From an uncultured Candidatus Saccharibacteria bacterium (lineage in GTDB: Bacteria > Patescibacteriota > Doudnabacteria > UBA920): a stretch of DNA of 64,000 bases. A program made the translations under genes and the position numbers. The DNA is taken from NCBI GenBank assembly GCA_964453265.1, contig CAYVNU010000003.1, positions 3,957 to 67,956 on the forward strand. The letters are read 5' to 3'. Below the pieces are notes generated by a model. The model saw nothing but the letters and a program-made list of their open reading frames with translations. It was not told where the DNA came from and did no database searches. Position 1 is the stretch's first letter. Every line of letters starts with the position of its first letter. Positions 1 through 64,000 of the stretch are shown piece by piece.

Positions 1-953
1 ACACCTTTTATTTTTCCAAGTTCATTAATTAAAATCTTTCTTCTCAATTTATATTCTTTAACAATTTTTTTTACATAGCCTGAGCTATTGGAAATTAGTT
101 TACTTGCCGCAAACTGCTCTAAGGTCGGAACACTCAAACGAGCTTGAGCAAATTTTAAAACCGCCCTCATAACTTCCAAATTAAAACTTGCCACACAACC
201 CAACCTTGCTCCGGGAATGCTGAATCTTTTTGAAATGCTATCGCAAACAATTACTCTGTCCCTAAACGTTGCATTACTTAAAAGACTGTTAGGTCTTTTA
301 TCATCAAAGCGAATCTCTCGATAAGTTTCGTCGGATATAACAAACAAGTTTCGTTTTTTTGCAACACTTAAAATCATTTTGAGCTCTGAACTATTCCATA
401 ATTTACCTGTTGGATTATCAGGATTAATAATTACAATGGCTTTGGTTTTTTTTGTAATTTTACTTTCAATAAATTTTTTATCAGTTAATAAAAAATTATT
501 ATCTATCCTGAGCAAAACAGGCACGAGCTTGATTCCGCTCATGACAGAAAAAGATTTATAGGAAACATAGAGCGGTTCAAAAACTATTATTTCATCACCG
601 GGATCTGCAACCGCCTGCATAGCAAACATAATTGCCTCAGCACAACCCAAAGTTGGAACAATATTTTCAGGTTGTAATTTTACACCCCACTGTTCATAAT
701 ATTTTCTCCACGCAGAAATATGCTGAAGAGAACCGGAACTAGGAGCATAACCCAACTGTTTTTCTCTATTTACATATTTATTTATTTCTTTAAAAAAAGT
801 TTTTGGGATCATCAAGTCAGGATCGCCAACATTTAATTTATGAATATAAACACCCCGCTTCTCAGTTTCGTTAATCAACGGTAAAAATTTTCTTATCGGA
901 GAAGCGATGACATTTTGTGCTCTTTTTGAAATTTTCAATTTGTTATTTTTCAT
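1..953 (-). CDS. PLP-dependent aminotransferase, class I/II (C-terminally truncated by window edge)
   Basis: Reverse-strand ATG at 951-953; translation MKNNKLKISKRAQNVIASPIRKF... contains NPDNPTG and SKRFSIPGARLG (PLP-lysine) motifs typical of aspartate/aromatic aminotransferases; not in ORF track because it runs off the window. Confidence 0.75.
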   Translation of the reverse strand, partial: MKNNKLKISKRAQNVIASPIRKFLPLINETEKRGVYIHKLNVGDPDLMIPKTFFKEINKYVNREKQLGYAPSSGSLQHISAWRKYYEQWGVKLQPENIVPTLGCAEAIMFAMQAVADPGDEIIVFEPLYVSYKSFSVMSGIKLVPVLLRIDNNFLLTDKKFIESKITKKTKAIVIINPDNPTGKLWNSSELKMILSVAKKRNLFVISDETYREIRFDDKRPNSLLSNATFRDRVIVCDSISKRFSIPGARLGCVASFNLEVMRAVLKFAQARLSVPTLEQFAASKLISNSSGYVKKIVKEYKLRRKILINELGKIKG

Positions 954-1051
954 AAAGTATATTTTATCTTTAAATTATAAGCAGTATACCATAACCAAGT
1001 ATCAATTTTAAATGCCTCAGCCAAAAGGCTGAGGCATTTAGTCAATGCATA

Positions 1052-4000
1052 TTATTCTGCTAACTCAATACCATCTGAAAGTGCCGCTGATTCTTGCGCT
1101 TGTAAATTGCTTCTGGCAATATCCTCAGAAAAACCAGTACCAGCAGGAATCAACTTGCCAATAATAACATTTTCTTTTAAGCCTCTTAAATAATCAGTCT
1201 TTCCAGTAACAGCAGCTTCTATTAACACCCTGGTAGTTTCTTGAAAACTTGCGGCAGCTAAGAAGCTTTCTGTATTCAACGAGACTTTAGTAATACCCAT
1301 TAATAGCTGGTCAGCCTGAGCTTTTTTCTGGCCATTTTTATCCAACTGTTCGTTAATAAAATTCAGCTTTGATTTATCAACTATTTCTCCAGTGACGAAC
1401 TGGCTATCGCCAGATTCGGTTATGCGCATTTTTGAAAACATTTGACGCACAATAACTTCAATATGTTTGTCATGAATATTCTGACCTTGAGAAACATAAA
1501 TATCTTGGACTTCTTTAACAATATACTTTTGTGCTTCTTGAGTACCTCGTAATTCCATAATTTGACCTGGGTTTAAATTACCTTCAGTCAACTGTTGACC
1601 CTTTACAACCAAGTCGCCATCTTTAACAGTTAAAGAAAAAGATGTTGGAATTACATATTCTTTTACGGCATCACTTTCATGCACAACAATAATCTTGTTT
1701 TTTTCTACTCGAACAATACCACCCTCTTTGGCTTTTATAGCCTTACCCACTTCATCTATATAAAGAGTTTCGCCTGTTGAAACTTTACTACCATCTTTTA
1801 TAGCGCTTTGAGTATTGCCCAAATCATAACTGTCTTTTTGTACATCCGCGCCTTGAATACTAATTAAATATTCTTTATTATTTGGTTTTGCAATATATAC
1901 TTGTCCATCAATTTCACTAACTGTCGCCTGACCCTTAGGTTCCCTAGCCTCAAACAACTCCTCTACGCGAGGCAAGCCTTGGGTAATATCTTTAACCGAT
2001 GCACTACCTCCGGTATGGAAAGTACGCATTGTCAATTGAGTACCAGGCTCACCAATTGCCTGAGCCGCAACAATACCGACCGCTGCCCCGAGCTTAACCA
2101 TGTCATTAAAACCTAAATCATAGCCGTAACAAAGTCTACAAATACCCCGAGTAAGCTTACACTTTAAAACGCTACGACATTTCACTTCTGTAATCCCAGC
2201 TTCAACAATAGCTTTTGCCATAAAATCATCCATCCCCTGATTTTTCTCAACAATAACTTTTCCGTCTTTGTCTTTTACTATCTCAGCGGACACGCGTCCG
2301 AACAACCTTCTATCAAAAGCCTTATTCATCCTCTCACTGTCAGCTAAATTGATAAAATCAAAATCTTCAGTGCCACAATCTTCAGCGTTTACAACAATAT
2401 CTTGCGCAACGTCAACCAAACGCCTAGTTAAGTAACCGGCATCAGCGGTTCTAAGCGCAGTATCAGACATACCTTTACGGCTACCGTGAGTGGAAATAAA
2501 ATATTCCAAAACCTGCAAACCTTCCTTAAAAGAACCTTTAACCGGAAGTTCAATAACATCACCAGCCGGGTTTACAACCAAACCTTTCATACCGGACATC
2601 TGAGTAATTTGTGAAAAAGAACCTCTGGCACCGCTCGACACGAAATAATTAACACTGCCATGCTCAGTTACCGTATGCGTAACGCTTTTGGCAATTTTTT
2701 CGGAAACATCCGCCCAAATTTCCACAACTCTGTTTTTTCTTTCTTCTTCAGTCAAAAGACCTTCTTGAAATTGCTGGTAAGTAGATTCAACTTCTGTATC
2801 AGCCAATTTAAGCATGTCATATTTAGTGCCCGGCACTAACAAGTCATCCATACCCCATGACAACCCTGACTTTTTCATGTAGTAAAAACCTGTGCGCTTT
2901 ATTTCATCAATTAATTCTGCGGTCTTATCATTACCCAAAGTACGATGAGCTTCTCTAACTAAAGCCTGTAATTTCTTTTTATCAAAATTTTCATTTCTAA
3001 AACCAAGTGAAGGCGGCACGACTTTGTTAAAAATCAAACGACCGACGCTGGTTTCAATCATCTGTTCTTCTCCGCCAGAGTCAGATCCGGCTGATTGATG
3101 AAAGCTTTCGGCGGACATTCTCACCTTTACCTTAGCTTGAATATGAACAAAACCACTATGATAAGCCAAAACCGCTTCTTGGGCAGAAGAAAAAACTTTA
3201 CCTTCACCCAAAGCACCATCTCTAATTTTTGTAATATAGTAACAACCTACAACCACATCCTTGTCCGGAGTCATAACCGGATCACCGGAAGCAGGCTTAA
3301 GCAAGTTATGAGCGGAAACCATAATTTCTCTGGCTTCTTTTTGAGCCGCTTCTGTCAACGGTACATGAACAGCCATTTGGTCACCATCAAAGTCAGCATT
3401 AAAAGCCGCACACACCATCGGGTGAAGTTGAATAGCCTTGCCTTCTATTAATACTGGCTGGAAAGCTTGGAAACCCAAACGGTGCAAGGTCGGAGCACGA
3501 TTAAGCAAAACATAATGATCTTTAGTAACTTCTTCTAAAATATCCCAGACTTCATTTCTTGCCTGCTCAATTAACCTATTTGCGCTGCGAACATTATGCG
3601 CATATTCACGAGCAATTAATTTAGAAATAACAAAAGGCTTAAACAATTCAAGAGCCATAATTTTAGGCAACCCGCATTGATGAAGTCTCAAATGAGGACC
3701 TACAACAATAACGCTGCGCCCGGAATAGTCAACGCGCTTACCCAAAAGGTTTTGCCTAAAACGCCCTTGCTTACCCTTAAGCATGTCAGCCAAGCTTCTA
3801 AGTTTTCTTTTTTGTCCGGTACTGGCCGTTACTTCTTTCCCATGTCTAATACTGTTATCAATTAAAGCATCTACAGCTTCCTGTAACATGCGTTTTTCAT
3901 TTCTCGTAATAACTTCCGGCGCCTTAATTTCTAAAAGTTTCTTTAAACGATTGTTGCGGTTAATAACCCTGCGATATAAATCATTCAAATCAGAAGCCGC

Positions 4001-4990
4001 AAAACGTCCGCCGTCTAATTGCACCATAGGACGAAGATCCGGAGGAATTACCGGCAAAGAACTAATTAACATCCATTCCGGCCTTAATCCGGAATTTATT
4101 AAAGACTTAATTAATTTTAAACGCTTTAGAACTTTTCTCTCAGCCTGGCCTTCAAGTTCAGGTAACTCAGCCTGAAGCTCTGCTGCCAGACTTTCCAAGT
4201 TAACTTCTTCCAAAAGTCCTCTTAAAACTTCAGCACCGCTTCCGGCTGAAAAAACCGGTCCATATTTTAATGACAAATCTCTGTATGCTAACTCACTTAT
4301 AACCTGCATTTTTTTAATACTCTTTAACTCACTTCTGGCCTGATCTCTAATAGTTTCAAGAGCATCAAGTTCCTTACTCCATGCATCTTTAAGCCGAGTT
4401 ACCTCAGCATCAATTTCAGCCTGTAACACATCTAGATCCTTGCCGGACTTTTGATTATTGGCACTCTTTGCCTTACCAATCAAACTTTCAAATTTATCTT
4501 CAATTTCTTTTTTCTTAACTTTAAATTCTCTTTCAATTTGTTCTACAGTATTAATACGCGCTTCTTCATCTACATTAGAAATAACATAAGCTGCAAAATA
4601 TACAACTTTTTCAAGTTCTTGAACACCTAAATCTAGTACCAACCCTAAACGGGAAGGAACTCCACGCAAAAACCAAATATGAGCAACTGGCACTGAAAGT
4701 TTAATATGCCCCATGCGCTCTCGCCTAACGCTGGATTTGGTAACTTCCACGCCACACTTATCGCAAACAATGCCTTTATATCTAATTCGTTTGTACTTAC
4801 CACAATAGCATTCCCAGTCTTTAATCGGGCCGAAAATTTTCTCGTCAAAAAGACCATCTTTTTCAGGACGCTGAGTCCTATAGTTAATAGTCTCTGGCTT
4901 TGTAACTTCACCATGCGACCAATTTAAAATTGTGTCCGGGCTGGCCAGTCTTAATCTTACACCTTTGAAATCTTCTGTTTGGGTTAACAT
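1052..4990 (-). CDS. rpoC: DNA-directed RNA polymerase subunit beta'
   Basis: 1312 aa; NADFDGDQMAVHVP catalytic motif, zinc-binding CxxC cluster at the N-terminus, immediately downstream of rpoB. Confidence 0.97.
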   Translation of the reverse strand: MLTQTEDFKGVRLRLASPDTILNWSHGEVTKPETINYRTQRPEKDGLFDEKIFGPIKDWECYCGKYKRIRYKGIVCDKCGVEVTKSSVRRERMGHIKLSVPVAHIWFLRGVPSRLGLVLDLGVQELEKVVYFAAYVISNVDEEARINTVEQIEREFKVKKKEIEDKFESLIGKAKSANNQKSGKDLDVLQAEIDAEVTRLKDAWSKELDALETIRDQARSELKSIKKMQVISELAYRDLSLKYGPVFSAGSGAEVLRGLLEEVNLESLAAELQAELPELEGQAERKVLKRLKLIKSLINSGLRPEWMLISSLPVIPPDLRPMVQLDGGRFAASDLNDLYRRVINRNNRLKKLLEIKAPEVITRNEKRMLQEAVDALIDNSIRHGKEVTASTGQKRKLRSLADMLKGKQGRFRQNLLGKRVDYSGRSVIVVGPHLRLHQCGLPKIMALELFKPFVISKLIAREYAHNVRSANRLIEQARNEVWDILEEVTKDHYVLLNRAPTLHRLGFQAFQPVLIEGKAIQLHPMVCAAFNADFDGDQMAVHVPLTEAAQKEAREIMVSAHNLLKPASGDPVMTPDKDVVVGCYYITKIRDGALGEGKVFSSAQEAVLAYHSGFVHIQAKVKVRMSAESFHQSAGSDSGGEEQMIETSVGRLIFNKVVPPSLGFRNENFDKKKLQALVREAHRTLGNDKTAELIDEIKRTGFYYMKKSGLSWGMDDLLVPGTKYDMLKLADTEVESTYQQFQEGLLTEEERKNRVVEIWADVSEKIAKSVTHTVTEHGSVNYFVSSGARGSFSQITQMSGMKGLVVNPAGDVIELPVKGSFKEGLQVLEYFISTHGSRKGMSDTALRTADAGYLTRRLVDVAQDIVVNAEDCGTEDFDFINLADSERMNKAFDRRLFGRVSAEIVKDKDGKVIVEKNQGMDDFMAKAIVEAGITEVKCRSVLKCKLTRGICRLCYGYDLGFNDMVKLGAAVGIVAAQAIGEPGTQLTMRTFHTGGSASVKDITQGLPRVEELFEAREPKGQATVSEIDGQVYIAKPNNKEYLISIQGADVQKDSYDLGNTQSAIKDGSKVSTGETLYIDEVGKAIKAKEGGIVRVEKNKIIVVHESDAVKEYVIPTSFSLTVKDGDLVVKGQQLTEGNLNPGQIMELRGTQEAQKYIVKEVQDIYVSQGQNIHDKHIEVIVRQMFSKMRITESGDSQFVTGEIVDKSKLNFINEQLDKNGQKKAQADQLLMGITKVSLNTESFLAAASFQETTRVLIEAAVTGKTDYLRGLKENVIIGKLIPAGTGFSEDIARSNLQAQESAALSDGIELAE

Positions 4991-5050
4991 AAAAAGTAAA
5001 AATTAAATTTATTATTCCGAAGTTTTTAGAAATTAATTGACACTGAAATG

Positions 5051-8000
5051 TTATTTTTTCTTTTCTTTCTTATATTTCTTGCTGTCTTTTTTAATTTCAT
5101 CTGCAAACAAAGATGCATCGGGCACCTGCTGAGCTTGCATAACTTCTCCCGGCACAATAATCTCCGACTCTTCGGAAGCTGAACTTACTACACCACCTTC
5201 TCCAAGCAATTCAACATCCAAACACAAGCTTTGTAATTCCTTAACCAATACCCTAAAGCTTTCCGGAACGTTTGGCTTTTTTATAGGCTCGCCTTTTACA
5301 ATCGCTTCGTAAGTTTTACTTCTACCAACCACATCGTCCGATTTAATCGTTAACATTTCCTGCAAAGTATGAGCCGCACCATAACCTTCAAGCGCCCAGA
5401 CTTCCATTTCTCCAAACCTCTGTCCGCCGAATTGAGCTTTACCACCAAGTGGCTGCTGAGTAATTAAGCTGTACGGACCGGTGCTGCGAGCATGCATTTT
5501 ATCATCTACCAAATGATGAAGCTTAAGCATATAAGCAACTCCAACCGTTACTTTTTCATCAAATTTTTCTCCGGTTTTACCATCGTACAAAACTACTTTT
5601 CCGCTTTCAGAAATACAACTCTTTTTTAGTTCCTCTTTAATTTGAGTTTCCGAAATACCGTCCAAAACCGGCGTAGCAACATTATAACCAAGTCTTCTTG
5701 CAGCCATACCTAAGTGAGTTTCCAAAATCTGTCCCAAATTCATACGACTAACCACACCAAGAGGATTTAAAATTAAATCCACTGGCGTGCCGTCTTCCAT
5801 AAATGGCAAATCTTCTACCGGGATAATTTTAGAAATAACGCCTTTGTTTCCGTGCCTACCGGCCATTTTGTCACCCACCTGAATTTTTCTAAGCACAGCA
5901 ACAGATACTTGAATAGAACGAATTACTCCAGATGGCAATTTGTCCCCCGCGTCCCGGCTAAATTCTCTTATATTCACAACCTTACCGTATTCGCCGTGAG
6001 GCAAAGTCAAAGAAGTATCTTTTACATCGCGAGATTTTTCACCGAAAATTACACGTAAAAGTTTTTCTTCTGCTGTTAAATCAGTTTCGCCTTTTGGCGT
6101 AATTTTACCTACTAAAATGTCGCCGGCCTTAACCTGTGCGCCAATACGTATCACGCCAGTTTCATCTAAATCTTTTAATTTTTCTTCGCCCACATTCGGA
6201 ATATCCCTTGTAACCTGCTCCGGTCCAAGTTTGGTATCGCGCACATCTATTTTAAAATCGTCAATATGAATTGAAGAATATAAATCTCTTTGTACCACTC
6301 TCTCGGAAACTAAAATAGCATCTTCATAGTTTCCACCTTCCCAAGACATGAACGCCACTAAAACATTTTGCCCCAAAGCCAATTCTCCATTATGAGTCGA
6401 GGCACCGTCTGCCAACAAATCGCCTTTCTTAACCTTTTGTCCTTTAAATACTCTGGCAACTTGGTTTATAGAAGTTGCTGAGTTGGTTCGCAAAAATTTT
6501 AATAAATGATATTCTTTTTTCTTGCCTTTTTCTCCGACTACCACAATTTTATCGCCCATAGCAGAAACTACTTCACCATCTTCTTCGGCTAAAATAACCT
6601 GTCCGCTATCTCTGGCCGCTTTGCCTTCCATACCGGTACCAACAAAAGGCGCGTCCGGCCTTATGCAGGAAACTGCTTGACGTTGCATGTTGCTTCCCAT
6701 AAGCGCACGGTTTGCATCGTCATGTTCCAAAAACGGAATAAGCGAAGTAGTTACGGAAATAATTTGTTTTGGCGATACGTCTAAACAATCAATATCATCT
6801 GTCGCCGCAATACTCGGAACGCTCCGAACACGCACACTGGACCTGGCTGCTTTAAAGTGTTCATTTTCGTCAATTTCAATATTAGACTGCCCAATTACTA
6901 ACTTTTCTTCTTCGTAAGCATCTAAGTAAATAATTTTTTCAGTCACAACCGGCTTTATTCTAATTTCTAAAAGCTGATTGTTCTTGGCAATTTCTTTTGC
7001 TTGTTTTTCAGTAATCTCATGTCCAGCAGAAACCACTAAACCACCTTTTTCATCTTTAACATCATACAAAGAAATTTGGCCAACCGCGGCTTTACCGTCG
7101 TTCTTAACAGCTTTCTTTACCAACCTATATGGAGTTTCTATAAAGCCAAAATCATTAACCCGAGCATAGGTTGCTAAGTGAGCAACAAGTCCAATGTTAG
7201 GACCTTCCGGCGTGGTAATAGGACATAGTCTGCCGTAATGGCTTCTGTGCACATCTCTAACTTCAAAACCCGCGCGTTCCCTGGAAAGTCCACCCGGACC
7301 CATTGCAGAAAGCCTGCGCTTGTGTTCTAACTCAGCCAATGGATTTGTTTGGTCCATGAATTGTGACAATTGCGAAGATGAAAAGAATTCCTGCATAGTC
7401 GCAACTACCGGTCGCACATGAATTAACTGCGCCGGGGTAACAGTTTCCAAATCTGCTAACGACATTCTGTCTTTAGCAATTCTCGCCATACGAGCCAAAC
7501 CGACTCTAAATCTTGTCTGGATTAATTCCCCCACTGCTCTAACGCGTCGATTAGCCAAATGGTCAATATCATCCGGCGTGCCTTGAGTAATATTTAAACG
7601 AATAATTTCTTTTACAACTAAAATTAAATCTTCTTTAGTTAAAAGCCCGCTTTCATTACCCGAAACATTTAAGCGTTGATTAAATTTATAGCGACCGACA
7701 GCAGACAAATCATATCTATCTGCCATAAAAAACATTCCGCTAATTAAAGAGCGGGCATTATCAACCGTAGCTAAATCTCCCGGACGAATTCTTTTATAGA
7801 CTTCTTTAAAACCTTCATCAGCGTTCGTTGAAGCATCTTTTTCCAAAGTATTTTGAATGTATTTTACATCCGGGTCAGTATCTACATCCGTAAAAGCAGC
7901 CAAAATTTCTTCATTGCTAGAAAGGCCGAAAACGCGCAACAAAGCAGTAATAGGTATTCTTCTTTTTCTATCGATTTTTACACCAATCACACCGGCCGCG

Positions 8001-8536
8001 TCAGTATCAAGTTCAAGCCATGCGCCACGGTTAGGAATAATTTTTCCACCATAATACTGCTTACCGCGAATACTTTCTGCGGAGAAAAATGCGCCCGGGG
8101 ATTTTATAAGCTGATTAACAACAACACGCTCCACACCATTTATAATAAAAGTGCCTCTGGGGGTCATTAACGGAAAATCACCAAAATACACATCTTGTGT
8201 TTTTGTTTTTCCGGTAACTTTGTTTATTAATTTCGCGCTTACGTACAAAGGAGCTTCAAAAGTCGTATTGCGCTCTCTTGAGGTAAATTCATCATACTTG
8301 CTCTTGTCAAAAAAATAATCGCCAAAGTAAAGCTCTAAATTTTTTCCGGTAAAATCACGAATAGGATTCACTTCACCCAAAAGTTCCTTTAAACCCTTTT
8401 CTAAAAACCATTTATAAGAATTTAATTGCACCTCAATTAAATTCGGCAACAAGGCTTCCTCGTGCCTATTTATAAAATATTTTCTGACTTTAACATCCTG
8501 TTTTTCGCTGGCAACTACCTGAGTATTTTTTGACAT
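5051..8536 (-). CDS. rpoB: DNA-directed RNA polymerase subunit beta
   Basis: 1161 aa; conserved beta-subunit blocks ([28 protein letters not shown]), rpoB-rpoC tandem. Confidence 0.97.
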
Positions 8537-8933
8537 GTTTTGTTCCCCTCTATATATATGTTTAAAACAGAATATATAGGATATTATTTGCGCGCAAAAA
8601 CCAGAGCTCTTTATTAAACCTTAAAAAGAGCCTATTGTTTTTGGCTTATTGCTTGTAAATATTTTGCATTCGGGATAATCCCGGTAAAATTTAATGGCTT
8701 AATCTTACGCCTAAAGCGAGTTAATTAAGCTTGTGGTTTACAAATACTTCGTCCCCAAATCGAGTATTATATTTGCTTATCAATACTACATACTTTTAAA
8801 TACTTTGTCAACTCTTTTACTAAAAAAATCACAGAAATCAACCCTTATATCCTAAGTATTCTTAAAAAAACCATTTTTTCTAAACCAAAACAACTAATTT
8901 ACTCAATTATGTATGAATTATGTCAGAAATCTA

Positions 8934-8962
8934 TTGACAAACTATAAAAAAAGTGCTATAAT
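8934..8962 (+). promoter_or_regulatory. sigma-70-like promoter TTGACA-N17-TGcTATAAT upstream of ABC transporter operon
   Basis: ttgaca at 8934-8939, 17 nt spacer, tataat at 8957-8962 preceded by TGc extended -10. Confidence 0.6.
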
Positions 8963-9050
8963 AAGGTCTTTTCCCAATTTTGGCTTATTTGTAAGGATTT
9001 TAAATATTTGGTCATTTTAATAGCTTATTTACTGTGGTATAATTATTTAA

Positions 9051-10001
9051 ATGGAAAATGTCATTAACATCAAAAGTCTTAGCAAATCATACCCTTTTCC
9101 CAAGTCCAAAGGCTTATTTCAAGTTGTAAACAACATAAGTTTCTCTGTACAAAAGGGCGAAATTTTTGGCATTTTAGGGCCAAATGGTGCCGGCAAAACC
9201 ACAACTTTGGAAATAATTGAGTGTTTAAAGCCGCAAACTTCGGGTATTGTTGAAGTTTTAGGCTTTAATAATTTAAAAAACCCAGAAGAAATAAAAAAAA
9301 GAATTGGTATTCAGCTACAATCGAGCCAATATTTACACCATTTGTCATTAAATGAGCTTTTAAAGCTTTTTCAATCTTTATATTCTTCCCCTAACTCAGA
9401 CACCAAAAAAACCCCAAGCCATTTATTAAAATTGGTAAATTTAGAAGACAAGGCTAATGCGGAATTTAAAGACCTCTCCGGCGGACAAAAACAGCGTTTT
9501 ACTATTGCCACTTCTTTAGTCAATGACCCTGAAATCTTATTTTTGGACGAACCCACTACCGGCCTTGACCCAAAGGCGAGAAGAAACTTATGGGAACTTA
9601 TAAAAAAAATAAACTTAAGCGGCATTACCATAGTTCTTACCACTCACTATATGGAAGAGGCTGAATATTTGTGCAACCGCGTAGCTATAATGGACGAGGG
9701 CAAGATTTTAGAAACAGACGAGCCTAAAAAATTAATAGATAGGATTTCTACGACTACTCAAATTTCTTTTTTATCTACAAACCAAATAAACGAAAATATT
9801 TTTAAAGCCCTGCCCGAAGTTACAAAAGTTTTAAACAAATTTCCCAAAACTATTGTGGAAATATCTTCCCTAGACCATATTAACAAGGTGGTAGATATTT
9901 TAAAAACCAATCAAATAAATTTTTCCGGCTTCACAGTAAAAACTGCCAGCTTAGAAGATGTATATTTGGATTTAACGGGAAAGGAGTATGAAAATGAATA
10001 G
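9051..10001 (+). CDS. ABC transporter ATP-binding protein
   Basis: Walker A GPNGAGKTTT, ABC signature LSGGQKQR, Walker B ILFLDEPTTGLD; overlaps downstream permease start. Confidence 0.9.
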   Translation: MENVINIKSLSKSYPFPKSKGLFQVVNNISFSVQKGEIFGILGPNGAGKTTTLEIIECLKPQTSGIVEVLGFNNLKNPEEIKKRIGIQLQSSQYLHHLSLNELLKLFQSLYSSPNSDTKKTPSHLLKLVNLEDKANAEFKDLSGGQKQRFTIATSLVNDPEILFLDEPTTGLDPKARRNLWELIKKINLSGITIVLTTHYMEEAEYLCNRVAIMDEGKILETDEPKKLIDRISTTTQISFLSTNQINENIFKALPEVTKVLNKFPKTIVEISSLDHINKVVDILKTNQINFSGFTVKTASLEDVYLDLTGKEYENE

Positions 10002-10731
10002 TTTTAAAGAACTTTTCCTGGCCAACCTAAAAATTATTTTTAGAAATCATTCAGGACTTTTTTGGAGTCTAGCAGTTCCTTTGGGTCTATATATTGCCTT
10101 AGCGGTTTTACCTATTCCTAATTTGGGTTTTATAAGTTACAAAAATTTTGCCTTACCGGGAATAATAACCTACGTAATTATGCAAGGCGGTATTTATACT
10201 CTAGCCTACTGGCTAATTGACCTAAAAAGCCGTGGGGTAATAAAAAGGTTTTTGGCAACGCCAATTAAAAATAGCGAGTTAATATTAAGTGTTATTGCCG
10301 CGCGCCTTTGCGTAACACTTCTCCAGTCCGTTCTCATAACTTTGGTAGGCATAGTATTTTTTGGCGCTCAGTTCGCGGGAAACCTTATTTCGTGCCTGGT
10401 ACTTATTTTGCTTGGTAGCGGAATATTTTTATGTATTGGGCTTTTAGTTTCAAATTACGCCGGAAGTTACGAGGCCGCAGCGCCAATTACTTCAAGCATA
10501 GGCATGCCATTTGCCTTTTTAGGTAATTTATTTTTACCGGTTGTATTTTTGCCAAATATTTTACAAACAGTTTCTAAATTTTTACCAGTTACCTACCTAT
10601 CAGACGGCCTTCGGCAAGCCTATTTATATGCTTTTGATTTTGAAAAAATTGGTAAAGACATTTTAATTTTAAGCCTCTGGTTACTTGGTATTTTGCTAAT
10701 AACCCTTAAAGTTTTTAAATTAAAAGAATAG
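9988..10731 (+). CDS. ABC-2 family transporter permease
   Basis: 247 aa, six hydrophobic segments, translationally coupled to the ATPase (overlapping start). Confidence 0.75.
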   Translation: MKMNSFKELFLANLKIIFRNHSGLFWSLAVPLGLYIALAVLPIPNLGFISYKNFALPGIITYVIMQGGIYTLAYWLIDLKSRGVIKRFLATPIKNSELILSVIAARLCVTLLQSVLITLVGIVFFGAQFAGNLISCLVLILLGSGIFLCIGLLVSNYAGSYEAAAPITSSIGMPFAFLGNLFLPVVFLPNILQTVSKFLPVTYLSDGLRQAYLYAFDFEKIGKDILILSLWLLGILLITLKVFKLKE

Positions 10732-10734
10732 TAT

Positions 10735-10769
10735 AAAAAAACTCTCCGCTACGAGCGGAGAGTTTTTTT
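10735..10769. terminator. bidirectional rho-independent terminator
   Basis: ctctccgct-acga-gcggagag hairpin flanked by A-run upstream and T-run downstream, between convergent genes. Confidence 0.7.
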
Positions 10770-11093
10770 GACTAAATATTTTATTGGAATATTCCAGGCC
10801 ATACTTAACGCCTGCCCCACCGCAGCGGCTATCCGCAAACCCGTAAAACTACCCTGGCCTTTGTATACAATAATCTTTTTAAGCTCAATTTTTGGATCTT
10901 TAATCTTATTTGATTTCAAAAATATATCCAAGTCATTTAGAATTTCCGAACTTTCACGAGGCTTCACGGCAAAAGACTTCTGCTTGTCTTTTTTCCCCGA
11001 TTTAGATAGTTTAAATACTAACTTTCCATATTCAGCGGTATCGATCTGCAGGATATTTTTGTCAATTTTGTTCATTTTTGTCATTTTTGTCAT
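10749..11093 (-). CDS. tsaB: tRNA t6A biosynthesis protein TsaB-like (short, N-terminal domain only)
   Basis: KGQGSFTGLRIAAAVGQALSMAWNIPI matches the GPGSFTGxRIG core of TsaB/YeaZ; only 114 aa; N-terminus encoded by a 9-bp tandem repeat. Confidence 0.55.
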   Translation of the reverse strand: MTKMTKMNKIDKNILQIDTAEYGKLVFKLSKSGKKDKQKSFAVKPRESSEILNDLDIFLKSNKIKDPKIELKKIIVYKGQGSFTGLRIAAAVGQALSMAWNIPIKYLVKKTLRS

Positions 11094-11097
11094 TTTT
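11060..11097. repeat. 9-bp tandem repeat (tttgtcatt x about 4) forming the overlap between Mur ligase C-terminus and tsaB-like N-terminus
   Basis: ttgtcaattttgttcatttttgtcatttttgtcattttt; encodes KNDKNDKNEQN in one gene and MTKMTKMNKIDKN in the other frame. Confidence 0.8.
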
Positions 11098-12612
11098 ATT
11101 TAGTTCTTCTTTCGCTACGCTTACTTCGTCCCATTCTATGCGATGGTTCCCGGGCAAAACCAAAAATTGTTCGCTACCCTTGCCGGTAATTAAAACAATA
11201 TCATTTTCTTTAGCCAGTTTCAACGCTTCAGCTATGGCATAACGCCTGTCTAAATGCCGCTCTATCCTTTTCTCTTTTCTCTTTTCTCTTAGAACTGTAT
11301 TTATTCCCTCTTCAATATCTTCCGCTATTCTTTCCGGATCACTATCATACACATCGTCGTTGGTGATTATAATGGTGTCAGCAATTTGTGCGGAAATTTG
11401 TCCAAATAAAAATCTTTTTTGCACATCGCGGTGCCCGCCCGTTGAACCAAATACATGGATTAATTTGTTGTGAGGCAAGCTACTTGCAGCCATTAGCGCT
11501 GCTTTTATAGAAACCGGTTCGCAACCATAGTCTACAAAAATTTTAAAGCCTCTATTATTTTCCACTTCTTCCATTCTCCCGCGAATTTTTGTAAAGGTAG
11601 ATATTGCTTTAGCCGAGTCTTCTAATTTTATACCAAGCTGGTTGGCTGTGACCGTAGCAAGCAATGCATTGTACAAATTAAATTCGCCGGGCAGTTTAAC
11701 TTGAAAAGTTACATTGCCAATTTGAAATCCGTCATTCAATTTATTCGCCTTAATATAACTAACCCCCTCTAACTCCCGCTTTGACAAGGGGGAGGATTCA
11801 GAATTCCCCTCCTCTTTAAAGGAGGGGTTAGGGGAGGTTATATTTAATCTGGTTGATATTTTTTTCTCCGCATTAAACTGTAAAAACCACTCAGCATTTT
11901 CATCATCCCCATTCACAATAATAGTTTTGCTGACTTGCTTACCGGCTGACACGCTTACCAGCTTACTCGCTGACTCACTTACCGCTTCAAACAACTTTCC
12001 TTTCGCCTTTCTATAATTTTCAAACCCGCCGTGCGCTTCTATGTGAGCGTGAGACAAATTAGTTAAAACTGCTAAGTCAAACTTTATTCCCAAATGTCTG
12101 TTTTGCGCCAAGCCCTCCGACGTACATTCCACCACTGCGTATTTACAACCGTTATTTAAAATTTGTCTAAGCTGTTTTTGTAAAAGCCACCCGCCCGGCA
12201 TACTTAAACCGTGTTTGTTTATATATTCCGTTTTCCCGTCAAAAAAACTTACGGTGGTAATAAACCCCGCTCCACTTTTTATTGTACTTTTTACGTTTGT
12301 GTCTTTTGTGCTTAATTCCATAGCAACCTGATCACTACTTTTAACATCTGAAAAGTGGGGCGGGGTAAACCCACAACTCTGCTTTCCCTCCTCTCCCTTA
12401 AGGGGAGAGGCTGGGTGAGGGTGGTAATTTAAAATGCTCGATAACATCTGCACCGTAGTCGACTTCCCTGCCGTTCCAGTAACTCCTACTACAATCATTT
12501 TTGATGACGGATTACCAAAATACCAACTCGCCACAATAGCTAAAAACCCGTGGTAATACGGGCGTAAAAATTTAAGTACTGTATTGGGAATAATTTTTTT
12601 TATTAAATTCAT
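11062..12612 (-). CDS. murE: Mur ligase family protein, MurE-like (UDP-MurNAc-tripeptide synthetase) carrying in-frame palindromic-element insertions
   Basis: VGVTGTAGKSTT P-loop, LTNLSHAHIEAHGGFENYRKAKGKLF, C-terminal FGSTGGHRDVQKR and ITGKGSEQFL; two inserted segments (HPHPASPLKGEEGKQSC and PSFKEEGNSESSPLSKRELEG) encoded by palindromic repeats. Confidence 0.8.
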   Translation of the reverse strand: MNLIKKIIPNTVLKFLRPYYHGFLAIVASWYFGNPSSKMIVVGVTGTAGKSTTVQMLSSILNYHPHPASPLKGEEGKQSCGFTPPHFSDVKSSDQVAMELSTKDTNVKSTIKSGAGFITTVSFFDGKTEYINKHGLSMPGGWLLQKQLRQILNNGCKYAVVECTSEGLAQNRHLGIKFDLAVLTNLSHAHIEAHGGFENYRKAKGKLFEAVSESASKLVSVSAGKQVSKTIIVNGDDENAEWFLQFNAEKKISTRLNITSPNPSFKEEGNSESSPLSKRELEGVSYIKANKLNDGFQIGNVTFQVKLPGEFNLYNALLATVTANQLGIKLEDSAKAISTFTKIRGRMEEVENNRGFKIFVDYGCEPVSIKAALMAASSLPHNKLIHVFGSTGGHRDVQKRFLFGQISAQIADTIIITNDDVYDSDPERIAEDIEEGINTVLREKRKEKRIERHLDRRYAIAEALKLAKENDIVLITGKGSEQFLVLPGNHRIEWDEVSVAKEELNKNDKNDKNEQN

Positions 12613-13646
12613 CTTTTAAACACTCTATTAACCGCTCTTAACAAACCATAAAGCCAATATTCAAAAGGCTTAAAAATTATATCATAAGCGCCCGCATATT
12701 CCTTAATAGCATTTTCTAATGTTGAAAAGCCTAATTTAAACCGCACAAACCCTGGCGTGTCCCCGCCCGCAGTTTCTATACCCCAAAAATCGTATTCAGT
12801 AAGACCTGCTACTTTTGCATCTAACATAGCCTTAAAATGAAGTAAGTACGGCGCCATAAGATTTTTATTTTGGTCTGAGGATCCGCCAAATAAATAAGTA
12901 CGGGTTTTTCCGTAGTCTATTATTATTGCGCTGGCTAGCAGTTGCTTGTTGTAAAGCGCCTTATATACATGCAGTTTTAAATCGCCCTGCGGATTCTGAA
13001 TTGCAAAATAGCTAATTAATTTTTCAAAATAGTCTGGGCTTTGCGCTTTATAGCCCTGCCTCTGGGAAGTTTTAGCTATTAATTCTACAGCTTCTTTAGC
13101 TAAAAGTCCTTTGCCGTTTACTAAATGAAATTCGTCTTTAATTTCTACGCCATGTTTTTGCGCTAAGCGAATATTGTAACGCGTCTTATGATGCATGTCC
13201 GCCAAAAGCTCTTCCTCGCTTTTAGTTAAATCTATAACAAGTGTTTTCCCCGGTTGAATATTTTTGGTTTTGCTAACTTGCTTATTTGCTAACTTGCTTA
13301 TTTGTCCCTCTTCTTTAGGCTCTACTCTAATAAAAACCGCATCCACAAATTTCTTTTGCAATCCCTGCAGCAACTCGTCACATGTTACCCGTAACCCGTC
13401 ACCTATTATTGGTCCATAAGGCGCATATAGATAATATTTACCAAAAGGTAAAGACATTTTTATTAACTGCGCTACCCCTACGGTCTCCCCGCTTTCAACT
13501 TGCAACTTTAATCTTGTAACTTGCCGCCCAAGGCCGACCTGCCAGTCGCCCCATTCCCAACTTTGCAAAAAACTGCCCGCTTCTTGGGCAGCAACAAAAT
13601 TATTGTATTCGATTTTTTCATTCTCTAATAATTCCTTAAGCTGCAT
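12609..13646 (-). CDS. FemAB-family aminoacyltransferase (peptidoglycan interpeptide bridge formation)
   Basis: 345 aa, SWEWGDWQ N-terminal motif and overall FemX/FemAB-like layout; 4-nt overlap with upstream Mur ligase gene suggests operon. Confidence 0.6.
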   Translation of the reverse strand: MQLKELLENEKIEYNNFVAAQEAGSFLQSWEWGDWQVGLGRQVTRLKLQVESGETVGVAQLIKMSLPFGKYYLYAPYGPIIGDGLRVTCDELLQGLQKKFVDAVFIRVEPKEEGQISKLANKQVSKTKNIQPGKTLVIDLTKSEEELLADMHHKTRYNIRLAQKHGVEIKDEFHLVNGKGLLAKEAVELIAKTSQRQGYKAQSPDYFEKLISYFAIQNPQGDLKLHVYKALYNKQLLASAIIIDYGKTRTYLFGGSSDQNKNLMAPYLLHFKAMLDAKVAGLTEYDFWGIETAGGDTPGFVRFKLGFSTLENAIKEYAGAYDIIFKPFEYWLYGLLRAVNRVFKR

Positions 13647-13696
13647 ATTTTGAAATTTTGTGTCTATAAATCTTGGTCAATTCTGGTCAATTAAAA

Positions 13697-14251
13697 TTAC
13701 TTTCCAAGTAATTTTAACGCCTGCTTTATTTGCTCGCCCGTAGTTGCCACTGCATCTAACTTGTTAATTATGCTTCTCACTTCATTTTGCTTATACCCTA
13801 AAGCAATAAGTGCATCAAACACCTCACTGCTTCCACCTGTCACCCGTAACCCGTCACCCGTCACTTTTCCTTTTAGCTCCACTATTATTTTCTCCGCTGT
13901 CTTAGTCCCCACTCCCGAAATACGTGTAAAAATTCCGGCATCTTGGTTTGCAATCGCAGATTTTACCGCATCTACCCTTGCTGACGATAGTATAGCTAAA
14001 GCGACTTTCGGACCTACCCCCGAAACAGTAATAAGCATTTCAAAAAACTGCAAAGTGTTAAAGTCAGACAAACCAAAAAGACTCTGTCCGTCCTCGGAAA
14101 CTTTGTGATATATATAGAGCGAAAGACTATGGCCAATTCTGCTTTCTAAAACTTCCGGCGTTACAAAAACCTTATAACCTACGCCTTGATTTTCAAGGAT
14201 TATAAAGTTAGTAGCCTTCTCTAATATTTTTCCTTGCAAAAAAGCAATCAT
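13697..14251 (-). CDS. ruvA: Holliday junction branch migration protein RuvA
   Basis: 184 aa, MIAFLQGKI start, helix-hairpin-helix GVGPKVALAIL motifs; contains in-frame GDGLRVT repeat insert. Confidence 0.9.
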   Translation of the reverse strand: MIAFLQGKILEKATNFIILENQGVGYKVFVTPEVLESRIGHSLSLYIYHKVSEDGQSLFGLSDFNTLQFFEMLITVSGVGPKVALAILSSARVDAVKSAIANQDAGIFTRISGVGTKTAEKIIVELKGKVTGDGLRVTGGSSEVFDALIALGYKQNEVRSIINKLDAVATTGEQIKQALKLLGK

Positions 14252-14376
14252 AAGCTATGAAATTTTAATTAATACAAATCTATAAATGACTACAAAATAA
14301 TCCATTACAAATTCGTAGTTATTTGTAGCGCCCCCATTTAGTAGATTCGTAGTTATTCTACCACCTCCCAAAGCCG

Positions 14377-14405
14377 TTGACAAAAGGCTTAAATTAGCGT
14401 ATACT
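14377..14405 (+). promoter_or_regulatory. consensus sigma-70 promoter TTGACA-N17-TATACT driving the structured RNA locus
   Basis: ttgaca 14377-14382, exact 17-nt spacer, tatact 14400-14405; predicted TSS near 14413. Confidence 0.65.
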
Positions 14406-14413
14406 TTTGCCAA

Positions 14414-14931
14414 CCTGAGTTGGGGGGATTAGCACTGGTGGTCAGCCATGATCATCAGCTTACCCCTCAAGCTCAAGCCAGCTGGCCTTTAGAAGCAGGG
14501 TCAGTTGGCAACGGCAGTCCTACGAGCAATAAGCCTCAGACGTAGGACTGCCGGTAAAAGTTTTAAAAGCCGCAAGCACTGGCTTGCGGCAGGGCACGAC
14601 TAGAACGCAAAGTTCTAGCATCTGAATCGAATATTCAGAGATGAACACACCAAACCCACCATCGGGATTCCCGTCCCAAGTGTGTTCATCCGCCCTTTGA
14701 GGATTCGGCGCGCCTGACAGATCAGGAGCAGGTGTGCCGAGCTGCGGCCAGGTTCCCATTAATTTGGGGAGTTAAAACTCGAGCTCAGAGCTCACCAGCC
14801 GCAGCAAAAAATTAAGGAGGAAAAAATTTTTTGGCCCCTAAAAAGGGCCGATCGGGGGATGAGCATGCAATGGTGCATGCGCTTGCCCTGGGGGCAAGAG
14901 AAAGCGGGTTCAAATCCCCTATCCCCTACCA
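14414..14931 (+). ncRNA. GC-rich highly structured non-coding RNA of uncertain class (candidate tmRNA/ssrA; alternatively unknown sRNA co-transcribed with a tRNA-like gene)
   Basis: About 55-60% GC in a 35-40% GC genome; many perfect local hairpins (13-bp cggcagtcctacg/cgtaggactgccg, 11-bp gatgaacacac/gtgtgttcatc, 9-bp gccgcaagc/gcttgcggc); starts GGGGGAT right after the promoter and ends with T-arm GGTTCAAATCC, acceptor strand ATCCCCT, A73 and CCA; followed by intrinsic terminator; no conserved RNase P or SRP motifs seen. Confidence 0.45.
14854..14931 (+). tRNA. tRNA-like module (cloverleaf with UGG Pro-like anticodon but C at position 33 and one T-stem mismatch; encoded CCA)
   Basis: 7-bp acceptor stem gggggat/atcccct (G1-U72), D-stem gcat/atgc with GG in loop, anticodon stem cttgc/gcaag, loop cctgggg, canonical T-loop gTTCAAATc, discriminator A, CCA 14929-14931; non-canonical C33 keeps confidence low; may instead be the tRNA-like domain of a tmRNA. 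Confidence 0.4.
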
Positions 14932-14993
14932 GTTTTAGGAGTTCGCCTGAGCATTTTTTGCTCGCACTCCAAAAAATTTATCCTCCTCCTTGA

Positions 14994-15028
14994 GGGCGGC
15001 CAGCAACCAGCTGGTCGCCCTTTTTTTT
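14994..15028 (+). terminator. rho-independent terminator after the RNA locus
   Basis: gggcggccagc-aacc-agctggtcgccc stem followed by TTTTTTTT. Confidence 0.75.
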
Positions 15029-15100
15029 ATTCTCACCACTTTATGTGGCTTTTTTTAATTGTAGAAAAATGTTAAAATGAAAATTGGTCATTAATTAACC

Positions 15101-15250
15101 TATTTGTCGTATTAGTCTTATACGTCCTATAGGTCTTATGTGTCCCATAAGACCTATCCGTCCAATTTGTCCTATAAGTCTTAATAAGTCCTATTTGCCT
15201 TATAAGACTTATCAAGCTGTCCGTCCTATCAAGTCCCGTCCTATACAATT
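15101..15250. repeat. array of palindromic GTCCTAT(A/T)AG(A/G)TCTTAT-type repeats upstream of uvrB (candidate operator array)
   Basis: at least six gtcctat copies, embedded palindromes cctatagg, cttataag and aggtcttatg-N4-cataagacct; a related copy at 45345-45382. Confidence 0.6.
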
Positions 15251-15373
15251 TAAGCTTACTTCAAAATTCCAATCCTCCTTCGCCAAGGCTTCCAACTTCG
15301 CCAAGGCTACGTCGGACGAGTCGGCGGACCTATCGTAATAAATTACATCCGATAATAATCGGAGTTTAGTTTT

Positions 15374-17437
15374 ATGAATAAATTTGTACTAAAATCTAAA
15401 TTTAAGCCCGCCGGAGATCAGCCACGCGCGATTGAGGGTCTTTTAAAGTCGCTTAAAGCAAAAAACCGTTTTCAAACTCTACTTGGCGTTACAGGTAGCG
15501 GCAAGACTTTTACTATGGCCAACATAGTAGAAAAAATTCAAAAACCCACACTAATTATTTCCCACAACAAAACCTTAGCCGCGCAACTTGCCGCGGAATT
15601 TCAAGAATTTTTCCCAGACAACGCGGTTCACTATTTTGTCTCGTATTACGATTATTATCAGCCAGAAGCCTACATCCCCCGTTCAGATACCTACATAGAA
15701 AAAGATACCCAAATAAATGAAGAGATCGATCGTTTGAGAAACGCTGCCACCCAAAGTCTTTTGTCTAGAAAAGATGTTTTAATAGTAGCATCTGTTTCCT
15801 GCATTTACGGTCTTGGCGACCCGGCTAACTATTTAGATTTGGCAATGAGTTTTAAAGAAGGAAAGGATTATAAACGAGACAAGTTACTTAGAAGACTAAC
15901 AGATTTACAGTACCACCGTAACGACACAGAACTAGTGCGCGGCACTTACCGCGTGCAAGGTGATGTAGTAGAAATTATCCTTTCGAGCGAAGACACCATT
16001 ATTCTAATGGATTTTTTTGGCGACACGCTAGAAAAAATAGAAAGATTGGATGCCGTAAGTGGACACAAAATAGAAACCTTAGAAGAATTTACCATTTTTC
16101 CCGCTAAGCACTTTGTCACGCCCGAAGAAAAACTAAAAGCTGCTACAGAAAATATTCGTGCAGAAATGTTAGACCGAGTAAAATATTTTAAGTCCCAAAA
16201 CAAACTTATAGAGGCTCAAAGAATAGAACAACGTACAAACTTTGACTTAGAAATGTTAAGTAATACAGGCTTTGTTTCCGGTATAGAAAACTACTCTAGG
16301 CAAATAGAAGGGCGTGAAGCGGGCTCTGCTCCGTCTACTTTAATTGACTACTTTCCCGACGACTTTTTACTTTTTGTAGACGAGTCACATCAAACTATTC
16401 CGCAAATTGGCGCTATGTACGAGGGCGACAAGTCGCGCAAAACCAACTTGGTTGACTACGGTTTCAGACTCCCCTCTGCGCTCGACAACCGTCCGCTTAA
16501 GTTTGATGAATTTGAAAAGAAAATTAATCAAGTCGTTTTTGTTTCAGCAACGCCGGCGCCTTTTGAAATTTTAGCCTCTGTAAACCAAAAAATTCCTAAA
16601 AAGGTTGAGGGTGAAAAATTAATGGTTACCGATGTTAAGCAGACAGACACTATAGTCGAGCAGTTAATAAGACCGACCGGCCTACTCGACCCCACCATAG
16701 AAATAAAGCCCATAAAAAACCAGGTTGATGATTTAATAGAACGCATACATGAACGTATAAAAAAACATCAACGCGTGTTGGTTGCCACACTAACTAAACG
16801 CATGGCCGAGGAACTAACCGAGTACTTAAAAGAAGACGGAGTAAAAGTGCAGTACCTGCACAGCGATGTAGATACTTTTGAACGTTTAGAGATTTTGCGC
16901 GATTTAAGACTTGGCGTTTTCGATGTTTTAGTCGGCATTAACTTACTCAGAGAAGGTTTAGATTTACCCGAAGTTTCTTTAGTTGCAATTCTAGATGCGG
17001 ACAAAGAAGGATTCCTTCGCTCTGAAACTTTCTTTATGCAAATGATGGGCAGAGCAGCGCGTCACCTTGAAGGTCATGTTGTAATGTACGCAGATAGAAT
17101 TACAGGAAGTATGCAAAGAGGGATTGATGAAACCACCCGCAGAAGAAAAATCCAAGAAGCCTACAATAAAAAACACGGTATAACCCCCAAAGGCATACAA
17201 AAAGCTATTGCCGATTCGCGCATGGCAGGCCAAAGGTCCCCCGAAGCTTTAGCGGAGGGGGAAAGCAAACTATATCGTGACCCAAGCCGTATGGACAAAG
17301 AAGAACTAAAATTCTACCTCCACGAACTAGAAGAACAGATGGATTTAGCAGCAAAAAATTTGGAGTTTGAGACAGCCGCAAAGATTCGCGATAGAATTGA
17401 AGAAATAAAAACCTTAAAACGTTTGAGTAAAAAATAA
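15374..17437 (+). CDS. uvrB: excinuclease ABC subunit B
   Basis: 687 aa, GVTGSGKTFTMANI Walker A, UvrB helicase motifs and C-terminal UVR domain (EFETAAKIRDRIEEIK). Confidence 0.97.
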   Translation: MNKFVLKSKFKPAGDQPRAIEGLLKSLKAKNRFQTLLGVTGSGKTFTMANIVEKIQKPTLIISHNKTLAAQLAAEFQEFFPDNAVHYFVSYYDYYQPEAYIPRSDTYIEKDTQINEEIDRLRNAATQSLLSRKDVLIVASVSCIYGLGDPANYLDLAMSFKEGKDYKRDKLLRRLTDLQYHRNDTELVRGTYRVQGDVVEIILSSEDTIILMDFFGDTLEKIERLDAVSGHKIETLEEFTIFPAKHFVTPEEKLKAATENIRAEMLDRVKYFKSQNKLIEAQRIEQRTNFDLEMLSNTGFVSGIENYSRQIEGREAGSAPSTLIDYFPDDFLLFVDESHQTIPQIGAMYEGDKSRKTNLVDYGFRLPSALDNRPLKFDEFEKKINQVVFVSATPAPFEILASVNQKIPKKVEGEKLMVTDVKQTDTIVEQLIRPTGLLDPTIEIKPIKNQVDDLIERIHERIKKHQRVLVATLTKRMAEELTEYLKEDGVKVQYLHSDVDTFERLEILRDLRLGVFDVLVGINLLREGLDLPEVSLVAILDADKEGFLRSETFFMQMMGRAARHLEGHVVMYADRITGSMQRGIDETTRRRKIQEAYNKKHGITPKGIQKAIADSRMAGQRSPEALAEGESKLYRDPSRMDKEELKFYLHELEEQMDLAAKNLEFETAAKIRDRIEEIKTLKRLSKK

Positions 17438-17484
17438 AAAAACAAAGATGACCATTGCACTGTGCGATGGTCATCTTTGTTTTA
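17438..17484. terminator. bidirectional rho-independent terminator
   Basis: caaagatgaccat-loop-atggtcatctttg 13-bp stem with flanking A and T runs between convergent uvrB and TrmB-like gene. Confidence 0.75.
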
Positions 17485-17493
17485 AATGTAAAT

Positions 17494-18249
17494 CTACTTT
17501 CCTACTACCCTCTCATACTTCTCCGCGCTTTGCCAAGCCATTTCAAAAATGGTTTTAAGGGAAGTTACCACGCCTTTGCTGGTAATAACCACGACAAATA
17601 AGTAAGGCGAATAAGAAAAAAAGGCTACACTGTCTTTAAAAAAAACATTGTCGGTTAGAAATTGCATATTTTTTGGCACAAATCTGTTTTCATAAAATTC
17701 GTGCTGCGGCATTTTACGCGCGTGGATTAAGTCTTCCGCACTTTGCGTTAAGAGTTCCCGTACTTTTATTTTTTTTGCCAAAGCCATATTCTTTAATTCG
17801 CCCGGCATATATTCAAACGCACCCATTACGTCGGAAATATTACAAAAAAAATCTACCTCAGGGGAGGCAAAAACTTTTTTGTAAACTTCCAAAACACCCT
17901 CTTTGCCTTCAAACAACTGAATTTGCGGCTTTTCAACTTTTGCGTTATAAAGCGCCAGCATATTCGGCATAAACCTTTTTACCATTTCCTGCTTTTTGTG
18001 TAAGTCCCCTATTATTTTTTCCGGGCTCTCTGCGGTATAGAGAGCTTTTTTTGCGCGTGGCACCACGCTAACCAAACCTTTTTTTACCAACTGTTCCAAA
18101 ATTAAATAGGTAGTCGGCCGCTTTATTTCCGCTTTATTGGAAATGGGGTGCACCGTAGCAGTACCCAATTCCAAAAGCGCCAAATAAACTTGCGCTTCCT
18201 TTTCGTCTAAACCTACTTGTTTTAATACATTTACTATTTCCATGTGCAT
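17494..18249 (-). CDS. TrmB-family transcriptional regulator
   Basis: N-terminal winged-helix LGLDEKEAQVYLALLELGTATVHPISNKAEIKRPTTYLILEQLVKKGLV typical of TrmB sugar-responsive regulators. Confidence 0.7.
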   Translation of the reverse strand: MHMEIVNVLKQVGLDEKEAQVYLALLELGTATVHPISNKAEIKRPTTYLILEQLVKKGLVSVVPRAKKALYTAESPEKIIGDLHKKQEMVKRFMPNMLALYNAKVEKPQIQLFEGKEGVLEVYKKVFASPEVDFFCNISDVMGAFEYMPGELKNMALAKKIKVRELLTQSAEDLIHARKMPQHEFYENRFVPKNMQFLTDNVFFKDSVAFFSYSPYLFVVVITSKGVVTSLKTIFEMAWQSAEKYERVVGK

Positions 18250-18254
18250 TTATT

Positions 18255-18375
18255 CCTTCTCCTTTTAAGGAGAGGGTTAGGGAGAGGTTGAATTCTATAG
18301 ATAGCAACAATACTACATGTCATCCCGGCCTGCGACATTATCCTCCGTAGCTTTAGCGAAGGATGGAGCCGGGAT
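18255..18375. repeat. composite intergenic repeat: palindromic element (family A) plus CCGTAGCWTTAGCGAAGGA element (family B) flanked by atcccggc/gccgggat inverted repeat
   Basis: ccttctccttttaaggagagggttagggagagg at 18255-18287 resembles in-gene copies at 12386-12424 and 62899-62934; ccgtagctttagcgaagga at 18345-18363 matches 24072-24090. Confidence 0.6.
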
Positions 18376-18503
18376 CCAGTTTAATTAGCTATTTCCATTA
18401 TATTCCCCTTTCTCATTTTTGTCAACTTTTCTGACAAATAAATAATACTTAATGAATATACCTATAAACAAAGCTATTTAGTATATTTAATTAGTCATAC
18501 TTA

Positions 18504-18532
18504 TTGACTATATGCTAAATTTATGACATAAT
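18504..18532 (+). promoter_or_regulatory. sigma-70-like promoter TTGACT-N17-CATAAT upstream of GC-rich gene
   Basis: ttgact 18504-18509, 17-nt spacer, cataat 18527-18532. Confidence 0.45.
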
Positions 18533-18644
18533 TGCAAGTTATAAAAAATAACAGTCCAGGGAGCCTGCGGGACTAAAAACTTGGGGTGATACTCTGGCGA
18601 GAGTTTCTAAATACGCGTGACAATCCTGAAGGAGGATTTAAAAA

Positions 18645-19358
18645 ATGCCTGCATATACGATCGCTGACTTCGCCCGGAAACACAAAGGCCTGCGTGTGAT
18701 CGCCCGCCGCCATGCGGTGTACAACAAACCCGTGCTTGGACTGGACGCCCTTACAATGGCTGCGCTCATCTACTCGCGCACCATTGACCCGCAACTTCTT
18801 GGCCTAAGTGCCGAGGGCATGGAACAGATGTACAACCAGGGCGAGCTGCTTGCGGAAATGGGACTTGTTCCTGACCGCATAGTCACAGGCATTGACCTGC
18901 GCAACTGGGAAGGCGGGATGCAAACCGTCGCTGCCATCAAGGCCAAAACCGGCAATGTAGTTCCCTGCCACCGCAGCCCGGCCGTAACCTATCCGTACTA
19001 CGATGCCATGAAGACCGTAGAGGTGTATGAAAAGTACGGTGACCAGGCCGTACACGCTTACCTGTCCGAACAGCCCGGAACGGAAGGACTGTGGACTGAG
19101 TCGGCCGCGGACTTTATGAACCGGATCGAAATGTCAGTTGCGTCAGTAGCGTGGCCGGGAATCACGCTATTTGATCTCAACTTCGAGCAAATGACATTCC
19201 TGCATTTCCACCTTGTCGAGCACCTGCGGCAAGTTGAGATTCCATTTGGCCCCGACGCCTGGTGTCCTAAAAACGGCGGAGGGATCGTCATCGCCAACGA
19301 CGACGCTGTGGGCGAGTTCCACCCGGATCTCACCATGGTTATCAAGATCGTAAGCTAG
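18645..19358 (+). CDS. hypothetical protein encoded on a GC-rich (about 58%) island; likely horizontally acquired
   Basis: 237 aa ORF with strong SD ggagga 8 nt upstream; codon usage/GC sharply different from flanks; many spurious overlapping ORFs in other frames typical of GC-rich DNA; followed by 9-bp-stem hairpin gggagagac/gtctctccc. Confidence 0.6.
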   Translation: MPAYTIADFARKHKGLRVIARRHAVYNKPVLGLDALTMAALIYSRTIDPQLLGLSAEGMEQMYNQGELLAEMGLVPDRIVTGIDLRNWEGGMQTVAAIKAKTGNVVPCHRSPAVTYPYYDAMKTVEVYEKYGDQAVHAYLSEQPGTEGLWTESAADFMNRIEMSVASVAWPGITLFDLNFEQMTFLHFHLVEHLRQVEIPFGPDAWCPKNGGGIVIANDDAVGEFHPDLTMVIKIVS

Positions 19359-19462
19359 CTGGCATCCGACGGCTACAAGGGAGAGACAAACCACGCACAG
19401 TGGCGTCCGTCTCTCCCTACCCTTTATTAGTCCTTAATAAATTAAGCATTAATAATAGGTAT

Positions 19463-19786
19463 ATGAAATTATTACTCAAAGGCTTAGGCGCAAGCCAAGG
19501 CACAGTAGAGGGTGAAGCTAAAATCTTTTTACCCGGGGAAGCTAATAAAGACTTTCCGGAAGGCGCGATTTTAGTTACCACCTTAACCGACCCGACCATG
19601 GTTCAGGCCATGGTTAAAGCCGTAGGTATTGTTACAGATATTGGCGGCATCACTTCTCACCCAGCAATTTTAAGTCGGGAAATGGGTATTCCTTGCGTAG
19701 TTAGCACTAAACAAGGTACTCAAATAATTAAAGACGGGATGAAAATTTTTATTGACGGTACAAAAGGAGAAGTTTATGCCGTATAA
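19463..19786 (+). CDS. stand-alone PEP-utilizing enzyme mobile (phosphohistidine swivel) domain protein
   Basis: GIVTDIGGITSHPAILSREMGIPCVVS matches GGxTSHAAIxARExGIPxVVG motif of PEP synthase/PPDK central domain; start set at MKLLLKG. Confidence 0.75.
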   Translation: MKLLLKGLGASQGTVEGEAKIFLPGEANKDFPEGAILVTTLTDPTMVQAMVKAVGIVTDIGGITSHPAILSREMGIPCVVSTKQGTQIIKDGMKIFIDGTKGEVYAV

Positions 19787-19829
19787 AGTCTTCTAAAAAA
19801 TTATTTATAAACATTAACCTGATTTAAAT

Positions 19830-20954
19830 ATGATTCAATCTGCCAATTCAAAAGAAATTCCAGAGAATAAAAACTGGATTAGAGATTTTGCCCAAGCGTC
19901 TTTTAAACTATATTCGGGTAATACTATAGATGCATTCCAGCCTCTAGACTTTTTTCATTTTTACCCGCTCTGGTACGATTTATGGGTAAACAGATTTATG
20001 TCTGTAATGGATGTTTTACAATGCGATTATAAAAGCTATCAAGAATTAAAACACTTATTACCCGTACCTTCCAGTATGAGAGCAATTTTACAAAAGCTCA
20101 TCCCAACTTTTGCAGGCGTAGACCCCATGCATGCAAAAAACTTTGGTAGGATGGCAAATTTTTTCACGCGCATGCTTAAAGAAAGCTGTGCGGAAGACCC
20201 TTTTGGTTTTAGCCACAACCCTCTTCATACCAGAAATGAACTAAACGAAATAATTCAAAACACCCCCTGGCAACCAGCAACTCCCGAAATTGCCAAACAA
20301 CTAGGACAACTAATTACCGCAGCCGGCTCCTTAGTGCACGGCTTATATAATGACGTAGTTACAGATTTCGGTTGGGATGCCTATGGACCTTACAACATAG
20401 TTTTGCCTGAAAAAAAATATCAAATAATTATTCGTCACTTTCCAGATCTTGCGCCAAAAGAAATATGGGAAAGTAAATTTTTAACACCGGTTCAAGATAT
20501 AAAAATCTATCAATTTTACGAAAACGTAGAATGGGAATTAGCTTTTTTAGGCTGCCATACAGTGCTTAAATCGGGTAGCCCAGTACTTGGATTAAAATAC
20601 TTTGCCATATCTATAAACGAAAAATTTATTACCCCAAATATTATACAGCCCATAATACAAGAATTTAGCGAAAAAGCTGTTAGCATATATAAAGAAATTA
20701 GAAAAAAAGATTTTGAAGAATTAAAACAATTGGTAATGATTCAAGAATGCTACCAACTACACAAAATATTTTCTGCCGCCTACATGAACTGGCAGCCTAC
20801 GGAAGAAATGTTGGAAAAAATAAAAAACCAACCTCTTACTTCTAACTTATTACCTTTTGGCAGATTAATGACCAGCCTTGATGAATACAAAGAACTTTTT
20901 CATATAAATAAATTCGAAAAAGAAGTTTTAGACTTTCCCACTGTTAAGGCATAA
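19830..20954 (+). CDS. hypothetical protein (374 aa), possibly partner of the mobile-domain protein
   Basis: long ORF with lineage-typical codon usage, no recognisable motif. Confidence 0.5.
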   Translation: MIQSANSKEIPENKNWIRDFAQASFKLYSGNTIDAFQPLDFFHFYPLWYDLWVNRFMSVMDVLQCDYKSYQELKHLLPVPSSMRAILQKLIPTFAGVDPMHAKNFGRMANFFTRMLKESCAEDPFGFSHNPLHTRNELNEIIQNTPWQPATPEIAKQLGQLITAAGSLVHGLYNDVVTDFGWDAYGPYNIVLPEKKYQIIIRHFPDLAPKEIWESKFLTPVQDIKIYQFYENVEWELAFLGCHTVLKSGSPVLGLKYFAISINEKFITPNIIQPIIQEFSEKAVSIYKEIRKKDFEELKQLVMIQECYQLHKIFSAAYMNWQPTEEMLEKIKNQPLTSNLLPFGRLMTSLDEYKELFHINKFEKEVLDFPTVKA

Positions 20955-20965
20955 AGCCTTAATCC

Positions 20966-21017
20966 CGTATGTCACCCGCACAAGGATTCCCCTTGTTGTT
21001 TACAAGGGGAATCCTTG
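20966..21017 (+). terminator. terminator-like perfect 17-bp hairpin
   Basis: cacaaggattccccttg-ttgttta-caaggggaatccttgtg followed by ttta; second 7-bp hairpin tgtcaag/cttgaca just downstream. Confidence 0.55.
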
Positions 21018-21184
21018 TGTTTACCTCATGTCAAGACATAGAGCCTTGACAGAAAGGGTAAAAAATAATAAAATATTTTGAAAATCCCGGGCTTTTTTCT
21101 GGGATTTTTAATTTTAAAAATAGCAGGGGGACTGTATTCATGTCTGCTAAATAGCTAAAAATAGCTTTTGGTTATTTTGCGGAC

Positions 21185-21865
21185 ATGAAAAATCATATTA
21201 TTCTTTTGGCCACGCTATGCGTGGCCACCCTGTGTCCAAGGGGGGCGCTTGGACAATGGGAGGCCGAGGCGCGGCTGGCGCCTCACACTCCCAAAGAATT
21301 TTCGGAAGGACATGGCGAGTCCTTCCGGAACGTGGGGGAGGCATGGTTCCGTCTCCCCTCCCTGCGGGGTTTCCGCGGGGAAACAGGAGCCTTCCGGACC
21401 GGCGACTCGTTTGTCGCCGTGTTCGGAGTTGAAAAGGAGTTGGCACACGACCAACTCCTGCCAGGCATTTTTGCCTGGGTTGATTCCGGCGGCATCCGGC
21501 CTGCCGCTGGGATCTCGTGGGCTCGGCATAGCCGAGTAGCTTTAGAGGGGCACGCCATTATGGCGTCCCCGAAAAAACTGCTCGGCCGCAGTGACGCAAG
21601 CCTAAGCCTCACAAGAGGCTTTGCGCTTGGTGTTACTGCCGAGCTAGACCCTGCCCCACACGGCAGGGCGTGGGGTTTGGGGCCTCACGTTAAAAAACAA
21701 ATCAAAGGAGCCGAGCTGGTGCTCGGCCACCTTTGGAAAATTGAAGGGGAAGGAGCCGAACGCCACGGCGAACCTTCCACTCACCCCATGAACCGCGAAT
21801 GGTTCGTGGGTATTAAATTCGCTCTCGGCCACCCCAAGGCCGAGGGCAAAAAATCTCACCACTAG
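21185..21865 (+). CDS. secreted hypothetical protein on second GC-rich (about 62%) island; possible outer-membrane beta-barrel/lipid A deacylase-like
   Basis: N-terminal signal peptide MKNHIILLATLCVATLCPRGALGQ, glycine/aromatic-rich, C-terminal EWFVGIKFALGHP; all six frames open across 21198-21862 as expected for GC-rich coding DNA. Confidence 0.5.
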   Translation: MKNHIILLATLCVATLCPRGALGQWEAEARLAPHTPKEFSEGHGESFRNVGEAWFRLPSLRGFRGETGAFRTGDSFVAVFGVEKELAHDQLLPGIFAWVDSGGIRPAAGISWARHSRVALEGHAIMASPKKLLGRSDASLSLTRGFALGVTAELDPAPHGRAWGLGPHVKKQIKGAELVLGHLWKIEGEGAERHGEPSTHPMNREWFVGIKFALGHPKAEGKKSHH

Positions 21866-21876
21866 CTGATGAGTAG

Positions 21877-21912
21877 GGGCCAGGACATAGCGTTCCTGTC
21901 CCCTTGTTTTTT
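21877..21912 (+). terminator. rho-independent terminator
   Basis: cagga-catagcg-ttcctg hairpin then ccccttgTTTTTTTTc. Confidence 0.6.
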
Positions 21913-22028
21913 TTCTGCAATTTTGGTAAAATACGAAAAGTCTGAGTAATTAAATTTTTCATCCGTGTCGGATAAATTTTATTATCAGATAAGCATAATA
22001 CATTATTCTTAATACATAATACTTTTCT

Positions 22029-22298
22029 ATGCCAAATACTAAATCCGCAATGAAAGCCATGCGCCAGTCTATTACCAGACGCGCACGAAACATTGCCCAA
22101 AAAGATACTTTTAAAACCGCAGTTAAAGAAGTAAAAAAACTTATTACTGCCGGCAAAAAATCTGAAGCCATGGAAGCCATGAAAAAGGCTATGTCCACTT
22201 TAGACAAAGCCGTTAAAAAAGGAGTAATTAAGAAAAATACTTCTTCTCGAAAAAAATCCAGAATGGCAAAAGCTATAGCAAAATTAAAAACCGCTTAA
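22029..22298 (+). CDS. rpsT: 30S ribosomal protein S20
   Basis: MPNTKSAMKAMRQSITRRARN N-terminus and lysine/alanine-rich 89 aa typical of bS20; terminator hairpin aaaaccgc-ttaa-ggcggttttt overlaps stop. Confidence 0.9.
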   Translation: MPNTKSAMKAMRQSITRRARNIAQKDTFKTAVKEVKKLITAGKKSEAMEAMKKAMSTLDKAVKKGVIKKNTSSRKKSRMAKAIAKLKTA

Positions 22299-22306
22299 GG
22301 CGGTTT

Positions 22307-22719
22307 TTAATTTGTATAAAGTATTATGTATTGGGTATTGGGTATAAGGCTTCTACAGCTCTTAATTAAACCATGTATTAACTTATCGCACTTTAATGAT
22401 TGGTTTTCGATCTCCCTATACTTTTCTTCTTCTAAATAACCAATTCCTTTACTTAAATCTGCCTGGCTCCTAACTTCTGTTAGAGAGCCCAAAGCTGTAT
22501 AATAAAATTGAATCTTTTCCTTAAATGAATTTCTGCTAAAGCCTTCGCAATATTTGAAGCAATGGAAATTACAGCCCGTCTTATTTGCGATGTAATGCCA
22601 AACAATTCTTCTTTTGGAAAATTTTTAGTAATCTTATAGACTAAAATAGCTAGATTATAAGCTTCCTGCCAAGCGTATAAATCACGAAATGATTGTATTT
22701 TGTTTTGCGCCTTATACAT
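22307..22719 (-). pseudogene. four-helix-bundle protein gene (23S rRNA intervening-sequence protein family) disrupted by a -1 frameshift
   Basis: N-terminal part QSFRDLYAWQEAYNLAILVYKITKNFPKEELFGITSQIRRAVISIASNIA then frame change; +2 frame continues EGFSRNSFKEKIQFYYTALGSLTEVRSQADLSKGIGYLEEEKY, i.e. the family consensus NIAEGFxRxSxKEFxxFLxIAxGSLxE; a single missing G at about 22541-22547 restores the frame. Confidence 0.7.
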
Positions 22720-22739
22720 TATACCTAATACCTAATACC
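22328..22739. mobile_element. inverted-repeat-flanked cassette carrying the four-helix-bundle pseudogene (IVS-like hairpin element)
   Basis: about 20-bp terminal inverted repeats made of GGTATT(A/G) heptamers: gtattgggtattgggtata (22328-22346) and tatacctaatacctaatacc (22720-22739); repeats abut the start codon and overlap the C-terminal codons. Confidence 0.55.
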
Positions 22740-22743
22740 TATT

Positions 22744-23763
22744 TTATTTTTTATTTATCAAATTGACTACTAGCTTTACCATTACTTCCTTCTGGCCTCT
22801 GTCGCTCTCCGCAACTAAGAGCGCCAGAGCAGCTAAAGCGGTGTCGTTAATTTTTCGCTCACCCTTTTTATTAAGCAGATAATTATTTTCAACTAAGAAA
22901 AGTAAAAACAACAAAGACCCAATGCGTTTATTGCCATCAACAAACGGATGGTCCTTAATACAAAAATAAAGCAAATGAGCAGCTTTTTCTTCTATGGAAG
23001 GATACAAAACTTTTTTATCAAAAGTCTGTTCAATGTTGCCTAAAACAGCTTTAAATTTTTCCCCCACCTCTTGCCCAAACAAACCACCCGCTTCTTTTTT
23101 AACTCCCAACCTTTGTTTAAATTGTAAAATAGATTTTTTTACCTCTTCATACTTTAGACTTTTAGACTCTTTCTTGCTTACGTCCTCTATTTTTAGCTCG
23201 CCTTTGTCATACAAATTCAAAACCGCCCAAGTGTTGGCATAGTCAGAAATAATACTTAACAGTTCTTTTTCGTAACCTGTGGCTTTTTGCGCCTGTATTA
23301 AATTCTGAAATAATTTAACAGTTTGCTGAAGTTCTTTTAAATGTAAATCATGTTCCTTCTTTAATTCCGTAAGCCTTTTTTCATTAACCGCATAGCCTTT
23401 AAGCAAATAATCTTTTAGCCTCTGAGTCGCCCAAATACGGAATTGAGTGCCGCGTTTAGACCTAACTCTATACCCCACAGATATAATTACATCTAGGTTG
23501 TAAAAATTTACAGACCTCTCTACTTGCTTTGAACCCTCGGTTTGAACTACCCGGAATTTCCGGGTAGTTTGATTTTGGCTTAATTCAGCCTCTTTATAAA
23601 GACTCTGGATATGTTCCGATATGGTATCCCTATCTTTATCAAACAGGTCAGCCATTTGAGCCTGATTAAGCCAAACAGTTTCGTCTTCTAATTTTACTTG
23701 AATCTCTGTGCCCGTCTGATCCTTGTATATAATAATTTCACCTTTTTTTATTTCTTCGGTCAT
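22744..23763 (-). CDS. RhuM-family N-terminal domain fused to Fic/DOC domain protein
   Basis: N-terminal WLNQAQMADLFDKDRDTISEHI...RKFRVVQTEGSKQVERSVNFYNLDVIISVGYRVRSKRGTQFRIWAT matches RhuM virulence-protein family; C-terminal HPFVDGNKRIGS is the Fic HPFx[DE]GNGR motif with K for G. Confidence 0.7.
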   Translation of the reverse strand: MTEEIKKGEIIIYKDQTGTEIQVKLEDETVWLNQAQMADLFDKDRDTISEHIQSLYKEAELSQNQTTRKFRVVQTEGSKQVERSVNFYNLDVIISVGYRVRSKRGTQFRIWATQRLKDYLLKGYAVNEKRLTELKKEHDLHLKELQQTVKLFQNLIQAQKATGYEKELLSIISDYANTWAVLNLYDKGELKIEDVSKKESKSLKYEEVKKSILQFKQRLGVKKEAGGLFGQEVGEKFKAVLGNIEQTFDKKVLYPSIEEKAAHLLYFCIKDHPFVDGNKRIGSLLFLLFLVENNYLLNKKGERKINDTALAALALLVAESDRGQKEVMVKLVVNLINKK

Positions 23764-24079
23764 AAATCTCCTTTGAATAAGGTAATATTGACTTTTCTAA
23801 CATTGGCTTATTCATAAGTATTTTTGCCTATGTTCCAAAATGGAACTTATGGCCAGTTACCCGGAATTTCCAGATAACTCAACTGTTTCCATTTTAAAAA
23901 AAATGCGTGTTCTCTTGTGCATTTATAGTATACAATCGTTTACCTAGCGTCAAACCCGCTAGAAAGCCTAACAAATAAGGGTTAACAATATTTTATCCAC
24001 TGTGTAATTTAAAAAGCTTTCTACTAGGTCTTATTGAGCCCTATAAATTTTGATCATTTTTACCTTGCCCGCCGTAGCA

Positions 24080-27028
24080 TTAGCGAAGGAGAGTCATTTC
24101 TTCCATCTCTCCCCAATTATCCCCCACCTTGCCTTCCACTTTTATAGGAACCGAAAGTGATATAGCTTGTTCCATCATTGGAATTAACTTCTTCGCCCAC
24201 TCCTCCACTTTGTCTTCCTTTACCTCAAAAACCAATTCGTCATGCACCTGAAGTAGCATGCGAATTTCCGAGCTTATTGGCTTATTAGCTGAACCGATTA
24301 TTAGCTTGTGAATATTAATCATCGCCACTTTAATTACATCGGCCGCCAAACTCTGAATAGGAAAATTCACTGCCGCTCTTTCCGCTGCCGCGCGTATAAA
24401 AAATTGCCCTGACTTTATTTCCGGAAACTTTCGCATTCGGCCTAGCTCATTACGTACAAAACCTTCTTGGTTAACTTGGAGCTTTACCTGCTCTATATAC
24501 TGCTCAACCTGGGGGTAAGCTTCAAAATATTTTCTTATGTATTGTTTCGCGTCGCCCATTGTCATTTCGCCAACTCGTGCCGATAAACCAAAACTAGATA
24601 CTCCATACAAAATTCCAAAGTTAATAGTTTTGGCATCACGCCGCATATCTTTTGTAAGTTGTTCTGATGATACGCCAAAAATTTCCATAGCCGTCTTACT
24701 ATGAATATCTTCACCATTCTTAAACACTTCCATCATCTTTTTGTCTTTAGCCAAATGCGCCACAATGCGAAGCTCTATTTGGGAATAGTCTAAAGACAAA
24801 AGTTTATAACCTTTTTCCGCCACAAAGGCTTTTCTTACCTGACTGCCCAAGCCTTCACCCCGCACAGGGATGTTCTGCAAATTAGGGTCAATGCTGGAAA
24901 GCCGCCCCGTTGCCGCAATAGTTTGGTTATAACTCGTATGTAGCCTGCCGGTTTTTTTATTTACCATTTCCGGTAAAGTTGTAAGATAGGTACTATACAA
25001 CTTTGTAACCTCTCTATACTCTAAAATTTTTGGAATTATGTCGTGCTGTCCAAGCATCTTCTCCAAGTTATCAGCAGAAGTTGAAACGCCCGTCTTAGTG
25101 CGCTTGTTATTCGTCGCCTCAAGCTTCATTTCGTCAAACAAAACTTCTTTAAGCTGCTTAGGCGAAGCTATATTAAATTCGTGTCCGGCTAATTTATGAA
25201 TTTTCTTTTCTAAATCTTTAATATCTATTTCCGCCTCCCCGGCAAGACGGTTTAAAAGCCTAACGTCTAACTTAATGCCGTTTAATTCCACGTCTGCTAA
25301 AACTTCCATTAAGGGCATTTCTATTTCTGTAAATACTTTAGTAAGATTATTCTTTTTAAGTTCCGGTTCAAACAACTCTTTTAAACGCAAAGTCATATCT
25401 ACGTCTTCACAGCAATACCAACTGACTTTCTCCTTTGGTACTTGATCCATTGTGATTTGGTTCTTACCGACCCCAATTAGATCGGTTATGGGCTGCATTT
25501 GGTAGCCCAGTTCGTTAAAAGCCAAAGCATCTAAACCGTGCTGTCGAGTACCGGCGTTAAGCAAGTACGATGCGATCATGGTATCAAAACTAGCAGTAAG
25601 TTGTAAGTTGTAAGTTGTAAGTACTTGCTTGTCGTACTTTATGTTGTGACCAATTAACTTAACCTTACCCGATGTAAGCAGGGTTTTTAGTTCAGTCGAT
25701 GATGTAAAAAGTTTCGCCGGAACATAAAAAGCCTTACCTGGCTTATCGCATAACCCAACTCCCACTAATTCCGCGGTAATTGGGTCAAGGCCTGTGGTTT
25801 CTGTGTCTACACTAATTTCTAAAGCAGATGACAATCCCTTCATCATCTTCTGTAATTTTTCTTCTGTATCAACAAACTCATAATCCTGCTTTCCAATACT
25901 ACCACCTCCCCCGCCTGCGGCGGGTACTCCTCCTGTTCCAGGAGGAGAGCTTCCACCGTCGCTAAAACTACGGCGGTCAGTCTGCAGCTCGCCCGACGAA
26001 GCCTTGGCGAAGTCGGGAGCCTCCCCTCCTAATATAGGAGGGGTGTCGCCGTTAGGCGACGGGGTGGTATTTTTCGGCAACTTATTCAACAAATTCCTAA
26101 ACTCCAAACTCTGAAATAACTTCACAGTCTGTGACAAATGTTCTTGGTCTAATTCGTAAGCTTTTATTTCCGGGTCTATGCCCGGCACGTTGCACACTAT
26201 AGTAGAAAGTTCGTAAGACATTTTAGCCTGATCTTCCTGCTCAAGCAATAAATTAAGTATTCTGGATTTGAAATTGGAAATTTTAAAATTATTTGGAAAT
26301 TGGAAATTGGAAATTGGAAATTTGGCGCCTTGGGTTTTAGCTTCAAGATGCAATTTATCGTACAATTTTTCCAATGATCCAAAATATTTAATTAACTCGC
26401 TGGCGCCTTTCTCTCCTATGCCTTTAACTCCCGGAATGTTGTCACTCGGGTCACCTCTTAAAGCTTTGTAGTCCACCATTTGGTCAGGGTTCAGCCCAAA
26501 CCTAGCTCTTACCGCTTTACTGTCGTATATAACTGTATCTGCAAGTCCTTTGCGCGGCGTGTAAATTTTTACTTTGCCGTTTACTAACTGCAAAGTATCC
26601 ATATCGCCGGTTAAAATAAATATTTCAGAATTCTCGTGACTTTTTTCATGAAAGTGTTTAGACAGCGTGCCTAAAACGTCATCCGCCTCAAAACCTTCCT
26701 TTTCGTAAATTGGCACATTCATTGCGCGCAACACATTTTTAATAACCGGTATTTGGTCGTACAAAGCCTGGTCAGCTTTTACTCTGGTTGCTTTATATTC
26801 TTTATATTTTTCATGCCTAAAAGTCGGCCCGGCTAAGTCAAAAGTCGCAGCTACATGAGTAGCCTTAATTTCCTTCATGGCCTTTAAAAATATAGTTAAA
26901 AACCCAAATACGGCGCCCGTCGGCCTACCGTCTTTGGTAGTTAAAGTAGGCAAAGCATGGTACGCCCTATGTACCAAAGCATTACCGTCTATAAGTAAAT
27001 AACGTTCTTTTTGTACTTTTTCCGGCAT
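24080..27028 (-). CDS. polA: DNA polymerase I (5'-3' exonuclease, 3'-5' exonuclease and polymerase domains) with low-complexity inserts
   Basis: 982 aa; 5' nuclease N-terminus, polymerase motifs LSLDYSQIELRIVAHL (motif A) and QVHDELVFE (motif C); GC-rich insert 25899-26072 and 7-bp microsatellites inside the linker. Confidence 0.93.
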   Translation of the reverse strand: MPEKVQKERYLLIDGNALVHRAYHALPTLTTKDGRPTGAVFGFLTIFLKAMKEIKATHVAATFDLAGPTFRHEKYKEYKATRVKADQALYDQIPVIKNVLRAMNVPIYEKEGFEADDVLGTLSKHFHEKSHENSEIFILTGDMDTLQLVNGKVKIYTPRKGLADTVIYDSKAVRARFGLNPDQMVDYKALRGDPSDNIPGVKGIGEKGASELIKYFGSLEKLYDKLHLEAKTQGAKFPISNFQFPNNFKISNFKSRILNLLLEQEDQAKMSYELSTIVCNVPGIDPEIKAYELDQEHLSQTVKLFQSLEFRNLLNKLPKNTTPSPNGDTPPILGGEAPDFAKASSGELQTDRRSFSDGGSSPPGTGGVPAAGGGGGSIGKQDYEFVDTEEKLQKMMKGLSSALEISVDTETTGLDPITAELVGVGLCDKPGKAFYVPAKLFTSSTELKTLLTSGKVKLIGHNIKYDKQVLTTYNLQLTASFDTMIASYLLNAGTRQHGLDALAFNELGYQMQPITDLIGVGKNQITMDQVPKEKVSWYCCEDVDMTLRLKELFEPELKKNNLTKVFTEIEMPLMEVLADVELNGIKLDVRLLNRLAGEAEIDIKDLEKKIHKLAGHEFNIASPKQLKEVLFDEMKLEATNNKRTKTGVSTSADNLEKMLGQHDIIPKILEYREVTKLYSTYLTTLPEMVNKKTGRLHTSYNQTIAATGRLSSIDPNLQNIPVRGEGLGSQVRKAFVAEKGYKLLSLDYSQIELRIVAHLAKDKKMMEVFKNGEDIHSKTAMEIFGVSSEQLTKDMRRDAKTINFGILYGVSSFGLSARVGEMTMGDAKQYIRKYFEAYPQVEQYIEQVKLQVNQEGFVRNELGRMRKFPEIKSGQFFIRAAAERAAVNFPIQSLAADVIKVAMINIHKLIIGSANKPISSEIRMLLQVHDELVFEVKEDKVEEWAKKLIPMMEQAISLSVPIKVEGKVGDNWGEMEEMTLLR

Positions 27029-27106
27029 AAATTTTGAATTTAATAGGCTGTAATTTTATAATTAGCTAATTTTACGATACACTGTAATTATAAACTAAAA
27101 ACCTTT

Positions 27107-28459
27107 GTGAACCAACTTTCTAACAATAAGCCACATGCCAATTTAGCCCTACTGCTTTTATGTTTTAGCCTGCTGCTAATTATTCGCGCCTTGTTAGTTT
27201 TTAAAGCTCCTCTTTCCAACTACGGCTATGATTACGGATTTTATTTATTCGCTCTAAAACACACGGCCCTTGCCAATCTCTTTAGCTTGTTTTCCTCAAA
27301 CTATCAGCATCCGCTTTTCTTTTTTGCTCAGATATTTAAATTTGATCCGGCCTTATTTTTAAATTTCAGCTACTTTGGCTTTAACCTTTTTTTAGGTTAT
27401 GCCATTTATTTATTTTTCGGCCAAAATAAAAATGCCGCGCTGTGGTCCGTGGCTTTTTTCGCACTCTCTTTAGTCCAACAGGAAAGCTATTCTATGTTTT
27501 TATACAAATCCGCTTTTGCTCTGCCGTTTATGATTTTAGGGTTTAAATTTCTTATGGAAAAAAAATGGCTAAAATTTTTACCAACATCCTCAATTATTAT
27601 ACTGACTCATAAAACCACCGCGATTATATATTTAATTACACTGTTTGCTTATTTCTTGTATACCTTTTTAAAAAATAAACAGTGGGGACTTGCTGGATTT
27701 TTTTCTTTACCGGCTATTTTAGTAATTAGTGGATTGTTTATTTCGCCAATAAAAAATTATGTTTTCAGTTTTTTTACCCAAAATAACACCTACGTTCAAA
27801 ATGGACTATTTTTACCAGGTATAAATCCTTTAAACCTATTGTGGCCAATAGTTCTTTTAGCTTTGCCGGGCTTATATTTTTACATAAAAAATAAAGCCCA
27901 TACACTGCCAATATTTTTCCTTATTATTTCTACGACATGGATTTTATTTTCCCTGCCTTTTTATCGGCGCATATACATTTATTTAGACCTCAGTCTTATT
28001 TTATTTGCCGGTTATTTTATAAGTATTTTACTTGAAACAGTCGTCACTAAAAAAAATAGCAAAATTTTTTTCACCGGACTAATCTTAGTGTTTATTGGTC
28101 TGTTCTTTAAGCAATTAGATTTTACTATAAAAAAGCAGCCGCTGATTTTAAATACCGAGGTTCTGGAAATTAAGCAATTCAACCAACACCCTGGCTTTAT
28201 ACTCGCACTTTCCGCCAATGACGCGCCCTGGCTCTTAGCCTATGCTGGCAACTACCGGTTAGGCGCGCCCGGGCTATTAGAAGACCCGCAAACTTTTATA
28301 AGCTGGCAAAACTTCTGGCACGGCTTAAACCAAACAGAGTTCCTGCAGCGTTACCCAAGACCACTTTACTTCTACCAACGTTCCTGGCAAATTATAGACT
28401 TTCCGCAAAACTGTTTAAAAAATATTTCCGAAAATTTTTCTGTTTATACTTGCAATTAA
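27107..28459 (+). CDS. polytopic integral membrane protein, putative GT-C-fold glycosyltransferase/mannosyltransferase-like
   Basis: 450 aa with about 11 hydrophobic segments and aromatic-rich loops; no soluble domain; assignment is tentative. Confidence 0.4.
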   Translation: MNQLSNNKPHANLALLLLCFSLLLIIRALLVFKAPLSNYGYDYGFYLFALKHTALANLFSLFSSNYQHPLFFFAQIFKFDPALFLNFSYFGFNLFLGYAIYLFFGQNKNAALWSVAFFALSLVQQESYSMFLYKSAFALPFMILGFKFLMEKKWLKFLPTSSIIILTHKTTAIIYLITLFAYFLYTFLKNKQWGLAGFFSLPAILVISGLFISPIKNYVFSFFTQNNTYVQNGLFLPGINPLNLLWPIVLLALPGLYFYIKNKAHTLPIFFLIISTTWILFSLPFYRRIYIYLDLSLILFAGYFISILLETVVTKKNSKIFFTGLILVFIGLFFKQLDFTIKKQPLILNTEVLEIKQFNQHPGFILALSANDAPWLLAYAGNYRLGAPGLLEDPQTFISWQNFWHGLNQTEFLQRYPRPLYFYQRSWQIIDFPQNCLKNISENFSVYTCN

Positions 28460-28462
28460 AAA

Positions 28463-28500
28463 ACACTCTTTATCTGTTTAAGATAAAGAGTGTTTTTTTG
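28463..28500. terminator. bidirectional terminator hairpin
   Basis: aaaaacactctttatc-tgtttaa-gataaagagtgttttttt between convergent genes. Confidence 0.7.
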
Positions 28501-28510
28501 TTTATTCGTT

Positions 28511-30895
28511 TTATTTTGGCTTTGCGTTATATGCGTTATTTATTAGCACCCCTGCCTGATATTCAGTCATACTCATATCCGGACAAAATTCTCGGCTAAT
28601 CTCCACTCCGCTTGCGTCGTAATTTATTTTACAGCCGTTTGTAATTCCTAGCTGTCTCATTTTTTGCACAAAAGCAAAACCAGGATGACTAGCCGGCACG
28701 TCTTTAAAATATGGCTCTTTTGGCACATCTTCTGTATTAATTTTTGCCGACTTAATTAAAAAGGTGGAAAACTGCCAGCGGTTAATTTTATCTACCGGAC
28801 AAAACTTTCTTATGGTATTTATATAGGAGCAGCCATTGGTTATACCGTTGGCGTAAAGCGCATTAACAGCAGCAAAAGCAGGACTATAAGCATCTACGTC
28901 GGTAAAAGCAGCAGTGGCCGAAACAGGTTTCCAATCGCCAATCTGGAACTTGTCATATAATTTTTGCGCCACCTGCGCACGAGTTAACTCCGTATTCGGA
29001 TCCAGCACTGCCTGCTGCCCACTCGACCCGCATTTTATTGGCACCGATGTATTAACTGAAGACAAAGCTCCACAAACATTCCCCCCACCGTCTACGAAAG
29101 CGCTAGCAGGGGACAAATCTGGGGCTTTAAGCTGGGAATTAAAGTCATTATTTTGAAAATAATTATTACTTGTAATAACCTTTGAGGCAATTATTTCAGT
29201 TCCACTGCCACTATTGCCAAAATTTTCAAAGTCTATTTGACCTGCTGTCGTATTTTGATAAAGAGGATTAGTAAATTTATTGTTTATAAATTTATTGTCC
29301 TTAAAATACACAAACTGCTCTCCGTTTATCATGCGATCAGGTCTATAAATTAACATTAATTTACCTGATTTATCAACTAAATTACCTGAGACAATATTAT
29401 TTTTCCAAGAATTACCATACCAACCACCAATACCGCAAACTTTTGCATTTGTTATTCTATTGTTTGAAATTGTGGCATTTTCCATTTTTTGAGTATTTTC
29501 TACTCCGCAATCCCAAACATTATAAATATTGTTGTTTATAATTTTTGTTTCTAAAGAATTACCTAAAACTATTCCATCATCCGCGGAGCCGCCTTGAGTG
29601 GAAGGATTACCATCCCAACCTCCATCCATATCATTATCAAGATATGCATCTCCAACATCATTATTAGCCACTATTATTCCAGGCGCGTCATAATATCCAG
29701 TCGGTGTTTTAAAACTATTATTTTTTATTGTGATATTTTGTGAATCCCCTAACTGAACAGTTGAATTAAAATGACTGTTGCTAAACAAAATATTAGAGCT
29801 TTTGTAAACAGAAACTAAAGTAGCACCAAATTCAGTATTAGTTAATATACCATTAGAACTTTCTATTACGGCAATCGGGCTTCCGTATCTGCCTCTGGCT
29901 GGATTAAGTGTTTGAAGCCGACAATTTTTTACTGTAAAATTTTGAATTTTATTTATTCTAACGGGACTGTCAGTTAAATTCCTACTGGTTGAAATATCGG
30001 AAGAAATAAGATGATCTTTACAATCCAAAATTACATCTTTGGTATCGTGGATGATTATGCAGCTTTGGCCGGGTTCGGCGTTTAAGTCTTGGGTTAAATT
30101 ATAGGTACCGGGATTTTTTATTTCTCCGCAAGTTGAAACATTGCCCGGAGTTAAAACTGCCGGGGTATAGTAGCCGTAAGACGGCGGCGGATTATTGGTA
30201 CAAACTAAAACCGCGCCGCATTTAGTTGTCTGGTTAGCACTAGTAAAATCCCAATGGCAACCAGTTCTAGCTTCCGGATAATCACATACAGCAGGAGTTG
30301 GTGTGGCAGATGAGGTGTTATTGGGTTGATTAGAAATTGGCTTATTTGCTCCGGTAACCGAAATAGAAACCAATCTTCTAATAGTTGTAGAAGTTACTCT
30401 TTTATATAAAATAAAATTATAAATTTCATCGGTCTTAATTTGAAAATCCGTATACAAACTACCGTTACCGGAAATATTTTTAGATTGCGGTAAAGTTTTA
30501 CCGTTTAAACGAATTAAACCGGTTGTGCCTTGTGGTAAAGTATAATCCAAACGAACCTTCCAAGCGTCTGACGAAGAATTGTATTCCGTAAACCCATAAC
30601 CTAAGCAGCCTTCGTTTTGACACAGCGGCTGCATGTAGCCGTAAGCCTGACTGCCTAAAACTTTTCCGGTTGCTTTTTTCATTGGCACAGCGTGCGAATA
30701 AAAACTTTCGCCGGAAATTTCGCTATAAGCAACCAAAGTCATGGCGCCGACCGAGCCTGAAGCAAAAACTACCATGGCTAAAGCTAACAATAAGCTAAGC
30801 GGCTGGTTAAACGCTTCACCAATTAGAGCAAAAGCTTGCTTGCTAAAACTCTTAGGAACAAGCGCCTGCTTTTTTTTATAAGTATACGGATTCAT
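28511..30895 (-). CDS. large cell-surface protein: N-terminal membrane anchor, right-handed beta-helix (PbH1-like) repeats, C-terminal SLH-like repeats containing conserved Cys pair
   Basis: 794 aa; N-terminus paralogous to next gene; NNNIYNVWDCGVENT...ISNNRITNAKVCGIGGW beta-helix repeats; C-terminal FTDVDAYSPAFAAVNALYANGITNGCSY...FCPVDKINRWQFSTFLIKS resembles S-layer homology domains. Confidence 0.55.
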   Translation of the reverse strand: MNPYTYKKKQALVPKSFSKQAFALIGEAFNQPLSLLLALAMVVFASGSVGAMTLVAYSEISGESFYSHAVPMKKATGKVLGSQAYGYMQPLCQNEGCLGYGFTEYNSSSDAWKVRLDYTLPQGTTGLIRLNGKTLPQSKNISGNGSLYTDFQIKTDEIYNFILYKRVTSTTIRRLVSISVTGANKPISNQPNNTSSATPTPAVCDYPEARTGCHWDFTSANQTTKCGAVLVCTNNPPPSYGYYTPAVLTPGNVSTCGEIKNPGTYNLTQDLNAEPGQSCIIIHDTKDVILDCKDHLISSDISTSRNLTDSPVRINKIQNFTVKNCRLQTLNPARGRYGSPIAVIESSNGILTNTEFGATLVSVYKSSNILFSNSHFNSTVQLGDSQNITIKNNSFKTPTGYYDAPGIIVANNDVGDAYLDNDMDGGWDGNPSTQGGSADDGIVLGNSLETKIINNNIYNVWDCGVENTQKMENATISNNRITNAKVCGIGGWYGNSWKNNIVSGNLVDKSGKLMLIYRPDRMINGEQFVYFKDNKFINNKFTNPLYQNTTAGQIDFENFGNSGSGTEIIASKVITSNNYFQNNDFNSQLKAPDLSPASAFVDGGGNVCGALSSVNTSVPIKCGSSGQQAVLDPNTELTRAQVAQKLYDKFQIGDWKPVSATAAFTDVDAYSPAFAAVNALYANGITNGCSYINTIRKFCPVDKINRWQFSTFLIKSAKINTEDVPKEPYFKDVPASHPGFAFVQKMRQLGITNGCKINYDASGVEISREFCPDMSMTEYQAGVLINNAYNAKPK

Positions 30896-30972
30896 AAACC
30901 TCTTTTTTTCTGGGTAAAATTACCCAATAATCAAAAACTATTTTGGCTTTTGATTATATTTAATTTTTGTTT

Positions 30973-33444
30973 TTAATAGGCTTGGACTTCTACAATACGG
31001 CTGTAGTCTTGTAGCGCCGAATTTACGCTAATTCGAATTTTGTTGGTAGTTACGGCTTGATTAAATTTTACATTTCTTAAAACTTTGTTGTTTCCGGTAA
31101 CAACCGCCTCTGGCTTAGTTACCCAAGAGCTGCCGTTCCAATACTGAACGTCGAAAGCAGTTATGCCAAAGTTACCAAAAGTTGTGTCTGTTGTTGGAGT
31201 TGGCCCGATATAATAATTATCTGCCAAAGTTATAACATTAACCTCGTTAATAGTTTTTTGCCCGCTAAAAGTTATTTCCAACCAATCGGGGTGCTGTCTG
31301 TAAGTATTGTCATTCCAGCCTCCGTTATGGCCCCAGGACCCGCCGGTAACATCTCCATCTATTGCTCCTTCCGGTGAATAACCGTTAAAAACACTCGAAG
31401 CAGTTGTCCTTCCGCCATTTGCCGAAGCAGCTACATTAATTTTTTGATTATTCTGATTATTAGTATTTAACGACTGTGTGGTAAGTAAATTTTTAGCAGC
31501 CGTAATAGCCGGGCCTAAATCGGCAGCGCTTAGTCCTACGTCAGAATAAAACGCTATGCCGCCGCTTGGATTATTATAACCACTTATTATACCCATTTTG
31601 CCAAAAATCTGAGCATACTTATAAGCCGGAAGACTACTGTTTTGCATATCGGAAAAATACAAGGGACTTTGAACATCGCCTAAGTTGTAGCCTTTTTTCT
31701 CTAAAATTTTGCCTAAAAATACTACAAACTGCCAGCGCAAAATTGCGTCATTTTGGCAAAAAGACCGAACTTGAGTATTTGGGTCATATGAACATCCGCC
31801 GGTTATTTGGTTCGCGTACAAAACATTCATTGCGTTAATAGTATCGGCATCTAAATTTGCGGTGTTAGAAAAAACATTTCCGCAACCGCCAGTGCTAGGA
31901 CAACCTAAAGCTAAACCTTCCACCAAACGCTTAGCTGCCTCTCCCCTGCTTACAGCACCCGAGGGCGTGGTACTGGCTGGCCTGTTACTAATCGCAATGG
32001 CAAATGAACTTAAAACATTGCGACCCACATTCGCACCACGACCTAAAATTTTAATTTTATAATTACCATCCACAATTTGCCTGCCGCTTGGATTACTATC
32101 TATATTAAACGAATAGTTTCTGGCGGGTTCAGATCCGGCAATTGGTAGCGCATTTATTTGCACACCAATTTGGTAATTTGCGCTGTTGTTAACGTCGCAA
32201 ACTTCGTTGCCTCTAACATCAGCACATAACAAAATATCCACTGCACCAAAATCTTCAGGCGCCGTGTATTGGACCTGGTAGCTAAGGCTATTGCCTTTAT
32301 ACCAAGGGCTGGACGAAGTGGTATTTAAAATCGCAAAAGGAATTGTTTGAACATTTACATTACCACCCACGGTTCTGTCTGGGGCAATATTTAATTTAAA
32401 GTTTCTACTAAATGGCGGAACGGCTGAAGTAGATGCGGTGATTGTAAAACTGTATTCTAAAGCTGCGGTATTGCGCGGAGTTCCGGAAAGTCTCAGGCTA
32501 TTTCTACTGTCATACGGACAACTGCCGGTAATTCCAACGCAGACATCGCGGTCAAAACGTAGACCTAAGGGTGGGTCTATGTTTGCGTTTATGCTATAAG
32601 TTATAACTTGGCCGTTTGCATCAACTTGAGGCATTACACTAAAAATTGCGGAGAATGCTTGCCCTGCAGTTGCTGTTAATTCTTTATTTGCAAGAATATT
32701 TGTATTTGTTGGGGTAGAATTTTGACAGTTAGCCGGAACCGAACAAGCCGGATAAACCAGCTGTACACTTCTACCGTTGCAAGTTACTGTGGCCGGAGAA
32801 CAAGTTTGTGTTTGAGTAATTAAATTGTCCGGAGTTTGAATTACTACAGTACCCAAAGAACGATTGGAAGTCGAGGTTTGATCTTTATAAAAGACAATTG
32901 TATATGTTGAATTGGAATTTAAAATATACTCGGTAGTTTTTGTGCCTTGTCCGGGAATATTATATACAATCTCCGCTGATGTTGAATTTAGTTTAAAAAT
33001 AGCCACCCTGCCTAAGTTCAATAAATTTCTCTCCCAAGAAACAACAAGCGCCCATTTGTTATTCTGGTCATTATAACCAGCATACCTAAAAGATAGGCTC
33101 TTAAAATTAGCTCTTCCACCCTCTATATTAGCGCCCGATGTTTTACTTACAATTCTAACTTCTGGTAAATTTGTCGTAGTTTCACCTAATACCTGAGGTG
33201 CTTTTTTTAACAAGCTAACATGTTTTTCCGGATAAATAAGCGCTAATCTGGCAGAATCTACGCCTTGAGAAATTTCTGCAGTGGCAACTAACGACATTGT
33301 TAGAACTGAACCTGCGAAAAAAACCACCAAAGCTAAACCAATAATGGAATTGATTTCTGCTTTTAGCACCGCGCGCAAAAAAGAACCTGACTTTTGTTCA
33401 AAAGCCTGTTTTTTCGCTCTGCGCGAATAAATATAAGGGCTCAT
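30973..33444 (-). CDS. large cell-surface protein paralog with SLH-like repeats and C-terminal F5/8 type C (discoidin) domain
   Basis: 823 aa; N-terminal anchor similar to previous gene; LYANQITGGCSY...FCQNDAILRWQFVVFLGKIL SLH-like repeats; C-terminal NGYSPEGAIDGDVTGGSWGHNGGW...WLEITF...KIRISV discoidin-like signature. Confidence 0.55.
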   Translation of the reverse strand: MSPYIYSRRAKKQAFEQKSGSFLRAVLKAEINSIIGLALVVFFAGSVLTMSLVATAEISQGVDSARLALIYPEKHVSLLKKAPQVLGETTTNLPEVRIVSKTSGANIEGGRANFKSLSFRYAGYNDQNNKWALVVSWERNLLNLGRVAIFKLNSTSAEIVYNIPGQGTKTTEYILNSNSTYTIVFYKDQTSTSNRSLGTVVIQTPDNLITQTQTCSPATVTCNGRSVQLVYPACSVPANCQNSTPTNTNILANKELTATAGQAFSAIFSVMPQVDANGQVITYSINANIDPPLGLRFDRDVCVGITGSCPYDSRNSLRLSGTPRNTAALEYSFTITASTSAVPPFSRNFKLNIAPDRTVGGNVNVQTIPFAILNTTSSSPWYKGNSLSYQVQYTAPEDFGAVDILLCADVRGNEVCDVNNSANYQIGVQINALPIAGSEPARNYSFNIDSNPSGRQIVDGNYKIKILGRGANVGRNVLSSFAIAISNRPASTTPSGAVSRGEAAKRLVEGLALGCPSTGGCGNVFSNTANLDADTINAMNVLYANQITGGCSYDPNTQVRSFCQNDAILRWQFVVFLGKILEKKGYNLGDVQSPLYFSDMQNSSLPAYKYAQIFGKMGIISGYNNPSGGIAFYSDVGLSAADLGPAITAAKNLLTTQSLNTNNQNNQKINVAASANGGRTTASSVFNGYSPEGAIDGDVTGGSWGHNGGWNDNTYRQHPDWLEITFSGQKTINEVNVITLADNYYIGPTPTTDTTFGNFGITAFDVQYWNGSSWVTKPEAVVTGNNKVLRNVKFNQAVTTNKIRISVNSALQDYSRIVEVQAY

Positions 33445-33595
33445 AGACCTTGTTTATTTCCGGGTAAACTTTTTTAGTTTTCCCAATAACCAAAAAGCTA
33501 TTTTGGCTTTTGGTTAAATTTTAATTTTTGTTTCAAAAGTTCGGCTTTTTTAAACTATTTTGGTTTAAATTAGCCAAAAAATATTTTGTATTTAT

Positions 33596-33624
33596 ATTAT
33601 AGCACAAACTATAAAAATTTGCAA
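33596..33624 (-). promoter_or_regulatory. minus-strand promoter TTGCAA-N17-TGcTATAAT for surface-protein gene
   Basis: reverse complement reads ttgcaa-atttttatagtttgtgc-tataat; same architecture at 62358-62386. Confidence 0.55.
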
Positions 33625-33631
33625 GGATTTT

Positions 33632-35284
33632 TTATTCCCCAGCTACGCGAAAAACTTCTTCTACATCGGTTATGCCTTGTAGAGCTTTTAGAACGCCGTC
33701 TTGAGCCATGGTAACCATGCCTTGCTGTATAGCAGCTTTTTTAAATTCGCTCATGGGCGATTGTTTTTGAATTAAATCCTGAATTTTTTCCGTAACTTCT
33801 ATAGCTTCGTAAATTCCTACCCGTCCTTTATAGCCTAAATTCTTACACTCCTGACAACCCGGACTGTGGTAAAACTGAAAATTTTCCGGTAGCTTAATAT
33901 TTAATTCTTTAGGCAAAGCATGTAAAATAATTTTTACTCGTTCCATAAGCGTCGGGGAAATAGCATAAGGAATTTTACAAATCTGGCAAATTTTTCTAAC
34001 CAAACGCTGCGCTATAACACACGACAAAGCAGGTCCAATTACAAAGGGTTTAACCCCCATATTAATTAACCTCGGAATTGCGCCCGATGCGTCATTGGTA
34101 TGCAAAGTCGACAAAACTAAGTGTCCGGTTAAAGCAGCCTGCATGGCAGTTTCAGCAGTTTCTTGGTCTCTTATTTCCCCTACCATTACAATGTCCGGGT
34201 CTTGCCTAAGTATGGCCCTAAGGCCTTTGGCAAAACTAAAATCTACACTATGGTCAATCGGCGTTTGTACAACACCCTCTAATTTATATTCTACCGGGTC
34301 TTCCAAAGTAATAATTTTAACCCCGGGCTTATTTAATTCACTAATAAAAGTATAAAGTGAGGTAGTTTTACCGCTACCGGTCGGACCGGTAGTAATTATC
34401 ATACCGTTTGGTTTTTCCAGCTGTCTATTTAATAATTCCAAAACTTCCGGGCGAAAACCCAAAGCACTGAGTTTTAAATTTACCGAACCCGTACCCAAAA
34501 GCCTCATAACAATTTCTTCGCCGTAAGCACTCGGCAAGACTGAAACGCGCACATCAATCGGATTTTGGTTGTGAAAAAAAGTTATTCTGCCGTCTTGCGG
34601 AACATTTTCTACATTTAATTTTAAATGTGAAAGTATTTTAATACGCGTAACCAAACTCTTTTGTAAAGTTTTTGAAATATGCACCATGTCCTGCAAAACG
34701 CCGTCAACGCGGAACCTTAACTTTACAAAATTTTCCTCCGGCTCAAAATGAATGTCTGAAGCTCCGTAAAAAATTGCCGCTCCAAAAATTATATCTAAAA
34801 ATTCGCTGGCATTTTTGTGTTTTTGTGTGTCTTCATTTTTTATAGACTCGAGTAGCTCAGAAAAATTTGTTTCCGAATTTATATTTATTGTCTCTAAATG
34901 CCTGGTTTCCGGCCTTAAGACTTTGCTAAAAAATTTAACAGTTAAATCAAAACTGGTTTTGGAAATTAAGTATAAAGAAACTTTATTTTTTAAGTTTAGG
35001 CTTTGAATTTTTTCCATCAGCCCTGTATTGTAAGGGTCTAGCATGCCTATTCGCAAATCTTCGTTCTCTTTATAAAAAGGTACGGCGCCAAAATTTTCCG
35101 CCTCTTGTTTGGTAAAAATTCCCAAAACATTTAAGTCTACCGGAAAGCCTTTTAAGTCAATATACTGCAAACCCAAAGCCGCGGCTTTAGCCTTAGTCTC
35201 CTCTTCTTCCATTTTTCTATTTACCTCGCCCAGAGCCCGCTGCAAATCTTGGGGAGTGCTTTGTAAAAAACTATGCTTGCTCAT
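33632..35284 (-). CDS. pilB: type IV pilus assembly / type II secretion ATPase (GspE/PilB family)
   Basis: 550 aa; Walker A TGPTGSGKTTSL, GspE N-terminal domain, Asp box and His box, C-terminal tetracysteine CQICKIP...CQECKN. Confidence 0.9.
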   Translation of the reverse strand: MSKHSFLQSTPQDLQRALGEVNRKMEEEETKAKAAALGLQYIDLKGFPVDLNVLGIFTKQEAENFGAVPFYKENEDLRIGMLDPYNTGLMEKIQSLNLKNKVSLYLISKTSFDLTVKFFSKVLRPETRHLETININSETNFSELLESIKNEDTQKHKNASEFLDIIFGAAIFYGASDIHFEPEENFVKLRFRVDGVLQDMVHISKTLQKSLVTRIKILSHLKLNVENVPQDGRITFFHNQNPIDVRVSVLPSAYGEEIVMRLLGTGSVNLKLSALGFRPEVLELLNRQLEKPNGMIITTGPTGSGKTTSLYTFISELNKPGVKIITLEDPVEYKLEGVVQTPIDHSVDFSFAKGLRAILRQDPDIVMVGEIRDQETAETAMQAALTGHLVLSTLHTNDASGAIPRLINMGVKPFVIGPALSCVIAQRLVRKICQICKIPYAISPTLMERVKIILHALPKELNIKLPENFQFYHSPGCQECKNLGYKGRVGIYEAIEVTEKIQDLIQKQSPMSEFKKAAIQQGMVTMAQDGVLKALQGITDVEEVFRVAGE

Positions 35285-35373
35285 TTTTCTTTTTGTTTCA
35301 ACTTTTATTGAATATAATTTATTATAGCATTTTGCTGCTGTAATTAAAAACAGCCTTTAACCAAAGGCTGTTT

Positions 35374-36534
35374 TTAATTACTTGTCTGATTTTTTATAAG
35401 CTCTGCCAACTGCTGCTCTAAAACCACCACAGCTGTATCTTTTACTTCAAACTCGCAAACCCAAAATGGGACTAGACCATAAGTGCTTTGGCGAATAGGA
35501 CTTCCTAAAACTTTTATAAAGCCCTCCGGAGAAACTTCTTGATGCCCTGAAATTATTAAAGAAAAAGTTCTAAATTCTTTCTCGCCTGCCACACAAATTA
35601 TTTTATAACCATGTATACTTTCCATTAACTCCCTTAAAATACCCGGTAAATTTTCTACTCCGGTACCGGCTTTTTCAAAATCCGAAATCATAAGAATAGT
35701 ATACATCGCCTTCTCATCTTCTAAGAGCTTAAGCCTGGCTAAACTTCGACCCCACAAACGTAAAAATTCAAGAGTTCTAGTTTTGTAAAAATGCTTAATA
35801 ACCTCCTGCTGCCTGCCGCCAAGAGCCATGAGCCTGGAAGCCTGTAAAAACACCTTTGGAGTTGTTTGCACTCTTTGAAAACTATTGGTTTGACTAATTA
35901 TGCCAGCCAAAAGACAAGTAGCAATATCTTCGTCTAAAATTTGCTGTTCATAACTCTCTAGCAATTCAGTTAAAATTTCCGCCACAGAAGTTGCGTTTAT
36001 ATCTACTATGTTTATAGCTCCAAAATATTCATTTCCCGGTTTGTAATCGATGTTAATTTTCGGAGCTTGGAAAAATAAGTCCGGATCACGCTCAAATAAA
36101 CCACCTAAATCTTCCGGCCCTAAAGCCCCTAAAACAATAACTAAATCAAAAGGCTCAGCTTCATTTTCAAAACTTACATCGCTTTGGTTAAAAGCTTTGG
36201 GTAAAGACTTTAAATATATTTTTACACCACCTTCTTCAGTTTGATAACTTAATTCCTCAAGCTTATTTTTGTCAGTTTTTATTGAAATTACAAAGCTTTT
36301 TTGTTGTCCAAGATCAGGCTTAATTTCAAAAACTTTAGGTAAAAACCCGGCCTGCTTAGGCAGCTCTCCCTCTGCCGCTACTGAAACTTCTTTTTGAAGT
36401 TTTTGCAAAAATAAGCGCAATGCTAAAGACCCGGCAACCATATCGGCTGTGGGGTTTTTAGGCAAAGCTACCAGAATATTCTTCGCTTTGCTAATTGCGT
36501 CAAAAAATTGTGAATGCGTATTATTTTCTGCCAT
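35374..36534 (-). CDS. DHH-superfamily NrnA-like phosphoesterase homolog with degenerate DHH motif (DYK)
   Basis: 386 aa; DMVAGSLALRLFL, FDLVIVLGA, ATSVAEILTELL and ATCLLAGIISQTNSFQ blocks align with NrnA layout but the DHH triad position reads INIDYKPGNEYFG. Confidence 0.45.
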   Translation of the reverse strand: MAENNTHSQFFDAISKAKNILVALPKNPTADMVAGSLALRLFLQKLQKEVSVAAEGELPKQAGFLPKVFEIKPDLGQQKSFVISIKTDKNKLEELSYQTEEGGVKIYLKSLPKAFNQSDVSFENEAEPFDLVIVLGALGPEDLGGLFERDPDLFFQAPKINIDYKPGNEYFGAINIVDINATSVAEILTELLESYEQQILDEDIATCLLAGIISQTNSFQRVQTTPKVFLQASRLMALGGRQQEVIKHFYKTRTLEFLRLWGRSLARLKLLEDEKAMYTILMISDFEKAGTGVENLPGILRELMESIHGYKIICVAGEKEFRTFSLIISGHQEVSPEGFIKVLGSPIRQSTYGLVPFWVCEFEVKDTAVVVLEQQLAELIKNQTSN

Positions 36535-36601
36535 ATCCGATTATTAATTATTGAGTATACTAAATTTTGCGATAATCGTCAATCTAAGCTAAAATAAAGG
36601 A

Positions 36602-37006
36602 ATGAAAAAGCTTTTGAAGTTAAAGTTAAGTGAGATACAACCGGCAGCCAAAGATGTTTTTGCCGAACTTCAGGGCGGAGAAATACTAGCCTTGGTCGGT
36701 CCGCTCGGCAGCGGCAAAACCACTTTTAGTCAGCACTTAGGCAAAGCCTTAAAAGTTAAAAGCAAAATCACCAGTCCGACTTTTAGCATTTTAAATGTTC
36801 ATTTAGGTAAATTAAAAAATAAAAAATCCGTATATTTTTATCATTTAGATTTATACCGCACCAATAGCTTTAAAGAAGTCAAAGCCTTAGGCCTGACTGA
36901 ATTTTGGGGACAAAAAGACACTCTAACTGTTATTGAATGGGCAGATAAAATTAAAAAATATTTACCCCTTAAAACTCGCTTTATTTATTTCACCCATGAA
37001 AAATAA
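36602..37006 (+). CDS. tsaE: tRNA t6A biosynthesis ATPase TsaE (YjeE)
   Basis: 134 aa; GPLGSGKTTFSQ P-loop and SPTFSIL motif. Confidence 0.85.
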   Translation: MKKLLKLKLSEIQPAAKDVFAELQGGEILALVGPLGSGKTTFSQHLGKALKVKSKITSPTFSILNVHLGKLKNKKSVYFYHLDLYRTNSFKEVKALGLTEFWGQKDTLTVIEWADKIKKYLPLKTRFIYFTHEK

Positions 37007-38198
37007 ATTTTTATTTTTAATATTTGCTAGCATACTTTTATCACAGGCTGCATCAGCTAAAGCTTTAGAAGCCCCCGGCTTTGTTTTTACCTATGAGGGT
37101 CAAAAATACCCCGTAGAAGCAGAGACCCTGGCTTCTTTTAAAGGCCGCTCGGTTAAAGCCCGTAGCAATATATTTTTAAATAATTCTATAACCAAACAGG
37201 AATTATTAGCGTCCTATTTTGGACAGCCTGTAAATTCATTCCCCACTCTTTCTTTTTATAATTATAAACCGGAAAAAATTTACCAATTCATTTTAAGCTT
37301 GTCTGAAAAAATAAACAAAGAAAAAGTTGAGCCAAAGTTAATTTTAGAAAATAACAGGGCGGTAGATTTTACAGCACCCCAGAATGGCGAAGAACTAAAT
37401 GCCTCCATAAGTACTTTTAAAGCTTTAGAAGCCCTTGAAAACAATCAAACTTCCTCGGAATTAGTTGTTTTGGAATTAAAACCAACCCAAAACCTAGGAG
37501 AAACAAACAACCTAGGAATTACCGAACTTATTGCCAGCGGAAAATCTAACTTTAAAGGCAGTCCAAAAAACCGCAGGCACAATATAAGCGTTGGAGTAGA
37601 AAAAATGAAAGGTATTATTGTGGCGCCCAACGAAGAATTTAGTTTTAACAAATACTTAGGCCCGGTGGAAGCCGAGCAAGGTTTTTTACCGGAACTAGTT
37701 ATTAAAGCCAGCGGGACAGTACCTGAATTAGGCGGCGGTCTTTGCCAGGTTTCTTCCACTACTTTTAGGGCGGCCATGGAAGCTGGCTTGCCCATTACCC
37801 AAAGAAGAAACCACGCCTATGCTGTGCAGTACTACTCCCCCCAAGGCACAGACGCGACCATTTACCCTGGAGTAATAGATTTAAAATTTAAAAACAACAC
37901 TCCTGGCGCAATTCTAGTCTGGCCGCATTTTGAAACGGGTGATAATTTAATTTTTGACTTTTACGGCACAAAAGACAGCCGGTTAGTAACACTAGAAAAA
38001 CCAAGAGTCTACGACCGTAAACCAGATGGCAGCATGAAAGCTGAGTGGACTAGAATTATAGAAAAAGACGGTGTAACTTCTTCTTCGACTTTTAAATCTA
38101 TTTACCAATCCCCTGCCCTTTTCCACAAAGAAGAAAAGTTTGTCAGTGCTGTACCAACTCAAGTACCAGCCCCATCTCCAACGCCTTTATCTAACTAA
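36996..38198 (+). CDS. VanW-family protein with signal peptide
   Basis: start chosen at [21 protein letters not shown] signal peptide; VanW core [23 protein letters not shown]...[35 protein letters not shown]...[14 protein letters not shown]. Confidence 0.75.
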
Positions 38199-38254
38199 AG
38201 ATAGTACAAATAGTTTTTTTAGTAGCATATTTTGTCAATTTTATCATTGCATAT

Positions 38255-39295
38255 ATGATCACCTCTTCCAATAATGAAATAGAAATAAACGACATTCCGG
38301 AAATTTCGCAGCCGGAAGATGTTGTAATTGACATTAATCTTCGCCCGCAAAGTTTTGAAGAGTATATTGGCCAACAGGAAGTAAAAGATAATTTGGGAAT
38401 TTTACTTACAGCCGCAAAACAAAGAAATGAAAAAGTAGAACATTTACTTTTTTACGGCCCGCCGGGTTTGGGCAAAACCACGCTTGCCAACATTGTGGCT
38501 AAAGAAATGGGCAGCAATATAAAAACCACTTCCGGCCCGGCTATAGAACGCGCCGGAGACCTGGCTTCCATACTCACAAACTTAAGCGAAGGCGATGTGT
38601 TATTTATAGACGAAATTCATAGGCTAAATAAAGTTGTAGAAGAAGTTTTGTACCCTGCTATGGAGGATTATGTTTTAGACATAGTCCTAGGCAAAGGTCC
38701 GGGCGCGCGCAGCATACGAATGGACTTGCCCAAATTTACTTTAATTGGTGCCACCACAAGAATAGGTATGATATCAAGTCCGCTTAGGGACAGGTTTGGC
38801 GCGACTTTCCGCCTAGAGTACTATAACGAAGAAGATTTAATAAAAATTATTGACCGAAGTTCAAAAATCTTAAATGCAGAATTGGAAGCAGAAGCGCTTG
38901 CTGAACTTGCAAAGCGCTGCCGCTTTACTCCGCGTATTGCCAACCGCCTTTTAAAAAGAGTTAGGGATTTTGCCCAAGTAAACGGCCATGTTAAAATAAA
39001 CAAAGCAGTTGCTATGCAGGCCTTAGAACTTTTAAGAGTAGACTCTTTGGGTTTAGATAAAAACGATATTCGAATACTGGAAGCACTTATAACTAAATTT
39101 AAAGGCCAGCCAGTAGGGCTTTCCACTCTTTCTGCCTCAACCGGGGAAGAGGAAGATACTGTTACCGACTTACACGAACCGTTTTTATTAAGACTTGGGC
39201 TCATAACCAAAACCCCGCGCGGCAGAATGGCAACCGAGGCGGCATATAAACATCTCGGCCTCGATATTCCGGCCGGACAGCAAAAAATTCTTTAA
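38255..39295 (+). CDS. ruvB: Holliday junction DNA helicase RuvB
   Basis: 346 aa; [11 protein letters not shown] Walker [10 protein letters not shown] Walker B, RuvB C-terminal winged helix. Confidence 0.95.
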
Positions 39296-39307
39296 CAAAA
39301 ATTTTAT

Positions 39308-39520
39308 ATGGACTTTTCCAATTTCAACAACCTTTTAACCGCCGGCGTATATTATGTCTTAGTCGCGATTCTAATTTTCTTTTCAGTTTTTAGTGTTTAC
39401 ATTTTAATTCGCTACGGCAAATCAATTATTCTGTCTGTTATAGGAAGCGTATTGTTCGCGCTTTTGTTTTTAGCTATTTTAAACAACTCTTACAATATTT
39501 TACAATCCATAATTTCTTAA
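39308..39520 (+). CDS. small hydrophobic membrane protein (hypothetical)
   Basis: 70 aa, two predicted TM helices. Confidence 0.35.
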   Translation: MDFSNFNNLLTAGVYYVLVAILIFFSVFSVYILIRYGKSIILSVIGSVLFALLFLAILNNSYNILQSIIS

Positions 39521-39523
39521 ACT

Positions 39524-40069
39524 ATGCGCAGGCTTTTTCCCAGCCAATTAGATAACGAGGTTGTTTATTTAGTTGTTCGTCAACACCCGTTTATTTTATT
39601 CATCCGCCTAGTTATTTGGGCTTTTTTTGCTTCTGCCTTGGTAGCTTTTCAACACTTTGGCCCACAGAAAATTCCGGGACTATTTGAAGGTACTTTAGGT
39701 AAATATATTTCTTTGGCTGAACAAGTTTATTTATTAATTCTTCTACTTGGATTGTTTTTAATTTTAATTATATATTATTTAACCATTCAAATAATTACCG
39801 ACATTCGAGTGGTGGATGTTGACCAGTCCGGACTTTTTTCCCACACTGTTTCCGAACTTCATATAGACAAAATAGAAGACGTAACCAGTAAAACCACCGG
39901 CATATTCGGCACAATTTTTAATTACGGTGATGTCTTTGTCCAAACCGCTGGCACCATTGAACGCTTTGAGTTTGACGACGTGCCCAACCCAGCTGCTATA
40001 GAAAAATTAATTTTAGATCTCTACGAACAAAATTCCAACTTTGCCAAAGAAGGCAAAGAAGGACAATAA
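39524..40069 (+). CDS. membrane protein with bacterial PH-like (DUF304-like) domain (hypothetical)
   Basis: 181 aa, two N-terminal TM helices then soluble beta-rich domain. Confidence 0.4.
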   Translation: MRRLFPSQLDNEVVYLVVRQHPFILFIRLVIWAFFASALVAFQHFGPQKIPGLFEGTLGKYISLAEQVYLLILLLGLFLILIIYYLTIQIITDIRVVDVDQSGLFSHTVSELHIDKIEDVTSKTTGIFGTIFNYGDVFVQTAGTIERFEFDDVPNPAAIEKLILDLYEQNSNFAKEGKEGQ

Positions 40070-40188
40070 ATTAACCTAATTGTCCTAATTATTCTAAAGC
40101 GGTTGTCCATTTAACCCTGCTTGGATAATTAGTTATTGTTATTTGTTTAGAGCGCTTAGTATAATTAGAAATTAGAATAATTTGCTTT

Positions 40189-41253
40189 ATGTACGCATTA
40201 ATCATGGCCGGTGGCCAAGGTACCCGCCTGTGGCCAGTTTCCCGAACCAAAAGACCAAAACAGCTTTTAAAATTTGTTGGCAATAAAACTTTACTGCAAA
40301 TGACTTTTGCGCGATTGCGTAAGGGTTTTTCAGTCAAAGACATATTTGTGGCAACCACTAAGGCCTACGCGCCGTTAATAAAAAAACAAGTACCCCAAAT
40401 TATTTCCAACCAATATTCCATTGAGCCGAGTCTTAAAGACCGAGGACCGGCTATTGCTTTAGCTACTTTAATCATGCACCACCAAAACCCCAAATCGTGT
40501 TTTGTGACCTCCTGGTCAGACCACTTTATAAAAGATGAGGCTAATTATTTACAAACCTTAAAAGTCGCGGAAAACTATTTAAATCTGCACCCCAGTACCT
40601 TCATTACCATTGGCATTAAACCCACCTACCCACATACCGGCTTTGGCTATATAGAGTGCGGAGAAAAAAAATCAGCTGACGTATATAAAGTTAAAACTTT
40701 TACCGAAAAACCGGACATAAAAATCGCAGAAAAATTTATAAAGTCCGGCAAATATTTATGGAACACGGGTTACTTTGTCTGTCACACGGACACCCTGTTA
40801 ACTTTATACCAAAAACACCAACCGGAAATTTTTAACATCTTACTAAAAATTAAACCTTTCTTAGGCACAAAAAAACAACAGTGGGCTATAGACAAATTTT
40901 ATCCGGCAATGCCTAAAGTAGATATAGAAAAAGGTTTAATTGAAAAATTAAAAGACGTTACGGTTATACCCGCTACCTTTGACTGGGCAGACATCGGTAG
41001 CTGGTCAGTAATTAAAGACGTTTTGTCAAAAGAAGGCGAAAATTTCCACCATGGCCTAGTTGAATCCATTAGCTCTTCTAACACCTTAATTCACAACCAC
41101 GAAGACAAACTGGTGGCAGCCATTGGTCTTAAAGACTTAATAATTATAAACACCAAAGACGCCTTGCTTATAGCCAATAAACACCACAGCGAACTCATAA
41201 AAGACCTGGTCAACAAACTAAAAACCGACACCAAACTAAAAAAATACCTTTAA
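40189..41253 (+). CDS. manC: mannose-1-phosphate guanylyltransferase (sugar nucleotidyltransferase)
   Basis: MYALIMAGGQGTRLWPVSRTKRPKQLL N-terminal nucleotidyltransferase signature and GDP-mannose pyrophosphorylase-like body. Confidence 0.85.
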   Translation: MYALIMAGGQGTRLWPVSRTKRPKQLLKFVGNKTLLQMTFARLRKGFSVKDIFVATTKAYAPLIKKQVPQIISNQYSIEPSLKDRGPAIALATLIMHHQNPKSCFVTSWSDHFIKDEANYLQTLKVAENYLNLHPSTFITIGIKPTYPHTGFGYIECGEKKSADVYKVKTFTEKPDIKIAEKFIKSGKYLWNTGYFVCHTDTLLTLYQKHQPEIFNILLKIKPFLGTKKQQWAIDKFYPAMPKVDIEKGLIEKLKDVTVIPATFDWADIGSWSVIKDVLSKEGENFHHGLVESISSSNTLIHNHEDKLVAAIGLKDLIIINTKDALLIANKHHSELIKDLVNKLKTDTKLKKYL

Positions 41254-41274
41254 ATAAAAGGTATTTTTTTAATA

Positions 41275-41303
41275 TTGACAAAGCATATGCTTTGTCATAT
41301 CAT
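41275..41303 (+). promoter_or_regulatory. promoter TTGACA-N17-TATCAT whose spacer is a perfect 22-bp palindrome (candidate BrnA operator); leaderless-type spacing to ATG
   Basis: ttgaca 41275-41280; tgacaaagcat/atgctttgtca palindrome 41276-41297; tatcat 41298-41303; ATG at 41310. Confidence 0.55.
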
Positions 41304-41309
41304 ATAAAT

Positions 41310-41588
41310 ATGAAGCCTTTTGAATGGAATTCGGACAAAAACCTATGGATAAAAACGCTTAGAGGGTTGAATTTTGAAGATGTGGTAAAAGCAATAAACC
41401 AAGACAGACTGCTTGATACAATCCCCCACTCTAACCAAAAAAAGTATCCCGGACAAAAAATGTATATTATTCAAATAAATAATTATTGTTGCGTGGTTCC
41501 GTTTATTGAAACTAAAGAAAAAATATTTTTAAAAACCATTTATCCCAGCCGACTAGCTACTAAAAAATATCTTAAGAAAGGAAAATAA
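41310..41588 (+). CDS. brnT: BrnT-family ribonuclease toxin (DUF497)
   Basis: MKPFEWNSDKNLWIKTLRGLNFEDVVKAI...HSN...IIQINNYCCVVPFIETKEKIFLKTIYPSRLATKKY matches BrnT fold signature; ORF-track start at 41292 is a TTG, ATG at 41310 preferred. Confidence 0.7.
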   Translation: MKPFEWNSDKNLWIKTLRGLNFEDVVKAINQDRLLDTIPHSNQKKYPGQKMYIIQINNYCCVVPFIETKEKIFLKTIYPSRLATKKYLKKGK

Positions 41589-41591
41589 TAT

Positions 41592-41918
41592 ATGAGTAAA
41601 ACAACGGGCTTTGATTACGAACTAGATGACTATGAAAAAGAAATAGAAGCGGGTTTAAAAAAAGAAGGTTTTAAAAGCATTCCAAATGCCAAACAGGAAA
41701 TGGCGCGGTATAAAAGCTATGCCAAAGCCATGTTAGAAAAAACCAAAAATATAAACATTAGAATTTCCCAACGCGACTTAGACGGTGTAAGGTACCTTGC
41801 AGAAAAACAGGGCATTCCCTACCAAACCCTTATAAGCTCGCTCATCCACCAATACTCAAACGGCCGTATAGACTACAATGTTCTGCGGGAACCGGGCAAA
41901 ACTTATAAAATCAAATAA
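41592..41918 (+). CDS. brnA: BrnA-family antitoxin
   Basis: 108 aa; C-terminal IRISQRDLDGVRYLAEKQGIPYQTLISSLIHQYSNGRI typical of BrnA; 4-nt gap after brnT. Confidence 0.7.
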   Translation: MSKTTGFDYELDDYEKEIEAGLKKEGFKSIPNAKQEMARYKSYAKAMLEKTKNINIRISQRDLDGVRYLAEKQGIPYQTLISSLIHQYSNGRIDYNVLREPGKTYKIK

Positions 41919-41953
41919 AAACAGAAAAATAACCCTCGGAATTATACCGGGGG

Positions 41954-42652
41954 TTATTTTGAAAGTTTAAATATAACAAAGTCATTTATTTTTTCGTTGC
42001 GAATTTTGTATTCCGGAGTAAGTAATATATCTAGAAGAACTAAACCGCAAGAATAAAAAAGTTTTCCGTACCAATCTACAGGCCTGTGGTTTTCTATTAT
42101 TTCGTATACACCTTCCTTTTTTACCTTTCTATAACTATGGTTTTCACAATACGAACGTCCGGAAAAAAATCTAAAGTCTAACTGCGATTCAGGAGTATTG
42201 TGGATTTTAGGATTACAAAATCCAATATAAGCTTTGCCTTCTGGTTTTAATAGGCGCTTAATTTGCTTAACAATATTTTGTGCTTCTTCTTCCGAAACAA
42301 TACACAAAACCAAGTTACAAATAATAACGTCAAAGCTATTATCTGCAAAAGCATTTAAATTACTATAAACGTTTTCCTTACCAATTTTTAAACCTGCTTT
42401 TTCAACCATTTCCGGGTTTATGTCAAAGCCCAAAACTTCCGCGCCTAAATTTTTAAGTGCTACCAAAAGTACACCCGGTCCACAGCCATAGTCTAAAACT
42501 TTTTTGCCGGCTATGTTGCCCAGCTCACTTAAAAGCGTGTGGTCGTAAGAGGCCAATTTTAAATTTTCAGCCTCAAGCTGGTTAACTACTAAATGCCACT
42601 GATCTTCTTGCGCAATAGACGTCTGTTTAATTGTAGAAGTAGCTTGATTCAT
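41954..42652 (-). CDS. class I SAM-dependent methyltransferase
   Basis: VLDYGCGPGVLLVAL motif I, acidic motif II FDINP, DVIICNLVL motif III. Confidence 0.8.
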   Translation of the reverse strand: MNQATSTIKQTSIAQEDQWHLVVNQLEAENLKLASYDHTLLSELGNIAGKKVLDYGCGPGVLLVALKNLGAEVLGFDINPEMVEKAGLKIGKENVYSNLNAFADNSFDVIICNLVLCIVSEEEAQNIVKQIKRLLKPEGKAYIGFCNPKIHNTPESQLDFRFFSGRSYCENHSYRKVKKEGVYEIIENHRPVDWYGKLFYSCGLVLLDILLTPEYKIRNEKINDFVIFKLSK

Positions 42653-42656
42653 AAAA

Positions 42657-43958
42657 TTATTTAGAAAGCCACATACTTAAACCTAATAGCAAAGTTGATA
42701 CGACTAAGTACATATTTATCTCCCTAAATTTGCCGACTGCTGACTTTAAAATTACAAAACTAGCAAAGCCTGCAAACATAGCCTTATCTAGCCCAAAAGT
42801 CCAAATTGTCACAGCTATTGTTATTAACACGCTCGCCCATTCTGCCAAGTCATACTGTTTATTTGATTCTTTCCAAGGAAGTAGCGTTAAACCTACAAAG
42901 AACAGTGCTCCCGTAGCAGCCAAAGCCGGCACAAAATTAAGTAGCGGAGTTAAAAATAAAAACAAACTCATTAATATAGCACAAACTACAGCCACCAGGC
43001 CGGTTCTGCCACCCTCACCTATCCCAACCGCACTTTCTACGTAAGTTATTAAATTAGATGTGCCTAAAGACGCGCCCAAAACCGTACCCGCACCATCTAC
43101 AATTAAAGCTTCTTTTAATTTAGGTAAGTTGCCTTCTGCGTCGACTATTGGTGTGTTTTGAGTTAATCCAATAAATTTCGCAATACTGCCGTAAAAATCT
43201 AAAATAAACAGTATAAGCACAACTGACCAAATTTTTGGACTAAAAATAATTCCCAAATTTAATGCAAATGTACCGGAAAACATTTCGCTAGAAAATTTAA
43301 TTGGCTCAATGGCATTACTTAAGCCAAATATGTGCGCAAGTACAGATGTGCCAATAATGCTAAGCAAAATTGAACCTCTAACTTTAAAATGTTTTAATGC
43401 TCCGGCAAAAACTAACCCCACATAAAATACATAAGATTCCGGTGAAGCAAGTAGCCCCAAACCTTTTAACTTAATTCCGTCATAAAGTAATACACCAGAA
43501 ACTTTTAATGCGATAAGCATTAAGAAAACCCCGACCGCAGCGGAAAGCCCAAATTTTAATTTGTTAGGAATGGCATTTACCACACCAACTCTTAAGGAAG
43601 TAAAACTTAAAAGCACTGTAAACACCCCAGACCAAAACACCGCACCAATTGCCCCTTGCCAGGTAAAGCCTAAAACTCCAACAACCACATAAGCTACATA
43701 TGCGTTCATTTCTAAACCAGGTGCAACCGCAAAAGGTTTGTTTGCCCAAAGCCCCATAGCTAGCGTTGCAATTACCGAACCAACTACTGTGGCAAAAAAT
43801 ACAGCTGACTTATTCATACCCGCAGCAGAAAGAATAGCCGGGTTAACCACAAAAATATATGACAGAGCTAAAAAGGTAGAAACCCCGGCAAAAATTTCCG
43901 TGCGAATATTTGAGCCTAATTTAGTTATTCCAAAAAAGTTACTGATTTTCTTTAACAT
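42657..43958 (-). CDS. NCS2/AzgA-family purine (guanine/hypoxanthine) permease
   Basis: 433 aa, 12-14 TM; N-terminal TEIFAGVSTFLALSYIFVVNPAIL signature of AzgA-like transporters. Confidence 0.75.
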   Translation of the reverse strand: MLKKISNFFGITKLGSNIRTEIFAGVSTFLALSYIFVVNPAILSAAGMNKSAVFFATVVGSVIATLAMGLWANKPFAVAPGLEMNAYVAYVVVGVLGFTWQGAIGAVFWSGVFTVLLSFTSLRVGVVNAIPNKLKFGLSAAVGVFLMLIALKVSGVLLYDGIKLKGLGLLASPESYVFYVGLVFAGALKHFKVRGSILLSIIGTSVLAHIFGLSNAIEPIKFSSEMFSGTFALNLGIIFSPKIWSVVLILFILDFYGSIAKFIGLTQNTPIVDAEGNLPKLKEALIVDGAGTVLGASLGTSNLITYVESAVGIGEGGRTGLVAVVCAILMSLFLFLTPLLNFVPALAATGALFFVGLTLLPWKESNKQYDLAEWASVLITIAVTIWTFGLDKAMFAGFASFVILKSAVGKFREINMYLVVSTLLLGLSMWLSK

Positions 43959-44088
43959 ATAGTTACTATGTAGCGTGCCGATTTATCGGCTTATTATTAA
44001 ACCTCATTTCAGAAGGCAACTAATTGTCTTCTGAAAAAAGTTCCCGAGTAGCAATGCTGTTTGTAGCCGCTCGGGATCGACAAAAGAC

Positions 44089-44370
44089 TTATCTAGACCA
44101 AAAATGCACAACCTCAAACTTATGCCCACGAGTGTCATAGTATGTTCTGGTAGAGCCCTGAACAACGATAAACGTTTCGCCGTTGTCCTTGATTTCTACA
44201 GAACCTTTCAGAAGACGCGCACTCAAATCGCGGAATACAGCCTCCTGATTGCTCGACTCTGTTTGTATGGCCGCTAACTCTTGTTTTAGGGACGATATTT
44301 TTAACCCCGCAACCCCAACAAGAGCAACAAGCAAAAGCACAAAACAAACAAACCTCTTATCAACTGACAT
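44089..44370 (-). CDS. small membrane-anchored hypothetical protein
   Basis: start chosen at MSVDKRFVCFVLLLVALVGVAG (TM helix) rather than upstream ORF-track start at 44430; terminator hairpin cccgag...ctcggg plus T-run downstream on minus strand. Confidence 0.4.
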   Translation of the reverse strand: MSVDKRFVCFVLLLVALVGVAGLKISSLKQELAAIQTESSNQEAVFRDLSARLLKGSVEIKDNGETFIVVQGSTRTYYDTRGHKFEVVHFWSR

Positions 44371-44526
44371 CGAACACTTCCTCCTTTCAGAATAACAAAA
44401 CATAATATTATAAATAAGACATAATGTCAATAATATTTCGTCAGTTAATTTAACTTTTCTTATATTTTTCCTTATTTAAAAGAATATATTTTGTCGATAT
44501 TTATATAACAACTGCAAATTGTGTTG

Positions 44527-44555
44527 TTGACTAATTTTCGTCAATGTGCTATCAT
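44527..44555 (+). promoter_or_regulatory. promoter TTGACT-N17-TATCAT, ATG 7 nt downstream (leaderless-type)
   Basis: ttgact 44527-44532, 17-nt spacer, tatcat 44550-44555, ATG 44562. Confidence 0.45.
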
Positions 44556-44561
44556 ATAACT

Positions 44562-45332
44562 ATGATAAACGGCTTACTTAAAACTTTGGGCTTTAATGAC
44601 AAGGAAACAGAAGTTTACCTGGCTGTTTTAAAGCATGGCAAAATAACCCCCGGCTCTTTGGCTTCGGCGGTTAATTTAAAGCGCACTACGGTTTACAGCA
44701 TTGCTAAGGAATTAGTAAAAAAAGGCGTAATTGCGGAAGATTTAGGCTCTGCTAACCTATACTTACTAGCAAAGCCTCCTCAAGACTTAGAGAGCTTAAT
44801 AAAAAAACAGGAAAAAGAACTGGAAGAAAAAAGGTTAGTAGTGAGTAAAGCGGTGGAAGAATTAAAAAACATTAACAAAGCTTCTGCTTATCCTATACCA
44901 AAAATTGTTTTTGTTCAGGAAAGTGAAATTGAAAATCATTTATATAAACAAACTCCCAAGTGGGACGAGAGCATATTAAAGCACGGTGGAGCCTCGTATG
45001 GTTTCCAAGACCACACCTTTGTTCAATATTACGAAGACTGGATAGATTGGTATTGGGAAACCGGCAGCGACCCTCGAACGGAATGGAGACTTTTAAGTAA
45101 CAAAATAGCGGAAAAAATAAAAAAGAAAAAATATTCCCGCAGGCAAATACGTTTTTGGCAAGAAAGCCAAAACTTCCAAGCTACCACCTGGATAATGGGC
45201 GACTACGTAGCAATGATAGTTACCAACCAACGCCCACACTACTTAGTTGAAATTCACGACGCAACCTTAGCGCACGACCAAAGAGAAGTCTTTAAAGGCA
45301 TTTGGAAAACACAAATAGAAAACAAAAGCTAA
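44562..45332 (+). CDS. TrmB-family transcriptional regulator (second copy)
   Basis: MINGLLKTLGFNDKETEVYLAVLKHGKITPGSLASAVNLKRTTVYSIAKELVKKGVI winged-helix N-terminus; paralog of 17494-18249. Confidence 0.7.
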   Translation: MINGLLKTLGFNDKETEVYLAVLKHGKITPGSLASAVNLKRTTVYSIAKELVKKGVIAEDLGSANLYLLAKPPQDLESLIKKQEKELEEKRLVVSKAVEELKNINKASAYPIPKIVFVQESEIENHLYKQTPKWDESILKHGGASYGFQDHTFVQYYEDWIDWYWETGSDPRTEWRLLSNKIAEKIKKKKYSRRQIRFWQESQNFQATTWIMGDYVAMIVTNQRPHYLVEIHDATLAHDQREVFKGIWKTQIENKS

Positions 45333-45411
45333 ATAGCGCTAACTTATTTGTCTAATGTGTCCTATTAGTCTTATTTTTTACAAACTAAAAACCGCCCAAG
45401 CCAGGCGGTTT

Positions 45412-46128
45412 TTAGTTTAAAATATTTTGAATTATAGACAAACTCGCCAAACTTGCCGTTTCGGCTCTAAGCAGAATGGGGCCTAAGGTTATAAGTTGGC
45501 AGCTATGAATGGATTTTAAATTATCAACTTCTGCCGTTGTCAAACCACCTTCCGGACCGATTATAATTGCCGCTGATGTTATTTTATCGAAAACCGATAA
45601 TTTCATACCACCAATATCGCACAAAAATACTTTTTCAAAGTCTTTTGCCATCTTTTTCACATCTTCCAAACTTTTTAAATATTCTAATCCAGGCGGATGA
45701 ATTCGGTCAGACTGCTTAGCCGCTTCCCAAAGTATTTTGTTCCAACGTACTGATTTACTAGCAAATTGATCAGCTGACAACTTAGTAGCTGTGTTTTGAG
45801 AATTAAATAAAACTATTTTGTACGCGCCCAGTTCCGTGGATTTTTGAAAAATAAAATCTAAAGCTTTTTCGTTTACATAACTTTGAAATAAAGTAATTTT
45901 TACTTCGGGCTCCGCGGGGGTTTTAACTTTTTCAACAACTTCCAGTTTTAATTCGTTTCTGCCAATTTCTTTTATTTCAACTTTATACCTTTCTTCGTTT
46001 TTTCCTTGCAAATTAAACCTCTCGCCTTTTTTCATTCTGCGCGCAAGCAAAACATGCCTAGCCTCTTCGCCGGACAATTCCAGGATTTGATTTACCGATA
46101 ATTTTTTGTCTGTTAAAAAATAACTCAT
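45412..46128 (-). CDS. rsmE: 16S rRNA (uracil1498-N3)-methyltransferase RsmE family
   Basis: C-terminal IIIGPEGGLTTAEV...LITLGPILLRAETASLASLSIIQ signature of RsmE SPOUT methyltransferases. Confidence 0.8.
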   Translation of the reverse strand: MSYFLTDKKLSVNQILELSGEEARHVLLARRMKKGERFNLQGKNEERYKVEIKEIGRNELKLEVVEKVKTPAEPEVKITLFQSYVNEKALDFIFQKSTELGAYKIVLFNSQNTATKLSADQFASKSVRWNKILWEAAKQSDRIHPPGLEYLKSLEDVKKMAKDFEKVFLCDIGGMKLSVFDKITSAAIIIGPEGGLTTAEVDNLKSIHSCQLITLGPILLRAETASLASLSIIQNILN

Positions 46129-46133
46129 AAAAA

Positions 46134-46439
46134 CTAACTCTCAACATTTATTGCAAACACCAAATCCTTCCCCAAAACTTGGTTTAACGCGTATATTATT
46201 CTACTGGCCAAAACTTTAATCCTGTAAGCAATGTCTTTGCTTAAACAAGCAACAAACAATACTCCTTTTTTAAAATCCATCGCCCTGGTCTCTTCTGCGC
46301 CGTTTTCAAAAAAACCAACAATTATATTTTGCCAGTGCTTTAAAATCTGATACCTTGCCAGTGCTAAATCAAGTTTATAAGCCTTACTGGTTTTAGTTAA
46401 AACCTTATCTATTTTTGTAAAATTTTTATAGTTAGACAT
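46134..46439 (-). CDS. DUF721 (DciA-like) protein downstream of recF
   Basis: 101 aa; LALARYQILKHWQNIIVG...VLFVACLSKDIAYRIKVLASRIIYALNQVLG pattern and conserved position after recF. Confidence 0.65.
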   Translation of the reverse strand: MSNYKNFTKIDKVLTKTSKAYKLDLALARYQILKHWQNIIVGFFENGAEETRAMDFKKGVLFVACLSKDIAYRIKVLASRIIYALNQVLGKDLVFAINVES

Positions 46440-46458
46440 TTTGTTTTAAGTTTATTTT

Positions 46459-47538
46459 TTACACCTCTTCGACTGCCGGACTTAATGTAACATGCTGAGC
46501 CGGCATTTCCAGCGGATGAGTCGTGGTAATAAAGGTTTGAAATTTTCCTTGTAAATATTTAAGCAAAAAAGTCCTGCGTGTGTCGTCCAGCTCTGAAAGC
46601 ACGTCATCTAAAAGTAAAATGGGCTTATCGTTTCCCCGACTAAGGAATTCAAGTTCTAAAATTTTTAAAGACAAAATTTGGCTTCTCAGCTCTCCTCTTG
46701 AAGAAAATGGAGGCAAAAGCAAACCTTCGCTTTTTAAAGTAAAATCGTCTTTGTGCGGACCAACCAAACAAGAAGCCGAAAGAAGTTCTTTTGAGCGATA
46801 ATTTTTAAGTTTTAAACTTATTTCATTTTTTATTTCTTCCACTGTTTCCCCGGGCAACGTTTCGTAAACCACTTCAACCGGCCTATGAAAACCAGAAATT
46901 GAACTATAAATTTCGGCAATGCTTGTGTTTAAAAAGTTAACAAATTGTTTTCTTTCAAAAATAATTTGAGAGCCAATTTCTGCAAGCTGTTCGTCCCAAA
47001 CATCCAAACCAGAAACCTGTGCACGACCGGCTTTTATATCTTGCAAGAGCCTGCTTTTTTGAAACAAAATTCTTTTGTATTCACCAATAACTTCTAAATA
47101 AGCGTGGCTCTTTTGTGACAACACCATGTTAAAATATTTTCTTCTTGCGTCCGGGGTTTTGCTAAACAAATCCACATCTGTTGGATCAAAAATAACTACA
47201 CTTATAAAATTCTGAGCTTCTTTTCTTTTTTTCTTAACACCATCCAATAAAAAATTTGCGTAAATCTTTTCTCTTCTTTCTAAGAAGATTTGCAGAGTAT
47301 GCAATTGCCCTTCTTTTTCGGTTTGAATTTTTATATCAATTTGATTTGAATCTTTTAAAAAAATAAACTCGTTGTCGTCCCTAAAAGACTTAAACAAAGA
47401 AGCAAAATAAACCGACTCCAGTAAATTTGTCTTACCCACAGCATTTGGTCCAGATATAACTACAACATCACTTGTTACATCTAAATTTAGACTTGGATAA
47501 TTTCTAAAGTTTTTTATTTGAATATTGGTAATTTTCAT
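46459..47538 (-). CDS. recF: DNA replication and repair protein RecF
   Basis: 359 aa; GPNAVGKTNLLESVYF Walker A, SMC-like signature and LLLDDVLSELD Walker B. Confidence 0.93.
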   Translation of the reverse strand: MKITNIQIKNFRNYPSLNLDVTSDVVVISGPNAVGKTNLLESVYFASLFKSFRDDNEFIFLKDSNQIDIKIQTEKEGQLHTLQIFLERREKIYANFLLDGVKKKRKEAQNFISVVIFDPTDVDLFSKTPDARRKYFNMVLSQKSHAYLEVIGEYKRILFQKSRLLQDIKAGRAQVSGLDVWDEQLAEIGSQIIFERKQFVNFLNTSIAEIYSSISGFHRPVEVVYETLPGETVEEIKNEISLKLKNYRSKELLSASCLVGPHKDDFTLKSEGLLLPPFSSRGELRSQILSLKILELEFLSRGNDKPILLLDDVLSELDDTRRTFLLKYLQGKFQTFITTTHPLEMPAQHVTLSPAVEEV

Positions 47539-47664
47539 ATGAGCGATCCGAACTTACGAACACATCCCCGCCTGCACTTGCCTGCGGCTTCGAGCCCTGG
47601 CGGGCAGGCGAATGTTCCGAATTTGAACCATTCGGATAAAATGAGAATTGTTCGTGCTGATATA

Positions 47665-48765
47665 TTAATTTTTAATAGGCATGACTAAGTACAAATAACC
47701 ATTGTCACTGACAGGAAAAAACACAGCAGGAGAACTATCGTTAATTAATTTAATTTCTATTTTTTCCCCCTCCACAACCTGTAGGGCCTCCAAAATATAT
47801 TTATAATTTAACATAACGGTTCCGGCTTGCCCGCTAATTTCAGACGGCACCTCAACAACACTTTTTCCTAAATCCCCGTTTTCCGCAGTTAACACCAAAC
47901 TGTTTTTTTCTGGCAAATAATTAAACTGCACACTGTTACTATTTTGACTAAAAATAGCGGCAGCCTTTAGCGCGTTAACCAAACCGGTTTTTAAAGTAAC
48001 AATTGTTGTTAAAAATTCAGAAGGGATTATTTCTTTGTAGTCAGGAAACTGTCCTTCTACAAGCCTGCTCACCAACAAAGTTTCGTTAAAAGCAAAAGCT
48101 ATTTGGGTTTCTGTTACCACCACACCAACAACACCCTTGTAGCCACCGCATAACCTTGAAATTTCGGAGGCGGTTTTATGCGGAATTATAACCATCTTTT
48201 CGTCTTCGTTTTGATCTTCAAGGTTTAATTTTCTTTCTGCCAGCCTATACCTGTCGGTTGCTGCGGTTTTTAAAGTTTTTTGACCTAACACCATCAACAC
48301 ACCACTAATTTCTGGTTGGGTTTGGTTTGTTGATGTGGCAAAAATTACTGAATCCAAAGCTTTTTTTAAGTTTTCTGACATAATCTTGTAACCACCGCCG
48401 GTTTCTACTTGTGGTATTAAAGGAAATTCTTCTGCAGGCAAAGTTTTTATGCTGGTGTGATAGTTTTCTGTTTCAACCTCTAAAACACCTTGTTTACTCA
48501 AAAGTGAAATATTTTTATTTGGCAAACTATTAACCAAATCTATTGCTGTTTTGGCGTTTAATGTAAACTCCCCTTCTTCTTCAACCTTACATCTAATTAG
48601 TGTTGTTATTGCTATTTCTAAGTTGGTAGAAGATATTTTTAACATCCCGTTATCTGTCTTTAGTAAAAAATTATTTAATATGGGAAGTGTGTTGTTAGGA
48701 GAAATTATTTTTCCAACAATCCCTAAGCCAGATTTTAGATTTTCTTGAGTGCAAACTATTTTCAT
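47665..48765 (-). CDS. dnaN: DNA polymerase III beta sliding clamp
   Basis: 366 aa, three-domain clamp layout, dnaA-dnaN-recF synteny. Confidence 0.93.
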   Translation of the reverse strand: MKIVCTQENLKSGLGIVGKIISPNNTLPILNNFLLKTDNGMLKISSTNLEIAITTLIRCKVEEEGEFTLNAKTAIDLVNSLPNKNISLLSKQGVLEVETENYHTSIKTLPAEEFPLIPQVETGGGYKIMSENLKKALDSVIFATSTNQTQPEISGVLMVLGQKTLKTAATDRYRLAERKLNLEDQNEDEKMVIIPHKTASEISRLCGGYKGVVGVVVTETQIAFAFNETLLVSRLVEGQFPDYKEIIPSEFLTTIVTLKTGLVNALKAAAIFSQNSNSVQFNYLPEKNSLVLTAENGDLGKSVVEVPSEISGQAGTVMLNYKYILEALQVVEGEKIEIKLINDSSPAVFFPVSDNGYLYLVMPIKN

Positions 48766-48934
48766 ATATAATTTAATTAATATAAAGAAGTAATAATATT
48801 AATAAGGGTTGTTGATTTGTGGATTAAGGAAAATACTTAGTAAATAACAGTAATTGTTTATTTTTTTGTTGTGCACAAGTTGGTTGGTAATAAGTTAATA
48901 AAAATAATTTCTTCAATTATTTTTATTAACTTAT

Positions 48935-50293
48935 TTATATAAACAGTTTATCCAGAATTAAATCCACTTCTTGTTTAAACTCCGGTTTTTCTTGTAAAAG
49001 ACCCTGCATTTTTTCTACTGCATGCATTACCGTGGTGTGGTCACGCCCGCCAAAAAAATCACCAATGGAAGGAAAGGAGCTGTCTAGCTGTTTTCTGATA
49101 ATATACATTGCAATTTGTCTGGGTTTTACAAATTCTTTTTTCCTTGATTGTTTAATTAGGTCTTCTAGCGTGATGTTATAAAATTCTGCCACAAGCTCCG
49201 CGACTTTTTTTGCTGATGTGACTCTTTTTTTAATACCAATAATGCTGGTTAATATATTTTTAGCTTCTTCTAAAAACAATCCCCTGTTTTGCATTTGTTG
49301 GTATACAGCAAGTTTGTTTAAAGCGCCTTCTAGTTCTCTTACGTTGTTTTGTATATTTTCGGCCAGATAAAAAAGTATGGGTTCGTCAATTCGGACGCCG
49401 CGTTTCTCCATTTTGTTTCTAAGTATGGCCATGCGGGTTTCTAGGTCGGGAGCCTGGATGTCCGCGACCATTCCCCACTCAAATCGTGAGATTAATCTTT
49501 GTTCTACAGCCGCTATTTCTTTTGGTGCGCGGTCAGATGTAATAATAATTTGTTTGCCCTTATCCCTTATTTCATTAAAAGTATGAAAAAATTCTTCTTG
49601 CGTTCCTTCTTTGCCTGAAATAAACTGAATATCGTCTACCATTAAAACGTCAACTTCTCTATAACGCTTTTTAAACTCCTCGGTACGTTTTTGTTTTATT
49701 GAGTCTATGTAGTCATTGGTAAATTTTTCACTACTAACGTAAAGAATTTTGCAACGAGGGTTGCTTGCAAGCATTTTATGTCCAACAGCTTGCATTAAAT
49801 GAGTCTTACCTAAACCTACTCCACCATAGATAAATAAAGGATTATATTGGGTTCCTGGGGTTTTTGCGACGGCATGGCTCGCAGCATGAGCCAACTCGTT
49901 ATTTTTTCCAGTTATAAAGGTTTCAAAAGTGTATTTTGGGTTTAGTCCTGATGTTGGAATTGTTTGATTATTTTCCAATCCTTCAAATTTTCCGGATTTT
50001 TTTTGACTTGATTGATTTTTTGCGGAGTTGTTAGAATTTTGCGCAGTACTTGACCCTATTTGGTATTTTATTTCCTTTACTTCGGGCGCTAATGACTTTA
50101 AGGCCTTAAGAATTTCGGGTTGATATTTGCTGCTAATCCAGTTTTTATGAAACATGTCAGGTGTGTGGATTAAAATAAAATCCTGTCCCCGTTCTGCAAT
50201 TCCAGTGCTTTTAAACCAGGTATTAAAATTTGCTTTGCTTAAAGATATTTCTAAATGTCCGAGTATGGCTTGCCAAAGCTGCTGATTGTTCAT
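48935..50293 (-). CDS. dnaA: chromosomal replication initiator DnaA
   Basis: 452 aa; AAA+ GGVGLGKTHL Walker A, DDIQFISGKEGTQEEFFHTFN Walker B/sensor, C-terminal DNA-binding HTH. Confidence 0.97.
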   Translation of the reverse strand: MNNQQLWQAILGHLEISLSKANFNTWFKSTGIAERGQDFILIHTPDMFHKNWISSKYQPEILKALKSLAPEVKEIKYQIGSSTAQNSNNSAKNQSSQKKSGKFEGLENNQTIPTSGLNPKYTFETFITGKNNELAHAASHAVAKTPGTQYNPLFIYGGVGLGKTHLMQAVGHKMLASNPRCKILYVSSEKFTNDYIDSIKQKRTEEFKKRYREVDVLMVDDIQFISGKEGTQEEFFHTFNEIRDKGKQIIITSDRAPKEIAAVEQRLISRFEWGMVADIQAPDLETRMAILRNKMEKRGVRIDEPILFYLAENIQNNVRELEGALNKLAVYQQMQNRGLFLEEAKNILTSIIGIKKRVTSAKKVAELVAEFYNITLEDLIKQSRKKEFVKPRQIAMYIIRKQLDSSFPSIGDFFGGRDHTTVMHAVEKMQGLLQEKPEFKQEVDLILDKLFI

Positions 50294-50667
50294 TTGTTTT
50301 GATTGTCTTAGTTATTATTCCTAGAGAAATTTATGGTTGTGTCTATGTTGAAGATTGGAAAAGGTTGTAATCTGCCTTTTTTGTCTACGTAAGTACTATT
50401 TTAACAGGCAGTTATCAACATGTAAAACCTATAAAAAACGGCTTATATAAAGGGTAAATAAATTCATCTGTTAATATGGTGTGGATATTTTGTGTTAAAA
50501 ATTTAGGCTTCTGATAGGGTTGACTTTTGCACGACTTTTTTAGTATAATATTCTAAGAATTAACAATCCAAAAAGACTCTCAATTAAATTACTGTTCATA
50601 AAATACTGTTTGTAAATGTGGCAGCTGTTTTAATTAAGTGTAGTCTTTAGGGCTATTTAGGGAAAAC
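50294..50667. other. putative oriC: dnaA-rpmH divergent AT-rich intergenic region with DnaA-box-like sequences
   Basis: TGTGGATAT (50483-50491, reverse complement of TTATCCACA with one mismatch), TTATCAACA (about 50413), additional boxes TGTGGATTA (about 48819) and TTATCCAGA (about 48951) in the dnaA-dnaN spacer; AT-rich unwinding-element-like stretches. Confidence 0.6.
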
Positions 50668-50802
50668 ATGAAAAGAACTTATCAACCAAAAGTTGCAAGA
50701 AGAAAAAAAAGACATGGTTTTTTAAAACGCATGTCCAGTAAAACCGGCCGTAACGTTTTGGCCAGGCGCAGGGCTAAGGGTAGGAAAAAGTTGTCGGTTT
50801 AG
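50668..50802 (+). CDS. rpmH: 50S ribosomal protein L34
   Basis: [44 protein letters not shown], 44 aa, below ORF-track size cut-off; canonical position before rnpA. Confidence 0.9.
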
Positions 50803-50823
50803 TAAGTAATATTTTTACAAATT

Positions 50824-51156
50824 ATGTTTGCAAAAAAAAACCGTCTATCCAAAACTAGGGACGTTCAGGCTGTCTTTGCGGGTGGACGAGTTTTTTTTAA
50901 CCCTTATTTTAGCTTAAAAGCTAAGAAAAATGGGGTAATTCCAAGATTTACGGTTGTAGTTTCAACCAAGGTTTCAAAAAAAGCTGTTCATAGAAACAGA
51001 ATTAAAAGGGTTATTCGGGAATTTTTAAAATTAAAAACTACCTTAATTTTTCCGGCTGATTATGTGGTTATTGTAAAGCCTGCCATGACAAAACTTTCCG
51101 AAAAATTAGCAATAGACAGCTTGGAAAATTTAATGCTTAAAGCCCGTATTTTGTAA
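50824..51156 (+). CDS. rnpA: ribonuclease P protein component
   Basis: 110 aa basic protein MFAKKNRLSKTRDVQAVFAGGRVFFNPYFSL, rpmH-rnpA synteny. Confidence 0.88.
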   Translation: MFAKKNRLSKTRDVQAVFAGGRVFFNPYFSLKAKKNGVIPRFTVVVSTKVSKKAVHRNRIKRVIREFLKLKTTLIFPADYVVIVKPAMTKLSEKLAIDSLENLMLKARIL

Positions 51157-51159
51157 AAT

Positions 51160-51450
51160 ATGAAAATTTTAAATTTTTTTGTAAGTTTGCCCAAGTATTT
51201 TGCGGTTTCGGTGATTAGGCTTTATCAAGTTTTGCTTTCTCCTGATCACAGCTGGCTAAGGTATAAATACCCTTATGGTTTTTGTTCTTACTATCCGTCC
51301 TGTAGTGAATATTCAAAGCAGGCAATAACTGATTTTGGCTTATTTAAAGGCTTTTTATTAAGTATTGTTAGAATTATTAAGTGTAATCCCTTGTCTCTTC
51401 CATCAGTGGATTTGGTACCAAAAAAATTAACTAAAAAAATATGTTTTTAA
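51160..51450 (+). CDS. yidD: membrane protein insertion efficiency factor YidD
   Basis: YQVLLSP...CSYYPSCSEYSKQAI conserved cysteine motif. Confidence 0.85.
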   Translation: MKILNFFVSLPKYFAVSVIRLYQVLLSPDHSWLRYKYPYGFCSYYPSCSEYSKQAITDFGLFKGFLLSIVRIIKCNPLSLPSVDLVPKKLTKKICF

Positions 51451-52169
51451 ATTTATATAATGAAGTAATTTATCGCCCACTTTTAAATTTACTAGTGTTT
51501 TTTTATAAAGTGATTCCAGGACATGATATTGGAATTGTTATTATTTTGTTAACCTTGTTAATTCGTTTGCTTCTGGCCCCAAGTTTTCACAAGTCGCTTA
51601 AAAGTCAAAAAGCAATGAATGACTTACAGCCAAAGCTAAATGATTTAAGAGAAAAACATAAAGACGATAAAGAAGGTCAAGCTAAGGCCATGATGGCTTT
51701 ATACAAAGAACATCAGGTAAACCCTCTTTCGTCATGCCTGCCTTTGCTTGTTCAATTGCCAATTTTAATTGCTCTCTATCAGGTATTTAGCAAAGCTTTG
51801 GCTAATCACCTAACTGGTTTGTATGGTTTCGTAAATTTTACGGGTACAATTAATCCAAAATTTTTGGGACTCATTGATTTATCTAAGCATGCCGGACAGA
51901 CTACGGCCGGAATAGTTTTGGCGGTTATAGCTGGAGCTGCGCAGTTCTGGCAGTCTAAAATGATGTTGCCGCAAGCCAGTAGTCAAGATGCAACAACTAA
52001 AGCTATGCAAATGCAAACAACTTATGTTTTGCCTATTATTAGTATTGTGATTGCTTTAAAGCTCCCTGCCGGGCTTCCTTTGTATTGGATAGTTACAACA
52101 CTTTTTGCAATAGGTCAACAGTATTATATTCACAGAAAGCCAGCGCAAGTTGTTACAAATAACCAATAA
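51441..52169 (+). CDS. yidC: membrane protein insertase YidC/Oxa1 family (short form)
   Basis: 242 aa, five TM helices, conserved position after yidD. Confidence 0.85.
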   Translation: MFLNLYNEVIYRPLLNLLVFFYKVIPGHDIGIVIILLTLLIRLLLAPSFHKSLKSQKAMNDLQPKLNDLREKHKDDKEGQAKAMMALYKEHQVNPLSSCLPLLVQLPILIALYQVFSKALANHLTGLYGFVNFTGTINPKFLGLIDLSKHAGQTTAGIVLAVIAGAAQFWQSKMMLPQASSQDATTKAMQMQTTYVLPIISIVIALKLPAGLPLYWIVTTLFAIGQQYYIHRKPAQVVTNNQ

Positions 52170-52207
52170 TATATTTTTGTTATCGAGAATTGTAAAATAC
52201 CAACACA

Positions 52208-52678
52208 ATGACCAATTATGAAAAAATTGAACAGGTAAAAAAAGTAATATTAGAGCTTTTAAGTGAAGCTGGTTTTTCTGCGACTGTTGAATTTGAAGAA
52301 AGTATAACCAAGGGGTTAGTTTTTAACATTCTTTCCCAGGAATCCTATATGTTAATTGGGAAACAAGGTAACACACTTCATGCCTTACAAATTTTAATTC
52401 AGGCATTGGTTTTCAAAAAATTTAGTGGACAAGAGCCGATGTGGTTTAGCATAGATGTGGATGATTACAAAAGAAAACGTGAGTGGTATTTAAAAGAAAC
52501 CGCTAAAACCGCGGCGGATAAATTAAAAAAAACCGGAAGGGCTCAGGGTCTTGAACCTATGCCGGCATATGAGCGCCGTTTTATTCATTCTTTCCTACAA
52601 GAAAGTGAGTCCGATATATTTTCTGAAAGCGACGGGCAAGAGCCGTACCGCAGAATAATTTTACGCTTAAAGAAATAA
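52208..52678 (+). CDS. jag: RNA-binding protein Jag/KhpB (KH and R3H domains)
   Basis: 156 aa; R3H motif YERRFIHSFLQ; jag follows yidC as in most bacteria; bidirectional terminator aaaacccttcc-acact-ggaagggtttt at 52680-52712. Confidence 0.8.
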   Translation: MTNYEKIEQVKKVILELLSEAGFSATVEFEESITKGLVFNILSQESYMLIGKQGNTLHALQILIQALVFKKFSGQEPMWFSIDVDDYKRKREWYLKETAKTAADKLKKTGRAQGLEPMPAYERRFIHSFLQESESDIFSESDGQEPYRRIILRLKK

Positions 52679-52705
52679 TTAAAACCCTTCCACACTGGAA
52701 GGGTT

Positions 52706-53893
52706 TTAAAATATAGCTAAAATAATCCAGAAGACAAGCGCTAGGTCGTTTTTAAAGTAGGGGTTGTCTATTTGACCTTGCGCTAGTAGTGCTATTAAGA
52801 ATAGTGCGACAGAAAGTTTAAAAATATTTTTACGGTCAATTAATCCGCGGTATATTAAAAGACTTATTAGCCCTATAAAACCTATTAGTCCTATTACTCC
52901 CGTTTCAACCCACAAATCCAAAAAAATATTGTGTGGGAAGTTGTGATCAGGTAAAGTTTGGTCGCTAATTAAACTTCTATATTCTTTTGCATACCCACCA
53001 AGACCTAAACCGAATAACGGCGATTGTTTAATTGCTTTTATTCCACTTTCCCAAAGAACAATACGTGACAAAGCTGACTTTTCTCCTTTAAAAGGAGCGG
53101 TTATTCTACTGCTTAAACTGGCGCTGGAATAAAAAATTATAACTAAAAAAAATGCTGCCCCAGCAAGGGCAAATTTAATTTTTTTGTTGCCCGATAAAAT
53201 AAAATAAACAACCCCAGCTGTTAAGATTCCTAGTAGCCCGGAACGGGAAAGTGAAAGTAATAACCCAAGTAGCCCTAAAAACCATAAGCATAAAAATAAA
53301 TTTTGCAATTTCTTTCTTTCCGGACTTTGTTTGTCAGGTGACAAAAGGTCAGGTATTAAAAAACTTAAAATTGGCGTTACCCAAAGAGCGAAAAAATTAG
53401 GGTGGACAAAAAAACTTACCGCTCTTTTTTGTTCAATGTCATTGCCGGCAAAAAGTTGCGATAAGCCAAGGCCAAAAAAATATTGGATTACGGCAATAAG
53501 GCCGGCCAGGCCGAGCAGTAAATAGCAATAAGTTACGAGCCTATGCTTTGCTGAAGAATTATTTTTAAAAATGAATCGAGCAATATAGTAAGTAATAATT
53601 GGCTGAAAAAATATTACTAAAAATTCTCCAAAATTTTTTCTACCCAGCCCGCCTATATAAAAACTAATTATTCCACTTAAGGAGAAAATCCAAATAAATA
53701 TATTTTCTTTTGAAATGGTAATTAAACTAGATAGGAAATTTTTTGTTTGATGATTTTTTATTAAATAACCAATAAATAAAATCCATACAAAAAAAAGCCA
53801 AATAATAAGAAAATTTGCTGGGATTTGGAATAATTTAAAAGTTATACTGTAAGTAGGAGCTAAAATAAAACTAAGCAGAATTAAATATTCCAT
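52706..53893 (-). CDS. O-antigen ligase (WaaL/Wzy_C) family membrane protein
   Basis: 395 aa, about 10 TM, central periplasmic loop LSLSRSGLLGILTAGVVYF characteristic of Wzy_C. Confidence 0.65.
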   Translation of the reverse strand: MEYLILLSFILAPTYSITFKLFQIPANFLIIWLFFVWILFIGYLIKNHQTKNFLSSLITISKENIFIWIFSLSGIISFYIGGLGRKNFGEFLVIFFQPIITYYIARFIFKNNSSAKHRLVTYCYLLLGLAGLIAVIQYFFGLGLSQLFAGNDIEQKRAVSFFVHPNFFALWVTPILSFLIPDLLSPDKQSPERKKLQNLFLCLWFLGLLGLLLSLSRSGLLGILTAGVVYFILSGNKKIKFALAGAAFFLVIIFYSSASLSSRITAPFKGEKSALSRIVLWESGIKAIKQSPLFGLGLGGYAKEYRSLISDQTLPDHNFPHNIFLDLWVETGVIGLIGFIGLISLLIYRGLIDRKNIFKLSVALFLIALLAQGQIDNPYFKNDLALVFWIILAIF

Positions 53894-53895
53894 AA

Positions 53896-56466
53896 TTAGT
53901 TAGAATTATTAACAGGTCCAAAATTTACATTTACGCTTGTGTCTGCGCTTTTACCTAAAACATCCACTGCTTTAACGGCAATGGTGTGTGGGCCAGCAGA
54001 ATATTTATTATAGATGCTAAAAAAATATGGTTGGCTTGCAAGGCTTGCAACAACACTTCCGTCTATGTAAACATCAACTCGAGAAATTGAATTTTTCCCC
54101 GCAGCTGAAACATTTATATTAAAAGGTGAGGAGAGTATATTGGAATCTTCTAAAGGTTCTAGAATGCTAACGCTGGGATTTTCTGAATTGTTGTCCGGCG
54201 GCAGGGGTTGCCCCAGACCTTGTGGGTATTTATAACCGTTTGCAAGAGCCCAGGCAATTACGGCGTTTTCCCATGCAGGCAGCTCTGGTTTTTCACTATG
54301 GAGCACTGTAAGTTTTTCATAAATAATTTGATTTGGTGGAGTTAAATTGGTGGCAGGTTGGTTGGTAAACGAATCTATTGCTGCTACTTGGTGTACAGTG
54401 TCTGTTTCTGTGGGTACGGAATAATCGGCAAAAATCTCGTCTTTGGTAGAAGGTGTATTGGTACTCGGCAGTTTACCGGAAAGCTCGTCGACAGTAATAT
54501 GTTTAATTCCAATAGGTTGAAAAAAATCTTCAGCCGGTTTGTCTTTTAAAGCTTTTTCCATGAACTCGTGCCAGATGGGCGCGGCGACCAAAACTCCGTC
54601 AGCTCCTTTTTTTAAATAGGTTCCGTCATTGTTGCCTGTCCAAACCCCTGCGGCTAAAGAAGGGGTAAAACCCAAAGTCCATCCGTCGTGCCACTTTTGA
54701 GTTGTGCCGGTTTTTGCCGCGACTTTTCTCCCTGGTAAAATTAACGGGGAGTTAGAACCAAAAACGTAAGTTCTTGCCGCATTATCTGTCATAATGCTGG
54801 TTAGTAAAAAAACTGCCTGCGGGTCTAAAACTGTTTGCGGGTTTTCTTTGTATTCTTCTAAAATTTTACCGGCTGAATCTTCTATTTTTAGAATGGCGGT
54901 TTTTTCGTTTTTTACTCCTCCATTGGCAAGTGTGGAGTAAGCGGCTACGTGGTCGAGAAGTCTTACTTCACAACCCCCCAATACCAATGAAAGTCCGCAG
55001 TCGGAAAGCGGGCTGGTTATGCCTAGGTTGCGAGCGGTTTGTACCGCGTTATCTACCCCGACTAGTGCTAAAGTTTTTACAGCGGGTATGTTTAAAGAGC
55101 CGGCTAAGGCTGAGCGCATGGAAATCGGCCCTCTTTCTTTGCCGTCGTAATCTTGGGGTATGTAGTCTTTGTCTCCGTATTTGCCAAAGTTTGTTGTAAC
55201 GTCCAGTAACATTGTGGCGGGCGCGTATTTAAAGTCTTTGCCAAAAGCGGTTACGTAAACGTAAGGTTTAAAACTGCTGCCTGGTTGGCGTTCGGAAATT
55301 GCCACGTTTACATTAGGTTCAAATAGGCAGTTTTTGCCCGGGGTACAGCCTTCAGGCTGGGATGTGCCAAAGTAGTCTTTACTGCCGACTAAGGCTAAAA
55401 TTTGGCCCGTTTTTGGGTCTATGGCAACTAGACTGGCATTGTTGGCATTGTATTTTTTCCCGTTTTTTTCAACGCCGGTTTTTACGGCTTCTTCAGCAAT
55501 TTTTTGTAAGGCCGGATCTAATGTCGTATAAACTTTTAACCCGCCTTCTTGCAAGGTTTTTTCTCCGAATTTTTGGGCCAAGTAATCTTGCACCATAAAA
55601 ACAAAATGTGGTGCGGTAATTGCTGTTCTGGTTTTAGTAAATTCAACTTTTTCTTCTTTGGCTTTTTTTTCTTGTTCAGCGTTAATGTAACCTTGTTCGC
55701 GCATTAAAGAAAGTATATGGTCTTTTCTGCCGTCTAAAATTTTACGATTCGGACCAAGTGGGTTATAGCGGCTGGGTGACTGGGGTAAAGCGGCTAAATA
55801 GGCGCTTTGCGCTAAGGTTAAATCTTTAGCATCTTTATTAAAATAACTTTGTGCCGCGGCTTCAATGCCATAAGCATTTCTGCCGTAGGGAATTTCATTT
55901 AAATAAAGTTTTAAAATATCATTTTTAGAAAATTTTGCTTCAAGGCTCAAAGACAAAATAGCTTCGCGGATTTTACGGTCAAAGCTTTTGTCGTTATTTA
56001 AAATAGCATTTTTTACAAATTGCTGGGTTAGAGTGCTACCGCCGCCGCCGGAAGGGCCTAAGTTTACAGCATACCGAAATATAGAACGGAAGATTCCTTT
56101 AAAATATAGTCCGTGGTGGTTGTAAAAATCTTTATCTTCAATGGCTATGGTGGCGTGTTGTAAGTCGGGAGAAATTTGATCTAAGTTTACCAGCGTGCGT
56201 TTTGCTTCTCCATGAATTTCATAAAGCAGACTGTTGTCGCGCGCGTAAATTTTTGTGCTTTCTGCAACTTTTCTTTCCAGCAGTTTGTTTGGGTCAGGCA
56301 GGTCTTTGGCATAATAGGCAAAAGTCAGGGCAATAAAAATTAGGCCAACCGCGAATATTCGAAAAAACCAAGTTAAAAGATTTTTTCTTTTCCAGTTAAA
56401 TTTAAAAGACAATCTCTTTTTTAAAGAGCTCTTATTGTCCTTGTTTTTATAGTTATATATGCGCAT
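53896..56466 (-). CDS. class A penicillin-binding protein (glycosyltransferase GT51 + transpeptidase) with C-terminal Ig-like extension
   Basis: 856 aa; GT51 motifs EDKDFYNHHG and GGSTLTQQ; transpeptidase SxxK (SGSSFKPY), SxN (SLN), KTGTT. Confidence 0.93.
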   Translation of the reverse strand: MRIYNYKNKDNKSSLKKRLSFKFNWKRKNLLTWFFRIFAVGLIFIALTFAYYAKDLPDPNKLLERKVAESTKIYARDNSLLYEIHGEAKRTLVNLDQISPDLQHATIAIEDKDFYNHHGLYFKGIFRSIFRYAVNLGPSGGGGSTLTQQFVKNAILNNDKSFDRKIREAILSLSLEAKFSKNDILKLYLNEIPYGRNAYGIEAAAQSYFNKDAKDLTLAQSAYLAALPQSPSRYNPLGPNRKILDGRKDHILSLMREQGYINAEQEKKAKEEKVEFTKTRTAITAPHFVFMVQDYLAQKFGEKTLQEGGLKVYTTLDPALQKIAEEAVKTGVEKNGKKYNANNASLVAIDPKTGQILALVGSKDYFGTSQPEGCTPGKNCLFEPNVNVAISERQPGSSFKPYVYVTAFGKDFKYAPATMLLDVTTNFGKYGDKDYIPQDYDGKERGPISMRSALAGSLNIPAVKTLALVGVDNAVQTARNLGITSPLSDCGLSLVLGGCEVRLLDHVAAYSTLANGGVKNEKTAILKIEDSAGKILEEYKENPQTVLDPQAVFLLTSIMTDNAARTYVFGSNSPLILPGRKVAAKTGTTQKWHDGWTLGFTPSLAAGVWTGNNDGTYLKKGADGVLVAAPIWHEFMEKALKDKPAEDFFQPIGIKHITVDELSGKLPSTNTPSTKDEIFADYSVPTETDTVHQVAAIDSFTNQPATNLTPPNQIIYEKLTVLHSEKPELPAWENAVIAWALANGYKYPQGLGQPLPPDNNSENPSVSILEPLEDSNILSSPFNINVSAAGKNSISRVDVYIDGSVVASLASQPYFFSIYNKYSAGPHTIAVKAVDVLGKSADTSVNVNFGPVNNSN

Positions 56467-56543
56467 AGGCTAATTATAGCGATTTTTCCGAGTTTATAAA
56501 AGGTGTTATAATTAGCAGGTAATTATCTATAAATATATAAAAT

Positions 56544-57707
56544 ATGAGTCAAATAGAAGAAATTTTAACTAGGGGTGTTGAGGAAGTTATAGACAAGGCG
56601 CATTTGGAAAGTCTTTTAAAGGGCAAAAAGAAGTTGCGGATTAAACTTGGTATAGACCCTACTTCCCCTAACATTCACATTGGTAGGGCTGTGGTTTTGT
56701 GGAAACTTAGAGCTTTTCAGGAGCTGGGGCATAAAGTGGTTTTTATAGTGGGTGATTTTACAGGCCTAATTGGCGACACTTCAGACAAAGAGTCAGAGCG
56801 GCCTATGTTAGATGAAAAAACTATTAAAGCAAATTTAAAAAGTTATTTTGCACAGGCAGCTAAAATTATAGACCCGAAAAAAGCCGAAATGCATTATAAC
56901 TCCAAGTGGCTTAAGAAACTTGGTTTTGCGGAAATAGGTAAACTGGCAGACTTGTTTAGTCTGCATGAATTTGAAGCCAGAGAAAATATTGCCCTAAGGC
57001 TTAAGGCAGGTAAAAGAGTTTCTTTGCGCGAACTCCTCTACCCTCTTATGCAAGGCTATGACAGCGTGGCTGTTAAGGCCGATGTAGAACTTGGTGGCAC
57101 GGACCAAAGGTTTAACTTGCTCGCTGGAAGAACCATTCAGCCGTTTTACAAGCAGCCGGCTCAAAATATTTTAATGACTGTTTTAATGGAAGGCACGGAC
57201 GGACGTAAAATGTCTTCTTCGTGGGGCAATACTGTAAATATATCCGAAGAGCCAAATAATATGTTTGGGAAAATAATGTCTATTCCAGACAGTTTAATAA
57301 AAAAATATTTTACTTTAGCCACGCGCGCTCCTTTGCAAGAAATAGATGAAATTTTAAAACTGCCTAATCCACGCGACCAGAAATTAAAACTCGCAGAAGA
57401 AATTACCAAACTTTACCACGGCGAGAAAAAAGCTTTGGCTGCCAAAGAAGCATTTATAAACCAGTTTTCTAAAGGCGAATTGCCGGAGGAAATAGAAACA
57501 AAAAAAATAAAAATTGGTAGCTATAAACTTTCTGAATTAATGGTTTTAACCGGACAGGTTGCTAGTAAATCGGAAGCGCGTAGACTCATAGAACAAAATG
57601 GCGTAAAGGTTAATCAGCAAACTAGTAGCGATGTAGAACTTGTGCTAGACGGACAAAAAGAATATTTGCTGCAAGTAGGAAAAAGAAAATTTGTAAAAAT
57701 AAAGTAA
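56544..57707 (+). CDS. tyrS: tyrosine--tRNA ligase
   Basis: 387 aa; HIGR (HIGH) and KMSSS (KMSKS) class I motifs, C-terminal S4 domain. Confidence 0.93.
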   Translation: MSQIEEILTRGVEEVIDKAHLESLLKGKKKLRIKLGIDPTSPNIHIGRAVVLWKLRAFQELGHKVVFIVGDFTGLIGDTSDKESERPMLDEKTIKANLKSYFAQAAKIIDPKKAEMHYNSKWLKKLGFAEIGKLADLFSLHEFEARENIALRLKAGKRVSLRELLYPLMQGYDSVAVKADVELGGTDQRFNLLAGRTIQPFYKQPAQNILMTVLMEGTDGRKMSSSWGNTVNISEEPNNMFGKIMSIPDSLIKKYFTLATRAPLQEIDEILKLPNPRDQKLKLAEEITKLYHGEKKALAAKEAFINQFSKGELPEEIETKKIKIGSYKLSELMVLTGQVASKSEARRLIEQNGVKVNQQTSSDVELVLDGQKEYLLQVGKRKFVKIK

Positions 57708-57873
57708 TTGGGACTTACGTAGACAGGTAAATAATAGAGTTCGATCCTTCGGCATGCTCAGGGCAGGCTTTTATGGAGAACCTATTATTTACCTAAAATA
57801 AAAAATATCTTCTCCACAAGGTCGAAGTATATTTTTTAGAGTAAAGATATTACTTGCTTTAGTTTGGTAAATT

Positions 57874-57905
57874 AAAACCCCCCTGTCGAATGACAAGGGG
57901 GTTTT
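57874..57905. terminator. bidirectional terminator, perfect 14-bp stem
   Basis: aaaacccccctgtc-gaat-gacaagggggtttt. Confidence 0.7.
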
Positions 57906-57915
57906 AAAATTTTGC

Positions 57916-58041
57916 TTAAACTATTTCTTCAGAAGGGCTTTCGGTGCCTGTTTCTTCTTTGTCTTCGTCTGTTGTTTGGGTGTCGTCGCTGGCACTTCCA
58001 GCATCCGGCATATTTGCCGGAGGAACATCTTCGTAAAACAT
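57916..58041 (-). CDS. small acidic hypothetical protein (41 aa)
   Basis: MFYEDVPPANMPDAGSASDDTQTTDEDKEETGTESPSEEIV with purine-rich SD aggaagaaaggg upstream; below ORF-track cut-off; speculative. Confidence 0.25.
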   Translation of the reverse strand: MFYEDVPPANMPDAGSASDDTQTTDEDKEETGTESPSEEIV

Positions 58042-58101
58042 ATTTTTCCCTTTCTTCCTTTCTCCTAAAAAGTGAAAGGATGTTAAAGTAGAATTAGTAT
58101 A

Positions 58102-58647
58102 TCAGCGGATTTTTTTTATGTCCAGGTGTTTTGTAAAAAAGTGGCCGGCAGACATGGCAATGGCAACCGCATCTGCGGCATCATCGGGTTTGGGCGGACT
58201 TTTTAATTTAAAAGTTTTTTGAATAATGTACTGCACTTGTTTTTTTTCCGCTTTGCCATATCCGCAAATAAAGTTTTTTACTTGGAGCGGGGTAAATTCA
58301 TAAATCGGAATTTTATGTTTTTCACAAATGTATAAAATCACTCCCCGAGCTTGGCTTACGCTCATTACTGTTTTTTGATTGGTGGTAAAAAAAAGTTTTT
58401 CTATTCCGACTGCTTCGGGCTTATATTTTGCGATTATTTCGGATGCATCGTCCGCCAAAATTTTTAACCGCTCTGCGTCAGAAAGTTTTTTGTCCGTAGC
58501 AATTACCCCAAAATCAACCAACACAGGTTGGTTTTTTCCGCCATAGGCGGATCCGCCCAAATACCCTTTAGGGTTTTTGGCGGAGTTTATTTCAATAATT
58601 CCGTAGCCCGTTGTGGCAGTGCCGGGGTCAATGCCGAGAATAATCAT
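58102..58647 (-). CDS. ruvC: crossover junction endodeoxyribonuclease RuvC
   Basis: MIILGIDPGTATTGYGII N-terminal catalytic Asp motif; yebC-ruvC synteny. Confidence 0.9.
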   Translation of the reverse strand: MIILGIDPGTATTGYGIIEINSAKNPKGYLGGSAYGGKNQPVLVDFGVIATDKKLSDAERLKILADDASEIIAKYKPEAVGIEKLFFTTNQKTVMSVSQARGVILYICEKHKIPIYEFTPLQVKNFICGYGKAEKKQVQYIIQKTFKLKSPPKPDDAADAVAIAMSAGHFFTKHLDIKKIR

Positions 58648-58996
58648 TTTTTTTAAAATTTATTACTACCACTGGTTCATTATTGTAATTAGGATATAAT
58701 TTGCTCCAAATGAATGAGGTGTTAGTGGGTGTTATCCCTCTTCCAAACTTGCTTACGTCTTTGGTTTGGTCTTTCAGATCTTTGAAATTTTTATATGTTT
58801 CGATAGCGATAATTATTACTTCAGCCTGCCCTATCGAGCATTCAAATATTATTTTTTCACCTGGTATAGGTAGAGAAACAAAATCTGCTAAAGGCCTAGC
58901 CTCAGCTGTTTTATTTCCCGATAATATTTGTTCAAAAAATTCTTTTTTTACAAATATTTTTCGTGGTTCTTCAGTTTTTATTTCAAGAGTTTCCAT
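58628..58996 (-). CDS. ASCH/PUA-like domain protein (hypothetical)
   Basis: 122 aa; EFFEQILSGNKTAEAR resembles ASCH N-terminal motif. Confidence 0.4.
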   Translation of the reverse strand: METLEIKTEEPRKIFVKKEFFEQILSGNKTAEARPLADFVSLPIPGEKIIFECSIGQAEVIIIAIETYKNFKDLKDQTKDVSKFGRGITPTNTSFIWSKLYPNYNNEPVVVINFKKNDYSRH

Positions 58997-59718
58997 TATA
59001 AGTTTGCTGAAGTATGAACTGCAATAACGTCCTCATCCTTCTCCAGCTCCGCAAATAACGCGTCTACCTTTGGCTTCTGCTCTTCGGTTAAGTCTACGCC
59101 CTGCGAAGATTCTTTAATAACATCGGCGCGGGCGATTTTCGCTCCCGCTTTTAGCAAAGATTCTTTTATTTTTTGCAAGTCTAAAGGTTTGGTATACACC
59201 TCTAAACCTTCTTGGCTTTCTCTTACGTCGTCTGCACCTGCGTCAATAGCCTTTAACTCAATCTCCGATAAGTCATCGCGGTCACGCTCAACTAAAATTT
59301 GTCCTTTGGTAGAAAATTGCCAGGCTACACTATTTTGCGCCCCTATGCTGCCGCCGTGCTCGGAAAATATGTGGCGAATGTTTTGAAAAGTTCTATTGGT
59401 GTTGTCTGTGGCGCATTCAACTAAAAATGCTGTGCCAAAAGGGCCGTAGCCTTCGTAAACAACTTCGGTTATGCTGCCCGCTCCCCCGCCCGTTGCGGCT
59501 TTTATGGCCCTTTCTATGTTGTCATTCGGCATGCCTTGGTCTTTGGCATAGTCTACGGCGCTTTTAAGTTTAAAATTCACGCCAGGGTCGCCACTACCGC
59601 CGCCCTCTTTAACGGCAATGGAAATTTTTTTCCCTAACTTTGAATACAAAAGTCCGCGCTTTTGATCAAGCACACCTTTGGTTCTTTTAATTTGTGACCA
59701 CTTACTATGTCCGGACAT
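58996..59718 (-). CDS. yebC: YebC/PmpR family DNA-binding transcriptional regulator
   Basis: MSGHSKWSQIKRTKGVLDQKRG invariant N-terminus; start placed at this Met rather than upstream ORF-track Met. Confidence 0.9.
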   Translation of the reverse strand: MSGHSKWSQIKRTKGVLDQKRGLLYSKLGKKISIAVKEGGGSGDPGVNFKLKSAVDYAKDQGMPNDNIERAIKAATGGGAGSITEVVYEGYGPFGTAFLVECATDNTNRTFQNIRHIFSEHGGSIGAQNSVAWQFSTKGQILVERDRDDLSEIELKAIDAGADDVRESQEGLEVYTKPLDLQKIKESLLKAGAKIARADVIKESSQGVDLTEEQKPKVDALFAELEKDEDVIAVHTSANL

Positions 59719-60523
59719 CTTCAGATAAATTTTTAGTTTTTTCCCCAATCTTTAATTTAGCGAGACTATCACTTACGGTGTCATGACTGACTTTAATATA
59801 ATAGTCTTCAGCATCAACAATAACATGCATGCCTACATCTAAGATCATTACTTTTTTTTCACCGGTTTTTGTATTTATAATTAAAAACCAAGTATCCAAA
59901 GGATGCGTTTCTGAAATGCTTAGTGCAATACCGTTTTTTTCGGCTAATACCAAATCTTTTTCTATGGTCTCACGGATTATATTTATACTTTCTGGGTCAT
60001 ATTCATATTCTTCAGAATTACTTAAATCAAATATTTCAAACCCGTCTTTAGAAATGTCAGAAATTAATAAAGACTTAATCCCCTGTCTATCCTCCATAAG
60101 TCTTACAGTATTTGGTAAGTTAAATTTATGTTCACCTTTAGGAATTAAACCGTTTATTTTTTTTAACGCCATCATTTTACTGAAGTTTTTTTCAACTTGT
60201 TCATTTACATTTTTTATGATCTCGGGTTTACTTTCTTCCCAAGTAGGTTTACGTGGCACATAAATTCCTGGGTCTTCTAAAGGCTCGTCCTCACTATTTT
60301 TTAACATTTGGAAAGTAGAAACTATAGCATTATCTTTTCGTATAAAACTCTGTGTTAAGGTTCTAGTTTTACTTCCAACACTAACAATTACGTCAACAGA
60401 TCTTACTATGGACTCTACTCCTCCTTTTAGTTCTTCCTGACCTTTTTCCTTTTCTTCTTCGGAAATAAAAGCTTGGCTTTGGCTAAAACCTTGGTCGGGG
60501 TTTTGTTTATAAATCTTGCTCAT
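59705..60523 (-). CDS. hypothetical protein (272 aa)
   Basis: long ORF in operon-like array yebC-ruvC, no recognisable motif. Confidence 0.45.
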   Translation of the reverse strand: MSKIYKQNPDQGFSQSQAFISEEEKEKGQEELKGGVESIVRSVDVIVSVGSKTRTLTQSFIRKDNAIVSTFQMLKNSEDEPLEDPGIYVPRKPTWEESKPEIIKNVNEQVEKNFSKMMALKKINGLIPKGEHKFNLPNTVRLMEDRQGIKSLLISDISKDGFEIFDLSNSEEYEYDPESINIIRETIEKDLVLAEKNGIALSISETHPLDTWFLIINTKTGEKKVMILDVGMHVIVDAEDYYIKVSHDTVSDSLAKLKIGEKTKNLSEDVRT

Positions 60524-61338
60524 TTAAATGATATTAATATTGTCAGTTCCCCTTTAATAGCCGCGCGGTCTTTTAGTTGGTGCATTACTTCGTCCGGATT
60601 GCCGCGAATAAATTCTTCATGTATTTTGGTTAGTTCGCGCGCTACCACAACTTGTGAATTTGGAAAGGCGTTGGAAATATAGGAAAGAGTTTTTAAAATT
60701 CTTTCCGGTGACTCGTAAAAAATTGCTGTGGCTTCAGCGCTTGCTGCAGCTTCCAGTGCCCCAACTGCTTTGGCTGCGGTTTTTTGTAAAAAACCTAAAA
60801 ACATAAATTTGTCGGTAGGTAGGCCGGAAGCAGAGAGTGCAACAATAGCCGCACTGGCGCCAGGAATTGGCACTACACTTACATTTTGTGCCACGCATTC
60901 CCGAACCAGTCTAAAGCCTGGGTCAGAAATTCCAGGCGTGCCTGCGTCGGTAATTAAGCACCCGTTTTCTTTAATTAACCTTCGTGATAACTCTTTAAGC
61001 ACTTGTTGTTCGTTGTGCTCCGCAAACTGAACAATTTCTTTGTCTTTTAAGAAATTTTTAATCTTGATCGAACCCAAATGTATTTGAGCGGAAACTAAAG
61101 AATTCCTTGATTGTCCCATCCCGAGTGCATCCGAGGGATCGCTTTGTTCTTCAGGGTTAAGGGATTCCTCACTGGCGTTCGGAATGGTTGCAGGACTAAG
61201 TCCGTCAATATACTGCAATAATCTCTTGCTATACCCTGGGTTTTCGGCAATTATAAAATCGCACAATTTTAAAGTTTTAATTGCGCGCAAAGTAATATCT
61301 CCTAAATTTCCAATTGGGGTTGCTACGACATACAACAT
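60520..61338 (-). CDS. rsmI: 16S rRNA (cytidine1402-2'-O)-methyltransferase RsmI (tetrapyrrole-methylase fold)
   Basis: MLYVVATPIGNLGDITLRAIKTLKLCDFIIAE N-terminus typical of RsmI; contains an acidic low-complexity insert. Confidence 0.85.
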   Translation of the reverse strand: MLYVVATPIGNLGDITLRAIKTLKLCDFIIAENPGYSKRLLQYIDGLSPATIPNASEESLNPEEQSDPSDALGMGQSRNSLVSAQIHLGSIKIKNFLKDKEIVQFAEHNEQQVLKELSRRLIKENGCLITDAGTPGISDPGFRLVRECVAQNVSVVPIPGASAAIVALSASGLPTDKFMFLGFLQKTAAKAVGALEAAASAEATAIFYESPERILKTLSYISNAFPNSQVVVARELTKIHEEFIRGNPDEVMHQLKDRAAIKGELTILISFK

Positions 61339-61370
61339 AGTATAATTGACAAGAATTAAAAGATTTAAAT

Positions 61371-61789
61371 GAATGACAAGATTTAAGACAACTTGCCCGG
61401 GTGATTTTTAATAGCGGTATTGCGTGAAGCCGTCATAATAGCTGTTATTTCGTCAGCCTCTTTTAACAAATCTTCAACAAAAGATAGTTCTACAATTTCT
61501 GAAGCGATTAATAATTCAAGCCAGCCTAAAGTTTCGTCAGATTCTTCAACCACCGTACCCATTTTAGAAATAAAGTCTTTAGGAGACTTGCATCTGCATG
61601 CTGCGCGGTAGTTACTAAAAACACTGGTTCCTGAGCGCATTATTTGGTCACCAATTTTTTTGCCTGTATTTCCGTGGTTCTTTTCTAGGTATTGTGCAAG
61701 TTTTATTATACTAACCGCAAACTTTTTTGTTCTGGCTTTTAATTCGTTGGGATTCATAATCATTTAAATCATTTAAATCTTGTCATTCT
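61371..61789. mobile_element. inverted-repeat-flanked cassette around the intact four-helix-bundle gene (IVS-like hairpin element)
   Basis: gaatgacaagatttaa (61371-61386, overlapping stop codon) and its reverse complement ttaaatcttgtcattc (61774-61789, 11 nt upstream of start codon); extra atttaaatga direct repeats on both sides. Confidence 0.55.
61383..61763 (-). CDS. four-helix-bundle protein (23S rRNA intervening-sequence protein family), intact copy
   Basis: FAVSIIKLAQYL...IGDQIMRSGTSVFSNYRAACRCKSPKDFISKMGTVVEESDETLGWLELL matches TIGR02436-type consensus. Confidence 0.7.
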   Translation of the reverse strand: MIMNPNELKARTKKFAVSIIKLAQYLEKNHGNTGKKIGDQIMRSGTSVFSNYRAACRCKSPKDFISKMGTVVEESDETLGWLELLIASEIVELSFVEDLLKEADEITAIMTASRNTAIKNHPGKLS

Positions 61790-61800
61790 TTTAAATCTAT

Positions 61801-62076
61801 CTATTCGTCTTTGTTTTCCAGTCCAAACATTTCTTCTATTAGGGCGTACTCGTTGCGTAGGCGTTCCCTGTATTCATTTAGTTCCCACTTTTCATCACCT
61901 GTGGCTTCTTGGTATTTGTCCTCAGTTTGTTCAAGTTCGTCGTTTATAACTTCCATGCGCGCGTAAGCTTCATCTTCTGTTTGAGGCGCTTCTAAAACCC
62001 AGTCTTGATATGAAAGACCTAAACGGTCTTCGTATTTTTCTTCAAATAAATCTCTAACTTTTTCTTCGTCTAACAT
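61801..62076 (-). CDS. small acidic hypothetical protein
   Basis: start chosen at MLDEEKVRDLFEE; the longer ORF-track N-terminus is encoded by a terminator T-tract; weak RBS, speculative. Confidence 0.3.
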   Translation of the reverse strand: MLDEEKVRDLFEEKYEDRLGLSYQDWVLEAPQTEDEAYARMEVINDELEQTEDKYQEATGDEKWELNEYRERLRNEYALIEEMFGLENKDE

Positions 62077-62131
62077 ATGTATGTGTTGTTTGGTTAATGC
62101 TTTATATATATTAGCGCAAAATATAAAAATT

Positions 62132-62189
62132 AAAAACCCCTTGTTTGGCACCTAAGCCGTCGGGCATAAAAGGTGCTAAAGGGGTTTTT
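62132..62189 (-). terminator. intrinsic terminator with nested stems and U-tract on minus strand
   Basis: aaaaacccc...gcacct-loop-aggtgc...ggggttttt; minus-strand downstream sequence aatttttatattttg. Confidence 0.65.
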
Positions 62190-62357
62190 AGGAAAAGCCT
62201 AAAGAAGAGTAAAAGTTATGCGCAAACCGCATAACCAAAAGTCCAGAAAATTAGGACATTAATGGCGCGTTAAGCGCTGAAATTCAATTTTATTAAATTG
62301 TATTTTAATTTTTGTTTCGTTCTCCAAAAAAGGAGAAGAAATAGCTTTTCTATATAT

Positions 62358-62386
62358 ATTATAGCACAGCTAAATTTTTTTTGCAA
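62358..62386 (-). promoter_or_regulatory. minus-strand promoter TTGCAA-N17-TGcTATAAT
   Basis: reverse complement reads ttgcaa-aaaaaatttagctgtgc-tataat; identical architecture to 33596-33624. Confidence 0.5.
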
Positions 62387-62469
62387 GCCGCGAACTTGTT
62401 ATTGTGAGTTTTGTGTTCAAAGAGGAAAAGAATAAATTGCTTTGACCACACTAACAATGACGGGGTTTC

Positions 62470-63453
62470 TTACAGCGTTGTAATTGGTCTGCTTTGGGTA
62501 ATATAAAATTTTCCTTTTTCAAAAGCCCATTCAATATCTTGCGGTTGTTTGTAGTGCTGTTCAATTTTTTTGCAAATTTTTGCAAGTTCTACAATTTGTT
62601 TTCCGGAAAGTTTTTGCTTGCCGCCTTCTTTTGTAGAAAGTCTTTTATTTATGTTACCTTTTTCAGTTTTTACAATTTTCATATTTTGCTCAGAAATATT
62701 TATGTTCAAAATAGAAAAATCTTTTTTGTCTATTATGTAGGTGTCAGGGGTTATAAGTCCCCCGACTATAGCTTCGCCCAAACCAAAGCCGCCTTCTATA
62801 ACCATTTGATTGTAGTTTTTAGTAACCGGATGCACGGTAAAGCAAATGCCGGAAACTTCGCTCTGCACCATTTTTTGAACAACCACGGCTACACTAATAC
62901 CTCCTCTCCCTTTGGGAGAGGGTTGGGGTGAGGGTTCCTTTTGTTTGGTTGCCTTGTAAAACCCTTTCTCAAACCCGTAAAATATAGCTCTAGGTGTAAA
63001 TAAAGAAGACCAGCACATTTTAACCTGCTTGATCAGATTTTTTTCAGTAACATTTAGGTAAGTTTCTAACTCCCCTGCCCACGAGGCAGTTTTGCTGTCT
63101 TCGGCTGTAGCGGAAGATCTGACAGCAACAAACTTTGCACCAAGTTTTTTATATTCGCCTGATATTTCTTTTTGTAAATTTTCTGGCATCTTTTCCTCTA
63201 ATATTAGTTTTCGTATTTCGCTACTTGCTTTGTCTATGGAACTTATGTCTTTAGGGTTTACTTTTTTTAAAATCAACTGTATGCCAGCCTTGATTTTAGT
63301 TTCTTGTATAAACTTGTCAAAAGCCCCGGCTAAAACTACAAAACCCGGCGGTACGTTTACTCCTGCTTTGCTCATTTCACCCAAAGACGCACCCTTACCT
63401 CCGGCAATTTTTACGTCCTTTTTAGAAAGTTGTAAAAAAGTTTTTATGTTCAT
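62470..63453 (-). CDS. PEP synthase/pyruvate phosphate dikinase N-terminal ATP-binding (PPDK_N) domain protein with in-frame palindromic-element insertion
   Basis: KIAGGKGASLGEMSKAGVNVPPGFVV nucleotide-binding motif; SPQPSPKGRGG segment encoded by repeat at 62899-62934. Confidence 0.75.
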   Translation of the reverse strand: MNIKTFLQLSKKDVKIAGGKGASLGEMSKAGVNVPPGFVVLAGAFDKFIQETKIKAGIQLILKKVNPKDISSIDKASSEIRKLILEEKMPENLQKEISGEYKKLGAKFVAVRSSATAEDSKTASWAGELETYLNVTEKNLIKQVKMCWSSLFTPRAIFYGFEKGFYKATKQKEPSPQPSPKGRGGISVAVVVQKMVQSEVSGICFTVHPVTKNYNQMVIEGGFGLGEAIVGGLITPDTYIIDKKDFSILNINISEQNMKIVKTEKGNINKRLSTKEGGKQKLSGKQIVELAKICKKIEQHYKQPQDIEWAFEKGKFYITQSRPITTL

Positions 63454-63458
63454 AAAAA

Positions 63459-63950
63459 TTATTTAATTTTCCTCACAATCCCCTTGTTAGCATCTACTTC
63501 AACCATGTCTCCATCCTTAAAAACTTTGGTAGCGATTTTAGTGCCGATTATGCAAGGAACGCCGAGTTCTCGCGAAACTATGGCTGCGTGGGAAGTTATA
63601 CCACCCATATCAGAAATTATTGCCGAGCATTTTTTTAGCGCAGGCATTAAATCGGCAGTTGTGGTGTGAGATACAAGAATACAGCCCTTAAAGGCCTTTT
63701 TAAAGTCTTGGCCTGGGTTTATTATTACAGCCTTGCCTTGCACTATACCGGGGTAGGCAACCTGTCCTTTAATTTGTGAAATCTTATTGTTGTTAAAGTT
63801 TATAATTTTTTTATATATTATTCCCCACTCTTTTTTGCTTAAATTAAAAGCATTGCCATTAAAAAAAATAGTTCCCGAAACAGGGGTATATTTTACACCA
63901 GGGAAGATTCGTTTATGTGAACACAAATATAAAAATTGTTTAAAATTCAA
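63459..63950 (-). CDS. PEP-utilizing enzyme mobile (phosphohistidine) domain protein
   Basis: ISDMGGITSHAAIVSRELGVPCIIGT phosphohistidine motif; immediately upstream of the PPDK_N gene on the same strand. Confidence 0.75.
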   Translation of the reverse strand: MNFKQFLYLCSHKRIFPGVKYTPVSGTIFFNGNAFNLSKKEWGIIYKKIINFNNNKISQIKGQVAYPGIVQGKAVIINPGQDFKKAFKGCILVSHTTTADLMPALKKCSAIISDMGGITSHAAIVSRELGVPCIIGTKIATKVFKDGDMVEVDANKGIVRKIK

Positions 63951-64000
63951 ATTTAAAATTTCAACTACCGGTAAATTTAGTTGTTTGGAAAGTTTTTTTG

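Follow-up and report, generated by a model that had tools for sequence, protein, structure and literature searches.

Seven short DNA modules in a Doudnabacteria-like CPR bacterium (38 % GC) are, judged by sequence, members of the known BoxC / PIT / TM_ECO intrastrand triplex class, and six of the seven sit in frame inside protein-coding genes. They were found in a window of 64 kb, the whole stretch of DNA analysed here. The three arms of the modules share one architecture and co-vary, individual copies are present or absent in close relatives, the same sites recur with differing variants, frames and orientations, and the inserts fall in predicted loops. Their behaviour resembles that of Rickettsia palindromic elements (RPEs), yet they are not RPEs.

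Seven modules share a three-block architecture

A strict detector combined with a long-loop scan recovered seven modules in 64 kb. The strict detector requires a pyrimidine (Y) arm, a complementary purine (R) arm and a mirror third arm, with at least 7 triplets and at most 1 mismatch each. It returned four copies from the 64-kb window and no others, against a mean of 0.125 matches per shuffled window (40 block shuffles); in the consensus search, 0 matches are expected by chance. These are the four copies claimed by the first-pass annotation, all present at essentially the coordinates it gave and with the G-rich strand on plus in 4/4. A relaxed scan that allows long loops supplied the other three, with 0 matches in 20 shuffles. 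The "second palindrome" reported at 11769-11795 also exists, as a fifth copy that occupies 11761-11794 on the opposite strand.

11062-12612, minus strand: host gene, Mur ligase (MurE-like), 516 aa versus ~440 aa in homologs
11761-11794, minus strand: inverted partner of the module at 11806-11840; CTCCCCCTT-GTCA-AAGCGGGAG-TTA-GAGGGGGTT; peptide SSPLSKRELEG
11806-11840, plus strand: triplex-type module, Mur ligase site 3; Y arm CCCCTCCTCT-TT-R arm AAAGGAGGGG-TTA-mirror arm GGGGAGGTTA; C-rich strand is sense; peptide SPNPSFKEEG
12390-12421, plus strand: triplex-type module, Mur ligase site 1, just past the P-loop helix; CCTCTCCC-TTAAG-GGGAGAGG-CTG-GGTGAGGG; peptide HPHPASPLKGEEG
18255-18289, plus strand: intergenic module, 6 nt upstream of a TrmB-family ORF (ATG 18249, minus strand); CCTTCTCCTT-TT-AAGGAGAGGG-TTA-GGGAGAGGTT
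24080-27028, minus strand: host gene, DNA polymerase I (PolA)
25900-26069, no strand assigned: composite palindrome of ~170 nt in the PolA inter-domain linker, in frame; two inverted modules at 25900-25947 (minus) and 26023-26069 (plus), found by the long-loop scan
62470-63453, minus strand: host gene, PPDK_N-domain protein, 327 aa versus a modal 311 aa
62902-62934, plus strand: module inside the PPDK_N gene, found by the strict detector; TCCTCTCCC-TTT-GGGAGAGGG-TTG-GGGTGAGGG; peptide EPSPQPSPKGRGG

All seven modules obey the same rule, with a Y arm, a complementary R arm and a G-rich third arm following one another on one strand. The third block, more than merely G-rich, mirrors the hairpin's purine arm, with G facing G and either A or T facing A, and the two co-vary. 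The first-pass annotation had overlooked this mirror repeat. In each window module the third arm is compatible with antiparallel G.G, A.A or T.A triplets with 0-1 mismatch. Over 17 asymmetric arms the mirror rule left 5/153 mismatches and a direct-repeat rule 72/153, a count that is partly circular because most of the modules counted came from a detector that demands the mirror. Fourteen purine arms are distinct among 19 modules.

A Y arm, an R arm and a mirror G-rich arm allow one strand to fold into a hairpin with the third arm in the major groove, and the modules have the predicted architecture of a purine-motif intrastrand triplex, class II. Folded as single-stranded DNA, the modules are predicted to form the Y/R hairpin, with the third arm unpaired. 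Only the 62902 copy has the four G3+ tracts, joined by short loops, that characterise a G-quadruplex (G4)-hairpin switch (HPGQ); the others have GG tracts, and G4 potential is weak since most CPR variants hold GG tracts only.

In this genome a module may stand alone (~33 nt; 32-35 nt), form half of an inverted pair (~80 nt) or belong to a composite of ~170 nt that carries nested GC hairpins. In five window modules loop 1 measures 2-5 nt and loop 2 measures 3 nt, and the two PolA modules carry structured loop-2 inserts, each a nested GC hairpin of 17-18 nt. Two additional small palindromes lie between the PolA modules. Across the copies, either loop may enclose a nested hairpin. C-GNA-G triloops, whose enrichment would point to folding at the DNA level, appear in only 9/35 nested hairpins, a suggestive figure that we do not use as evidence. 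Neither the whole window nor ten viral loci with the nested-hairpin variant gave an Rfam family match to the modules, and the scan returned one unrelated tRNA match; a tRNA/tmRNA search of the window found none.

The motif extends far beyond this genome. Genome contigs of many phyla contain the canonical form in at least 120 stretches, as do at least 120 viral contigs (IMG/VR), and a 30-nt consensus recurs across phyla of 35-73 % GC. In curated phage genomes the canonical motif was found in 6/50,697 records. Given how rarely curated phage records contain it, we make no claim of phage transmission despite the many IMG/VR contigs that do. The consensus given for TM_ECO is CCCTCNCCC-N3-6-GGGNGAGGG-N3-GGGNGAGGG (Holder 2015, PMC4666352); with one stem mismatch allowed, it is matched by 62902-62934 only, the other six being AT-shifted variants of the same architecture. 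The proposal that these are Rickettsia palindromic elements, new for such a genome, gives way to the known BoxC / PIT / TM_ECO architecture, which is not specific to this genome.

Modules are translated in frame within predicted loops

Six of seven modules are intragenic and in frame, in the Mur ligase, the PPDK_N enzyme and DNA polymerase I, with Pfam domains flanking both sides. The first-pass annotation was right that genic copies keep the reading frame, and its three peptides are correct. Its further claim, one common frame for all, is true of the three window copies alone. Among relatives, other frames and the opposite orientation give module peptides such as PLPNPLLKRRG, HHTLSRKGRGG and PPLRGRGKGRG, and across lineages the same module is found in both orientations and in three or more reading frames. 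This variety rules out a shared reading frame as a trait of the family.

AlphaFold2 (AF2) models place the inserts in the Mur ligase and PPDK_N in loops, as the first-pass annotation had suggested, and these loops are predicted to be disordered. Segments with pLDDT <50 comprise Mur ligase residues 66-111, 218-224 and 259-272, the last at the 11806-11840 module, and, in PPDK_N, residues 169-184 only. All four segments coincide with insert positions, and three of them contain a triplex-module peptide.

The orientation of single modules is consistent only relative to the host gene, where the C-rich strand is sense. Stop codons offer the simpler explanation, since TGA and TAG occur in two of three frames of the G-rich strand. 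A replication-strand bias was considered and rejected: oriC lies at ~50.5 kb in the window and single modules are G-rich on plus on either side of it, so there is no consistent leading or lagging bias.

The intergenic copy ties genic and intergenic modules into one family at the DNA level, bearing out the first-pass annotation on this point: the 18255 copy is near-identical to an in-frame copy in Mur ligase site 1 of CPR contig L274. The purine arm of this copy, which reads AAGGAGAAGG on the mRNA strand, probably serves as the Shine-Dalgarno sequence of the TrmB-family ORF.

Modules turn over among close relatives

Neither the PPDK_N nor the PolA insert is present in the closest relatives (83-87 % identical), and the same sites in other lineages hold other variants. 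The insertions are lineage-specific, as the first-pass annotation had proposed. The closest PPDK_N relative, P0122 (87 % by BLASTP, 92 % over the alignment), lacks the 48-nt insert, the site is empty at the DNA level in L121 and L122, and the three nearest neighbours are all empty. We looked for a target-site duplication, defined ends and terminal inverted repeats at this filled/empty junction and saw none. The two PPDK_N sites are filled in 12/120 and 21/120 homologs, with differing peptides, and by Fitch parsimony the minimum number of changes is 7 at site B and 12 at site A.

The Mur ligase has a similar history. The site-3 insert is found only in relatives 85-91 % identical and is missing at ~60 % identity. 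Site 1 is empty in some homologs and filled by different variants in others; the variants of the window and of the relative L124 differ there while their flanks are 86-87 % identical. Within L124, the site 1 and site 3 copies are near-identical. At site 3, the modules at 11761-11794 and 11806-11840 form an inverted pair like the TM_ECO pairs of E. coli, and the one C that interrupts the purine arm of 11761-11794 is absent from L124, where that arm is perfect. The pair is 96 % identical to that of L124 as against 87 % in flanking coding DNA, and at third codon positions the values are 96 % and 77 % (p ~0.02, from 80 nt and one comparison). An insert of ~108 nt adjoining the site-1 module has no further copies in the window or in 275 loci.

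The PolA composite also differs between relatives. The closest PolA relatives, P0242 and P0243, are without it, and a homologous composite (~140-170 nt common part) lies in RecG of L272, another CPR genome.

A structure-maintained repeat and its alternatives

We think it probable that the modules are a selfish or neutral DNA repeat of the BoxC/PIT/TM class, maintained for its structure, copied and pasted, and filtered by translation. As copy-and-paste repeats at the DNA level, modules would be gained, lost and replaced over short evolutionary time. The genic survivors would be in-frame, stop-free copies in tolerant surface loops or linkers, translated into disordered peptides rich in Pro, Ser, Gly, Glu and Lys. 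Copying, we would guess, depends on structure and acts on single-stranded DNA during replication or repair, through template switching or gene conversion from other copies; we think a classical transposase less likely. We infer that the fold forms in vivo on single-stranded DNA, that structure is the property preserved, for the sake of propagation, and that the host protein gains no function from the inserts. Some observations weigh against this reading. One old insertion followed by many losses and sequence turnover could mimic hot-spot occupancy; target-site duplications and defined ends are missing; a mobilising enzyme may be encoded outside the 64 kb analysed; the E. coli motif gave no detectable triplex in vivo (PMC4666352), and that of the AT-shifted variants is predicted; and the conservation at site 3 comes from 80 nt and one comparison.

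The least unlikely alternative, though an unlikely one, is a functional nucleic-acid switch (G4/hairpin/duplex, or an mRNA hairpin with a Shine-Dalgarno-like arm) recruited into genes to tune transcription, the initiation of translation or ribosome pausing. Kaplan 2016 (PMC5100583) interpreted the E. coli motif as a G4-hairpin switch, and several features here would suit one: the four G3+ tracts of the 62902 copy, purine arms that resemble AAGGAGG, inserts at domain boundaries such as the PolA linker, and the 18255 purine arm, which as ribosome-binding site of the TrmB-family gene could sequester that site. However, the mirror rule is kept in CPR variants even though most have GG tracts only, the closest relatives dispense with the inserts, genic copies lie in both orientations, and work on the E. 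coli motif found no promoter or terminator activity (PMC4666352, citing Hoyne and Maher). Selection at the protein level fares far worse. It would keep the peptides as flexible linkers of the PSPxPSPKGEG type, making the DNA symmetry a by-product, and it would account for inserts that are in frame, stop-free and in loops. Differing frames and orientations, which draw unrelated peptides from the same DNA, already contradict it; the intergenic copy at 18255, the co-variation of three arms, the pLDDT <50 of the inserted peptides and their absence from the closest relatives also speak against it. We regard it as highly improbable.

Two further alternatives concern how the modules arise. Repeated local origin in purine/pyrimidine-rich loop DNA, by slippage or fold-back template switching, could converge on the motif uncopied; we rate this as doubtful, next after the switch. 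Low-complexity arms of the GGGAGAGGG type, the recurrence of the same loops as hot spots across lineages and the PPDK_N comparison, where no target-site duplication was seen, would all fit. Fold-back synthesis, however, yields inverted and not mirror repeats, and local events would have to explain near-identity over 33-35 nt at unrelated sites (L124 site 1 and site 3; 18255 and L274 Mur site 1), a composite of ~140-170 nt common to PolA and RecG of different genomes, and a 30-nt consensus that is alike across phyla of 35-73 % GC. Less likely again is a MITE/RPE- or REP-type transposable element, mobilised in trans by a transposase (RAYT, IS200/IS605 Y1) encoded elsewhere. The modules have neither terminal inverted repeats nor target-site duplications, the ORFs scanned in the 64-kb window encode no transposase domain, Holder 2015 (PMC4666352) reported no mobile-element association in E. 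coli, and the canonical motif is in only 6/50,697 curated phage records. In its favour are RPE-like in-frame behaviour, the RPE-like size of the ~170-nt composite, the motif's presence in viral contigs and its patchiness among close relatives, both here and in enterobacteria (PMC4666352). The structure-maintained repeat is the reading that we prefer.

Implications for an unexplained repeat class

BoxC/PIT/TM repeats have been known since the 1990s, and we know of no accepted function or mode of spread for them. Earlier reports placed them between genes or at gene 3' ends (PMC4666352, PMC5100583 and the Enterobacter sp. 638 genome paper), and a literature search for triplex or palindromic elements lying in frame in CPR/Patescibacteria genes turned up no pertinent report. 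What the window adds is that the motif is housed and translated within essential genes, that it turns over between relatives 83-91 % identical, and that its three-arm geometry is retained while frame, orientation and peptide vary. Intragenic life, turnover and retained geometry together provide direct comparative evidence that selection or copying acts on the DNA fold.

A more ambitious reading, which we advance tentatively, is that the BoxC/PIT/triplex motif is a true mobile element whose folds are its sole "genes": a hairpin-triplex module, sometimes with a nested mini-hairpin, would be copied on single-stranded DNA by host or phage replication or repair, spread between phyla, possibly with phages as a vehicle, and regularly supply reduced CPR genomes with new surface loops and linkers in essential proteins. 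If so, the in-frame CPR copies, polymorphic in presence and with composites common to unrelated genes, would be the first system for dissecting the long-unexplained spread of the motif. For CPR genomics, the modules supply a concrete origin for some lineage-specific insertions within conserved proteins. They extend to another reduced-genome lineage the idea that selfish DNA creates protein segments, until now mainly a Rickettsia idea, and they caution annotators that PSPxPSPKGEG-type segments derive from repeats.

Comparison with known repeat systems

Hairpin repeats are known to spread in other compact AT-rich genomes. Examples come from fungal and sponge mitochondria, whose GC-rich palindromic clusters and double-hairpin elements are sometimes tolerated within coding regions. 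As hairpin repeats in an AT-rich compact genome, our modules resemble them by description; those elements, unlike ours, are organellar, their sequences are unrelated, and to our knowledge no mirror third arm has been described for them. Among bacterial repeats, we rejected REP / REPIN elements, extragenic hairpins that go with a RAYT gene, as copies are mostly intragenic and the ~53 ORFs scanned in the 64-kb window held no transposase, RAYT (Y1_Tnp) or integrase domain. We likewise rejected MITEs, given the lack of target-site duplication or termini at the PPDK_N junction and of a transposase domain in the window.

The likeness to RPEs is one of behaviour. RPEs are ~100-150 bp long, form ten Rickettsia families and encode one conserved peptide in a single frame (PMC10969869). 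Like them, the modules are palindromic, reside in a small, AT-rich, reduced host genome, lie in frame in unrelated conserved genes that tolerate them, and are also intergenic. In-frame, fold-compatible insertion is seen in the Mur ligase, PPDK_N and PolA, and elsewhere in RecG. Unlike RPEs, the modules are ~33-nt units of a pan-bacterial motif with a mirror third arm, in several frames and both orientations. At 32-35 nt, single modules fall short of RPE length, which the PolA composite alone reaches (~170 nt), and with at least three frames and both orientations there is no single conserved peptide. Size together with the frame and orientation data thus rules out RPE membership, the two being set apart by the description of RPEs.

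The closest relatives of the modules are the E. coli repeats. The HPG1/HPG2 G4-hairpin-duplex switch motifs are the same E. coli sequence family seen from a G4 viewpoint; they are intergenic, with opposite-strand pairs <50 bp apart (Kaplan 2016, PMC5100583), whereas CPR variants are sited in ORFs and most lack four G3 tracts. The BoxC / PIT / TM motif, described by Hoyne et al. 2000 (as cited in PMC4666352), forms a triplex in vitro in its E. coli version, and none was detected in vivo (PMC4666352). The window modules share with it Y-loop-R-loop-H blocks on one strand, an H block that mirrors R with T tolerated opposite A, multiple copies, inverted pairs, patchiness in relatives and local sequence turnover, and they have the TM_ECO dimensions: 8-10-nt stems, a first loop of 2-5 nt and a second that is usually 3 nt long and often TTA. 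They differ from TM_ECO in their AT-shifted arms (AAGGAGGGG, AAGGAGAGGG), in the hairpins that some copies carry nested in loop 1 or 2, in the ~170-nt composite and in their CPR host. Above all they differ in address: 23/23 copies in E. coli MG1655 are intergenic, whereas 6/7 in the window are carried in frame within ORFs.

Results

The four repeats of the first-pass annotation were all found in the window, each with its G-rich strand on the plus strand, and share a three-arm architecture: a pyrimidine arm (Y), a first loop, a complementary purine arm (R), a second loop and a third, G-rich arm (H). A detector for this order, in which H must be R read backwards (G:G; A or T:A) over at least 7 triplets with at most one mismatch per pairing, returned exactly these four elements with 8–10 triplets each, against a chance level of 0.125 matches averaged over 40 shuffles. 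A "second palindrome" had been described at 11769-11795; it is real and is a fifth module on the opposite strand, with one flaw in the window (a C) and none in a relative. Scanning with long loops added two modules in the PolA linker (none in 20 shuffles), each with a GC hairpin of 17–18 nt inside loop 2. The total is seven modules per 64 kb, six of them within ORFs.

Triplex-type modules in the window
11761-11794, minus: fifth module, in the MurE-like ligase gene (11062-12612, minus)
11806-11840, plus: module in the same gene
12390-12421, plus: module in the same gene
18255-18289, plus: intergenic module, upstream of a TrmB-family gene
25900-25947, minus: module in the PolA linker (gene 24080-27028, minus)
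26023-26069, plus: module in the PolA linker
62902-62934, plus: module in the PPDK_N-domain gene (62470-63453, minus)

H repeats R in mirror image; it is neither a direct repeat nor simply G-rich. Asymmetric arms display the mirror: AAAGGAGGGG is followed by GGGGAGGTTA, AAGGAGAGGG by GGGAGAGGTT and, in L123, a locus from another genome, GGGAGGGG by GGGGAGGG. For 17 asymmetric arms, taken from the window and from related loci in CPR genomes, the mirror rule leaves 5 mismatches in 153 positions and the direct-repeat rule 72 in 153; most modules in this count came from a detector that demands the mirror rule, those first described (four copies) were chosen by eye without it, and copies in homologs were located as protein insertions before their module identity was established. 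The 19 modules comprise 14 distinct purine arms. When a module is folded as single-stranded DNA, Y pairs with R in a hairpin and H stays unpaired. The order Y-R-H, with a third strand of G/A/T in antiparallel orientation, defines the class II purine-motif intrastrand triplex.

The surrounding DNA belongs to the core of the chromosome. The window has a GC content of about 38% and carries rpoB/rpoC, the Mur ligase, FemAB, ruvABC, uvrB, polA, dnaA-dnaN-recF, rnpA-yidD-yidC, a class A PBP and tyrS, and its proteins have their best homologs under the names Candidatus Doudnabacteria or Patescibacteria. At 48935-51156, dnaA-dnaN-recF run leftward, rnpA-yidD-yidC run rightward and cumulative GC skew reaches its minimum; the replication origin probably lies at about 50.3-50.8 kb. 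A GC-rich ORF at 21185-21865 (226 aa, a signal-peptide-like N-terminus, no Pfam match) is crowded with GC hairpins and may be foreign DNA. A "23S rRNA intervening sequence protein" gene (PF05635) at 61383-61763 lies outside any rRNA gene.

Homolog alignments of PPDK_N, the Mur ligase and PolA reveal filled and empty sites, bearing out the proposal that genic copies are lineage-specific, in-frame insertions. PPDK_N is 327 aa long in the window against a modal 311 aa in homologs. The segment is missing from its closest relative, P0122 (87% identity by BLASTP, 92% over the alignment); in the DNA comparison the window has 48 additional nt, module included. Inserts occupy the window's position in 12 of 120 homologs and a second position in 21. 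The peptides are alike in kind yet differ (SPRPSPKGRGG, SPTSPNPSSGRRG, PHPTLSRKGRGG, PPLRGRGKGRG), and some hold a nested second element, as in SPSPHPSRP-SFAKATADK-QGRG. On a neighbour-joining tree the two site characters require at least 7 and at least 12 changes, and both sites are empty in the three nearest neighbours of the window protein. For PolA, the two closest relatives listed with full-length alignment (83–84%) have a short linker without the element; the insert of a third (P0241, 84%) differs in part, and several at 66–69% identity have similar composite peptides.

The Mur ligase has 516 aa in the window against about 440 aa in homologs. Only two fragments, 85–91% identical, share its site-3 pair, which is missing from homologs at about 60% identity. 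Several lineages hold differing variants at site 1, which follows the P-loop helix; in most the site is empty. In the close relative L124, whose flanks are 86–87% identical to the window's, the site-1 variant is unlike the window's and nearly identical to L124's own site-3 copy. Directly beside the site-1 module lies another insert, in frame and about 108 nt long (12262-12368, sense minus; residues 78-114), with 16-nt terminal inverted repeats, ACCCCGCCCCACTTTT / AAAAGTGGAGCGGGGT. GGGTTTA occurs at either side of it and may be a target-site duplication. P0016 is the only aligned homolog with a similar peptide at this site, and no further copy was found in the window or 275 fetched loci.

The inserts lie in loops, as the first-pass annotation had expected. 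In an AlphaFold2 model of the Mur ligase (mean pLDDT 80.9), pLDDT falls below 50 only at residues 66-111 (site-1 module and neighbouring 37-aa insert), 218-224 (a separate small insert) and 259-272 (site-3 pair), all between secondary-structure elements. The PPDK_N model (mean 84.2) does so only at 169-184, exactly the inserted peptide. In PolA, the composite sits between the 5'-3' and 3'-5' exonuclease domains.

Sequence comparison places the constraint on modules at the DNA level, not the protein level. The three window copies do share a frame, as had been reported, but this is not a property of the family. In homolog DNA, the module is read from the C-rich strand to give PSPNPS-type peptides, in a second frame at locus L274 (PLPNPLLKRRG), in a third at L275 (HHTLSRKGRGG), and with the G-rich strand as sense at L273 (PPLRGRGKGRG). 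The intergenic copy at 18255 and the in-frame Mur site-1 copy of L274 are one base apart. Comparison of the window with L124 gives 96% identity over the Mur site-3 pair and 87% over the coding sequence that flanks it; at third codon positions the corresponding values are 96% and 77% (Fisher p ~0.02).

Modules also combine with other palindromes.

Composite and FAKAT-type elements
25900-26069, about 170 nt: PolA composite palindrome, a pair of inverted modules, each with a nested hairpin, and two further small palindromes between
15279-15311, 17242-17256, 18346-18360, 24073-24087, 25997-26011: FAKAT-type elements

RecG of another CPR genome (L272, GCA_003151625.1) is interrupted by a homologous composite in the same orientation and frame, with clearly similar end units and a mean column identity of 69% in a three-sequence alignment; the peptides are TTPSASRPPLLKEGGEAP...RRSLSSFSKEEYPAKRGEVV in RecG and TTPSPNGDTPPILGGEAP...RRSFSDGG in PolA. 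FAKAT-type elements form a second multi-copy palindromic family (core TTCGCNAARGCTNCG, peptide FAKAT/FAKAS; 6 matches in the window against 0.16 expected). Some copies are intergenic, the UvrB and PolA linkers contain copies read in frame, and a copy spans the end of polA and provides its stop codon. Elsewhere among CPR genomes the element nests in loop 1 of triplex modules (SFAKATADK). Just downstream of the intergenic triplex module, within the same intergenic region, a palindrome of about 60 nt (18319-18379, tcatcccggcc...ggagccgggatcc) surrounds the FAKAT-type element. The purine arm of that module, AAGGAGAAGG (18250-18270, minus), lies 1-10 nt upstream of the TrmB-family ATG.

The canonical form is widespread. 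An exact pattern of 22 specified bases, with about one chance match estimated for the whole collection, found at least 120 stretches in the species-representative genome collection; those listed include Pseudomonas, Xanthomonas, Enterobacter, Acinetobacter, Planctomycetota, Dehalococcoidia, Cyanobacteria, Bacteroidota, Verrucomicrobiota, Omnitrophota and Bifidobacterium, and share an extended consensus beyond the specified bases, (C)CCCTCTCCC-N3-5-GGGAGAGGG-YYR-GGGGTGAGGG. In low-GC genomes, most matches fall outside long ORFs. A few copies in other phyla (loci L010, L038, L104, L015) lie in frame within real genes: a CN_hydrolase (Ginsengibacter), an HsdR SWI2/SNF2 ATPase, a transketolase inter-domain linker and, with weak Pfam support, probably a PrmC methyltransferase in a Vampirovibrionales MAG. 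Genic copies are thus not CPR-only, though seemingly sporadic elsewhere. Among viruses, at least 120 IMG/VR contigs carry the canonical pattern, as do only 6 of 50,697 curated phage records. A variant with a hairpin nested in loop 2, CCCCTCCT-loop-AGGAGGGG-T-[GC hairpin]-GGGGTGGT, occurs on at least 40 IMG/VR contigs of 35–69% GC (L291-L330, e.g. L320, L309, L321); its nested stems co-vary (15 distinct stems) and no Rfam family matches it. The viral variant often adjoins T-runs, terminator-like.

Discussion

The modules are best fitted by a structure-maintained DNA repeat that is quickly copied, lost and replaced. Copying may proceed by a process on folded single-stranded DNA, and within genes translation would filter the copies, sparing those in frame, free of stops and in a tolerant loop. 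About 10 of 12 single modules seen, not all independent, have the C-rich strand as sense, because TGA and TAG occur in two of three G-rich-strand frames. No transposase-type domain was found in the window, no target-site duplication was found where filled and empty PPDK_N sites were compared, and orientation relative to replication showed no consistent pattern.

Less probably, the modules have a function, as a G4/hairpin switch, in ribosome pausing or in Shine-Dalgarno sequestration at the TrmB-family gene. There, AAGGAGAAGG would act as the Shine-Dalgarno sequence and, in mRNA, could pair with the CCCTCTCCTT arm. Such readings are weakened because the closest relatives lack inserts and modules occur in both orientations.

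Full-text search with the arm sequences led to a known motif, 5'-CCCTCNCCC-N3-6-GGGNGAGGG-N3-GGGNGAGGG, named first BoxC, then PIT element, then TM_ECO by Holder et al. 2015 (PMC4666352). That study counted 3,610 copies across 262 proteobacterial genomes, with TTA (type A) or CCG (type B) as loop 2 and some inverted pairs. The single strand formed a triplex in vitro by CD and NMR, and in vivo DMS footprinting gave no triplex signal; the motif, cited there as lacking promoter or terminator activity, was linked to local genomic instability and to very uneven copy numbers between close relatives (PMC4666352). Kaplan et al. 2016 interpreted this family in E. coli as a G-quadruplex/hairpin switch (PMC5100583), and both papers stress that all E. 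coli copies are intergenic. Enterobacter sp. 638 has about 100 hairpin copies at 3' ends of genes (PMC2869309).

Against the published consensus, 62902-62934 fits with one stem mismatch and the other window copies are AT-shifted. The in-frame life style, AT-shifted arms, nested and composite forms and CPR host set these modules apart as a variant of the known motif; open-literature searches returned no description of them. The first-pass annotation likened the repeats to Rickettsia palindromic elements, which captured their behaviour as lineage-specific in-frame loop inserts and misjudged their identity. The PolA composite, a larger form, is more RPE-like than single modules, but the modules are neither RPEs nor a new family: they belong to the known BoxC/PIT/TM class.

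Follow-up and report, generated by a model that had tools for sequence, protein, structure and literature searches.

Two unrelated genes in this stretch of Candidatus Doudnabacteria DNA (64,000 nucleotides, hereafter the window or 64-kb window), a FemAB-family gene and ruvA, share a 20-mer, and both copies of it are runs of a 7-nt tandem repeat with the unit GTNACGG on the coding (minus) strand. The unit consists of the palindromic core GTNAC and two further bases. The two copies are probably members of a local family of in-frame heptamer micro-arrays that is shaped by slippage or template switching, with RuvA-to-FemAB copying and a peptide that acts as a spacer. In this explanation, replication slippage or template switching would create the arrays and keep them homogeneous, and the FemAB array found in the window and in the related locus L160 would have been copied from the RuvA array, which lies 455 bp away on the same strand, through short-tract ectopic conversion or template switching. 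Selection would merely purge stop codons and frame-breaking lengths, and the peptide would be just a spacer. The arrays and their host genes are placed as follows.

11929-11987, minus strand: octamer array of ~7 units in a MurE-like gene, GTAAGCNN / GTCAGCNN, encoding SESASKLVSVSAGKQVSK
12609-13646, minus strand: FemAB-family peptidoglycan bridge-forming transferase gene, 345 aa, Pfam FemAB
13269-13304, minus strand: FemAB slot-2 array with an 8-nt unit, ATAAGCAA and GTTAGCAA x2, encoding SKLANKQVSK
13370-13403, minus strand: FemAB slot-1 heptamer array, encoding GDGLRVTCDEL, residues 82-92
13384-13403, plus strand: 20-mer copy 1, GTTACCCGTAACCCGTCACC, in the FemAB-family gene
13492-13524, minus strand: FemAB slot-0 degenerate heptamer array, GTTACAA GATTAAA GTTGCAA GTTGAAA
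13697-14251, minus strand: ruvA, 184 aa, Pfam RuvA_N, HHH_5 and RuvA_C; PDB RuvA homologues at E = 1e-26
13830-13864, minus strand: RuvA heptamer array, period 7 by TRF and by our own scan
13839-13858, plus strand: 20-mer copy 2, GTCACCCGTAACCCGTCACC, within the RuvA array

The two 20-mer copies are alike at 19 of 20 bases and have an exact 17-nt core in common (13387-13403 and 13842-13858). A search of the window with GTYACCCGTAACCCGTCACC, allowing up to two mismatches, returned these two sites only, and the same pattern gave no match in 100 shuffles (chance expectation 0), which upholds the repeat reported in a preliminary description of this DNA. The first copy lies where that description had placed it, while the second, given there as 13838-13863, is located at 13839-13858. 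The search for further copies that it had proposed was run on the 64-kb window and found no third copy at two mismatches, so the 20-mer is not a dispersed element within the window. Both copies encode GDGLRVT, and the claimed translations, IGDGLRVTCDEL in the FemAB-family gene and GKVTGDGLRVTGGSSE in ruvA, are correct. The letters described as coding strand are those of the template, as both host genes are on the minus strand and the coding strand reads GGTGACGGGTTACGGGTRAC. The internal 7-nt tandem repeat had been overlooked, and the view that the identity reflects repeated DNA, not protein homology, holds. With flanks included, the FemAB and RuvA arrays of the window are identical at 23 of 27 positions, and the FemAB array of L160 matches the RuvA array of the window at 24 of 27.

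Much of this identity follows from the arithmetic of the repeat. The repeat returns to its starting phase after three heptamers (21 nt, 7 codons), and each frame yields the same cycle V-T-G-D-G-(stop)-R. For the array to be translated, TGA must be avoided in one of every three units, which fixes GTTAC (TTA = Leu) and leads to GDGLRVT at both sites. Two arrays that agree in unit, in strand and in their avoidance of stops are bound to show most of the 17-nt identity. The shared reading frame, previously put forward as evidence, adds nothing, as the 7-residue cycle is identical in any frame of a heptamer array. As a rule of thumb, identical peptides in unrelated proteins may for this reason be a DNA-level artefact of heptamer arrays.

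The RuvA array comprises 4.4-5 units (TRF: 13834-13864, 4.4 copies), reads GTGACGG GTGACGG GTTACGG GTGACAG GTGGAAG on the coding strand and encodes VTGDGLRVTGG (RuvA residues 130-140). It forms the stretch that links the HhH domain to domain III (domains II/III), within the interdomain gap of residues 128-141 (Pfam HHH_5 reaches residue 127, and RuvA_C begins at 142). Nine lineages carry the array in register (the window, L160, L001, L232, L230, L231, L084, L085 and L086), and its length is equal in the window, L160 and L001, with no copy-number variants among these three. Base changes are unit-wide, with GTGACGG three times in the window versus GTGACAA three to four times elsewhere, and the N position of the third unit is never G in the nine lineages. 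This comparison of orthologues shows an array that is old in this lineage and evolves in concert, the same base change being carried by every unit. In other lineages the whole linker peptide is replaced through such unit-wide changes (e.g. TSDKLHVTSS), and linkers in other Doudnabacteria include LSVTSYQ, LSVISTQ and LSVVSGQ. Between the window and L233, VTGDGLRVT has undergone 5 synonymous and 0 non-synonymous changes. The linker peptide is thus constrained to some degree at the protein level and does not behave as purely neutral DNA. It is retained in L001 too, again via synonymous changes.

The FemAB-family protein, for which the PDB matches are FemX and lipid II:glycine glycyltransferase, carries its slot-1 array as 3 good and 2 degenerate units (coding strand: G GTGACGG GTTACGG GTAACAT GTGACGA GTTGC). 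An AlphaFold model places residues 81-88 in coil followed by a helix at 89-99, with a pLDDT of 69 over residues 81-90 versus a mean of 90.3, and shows the array to encode a predicted surface loop of low confidence. Orthologues have GATATTG x4 at the slot-0 position and heptamer arrays at the slot-2 position, and the units found in the slot-1 and slot-2 loops of relatives include GATTTAA, AATTTTC, AGTGGGC, CTACCAA and others. A 7-residue periodicity is present in 50 of 120 FemAB homologues, nearly always within positions 80-99 and 110-129 of the query, and in 5 sequences also near the C-terminus (330-349); at other lags (4, 5, 6, 9 and 10) at most 5 of the 120 are periodic. The alignments show these loops to be slots that hold different heptamers in different relatives. 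Unit similarity is uncorrelated with protein divergence (rho = 0.06 at slot 1 and -0.20 at slot 2), and simple in-situ drift is therefore insufficient there.

The history of slot 1 is further shaped by recombination. In a sliding comparison of the FemAB gene, identity between the window and L160 reaches 93-95% only over 13350-13436, and identity with L001 is 87-100% (mostly 91-100%) over ~12900-13200. Judged from this profile, the FemAB-family gene is a mosaic of recombination tracts. Over 18 codons at slot 1, the window and L160 show 3 non-synonymous differences and no synonymous one, a near-identity that is due to the recombination tract in this mosaic gene, and the tract blurs the timing and place of the copy's origin.

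Several observations connect the two loci. The FemAB array of the window aligns with units 2-5 of the RuvA array, a match that extends to the irregular ACAG unit, and the RuvA and slot-1 arrays of the window are both of GG type. In L160, the RuvA array, slot 1 and an inverted slot 2 are all G-type, and in L234 all three are A-type (AA/AG), with GTGACAA/GTTACAG in RuvA, GTTACAG x4 in slot 1 and TTGTCAC x4.7 in slot 2, where TTGTCAC is the reverse complement of GTGACAA. This within-genome co-variation rests on three genomes, and the accompanying test is marginal: of 31 same-contig pairs of RuvA linker and FemAB slot-1 peptides, 3 share at least 4 residues (permutation p = 0.044). Pairs of arrays no more than 2.5 kb apart share their unit in 15.4% of cases versus 6.6% between loci, a difference reached in 6 of 2000 permutations. 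The co-variation, together with the match of the FemAB string to RuvA units 2-5, makes short-tract copying, or gene conversion, from one array to the other the better-supported and probable origin.

The same common heptamer could instead have been gained separately in both loops, with no DNA passed between the sites. In support of such convergence, all frames give one peptide cycle in which the middle unit must have T or C, (GTNACCC)n has arisen repeatedly as pure arrays in 68 unrelated viral contigs (GC 0.32-0.71), and GTNAC-type slot-1 sequences occur in distant FemAB lineages (e.g. DGLQVTGYK, SDKLQVTSCK and EDGLRVTGDG). L001 also has a GTNAC-type RuvA array, yet its FemAB carries GATTTAA. 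Independent gain is nevertheless rather unlikely, given the irregular fourth unit (ACAG) common to both arrays, the co-variation of G-type and A-type over three arrays in L160 versus L234, and the local clustering of same-unit arrays.

The two loci are part of a wider pattern. Seven period-7 arrays were observed in the window, where 0.57 are expected and the maximum in 30 Markov simulations was 2. Doudnabacteria-like loci hold 26.8 such arrays per 100 kb versus 8.4-9.6 in other loci, with no enrichment of periods 6 and 8. The usual array size is 4-4.5 units; slippage is expected to be rare in arrays of 3-5 imperfect units. The units of the MurE-like array belong to the family also seen in FemAB slot 2. 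The PolA gene in this window holds a further array, which is truly inserted when set against the closest orthologue and which some close relatives have and others lack, and thus arrays can arise as insertions too. A 7-residue periodicity statistic for PolA was discarded, as most of its matches came from the conserved motif DYVAATFDLAAPTF and not from arrays. In-frame 21-nt GC-rich hairpin inserts lie within heptamer arrays of L160, L084 and L003, and a hairpin in MurE at 12387-12422 recurs at 62900-62935. It is conceivable, if quite improbable, that the arrays constitute, instead of passive products of slippage, a lineage-specific system for rewriting defined loops of housekeeping proteins, in which cassettes are overwritten and loci homogenised (also in inverted orientation) by a dedicated templated mechanism, and in which the arrays serve as preferred landing pads for the 21-nt hairpin mini-elements.

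We give still less weight to a functional nucleic-acid signal, be it a G-quadruplex, a GTNAC binding or restriction-type site recurring every 7 bp, an mRNA structure or a phase-variation switch that would shift the frame when a unit is gained or lost. The array size in the window and related loci would suit the first of these, as related GGGNATC heptamers form G-quadruplexes and prefer four units (PMC4692102), but neither array contains a canonical G4 (three GGG runs in ruvA, two in FemAB), and a motif search, G4-aware folding and local RNA folding were all negative at both. The window has its sole canonical G4 motif at 62914-62934. As a restriction- or methylation-type site, GTNAC was rejected, since it is neither over- nor under-represented (132 observed versus 143 +/- 11 expected). 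Long-range pairing of slot 1 with the inverted slot 2 is seen in the predicted mRNA fold of L160 (z = -2.7) and in L234, but it is missing in the window, L001 and L008 and so is not a conserved feature, and neither array has significant local structure. A phase-variation switch fits less well with the absence of length variants among close relatives (the window, L160 and L001) and with the nature of ruvA and the FemAB-family gene, which are housekeeping and not surface genes. More generally, array units are wholly different among orthologues, so no single sequence-specific factor fits. No RNA gene that would explain the region was found by ARAGORN, by Rfam at gathering thresholds over the whole window, or by Rfam in E-value mode on 14200-15400 and 20900-22100.

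The idea that both genes took up a tiny in-frame mobile element, comparable to the palindromic elements of Rickettsia or to the small dispersed repeats of cyanobacteria, is largely refuted for both sites and has little probability left. Small GC-rich hairpins do insert in frame in this lineage (L160, L084 and L003, and MurE), and the PolA array is inserted relative to its closest orthologue. At the two sites in question, however, the RuvA linker and the FemAB loop are unchanged in length across ~120 orthologues each, and both segments are shorter than in solved (PDB) homologues. The extra loop or insert proposed in the preliminary description is therefore not borne out, the RuvA array being native and in register across nine lineages. 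Of the two origins it had offered, insertion is disfavoured by the constant loop lengths, and conversion or copying is the better supported. The 20-mer is internally tandem and in register with orthologous arrays, it has only 2 copies in 64 kb, and it forms no hairpin or significant fold, the minimum free energies not lying below those of shuffles (z = +0.59 and +0.66). A scan of 36 ORFs turned up neither a transposase nor a reverse transcriptase, and a motif scan of viral contigs returned generic pure arrays only, and no element. A diversity-generating retroelement target was also rejected, given the lack of a reverse transcriptase in these ORFs and changes that are unit-wide G to A and not adenine-specific. 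That GDGLRVT is a natively selected peptide in both proteins, a protein-level convergence to which the survival of RuvA VTGDGLRVT through synonymous changes in L233 and L001 lends some colour, is barely credible and is contradicted by the ortholog alignments, in which both positions are hypervariable, fall in a flexible linker (RuvA) and a low-confidence loop (FemAB), and shift as a whole peptide in other lineages.

The reading as heptamer micro-arrays explains an odd "shared insert" as simple-sequence DNA. A non-triplet repeat can, moreover, persist in essential-type genes of a reduced CPR genome. The array keeps to the same orthologue loops while its unit turns over, in a concerted manner both within and between arrays. 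The ruvA and FemAB loci may therefore offer a natural system for slippage, template switching and short-tract conversion in unculturable organisms, and they call for caution in alignment, phylogeny and domain-boundary inference for CPR proteins.

Heptanucleotide repeats are already a known kind, and their in-frame, slot-wise form appears to be undescribed in the literature searched. Among the long simple repeats of many bacteria, the heptanucleotide class is the most abundant, and polymerase slippage has been proposed as its origin, with surveys stressing intergenic arrays and coding regions favouring units that are multiples of three (Mrazek 2007, via PMC4679880 and PMC4692102). The arrays described here resemble these bacterial heptanucleotide LSSRs in their head-to-tail 7-nt units, at least 3 copies, period-7 excess and many units per genome. 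They differ in having 3-5 units in frame, in conserved housekeeping genes, in the same orthologue loop and in a CPR lineage. Several tandem heptanucleotide families in one genome are also a feature of the cyanobacterial STRR. Mazel and colleagues, in 1990, reportedly described STRR heptamer families dispersed in one heterocystous cyanobacterial genome, with the units CCCCAGT, TTGGTCA and CAACAGT in arrays said to be mostly intergenic and often longer. The present host, Candidatus Doudnabacteria, and the unit GTNACGG set these arrays apart from STRR proper.

Repeats of TAACTGA in 2-6 copies occur in Beggiatoaceae, Cyanobacteria and Bacteroidetes, mainly just upstream of start codons as proposed regulator binding sites (MacGregor 2015, PMC4679880). 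Inside ORFs, these arrays lie at protein termini, survive only where proteins tolerate them and, read in reverse, encode LSVISYQ (PMC4679880), which resembles the Doudnabacteria RuvA linkers LSVTSYQ, LSVISTQ and LSVVSGQ. The arrays here are of another unit and lie in internal loops. The quadruplex-forming GGGNATC heptamers of Xanthomonas and Nostoc (Rehm et al. 2015, PMC4692102) are likewise G-rich, contain a single GGG in each unit and tend towards arrays of about four units, but the arrays here are coding and lack a canonical G4. As with Rickettsia palindromic elements, repeated DNA is tolerated in frame, in conserved genes and at surface positions. Those elements, attributed to Ogata and colleagues in 2000, are said to be palindromic insertions of 100-150 bp that add length, and they differ from the tandem arrays of 21-35 nt seen here, which neither add length nor form a hairpin. 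Borg elements contain tandem repeats that give rise to disordered protein regions (PMC9879509); like the arrays here, these are fast-evolving tandem DNA in ORFs that yields low-complexity peptide segments. The Borg repeats are far more extensive and are carried on archaeal extrachromosomal elements. Their in-ORF units are reportedly multiples of three, while the unit here is 7 nt, with three units to each peptide period.

The sequence common to the FemAB-family gene and ruvA occurs as two copies, GTTACCCGTAACCCGTCACC at 13384-13403 (FemAB) and GTCACCCGTAACCCGTCACC at 13839-13858 (ruvA), with an exact shared core of 17 nt. A pattern search allowing up to 2 mismatches returned just these two matches in the window and none in 100 shuffles, bearing out the shared motif of the preliminary description, and translation agrees with the peptides it gave for both copies. 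Its orientation needs correction: because both genes lie on the minus strand, the motif had been spelled as the template strand, and the coding-strand form is GGTGACGGGTTACGGGTRAC.

12609-13646, minus strand, FemAB-family transferase gene
13697-14251, minus strand, ruvA

Homologues place the source genome in Candidatus Doudnabacteria (Patescibacteria/CPR), and an ORF scan shows the window to be ordinary chromosome (rpoB/C, murE, uvrB, polA, ruvB, dnaA-dnaN-recF). Beside recF-dnaN-dnaA (46459-50293, minus strand) lies a 0.5-kb gap (~50300-50800) that is likely the replication origin; ruvA and the FemAB gene are co-oriented with a fork travelling leftwards from it.

Each copy consists of a 7-nt unit repeated in tandem; for ruvA, Tandem Repeats Finder (TRF) gives period 7 and 4.4 copies over 13834-13864. 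On the coding strand, the ruvA array reads GTGACGG GTGACGG GTTACGG GTGACAG GTGGAAG, and the array in slot 1, one of the array-carrying loop positions in the FemAB gene, reads G GTGACGG GTTACGG GTAACAT GTGACGA GTTGC. Since 7 = 1 mod 3, three heptamers form a 21-nt, 7-codon period with an identical residue cycle in all frames, so the shared frame noted in the preliminary description is automatic given equal strand and unit. A pure (GTGACGG)n tract contains one TGA per 21 nt; one unit of three therefore needs T or C at the variable position N of GTNACGG, giving TTA (Leu), and most of the shared 17-mer is thereby forced.

The motif had also been described as an in-frame insert, possibly an extra loop, which the orthologues contradict. 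Across ~120 homologues each of RuvA and FemAB, conserved flanks (RuvA ELKxK...SSEVFDAL; FemAB PYGP...LxQELxKKF) enclose a segment that is constant in length and hypervariable in sequence, and at both sites the query is shorter, not longer, than solved RuvA and FemX structures. In RuvA, the last residue of Pfam HHH_5 is 127 and the first of RuvA_C is 142; the array (residues 130-140) falls in the space between them and encodes the flexible linker that joins domains II and III. The AlphaFold model of the FemAB protein is confident (pLDDT 90.3, pTM 0.90) and places GDGLRVT (residues 82-88) in coil ahead of helix 89-99, with pLDDT down to 69 in block 81-90; the second variable site (111-123) is also coil (pLDDT 72).

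Nine lineages share the codon at which the RuvA array begins, and the array's unit shifts as a block.

RuvA array units in the window and in related loci (L numbers)
GTGACGG x3: window, L160, L001
GTGACAA x3-4: L232
related GTNACAA/GTNACAG: L230, L231
GTCACAA/GCGACAG: L084
CGGACAG x3: L085

Position N of the third unit is never G in these nine lineages. Between the window and L232, 5 codons change non-synonymously and 1 synonymously because the same GG to AA change recurs in each unit, while VTGDGLRVT is unchanged between the window and L233 despite 5 synonymous changes. Together, the block changes and the retained peptide point to DNA-level homogenisation atop a mild, ordinary peptide constraint.

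Such arrays are a feature of the lineage. Period-7 arrays with three or more copies and a self-identity of 80% or higher number 7 in the window, where third-order Markov simulations predict 0.57. Their density per 100 kb is 26.8 in 29 Doudnabacteria-like loci versus 8.4-9.6 in 130 other loci, a comparison in which periods 6 and 8 show no enrichment. In the DNA of orthologous loci, the FemAB slots are occupied by arrays of very unlike heptamers.

FemAB slot units in orthologous loci
Slot 1, GATTTAA x4.5: L001, L010, L086, L088
Slot 1, AATTTTC x4: L008, L012
Slot 1, AGTGGGC x4: L007
Slot 1, AAATTYA: L005
Slot 1, GAATTAT: L081
Slot 2: CTACCAA, CTACTCA, AACTTAC, ACTTGTC, GTTACCC, GTCACTC

At the protein level, 50/120 FemAB homologues show 7-residue periodicity, which falls nearly always within query positions 80-99 and 110-129 and in 5 sequences also near the C-terminus. 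Lags 4, 5, 6, 9 and 10 give at most 5/120, and lag 8 gives 15/120, reflecting octamer arrays. Heptamer arrays are present in intergenic DNA and PolA too, where the array FPISNFQFPNNFKISNF is a true insertion relative to the closest orthologue.

24080-27028, polA, with heptamer arrays at 26291-26334 (AATTTCC) and 25592-25629 (AACTTAC)

Both polA units are found in the FemAB slots of other genomes, and the first polA array is inserted when set against the closest orthologue. In L006, the region equivalent to the ruvA-uvrB gap holds seven different heptamer arrays within 800 bp.

We favour short-tract copying between neighbouring arrays as the source of the common unit, on four grounds. The window FemAB array matches units 2-5 of the window RuvA array at 23/27 positions (24/27 for the L160 FemAB array), including the irregular ACAG unit, whose departure from the pattern has no coding explanation, as ACA and ACG are synonymous. 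The unit variant co-varies among arrays within genomes: L160 is all G-type (GTNACGG-like; RuvA linker and slot 1 GTGACGG, inverted slot 2 GTCACTC, the reverse complement of GAGTGAC), and L234 is all A-type (GTNACAA/GTNACAG-like; RuvA GTGACAA/GTTACAG, slot 1 GTTACAG x4, slot 2 TTGTCAC x4.7, the reverse complement of GTGACAA). Over all loci, same-unit pairs (at most 1 mismatch) make up 15.4% of array pairs within 2.5 kb versus 6.6% between loci, reached in only 6/2000 permutations. Finally, RuvA linker and FemAB slot-1 peptides have at least 4 residues in common in 3/31 same-contig pairs (p = 0.044). Copying might proceed by ectopic conversion or template switching, with ruvA the probable donor since its array is the older one and in register; inverted array pairs recall quasipalindrome template switching. 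Of the earlier proposal of propagation by insertion or gene conversion, the copying part is the better supported, and insertion is contradicted by the lack of any length gain.

Two observations qualify copying: L001 has the RuvA array and a FemAB array of another unit, and GTNAC-type units appear in FemAB slot 1 of several distant lineages. Pure convergence, with the unit reached separately at RuvA and FemAB, seems rather unlikely to us. Recombination has made a mosaic of the FemAB gene, which blurs the array history: by sliding identity, the gene is 93-95% identical to L160 only over 13350-13436, 87-100% (mostly 91-100%) to L001 over about 12900-13200, and 40-75% identical outside those tracts. 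A functional nucleic-acid signal is highly improbable. In the FemAB genes of L160, L234 and L009, the slot-2 array repeats the slot-1 unit in reverse complement and the loops pair in the predicted mRNA, but the L160 pairing (z = -2.7) is not conserved, being absent from predicted folds of the window, L001 and L008; moreover, neither array has a G4 motif or a significant fold, GTNAC is without bias in the window, and orthologues carry wholly unlike units. A mobile in-frame element was rejected for these two sites: the sequence adds no length, has no hairpin, occurs in only two copies in the window and is itself tandemly repeated, in register with the arrays of orthologues. A conserved GDGLRVT motif is contradicted by the hypervariable orthologues. 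The ruvA/FemAB case calls for caution when interpreting "shared inserts".

Other repeats accompany these arrays. GC-rich hairpin mini-inserts of ~21 nt (7 codons, in frame), such as CCTGCCTCGCCGGCAGACGG and CCTGTCTGCCGACAAGGCAGG, sit exactly inside heptamer arrays (L160 about 6140-6165; L084 3421-3435; FemAB slot 1 of L003 and L011); the L160 copy is missing from the otherwise co-linear L001 array, and TCPAGRR, LSADKAG and AAAKAMAGR are peptide traces in other FemAB homologues. They recall the small dispersed repeats that Elhai reportedly described in cyanobacteria in 2008. An octamer family (GTAAGCNN, GTCAGCNN, ATAAGCAA, GTTAGCAA) is common to the MurE-like gene (11929-11987; ...GKQVSKT) and FemAB slot 2 (13269-13304; ...NKQVSKT), a second instance of neighbouring genes sharing a unit and probably the "first shared insert" of the preliminary description. 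MurE, which has an N-terminal insertion of ~47 residues relative to L081 and L086, also contains in frame a GC-rich hairpin repeat, CCTCTCCC-TTAA-GGGAGAGG with a GGGTGAGGGT-like tail, encoding HPHPASPLKGEEG (12387-12422, also 11790-11850; second copy 62900-62935, 50 kb away); a related element lies in L161 FemAB slot 2. The 9-nt repeat ATTTTTGTC x4.7 (11055-11097) covers the stretch where the MurE C-terminus (NDKNDKNEQN) overlaps the start (MTKMTKMNK) of a short TsaD/TsaB-like ORF.

A PolA GC-rich insert (25988-26022) is an 89% inverted copy of 15286-15320 upstream of uvrB; the peptides are FAKASSGE and NFAKATSDES. The non-coding ruvA-uvrB gap (14252-15373, 1.1 kb) has a GC-rich stretch at about 14300-14900 (GC 0.49-0.52), a 9-nt repeat array at 15106-15194, and no tRNA, tmRNA or Rfam family at threshold. 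Inverted heptamer arrays CATAATA/GTATTGG (21991-22025/22318-22352) flank rpsT, beside which a truncated 23S-rRNA-IVS-protein ORF (22480-22719; weak bAvd-like match) ends in array CCTAATA (22710-22760), with a RhuM/Fic-domain gene next. GC-rich islands at 21185-21865 and 18500-19400 (GC 0.57-0.62 versus a window mean of 0.38) have no Rfam match; in the former lies a 226-aa ORF that has a start resembling a signal peptide, no Pfam match and a counterpart gene called in L160.

In many bacteria, no class of long simple repeat is commoner than the heptanucleotide repeats, for which slippage of the polymerase is the proposed cause (Mrazek 2007, as relayed in PMC4679880 and PMC4692102). Named examples are the STRR of cyanobacteria, the TAACTGA repeats and the GGGNATC repeats (PMC4679880, PMC4692102). 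Reversed TAACTGA repeats inside ORFs read LSVISYQ (PMC4679880); in other Doudnabacteria, the RuvA linkers have LSVTSYQ and LSVISTQ. We find pure (GTNACCC)n arrays dispersed over 68 unrelated viral contigs. The literature searched gave no description of in-frame, slot-wise heptamer arrays with unit turnover. Compared with the known repeats, those described here are short, lie in frame in internal loops of conserved housekeeping genes in a CPR lineage, and recur in the same slots from orthologue to orthologue, with units that turn over and co-vary between arrays.

Follow-up and report, generated by a model that had tools for sequence, protein, structure and literature searches.

A highly structured non-coding RNA is probably encoded as an independent gene between ruvA and uvrB on a chromosome of Candidatus Doudnabacteria (CPR/Patescibacteria). 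It would belong to an undescribed Doudnabacteria family that always occupies this interval, and we consider this reading reasonably likely as a whole, that is, together with the module origin, the processing and the SD/anti-SD role proposed below. The family, which we call the Doudnabacteria ruvA-uvrB intergenic structured RNA, was defined in the present analysis; it is not in Rfam 15 and has been found so far only between these two genes in Candidatus Doudnabacteria. Its features in the window, as we term the whole stretch of 64,000 nucleotides analyzed, are given in Table 1. A preliminary description of the locus had hesitated between a tmRNA and an unclassified composite non-coding RNA. The second option is supported by the evidence presented here and can be sharpened to a member of a locus-specific RNA family.

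Table 1. Positions of the RNA gene's features and of neighboring signals in the window
Feature	Position	Strand	Remarks
ruvA promoter, TTGTCA-N17-TAGAAT with TG extension	14355-14383	-	Back to back with the RNA promoter
RNA-gene promoter, TTGACA-N17-TATACT	14377-14405	+	-35 at 14377-14382, -10 at 14400-14405; 11/12 consensus positions
Variable 5' domain, successive G+C-rich hairpins, mostly perfect, with 7-13 bp stems	14416-14740	+	MFE fold
GC helix, GCUGCGGC(C) at 14741-14749 with GCCGCAGC at 14797-14804, three small hairpins inside	14741-14804	+	MFE fold
A-rich linker, SD-like AAGGAGG (14814-14820) and 5' strand of closing helix	14805-14834	+	Predicted pairing probability ~1.0
Small hairpin GGCCC-CUAAAAA-GGGCC	14833-14849	+	Counterpart in L003: GCCGC-UAU-GCGGC
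tRNA-like cloverleaf, 78 nt	14854-14931	+	UGG at the anticodon position; CCA at 14929-14931
Pa module: helix GGAGU/ACUCC, internal loop, hairpin GAGC-AUUUUUU-GCUC, then A-run	14938-14970	+	Conserved family core
3' strand of closing helix, anti-SD-like tract UCCUCCUCC	14969-14989	+	Pairs with 14814-14834
Intrinsic terminator	14992-15030	+	Stem 14992-15022 with 13 pairs, 9 of them G-C, then T8 to 15030
Second small hairpin and T-run (CCACUUUAUGUGG-U7)	15036-15056	+	Kept in L003 and L162

Transcription signals, fold and coding potential

The promoter had been announced as perfect; it is present at the position given for it, though near-consensus rather than perfect, and is the second-best site of a promoter scan across 14000-22500. 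As a class, promoter-like sites are not enriched in that region (16 seen versus 16.0 expected), so that support for the RNA promoter comes from conservation: about 30 relatives have a TTGAC(A/T)-N16-18-TAnnnT promoter in the corresponding place. Its -35 hexamer overlaps that of the promoter of the divergent operon ruvA-femAB-mur ligase, which encodes a FemAB-family transferase, and a motif ATTCTACCA...TTGACAAAA is kept in this double promoter region among relatives. Transcription would start near 14412 and the primary transcript would extend to 15030, a length of roughly 620 nt with both ends predicted. The terminator reported in the preliminary description is the strongest of our terminator scan, and the hairpin that follows it is probably a back-up terminator. 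Further downstream, uvrB has its own conserved extended -10 element, TGTTAAAAT (15070-15078), about 300 nt 5' of its start, which indicates from sequence that the RNA gene is a unit independent of uvrB.

This arrangement bears on the idea that the RNA is a long 5' leader or attenuator for uvrB, or divergently for ruvA, acting through regulated termination or SD sequestration. The RNA indeed has the orientation of uvrB and lies immediately upstream of it in all relatives, its SD-like motif is predicted to be masked by an anti-SD tract beside the terminator, and its promoter overlaps that of ruvA back to back. However, the two tandem terminators come before the separate uvrB element, neither a start codon nor a peptide is conserved after the SD-like motif, and RNAs of 300-640 nt that are hypervariable differ from known leaders. 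We thus regard a leader function as improbable.

About 600 nt of the RNA gene have a GC content of 53%, and the segment 14501-15000 reaches 0.522 against ~0.38 in the flanks; the region had rightly been described as GC-rich and structured. The minimum free energy of 14412-15032 is -299.3 kcal/mol, compared to -202.7 +/- 6.7 in dinucleotide shuffles (z = -14.5). A second shuffle estimate (z = -14.9) lies inside the range of the family (-3 to -15), and ordinary genes of the window have z values of ~0 in this test. The hairpins of the 5' domain are mostly perfect, and this domain is not alignable even with the closest relatives. A CsrB-like sponge presenting GGA in its loops was considered and dropped because the hairpin loops of the window RNA, inspected by eye, have no GGA motifs. 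Another G+C-rich, over-structured island occurs elsewhere in the window. An island at 21046-21915 may encode either a secreted protein or a further structured RNA.

Several observations argue for a non-coding transcript. No full-length ORF was found in the RNA, a tblastx comparison between spacers matched in the flanks only and not in the RNA interior, and the peptide that follows the SD-like motif is not conserved, its length and sequence being unrelated among relatives. These results weigh against an mRNA that encodes a small protein or several, such as a type I toxin whose ribosome-binding site is sequestered. Such an mRNA would fit the strong SD UAAGGAGG, followed 10 nt downstream by a UUG that opens a 35-codon frame, and the masking of this SD by a distant anti-SD, as in toxin mRNAs; but the 35-codon frame crosses the tRNA-like module and several family members have no start codon after the SD-like motif, which leaves very little probability for this reading. 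ORFs called inside the RNA, such as a 79-aa 'protein' in public gene calls, appear spurious and should leave protein catalogues.

A family with a conserved scaffold and a variable interior

About 30 relatives possess, between ruvA and uvrB, a predicted promoter-to-terminator transcript that is GC-rich, over-structured and non-coding, with promoter and terminator conserved on one strand. Hundreds of RuvA homologues were recovered, the majority on short Logan contigs. The window copy has the attributes of this family: its own promoter back to back with that of ruvA, the uvrB strand and a strong terminator before uvrB. Structure excess amounts to z = -3 to -15 in 22/24 relatives, and the two exceptions (~0 and -1) carry protein-coding inserts. 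A homologous RNA is present at the same locus in the closest relatives, L003 and L162 (RuvA 93% identical). The RNA interior is unconserved even where flanking proteins are 92-93% identical, and an nhmmer search with the window interior against 160+ loci retrieved matches only in the same strain. Interiors of family RNAs turn over fast, with compensatory changes in stems, as seen in 25/124 predicted pairs of the L021/L039/L089 subfamily, and G.U pairs of the helices are retained on the sense strand. The comparative alignment advocated in the preliminary description thus detected covariation in the stems of this subfamily and in the Pa module, but the window's 5' domain and tRNA-like module have no alignable homologue; covariation therefore supports the family and the Pa module only.

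Searches of known families returned no assignment. Rfam 15 gave no family at gathering score in the window or in six relatives, and nothing relevant at permissive E-values; RNase P, SRP, 6S, YrlA, GOLLD, ROOL, OLE, HEARO and raiA were thereby set aside at both gathering and permissive thresholds. The covariance-model scan proposed earlier accordingly found no known family, its tRNA hit being sub-threshold (see below). A full-text literature search turned up no account of an RNA of this kind in CPR. A phage origin was rejected, as the RNA has no match in phage records and viral contigs, and so was a repeat or mobile-element family, since a repeat search of the window showed every part of the RNA to be single-copy there.

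Members of the nearest clade share a scaffold made up, in order, of GC helix, A-rich linker, SD-like AAGGAGG, Pa, CCUCC-type tract and terminator, with the SD-like and Pa motifs kept at the sequence level. Across the family, the SD-like motif reads AAGGAGG or AAGAGGR, and Pa, located 3' of it, is composed of a covarying 5-bp helix, an internal loop, a GAG...CUC hairpin and an A-run. The window copy holds every one of these elements, and its 78-nt tRNA-shaped module is located between the SD-like motif and Pa. The GC-helix counterpart in relatives, GCCGCGGCGG/CCGCCGCGGC, is equated with the window helix by position and sequence type only; in L163/L164 it immediately precedes the SD-like motif, and in L004, L165 and L166 it is placed farther upstream. 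The 25-mer at 14809-14833, which encompasses the SD-like motif, shows 100% identity to L003. In family RNAs, GGAGGA and AAGAGG belong to the k-mers that recur most often, and TCCTCC, present in 14/22 of them, is the most recurrent 6-mer bar the terminator T-run.

These purine and pyrimidine tracts are predicted to pair with each other. The 21-nt complementarity previously noticed around the tRNA-like module is real, with a predicted pairing probability of ~1.0 in the window, yet imperfect: it consists of an exact 11-mer and, beyond a small internal loop, an AGGAGGA/TCCTCCT segment. Pairing of the SD-like core with a pyrimidine tract that immediately precedes the terminator is likewise predicted in L003, L162, L166 and L005. 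Overall, an SD:anti-SD helix is predicted in 5-6 of the 11 members tested, or about half, so that this pairing is recurrent, not universal.

The Pa module is the conserved core of the family. A purpose-written structural pattern, designed after the window had been inspected, matched the window once (14938-14970) versus 6 background sites in 3.3 Mb. A covariance model (R1), built with the window left out of the seed, had its top window match at 14936-14977, with a modest score of 20.8 bits and a roughly calibrated E-value of 0.019; in 671 kb of relatives, the window was the sole non-seed match at E <= 1. In the Pa helix, all five pairs (5/5) have changes in both partners, and the paired fraction of cells is 95.7%. 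Of 500 shuffles, none attains the covariation score or the paired percentage of the real alignment, and a single one (1/500) attains its number of pairs with both partners changed. We dropped a kink-turn reading of the Pa internal loop because tandem G.A pairs are absent from it.

We may also hypothesize that the locus has no RNA function and represents fast-evolving, G+C-rich palindromic DNA with a tRNA pseudogene, transcribed incidentally or never, and originating for example from hairpin-generating mutation or from insertion scars at a tRNA hot spot. The lack of interior conservation and the unusual perfection of the stems are in line with this hypothesis, as is the fact that the sense-strand MFE is more stable than the antisense in 15/30 family members. 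Foreign sequence is also tolerated at the locus, with an HTH/transposase-like ORF inserted in L009 and a whole gene in L030, and the additional structured island mentioned above can be cited on the same side. Against it, relatives conserve the promoter and the terminator on one strand, sequence and order of the SD-like and Pa motifs are retained, helices are kept by compensatory changes with G.U pairs on the sense strand, and neither a repeat family in the window nor a match in phage and viral collections was found. We see the palindromic DNA hypothesis as unlikely, while giving it some weight.

The tRNA-like module

Folded alone, the segment 14854-14931 forms a predicted four-way junction. 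It displays a cloverleaf with a 7-bp acceptor, a T-loop GGTTCAAATCC of the GTTCRANYC type, G18G19, a discriminator A (A73), an encoded 3' CCA and a G37 beside UGG. Most of this had been recognized in the preliminary description, including the UGG anticodon, C33 and the T-stem mismatch, all of which can be read from the sequence; only the start is displaced, by one base upstream of the position implied there. The departures from a standard tRNA are numerous: G8 instead of U8, G14, no A14/A21, C33 in place of U33, a residue near-universal in tRNAs, a C.C mismatch in the T-stem and a G1.U72 pair. In the MFE fold, the anticodon arm can alternatively adopt a 7-bp stem capped by a 3-nt loop. The Rfam tRNA model (RF00005) scores the module at 22.7 bits for a cut-off of 29, and ARAGORN, silent at default settings, calls a tRNA-Pro(tgg) only at an 85% threshold.

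The two closest relatives have no tRNA-like domain at the locus, neither T-arm nor acceptor, and the module is therefore a lineage-specific insert of probable tRNA origin. In the same way, relatives without any tRNA share the scaffold, hence the tRNA is the insert and not the host. A lineage-specific, sub-threshold, tRNA(Pro-UGG)-like insert is thus supported. A 13-nt likeness, GGGGGAT.AGCA, is observed between 14423 and 14854 (11/13 identical). Readings of this likeness as a target-site duplication, or of the locus as a group I intron inside a tRNA, were rejected because the scaffold is common to tRNA-free relatives.

Other lineages carry different tRNAs at the ruvA-uvrB locus. Clear identities comprise Gly(GCC), Ala(UGC) and Ala(GGC), with a tRNA-Ala in L020 and a tRNA-Gly in L166. 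Decayed modules are also seen, with a broken acceptor stem in L169 and a lost anticodon arm in L170, as well as modules with abnormal anticodon loops in L013, L019, L090, L096 and L097. Decay by different routes in L169 and L170 fits a passenger pseudogene equally well as a module selected for processing.

Could the module be a functional tRNA-Pro(UGG) gene flanked by an extended, structured leader and trailer, which would make the locus a tRNA operon? Its cloverleaf, UGG with G37, A73, encoded CCA, intact T-loop and G18G19 would be expected of such a gene, and bona fide tRNAs occupy the locus in L020 and L166. Nevertheless, the sub-threshold Rfam score, the silence of ARAGORN at default, the irregularities at positions 8, 14, 21 and 33, in the T-stem and at G1.U72, and the absence of the module in L003 and L162 all speak against decoding activity, and we hold this reading to be doubtful at best.

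A tmRNA (ssrA) was the other identity initially entertained: a 5' GGGGGAU and a 3' AUCCCCU-A-CCA would form the acceptor stem, with an internal tag ORF translated in trans-translation. The T-loop and CCA are present, and the GGGGGAT heptamer does occur near the predicted 5' end (14423-14429), from where it could pair with 14919-14925; in the MFE fold, however, its G-run pairs locally with CCCCUC, and the 3' module is a self-contained cloverleaf. ARAGORN finds no gene of any kind in the window at default and no tmRNA at the relaxed threshold (85%) either, while the Rfam tmRNA families (tmRNA, alpha, beta and cyano) give nothing at E <= 10 in 14300-15100. AlaRS needs G3:U70, and the 3:70 pair is G-C in either pairing, as read from the sequence. 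The preliminary description had already failed to find a convincing tag ORF; indeed no tag frame is conserved in relatives, and the candidate tags it proposed have no counterpart in L003 or L162. An essential gene would be expected in these closest relatives, whose homologous RNA has no tRNA-like domain. Finally, typical tmRNAs are far shorter than the ~510 nt implied here. The tmRNA reading is close to refuted.

Proposed processing, related systems and significance

For the structured RNA gene that we favor, we propose the following scenario. A tRNA-Pro(UGG)-like gene copy may have landed in a strongly expressed stable-RNA unit, giving rise to the tRNA-like module; this origin is suggested by the Ala, Gly or decayed tRNAs found at the same locus in other lineages. 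As the acceptor/T-arm minihelix and the elbow look intact, RNase P and RNase Z or a CCA-adding enzyme probably excise the module. Excision would release three products: a 5' RNA of ~440 nt that has the SD-like motif at its end, a ~77-nt tRNA-like RNA, and a 3' fragment with Pa and the anti-SD tract. The scaffold would most likely act by SD/anti-SD mimicry, self-masked by the internal helix, and its target would be either mRNA ribosome-binding sites or the 16S 3' end. This last proposal is the weakest step of the scenario.

A more specialized role may be envisioned, in which the locus encodes a CPR-specific RNA that is either directed to the ribosome, as an SD mimic tethered to a tRNA mimic, or involved in aminoacyl transfer. 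In the ribosomal version, the RNA would dock on the 30S subunit, with its SD on the 16S 3' end and the tRNA-like arm in a tRNA site, leading to sequestered or rescued ribosomes; it would then be functionally analogous to tmRNA, yet unrelated. In the other version, the FemAB-family transferase of the divergent operon would receive non-ribosomal (aminoacyl-)tRNA-like donors from the locus. Fem-type enzymes typically use Gly and Ala, the amino acids to which the tRNAs of clear identity at the locus in relatives correspond. We consider either version a long shot.

Comparison with known systems helps to situate the RNA. As in tmRNA, a long G+C-rich stable RNA combines a T-arm, a 7-bp acceptor helix and a 3' CCA with an internal mRNA-like purine-rich element, but the tRNA-like part folds locally into a complete cloverleaf and is not a helix between the 5' and 3' ends. 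tRNAs of stable-RNA operons, such as rRNA spacer tRNAs, offer another parallel: a tRNA-shaped unit in a strongly promoted and terminated stable-RNA transcript, a long-range helix of ~20 bp around the unit that could be an RNase III-type processing stem, and tRNA identities differing by lineage. Here, however, the host RNA is unclassified rather than ribosomal and the embedded unit is sub-threshold as a tRNA. MALAT1 and NEAT1 are eukaryotic lncRNAs whose 3' ends result from RNase P cleavage at a tRNA-like structure. Their mascRNA and menRNA resemble our module as non-decoding cloverleaves 3' of a long structured RNA, with adjoining A/U-rich tracts, and RNase P and RNase Z would plausibly make the ends here as well. 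The window RNA is bacterial and its module is not conserved in the family; the comparison concerns a possible way of working, not membership.

Among bacterial RNAs, YrlA and other Y RNAs also have a tRNA-mimicking domain, but the window RNA is much larger, has another architecture and no Rfam match, and no rsr (Ro) or rtcB neighbor was seen in the ORFs scanned. The conserved UCCUCC/UCCC tracts, able to pair with GGAGG, recall C-rich sRNAs of the RsaE/RoxS type, notably in L163 and L004 where they sit in a hairpin loop; the masking of an internal SD-like sequence by such tracts recalls ROSE and fourU thermometers. The window RNA is several times longer than either and has no sequence homology to them. 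OLE, GOLLD, ROOL, HEARO and raiA likewise are RNAs of several hundred nucleotides that are G+C-rich in a low-GC genome, and GOLLD and ROOL often lie beside tRNAs. The present RNA differs from them in being unmatched by Rfam, far less conserved in sequence and located on a chromosome, not a phage.

Bacteria have few large structured non-coding RNAs, several of which proved to have unexpected biochemistry. To our knowledge, almost nothing has been reported on RNA biology in the Candidate Phyla Radiation. The ruvA-uvrB locus provides a testable RNA gene that keeps its position, promoter, terminator, overall foldedness and some short motifs between close relatives, yet replaces most of its sequence. 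The repeated entry of tRNA genes into this locus, followed by their decay, could inform on how tRNA-like modules are recruited into other RNAs. Should SD/anti-SD mimicry prove functional, it would point to a translational regulator of a new kind in organisms whose regulatory repertoires are minimal.

The transcription unit and its surroundings

The candidate structured RNA gene between ruvA and uvrB begins and ends with the promoter and intrinsic terminator that the preliminary description had pointed out (see table). The region scanned has no overall excess of promoter-like sites (16 seen versus 16.0 expected), so we base the promoter call on its conservation in relatives and not on the match alone. 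Since the terminator is followed by a second hairpin with its own T-run and by a separate extended -10, the RNA forms a transcription unit of its own. Its sequence is richer in G+C than the surroundings, as had been claimed (52% for 14501-15000, versus about 38%). The wealth of hairpins is borne out: the minimum free energy (MFE) of 14412-15032 is -299 kcal/mol, versus -203 +/- 7 for dinucleotide shuffles (z = -14.5), and ordinary genes of the window (uvrB, ruvA, femAB, rpoB) score z of about 0 in the same test. The long-range complementarity between 14814-14834 and 14969-14989, described as 21 nt, does exist but consists of two parts: one is an exact 11-mer, the other AGGAGGA/TCCTCCT.

Features of the RNA gene and its surroundings (window coordinates; L numbers are relatives' contigs or loci)
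Feature	Position	Strand	Remarks
ruvA promoter	14355-14383	-	same -35 region as RNA promoter; conserved ATTCTACCA (= TGGTAGAAT)
RNA promoter, TTGACA-N17-TATACT	14377-14405	+	sequence scan
79-aa gene call	14520-14759	-	inside the RNA
GC helix, GCUGCGGC/GCCGCAGC	14741/14797	+	GCCGCGGCGG/CCGCCGCGGC in relatives
tRNA-like module	14854-14931		78 nt
Pa module, 5-bp helix GGAGU/ACUCC	14938-14970	+	relatives: GCGAG/CUCGC, GUGAG/CUCAC, ACGAG/CUCGU, ACAAG/CUUGU
Intrinsic terminator	14992-15030	+	strongest of 8.5-kb scan
Second small hairpin, T-run	15036-15056	+	3' of terminator
Extended -10, TGTTAAAAT	15070-15078	+	conserved; 3' of second hairpin
About 10 tandem-like copies of 9-nt unit GTCCTATAA	15106-15194		between RNA terminator and uvrB
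CC(N)CC hairpin	15270-15330, 18340-18375 (-)		also L003 9937-9965; L004, L090, L092 upstream of uvrB
237-aa ORF	18540-19358		leader of about 100 nt, 18540-18640
Second G+C-rich island	21046-21915		226-aa ORF, 21185-21865

The RNA and ruvA promoters stand back to back (14355-14405) with overlapping -35 hexamers (TTGACAA/TTGTCAA), which may couple the RNA's transcription to that of the ruvA-femAB-mur ligase operon or make the two mutually exclusive. In public gene calls a 79-aa 'protein' lies on the opposite strand inside the RNA, as seen in the metagenomic contigs L001 and L002; this ORF is very likely spurious and a result of the RNA gene's high G+C content. The same strain is found on two metagenomic contigs. 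L002 differs from the window in the RNA region by just three substitutions (14378, 14385, 14415), which affect the -35 hexamer, the spacer and the first transcribed bases and leave the structured body untouched.

The setting is chromosomal: rpoB/rpoC, an ABC transporter, a Mur ligase-femAB-ruvA operon (- strand), the RNA, then uvrB, a TrmB-type regulator gene and polA. UvrB (15374-17437) shares 92% identity with its counterpart in a MAG labelled uncultured Candidatus Saccharibacteria; for many MAGs under that label or Candidatus Doudnabacteria the identity is 75-86%. On the uvrB side, the 9-nt arrays are similar and equally placed in L003, L162, L090 and L171, and may represent an operator array or a structured uvrB 5' UTR. 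A small hairpin, CC(N)CC-TTCGCTAAAGCTAY-GG(N)GG, has a conserved loop and covarying stems (CCGCC/GGCGG versus CCTCC/GGAGG). Relatives have it a short way 5' of uvrB, and the window has it 5' of the gene for the TrmB-type regulator; it may represent a recurring motif of 5' UTRs or one for protein binding. Its five matches in the window (1.55 expected; 3 of 100 shuffles reach five) are not clearly above chance.

Two further G+C-rich stretches were observed. The island upstream of rpsT (G+C 0.59) has its own TTGACA-N17-TAAAAT promoter, a terminator-like end and an ORF with a signal-peptide-like start; it is extremely over-structured, with z of -18 for 21075-21915 and -9.5 inside the ORF. At the same position, L003, L004 and L005 carry ORFs of 212-220 aa (z -4.4 to -5.8) with no detectable protein similarity among each other. 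The island may encode a fast-evolving secreted protein or be another structured RNA. The 237-aa ORF (G+C 0.56) has a strong Shine-Dalgarno (SD) sequence and no Pfam match, is conserved in L004 and is not over-structured (z -0.3); conservation of its leader extends to L008 and L012. Next come a PEP-utilizers mobile-domain gene and a 374-aa ORF without Pfam match, and together these may form an uncharacterised operon whose leader acts in cis as a regulator.

tRNA and tmRNA models applied to the CCA end

A tmRNA had been proposed from the tRNA-like end of the RNA. The elements named are all present: T-loop GGTTCAAATCC, a 7-8-bp acceptor stem, discriminator A and CCA, and these last 78 nt ahead of the trailer fold alone into a four-way junction. 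ARAGORN reported neither tRNA nor tmRNA in the whole window, and Rfam 15 gave no match at gathering thresholds. With Rfam at E <= 10, 14300-15100 yielded no tmRNA family, the only relevant match being tRNA at 22.7 bits (cut-off 29). The suggested Pro(UGG) near-cloverleaf, with its C33 and T-stem mismatch, has the features described but is called tRNA-Pro(tgg) (14860-14931) only at an ARAGORN threshold of 85%, again with no tmRNA. Direct reading of the module shows G8, G14, C33, a T-stem C.C mismatch, G1.U72 and G3-C70, so that neither the decoding-tRNA invariants nor the tmRNA alanine identity pair is present. The 5' GGGGGAU (14423), put forward as the acceptor-stem partner, is there but pairs locally in the MFE structure. 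With the models silent, the identity pair missing and this heptamer engaged locally, we reject tmRNA; a scoreable tRNA is rejected on its sub-threshold 22.7 bits, the silence of ARAGORN at default and the missing invariants. GGGGGAT.AGCA recurs at the RNA start (14423-14435) and the module start (14854-14866) with 11 of 13 positions identical (chance about 0.005, estimated before allowing for the G-run).

A family with replaced interiors and a shared scaffold

In relatives, ruvA and uvrB are adjacent. In about 30 of them, TTGAC(A/T)-N16-18-TAnnnT lies directly upstream of ruvA, pointing away from it, followed by a G+C-rich stretch of 290-985 nt closed by a hairpin and T-run. These transcripts are over-structured (z = -3 to -15) except in L009 (z about 0) and L037 (about -1), both of which contain protein-coding inserts. 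A protein-coding reading of the RNA is rejected: tblastx between the loci found no similarity in the interiors, no full-length ORFs were found, and the peptides after the SD-like motif are unrelated among relatives. No Rfam family matched the relatives' RNAs. Interiors are replaced fast: L003, whose UvrB is 92% identical, aligns in just three pieces, namely the promoter, a 25-mer (AAATTAAGGAGGAAAAAATTTTTTG, 100% identical) and the region directly 3' of the terminator.

Closer relatives, collected via RuvA homologues, share a scaffold. Its order is variable hairpins, GC helix, A-rich linker with an SD-like AAGGAGG/AAGAGGR, optional small hairpin, Pa module (an internal-loop hairpin), A-run, pyrimidine CCUCC-type tract and terminator. 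The Pa helix encloses ..CUU-[GAG..CUC]-GC. A custom structural pattern for Pa, drawn up after the window had been seen, matches once in the window (14938-14970); 3.3 Mb of sequence from elsewhere gave six background matches. A covariance model (R1) was built from six relatives with the window left out. Its best match on both strands of the window is 14936-14977 (20.8 bits, roughly calibrated E 0.019), the sole non-seed match at E <= 1 in a search of 671 kb of relatives. In the Pa alignment each of the five pairs shows changes on both sides, with 95.7% of cells paired. None of 500 shuffles matched the covariation score or percentage paired, one matched the both-sides-changed count, and slid controls were 23-52% paired. 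Covariation is thus shown for parts of the scaffold. In a more distant subfamily (L021/L039/L089), 25 of 124 pairs show compensatory changes, and direct reading of close pairs (L163/L164, L087/L088, L169/L170) shows hairpin tips replaced and stem bases kept. Leaving aside the T-run of the terminator, no k-mers recur more than GGAGGA, AAGAGG and TCCTCC. Predicted folds pair the SD-like core with a pyrimidine tract directly 5' of the terminator in about half of the members tested, including the window's copy, L003, L162, L166 and L005.

tRNA units at the locus and possible function

In L003 and L162 the SD-like motif and small hairpin lead directly into Pa, with no tRNA-like module; in the window, GAUC, the 78-nt cloverleaf and GUUUUA stand between hairpin and Pa. 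By this comparison the module is an insert. Other lineages also carry tRNA units at this place, preserved to every degree: canonical (L020 tRNA-Ala(UGC); L166/L167 tRNA-Gly(GCC)), with abnormal anticodon loops (L013, 427-506, a 5-nt insertion, 58.6 bits; L019, L090, L096; and L097, where a GAAA tetraloop caps the arm), or broken differently in sister copies (L169 without acceptor pairing, L170 without anticodon arm). tRNA genes thus enter the unit repeatedly, and decay or remodelling follows. The window's module may be kept for processing or stability, or may be a passenger on its way out.

L013 also has a second tRNA at about 507-625, with a D-region insertion of about 45 nt, and L037 an 89-nt class-II-like 'tRNA-Ile' (6078-6166). 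Some relatives (L166, about 1-960 of the locus, reverse strand; L164) show a second promoter-driven RNA after the first, in which a CCUCC-loop-GGAGGAAUUUUA hairpin directly precedes a canonical tRNA-Gly(GCC) with CCA; the SD-like motif thus also recurs right before real tRNAs.

That the unit also hosts tRNA genes suggests that its transcript is a stable RNA. The cloverleaf would be cut by RNase P and RNase Z, and the closing helix of about 20 bp is a possible RNase III-type stem. Conservation of GGAGG/CCUCC as sequence, and not merely as pairs, suggests interaction with ribosome-binding sites or the 16S 3' end.

No curated Rfam family matches and a literature search found no such RNA in the Candidate Phyla Radiation (CPR), which agrees with the alternative of an unclassified RNA in the preliminary description. 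The window's RNA is a member of the family, which is real and unclassified and has low conservation; the tRNA-like CCA end, the feature noticed first, is not a family trait. The most fitting description is that of a new structured RNA, restricted to one lineage, in which a tRNA-derived unit is embedded: its types of parts are already known, while the family is new and so is the way it evolves.
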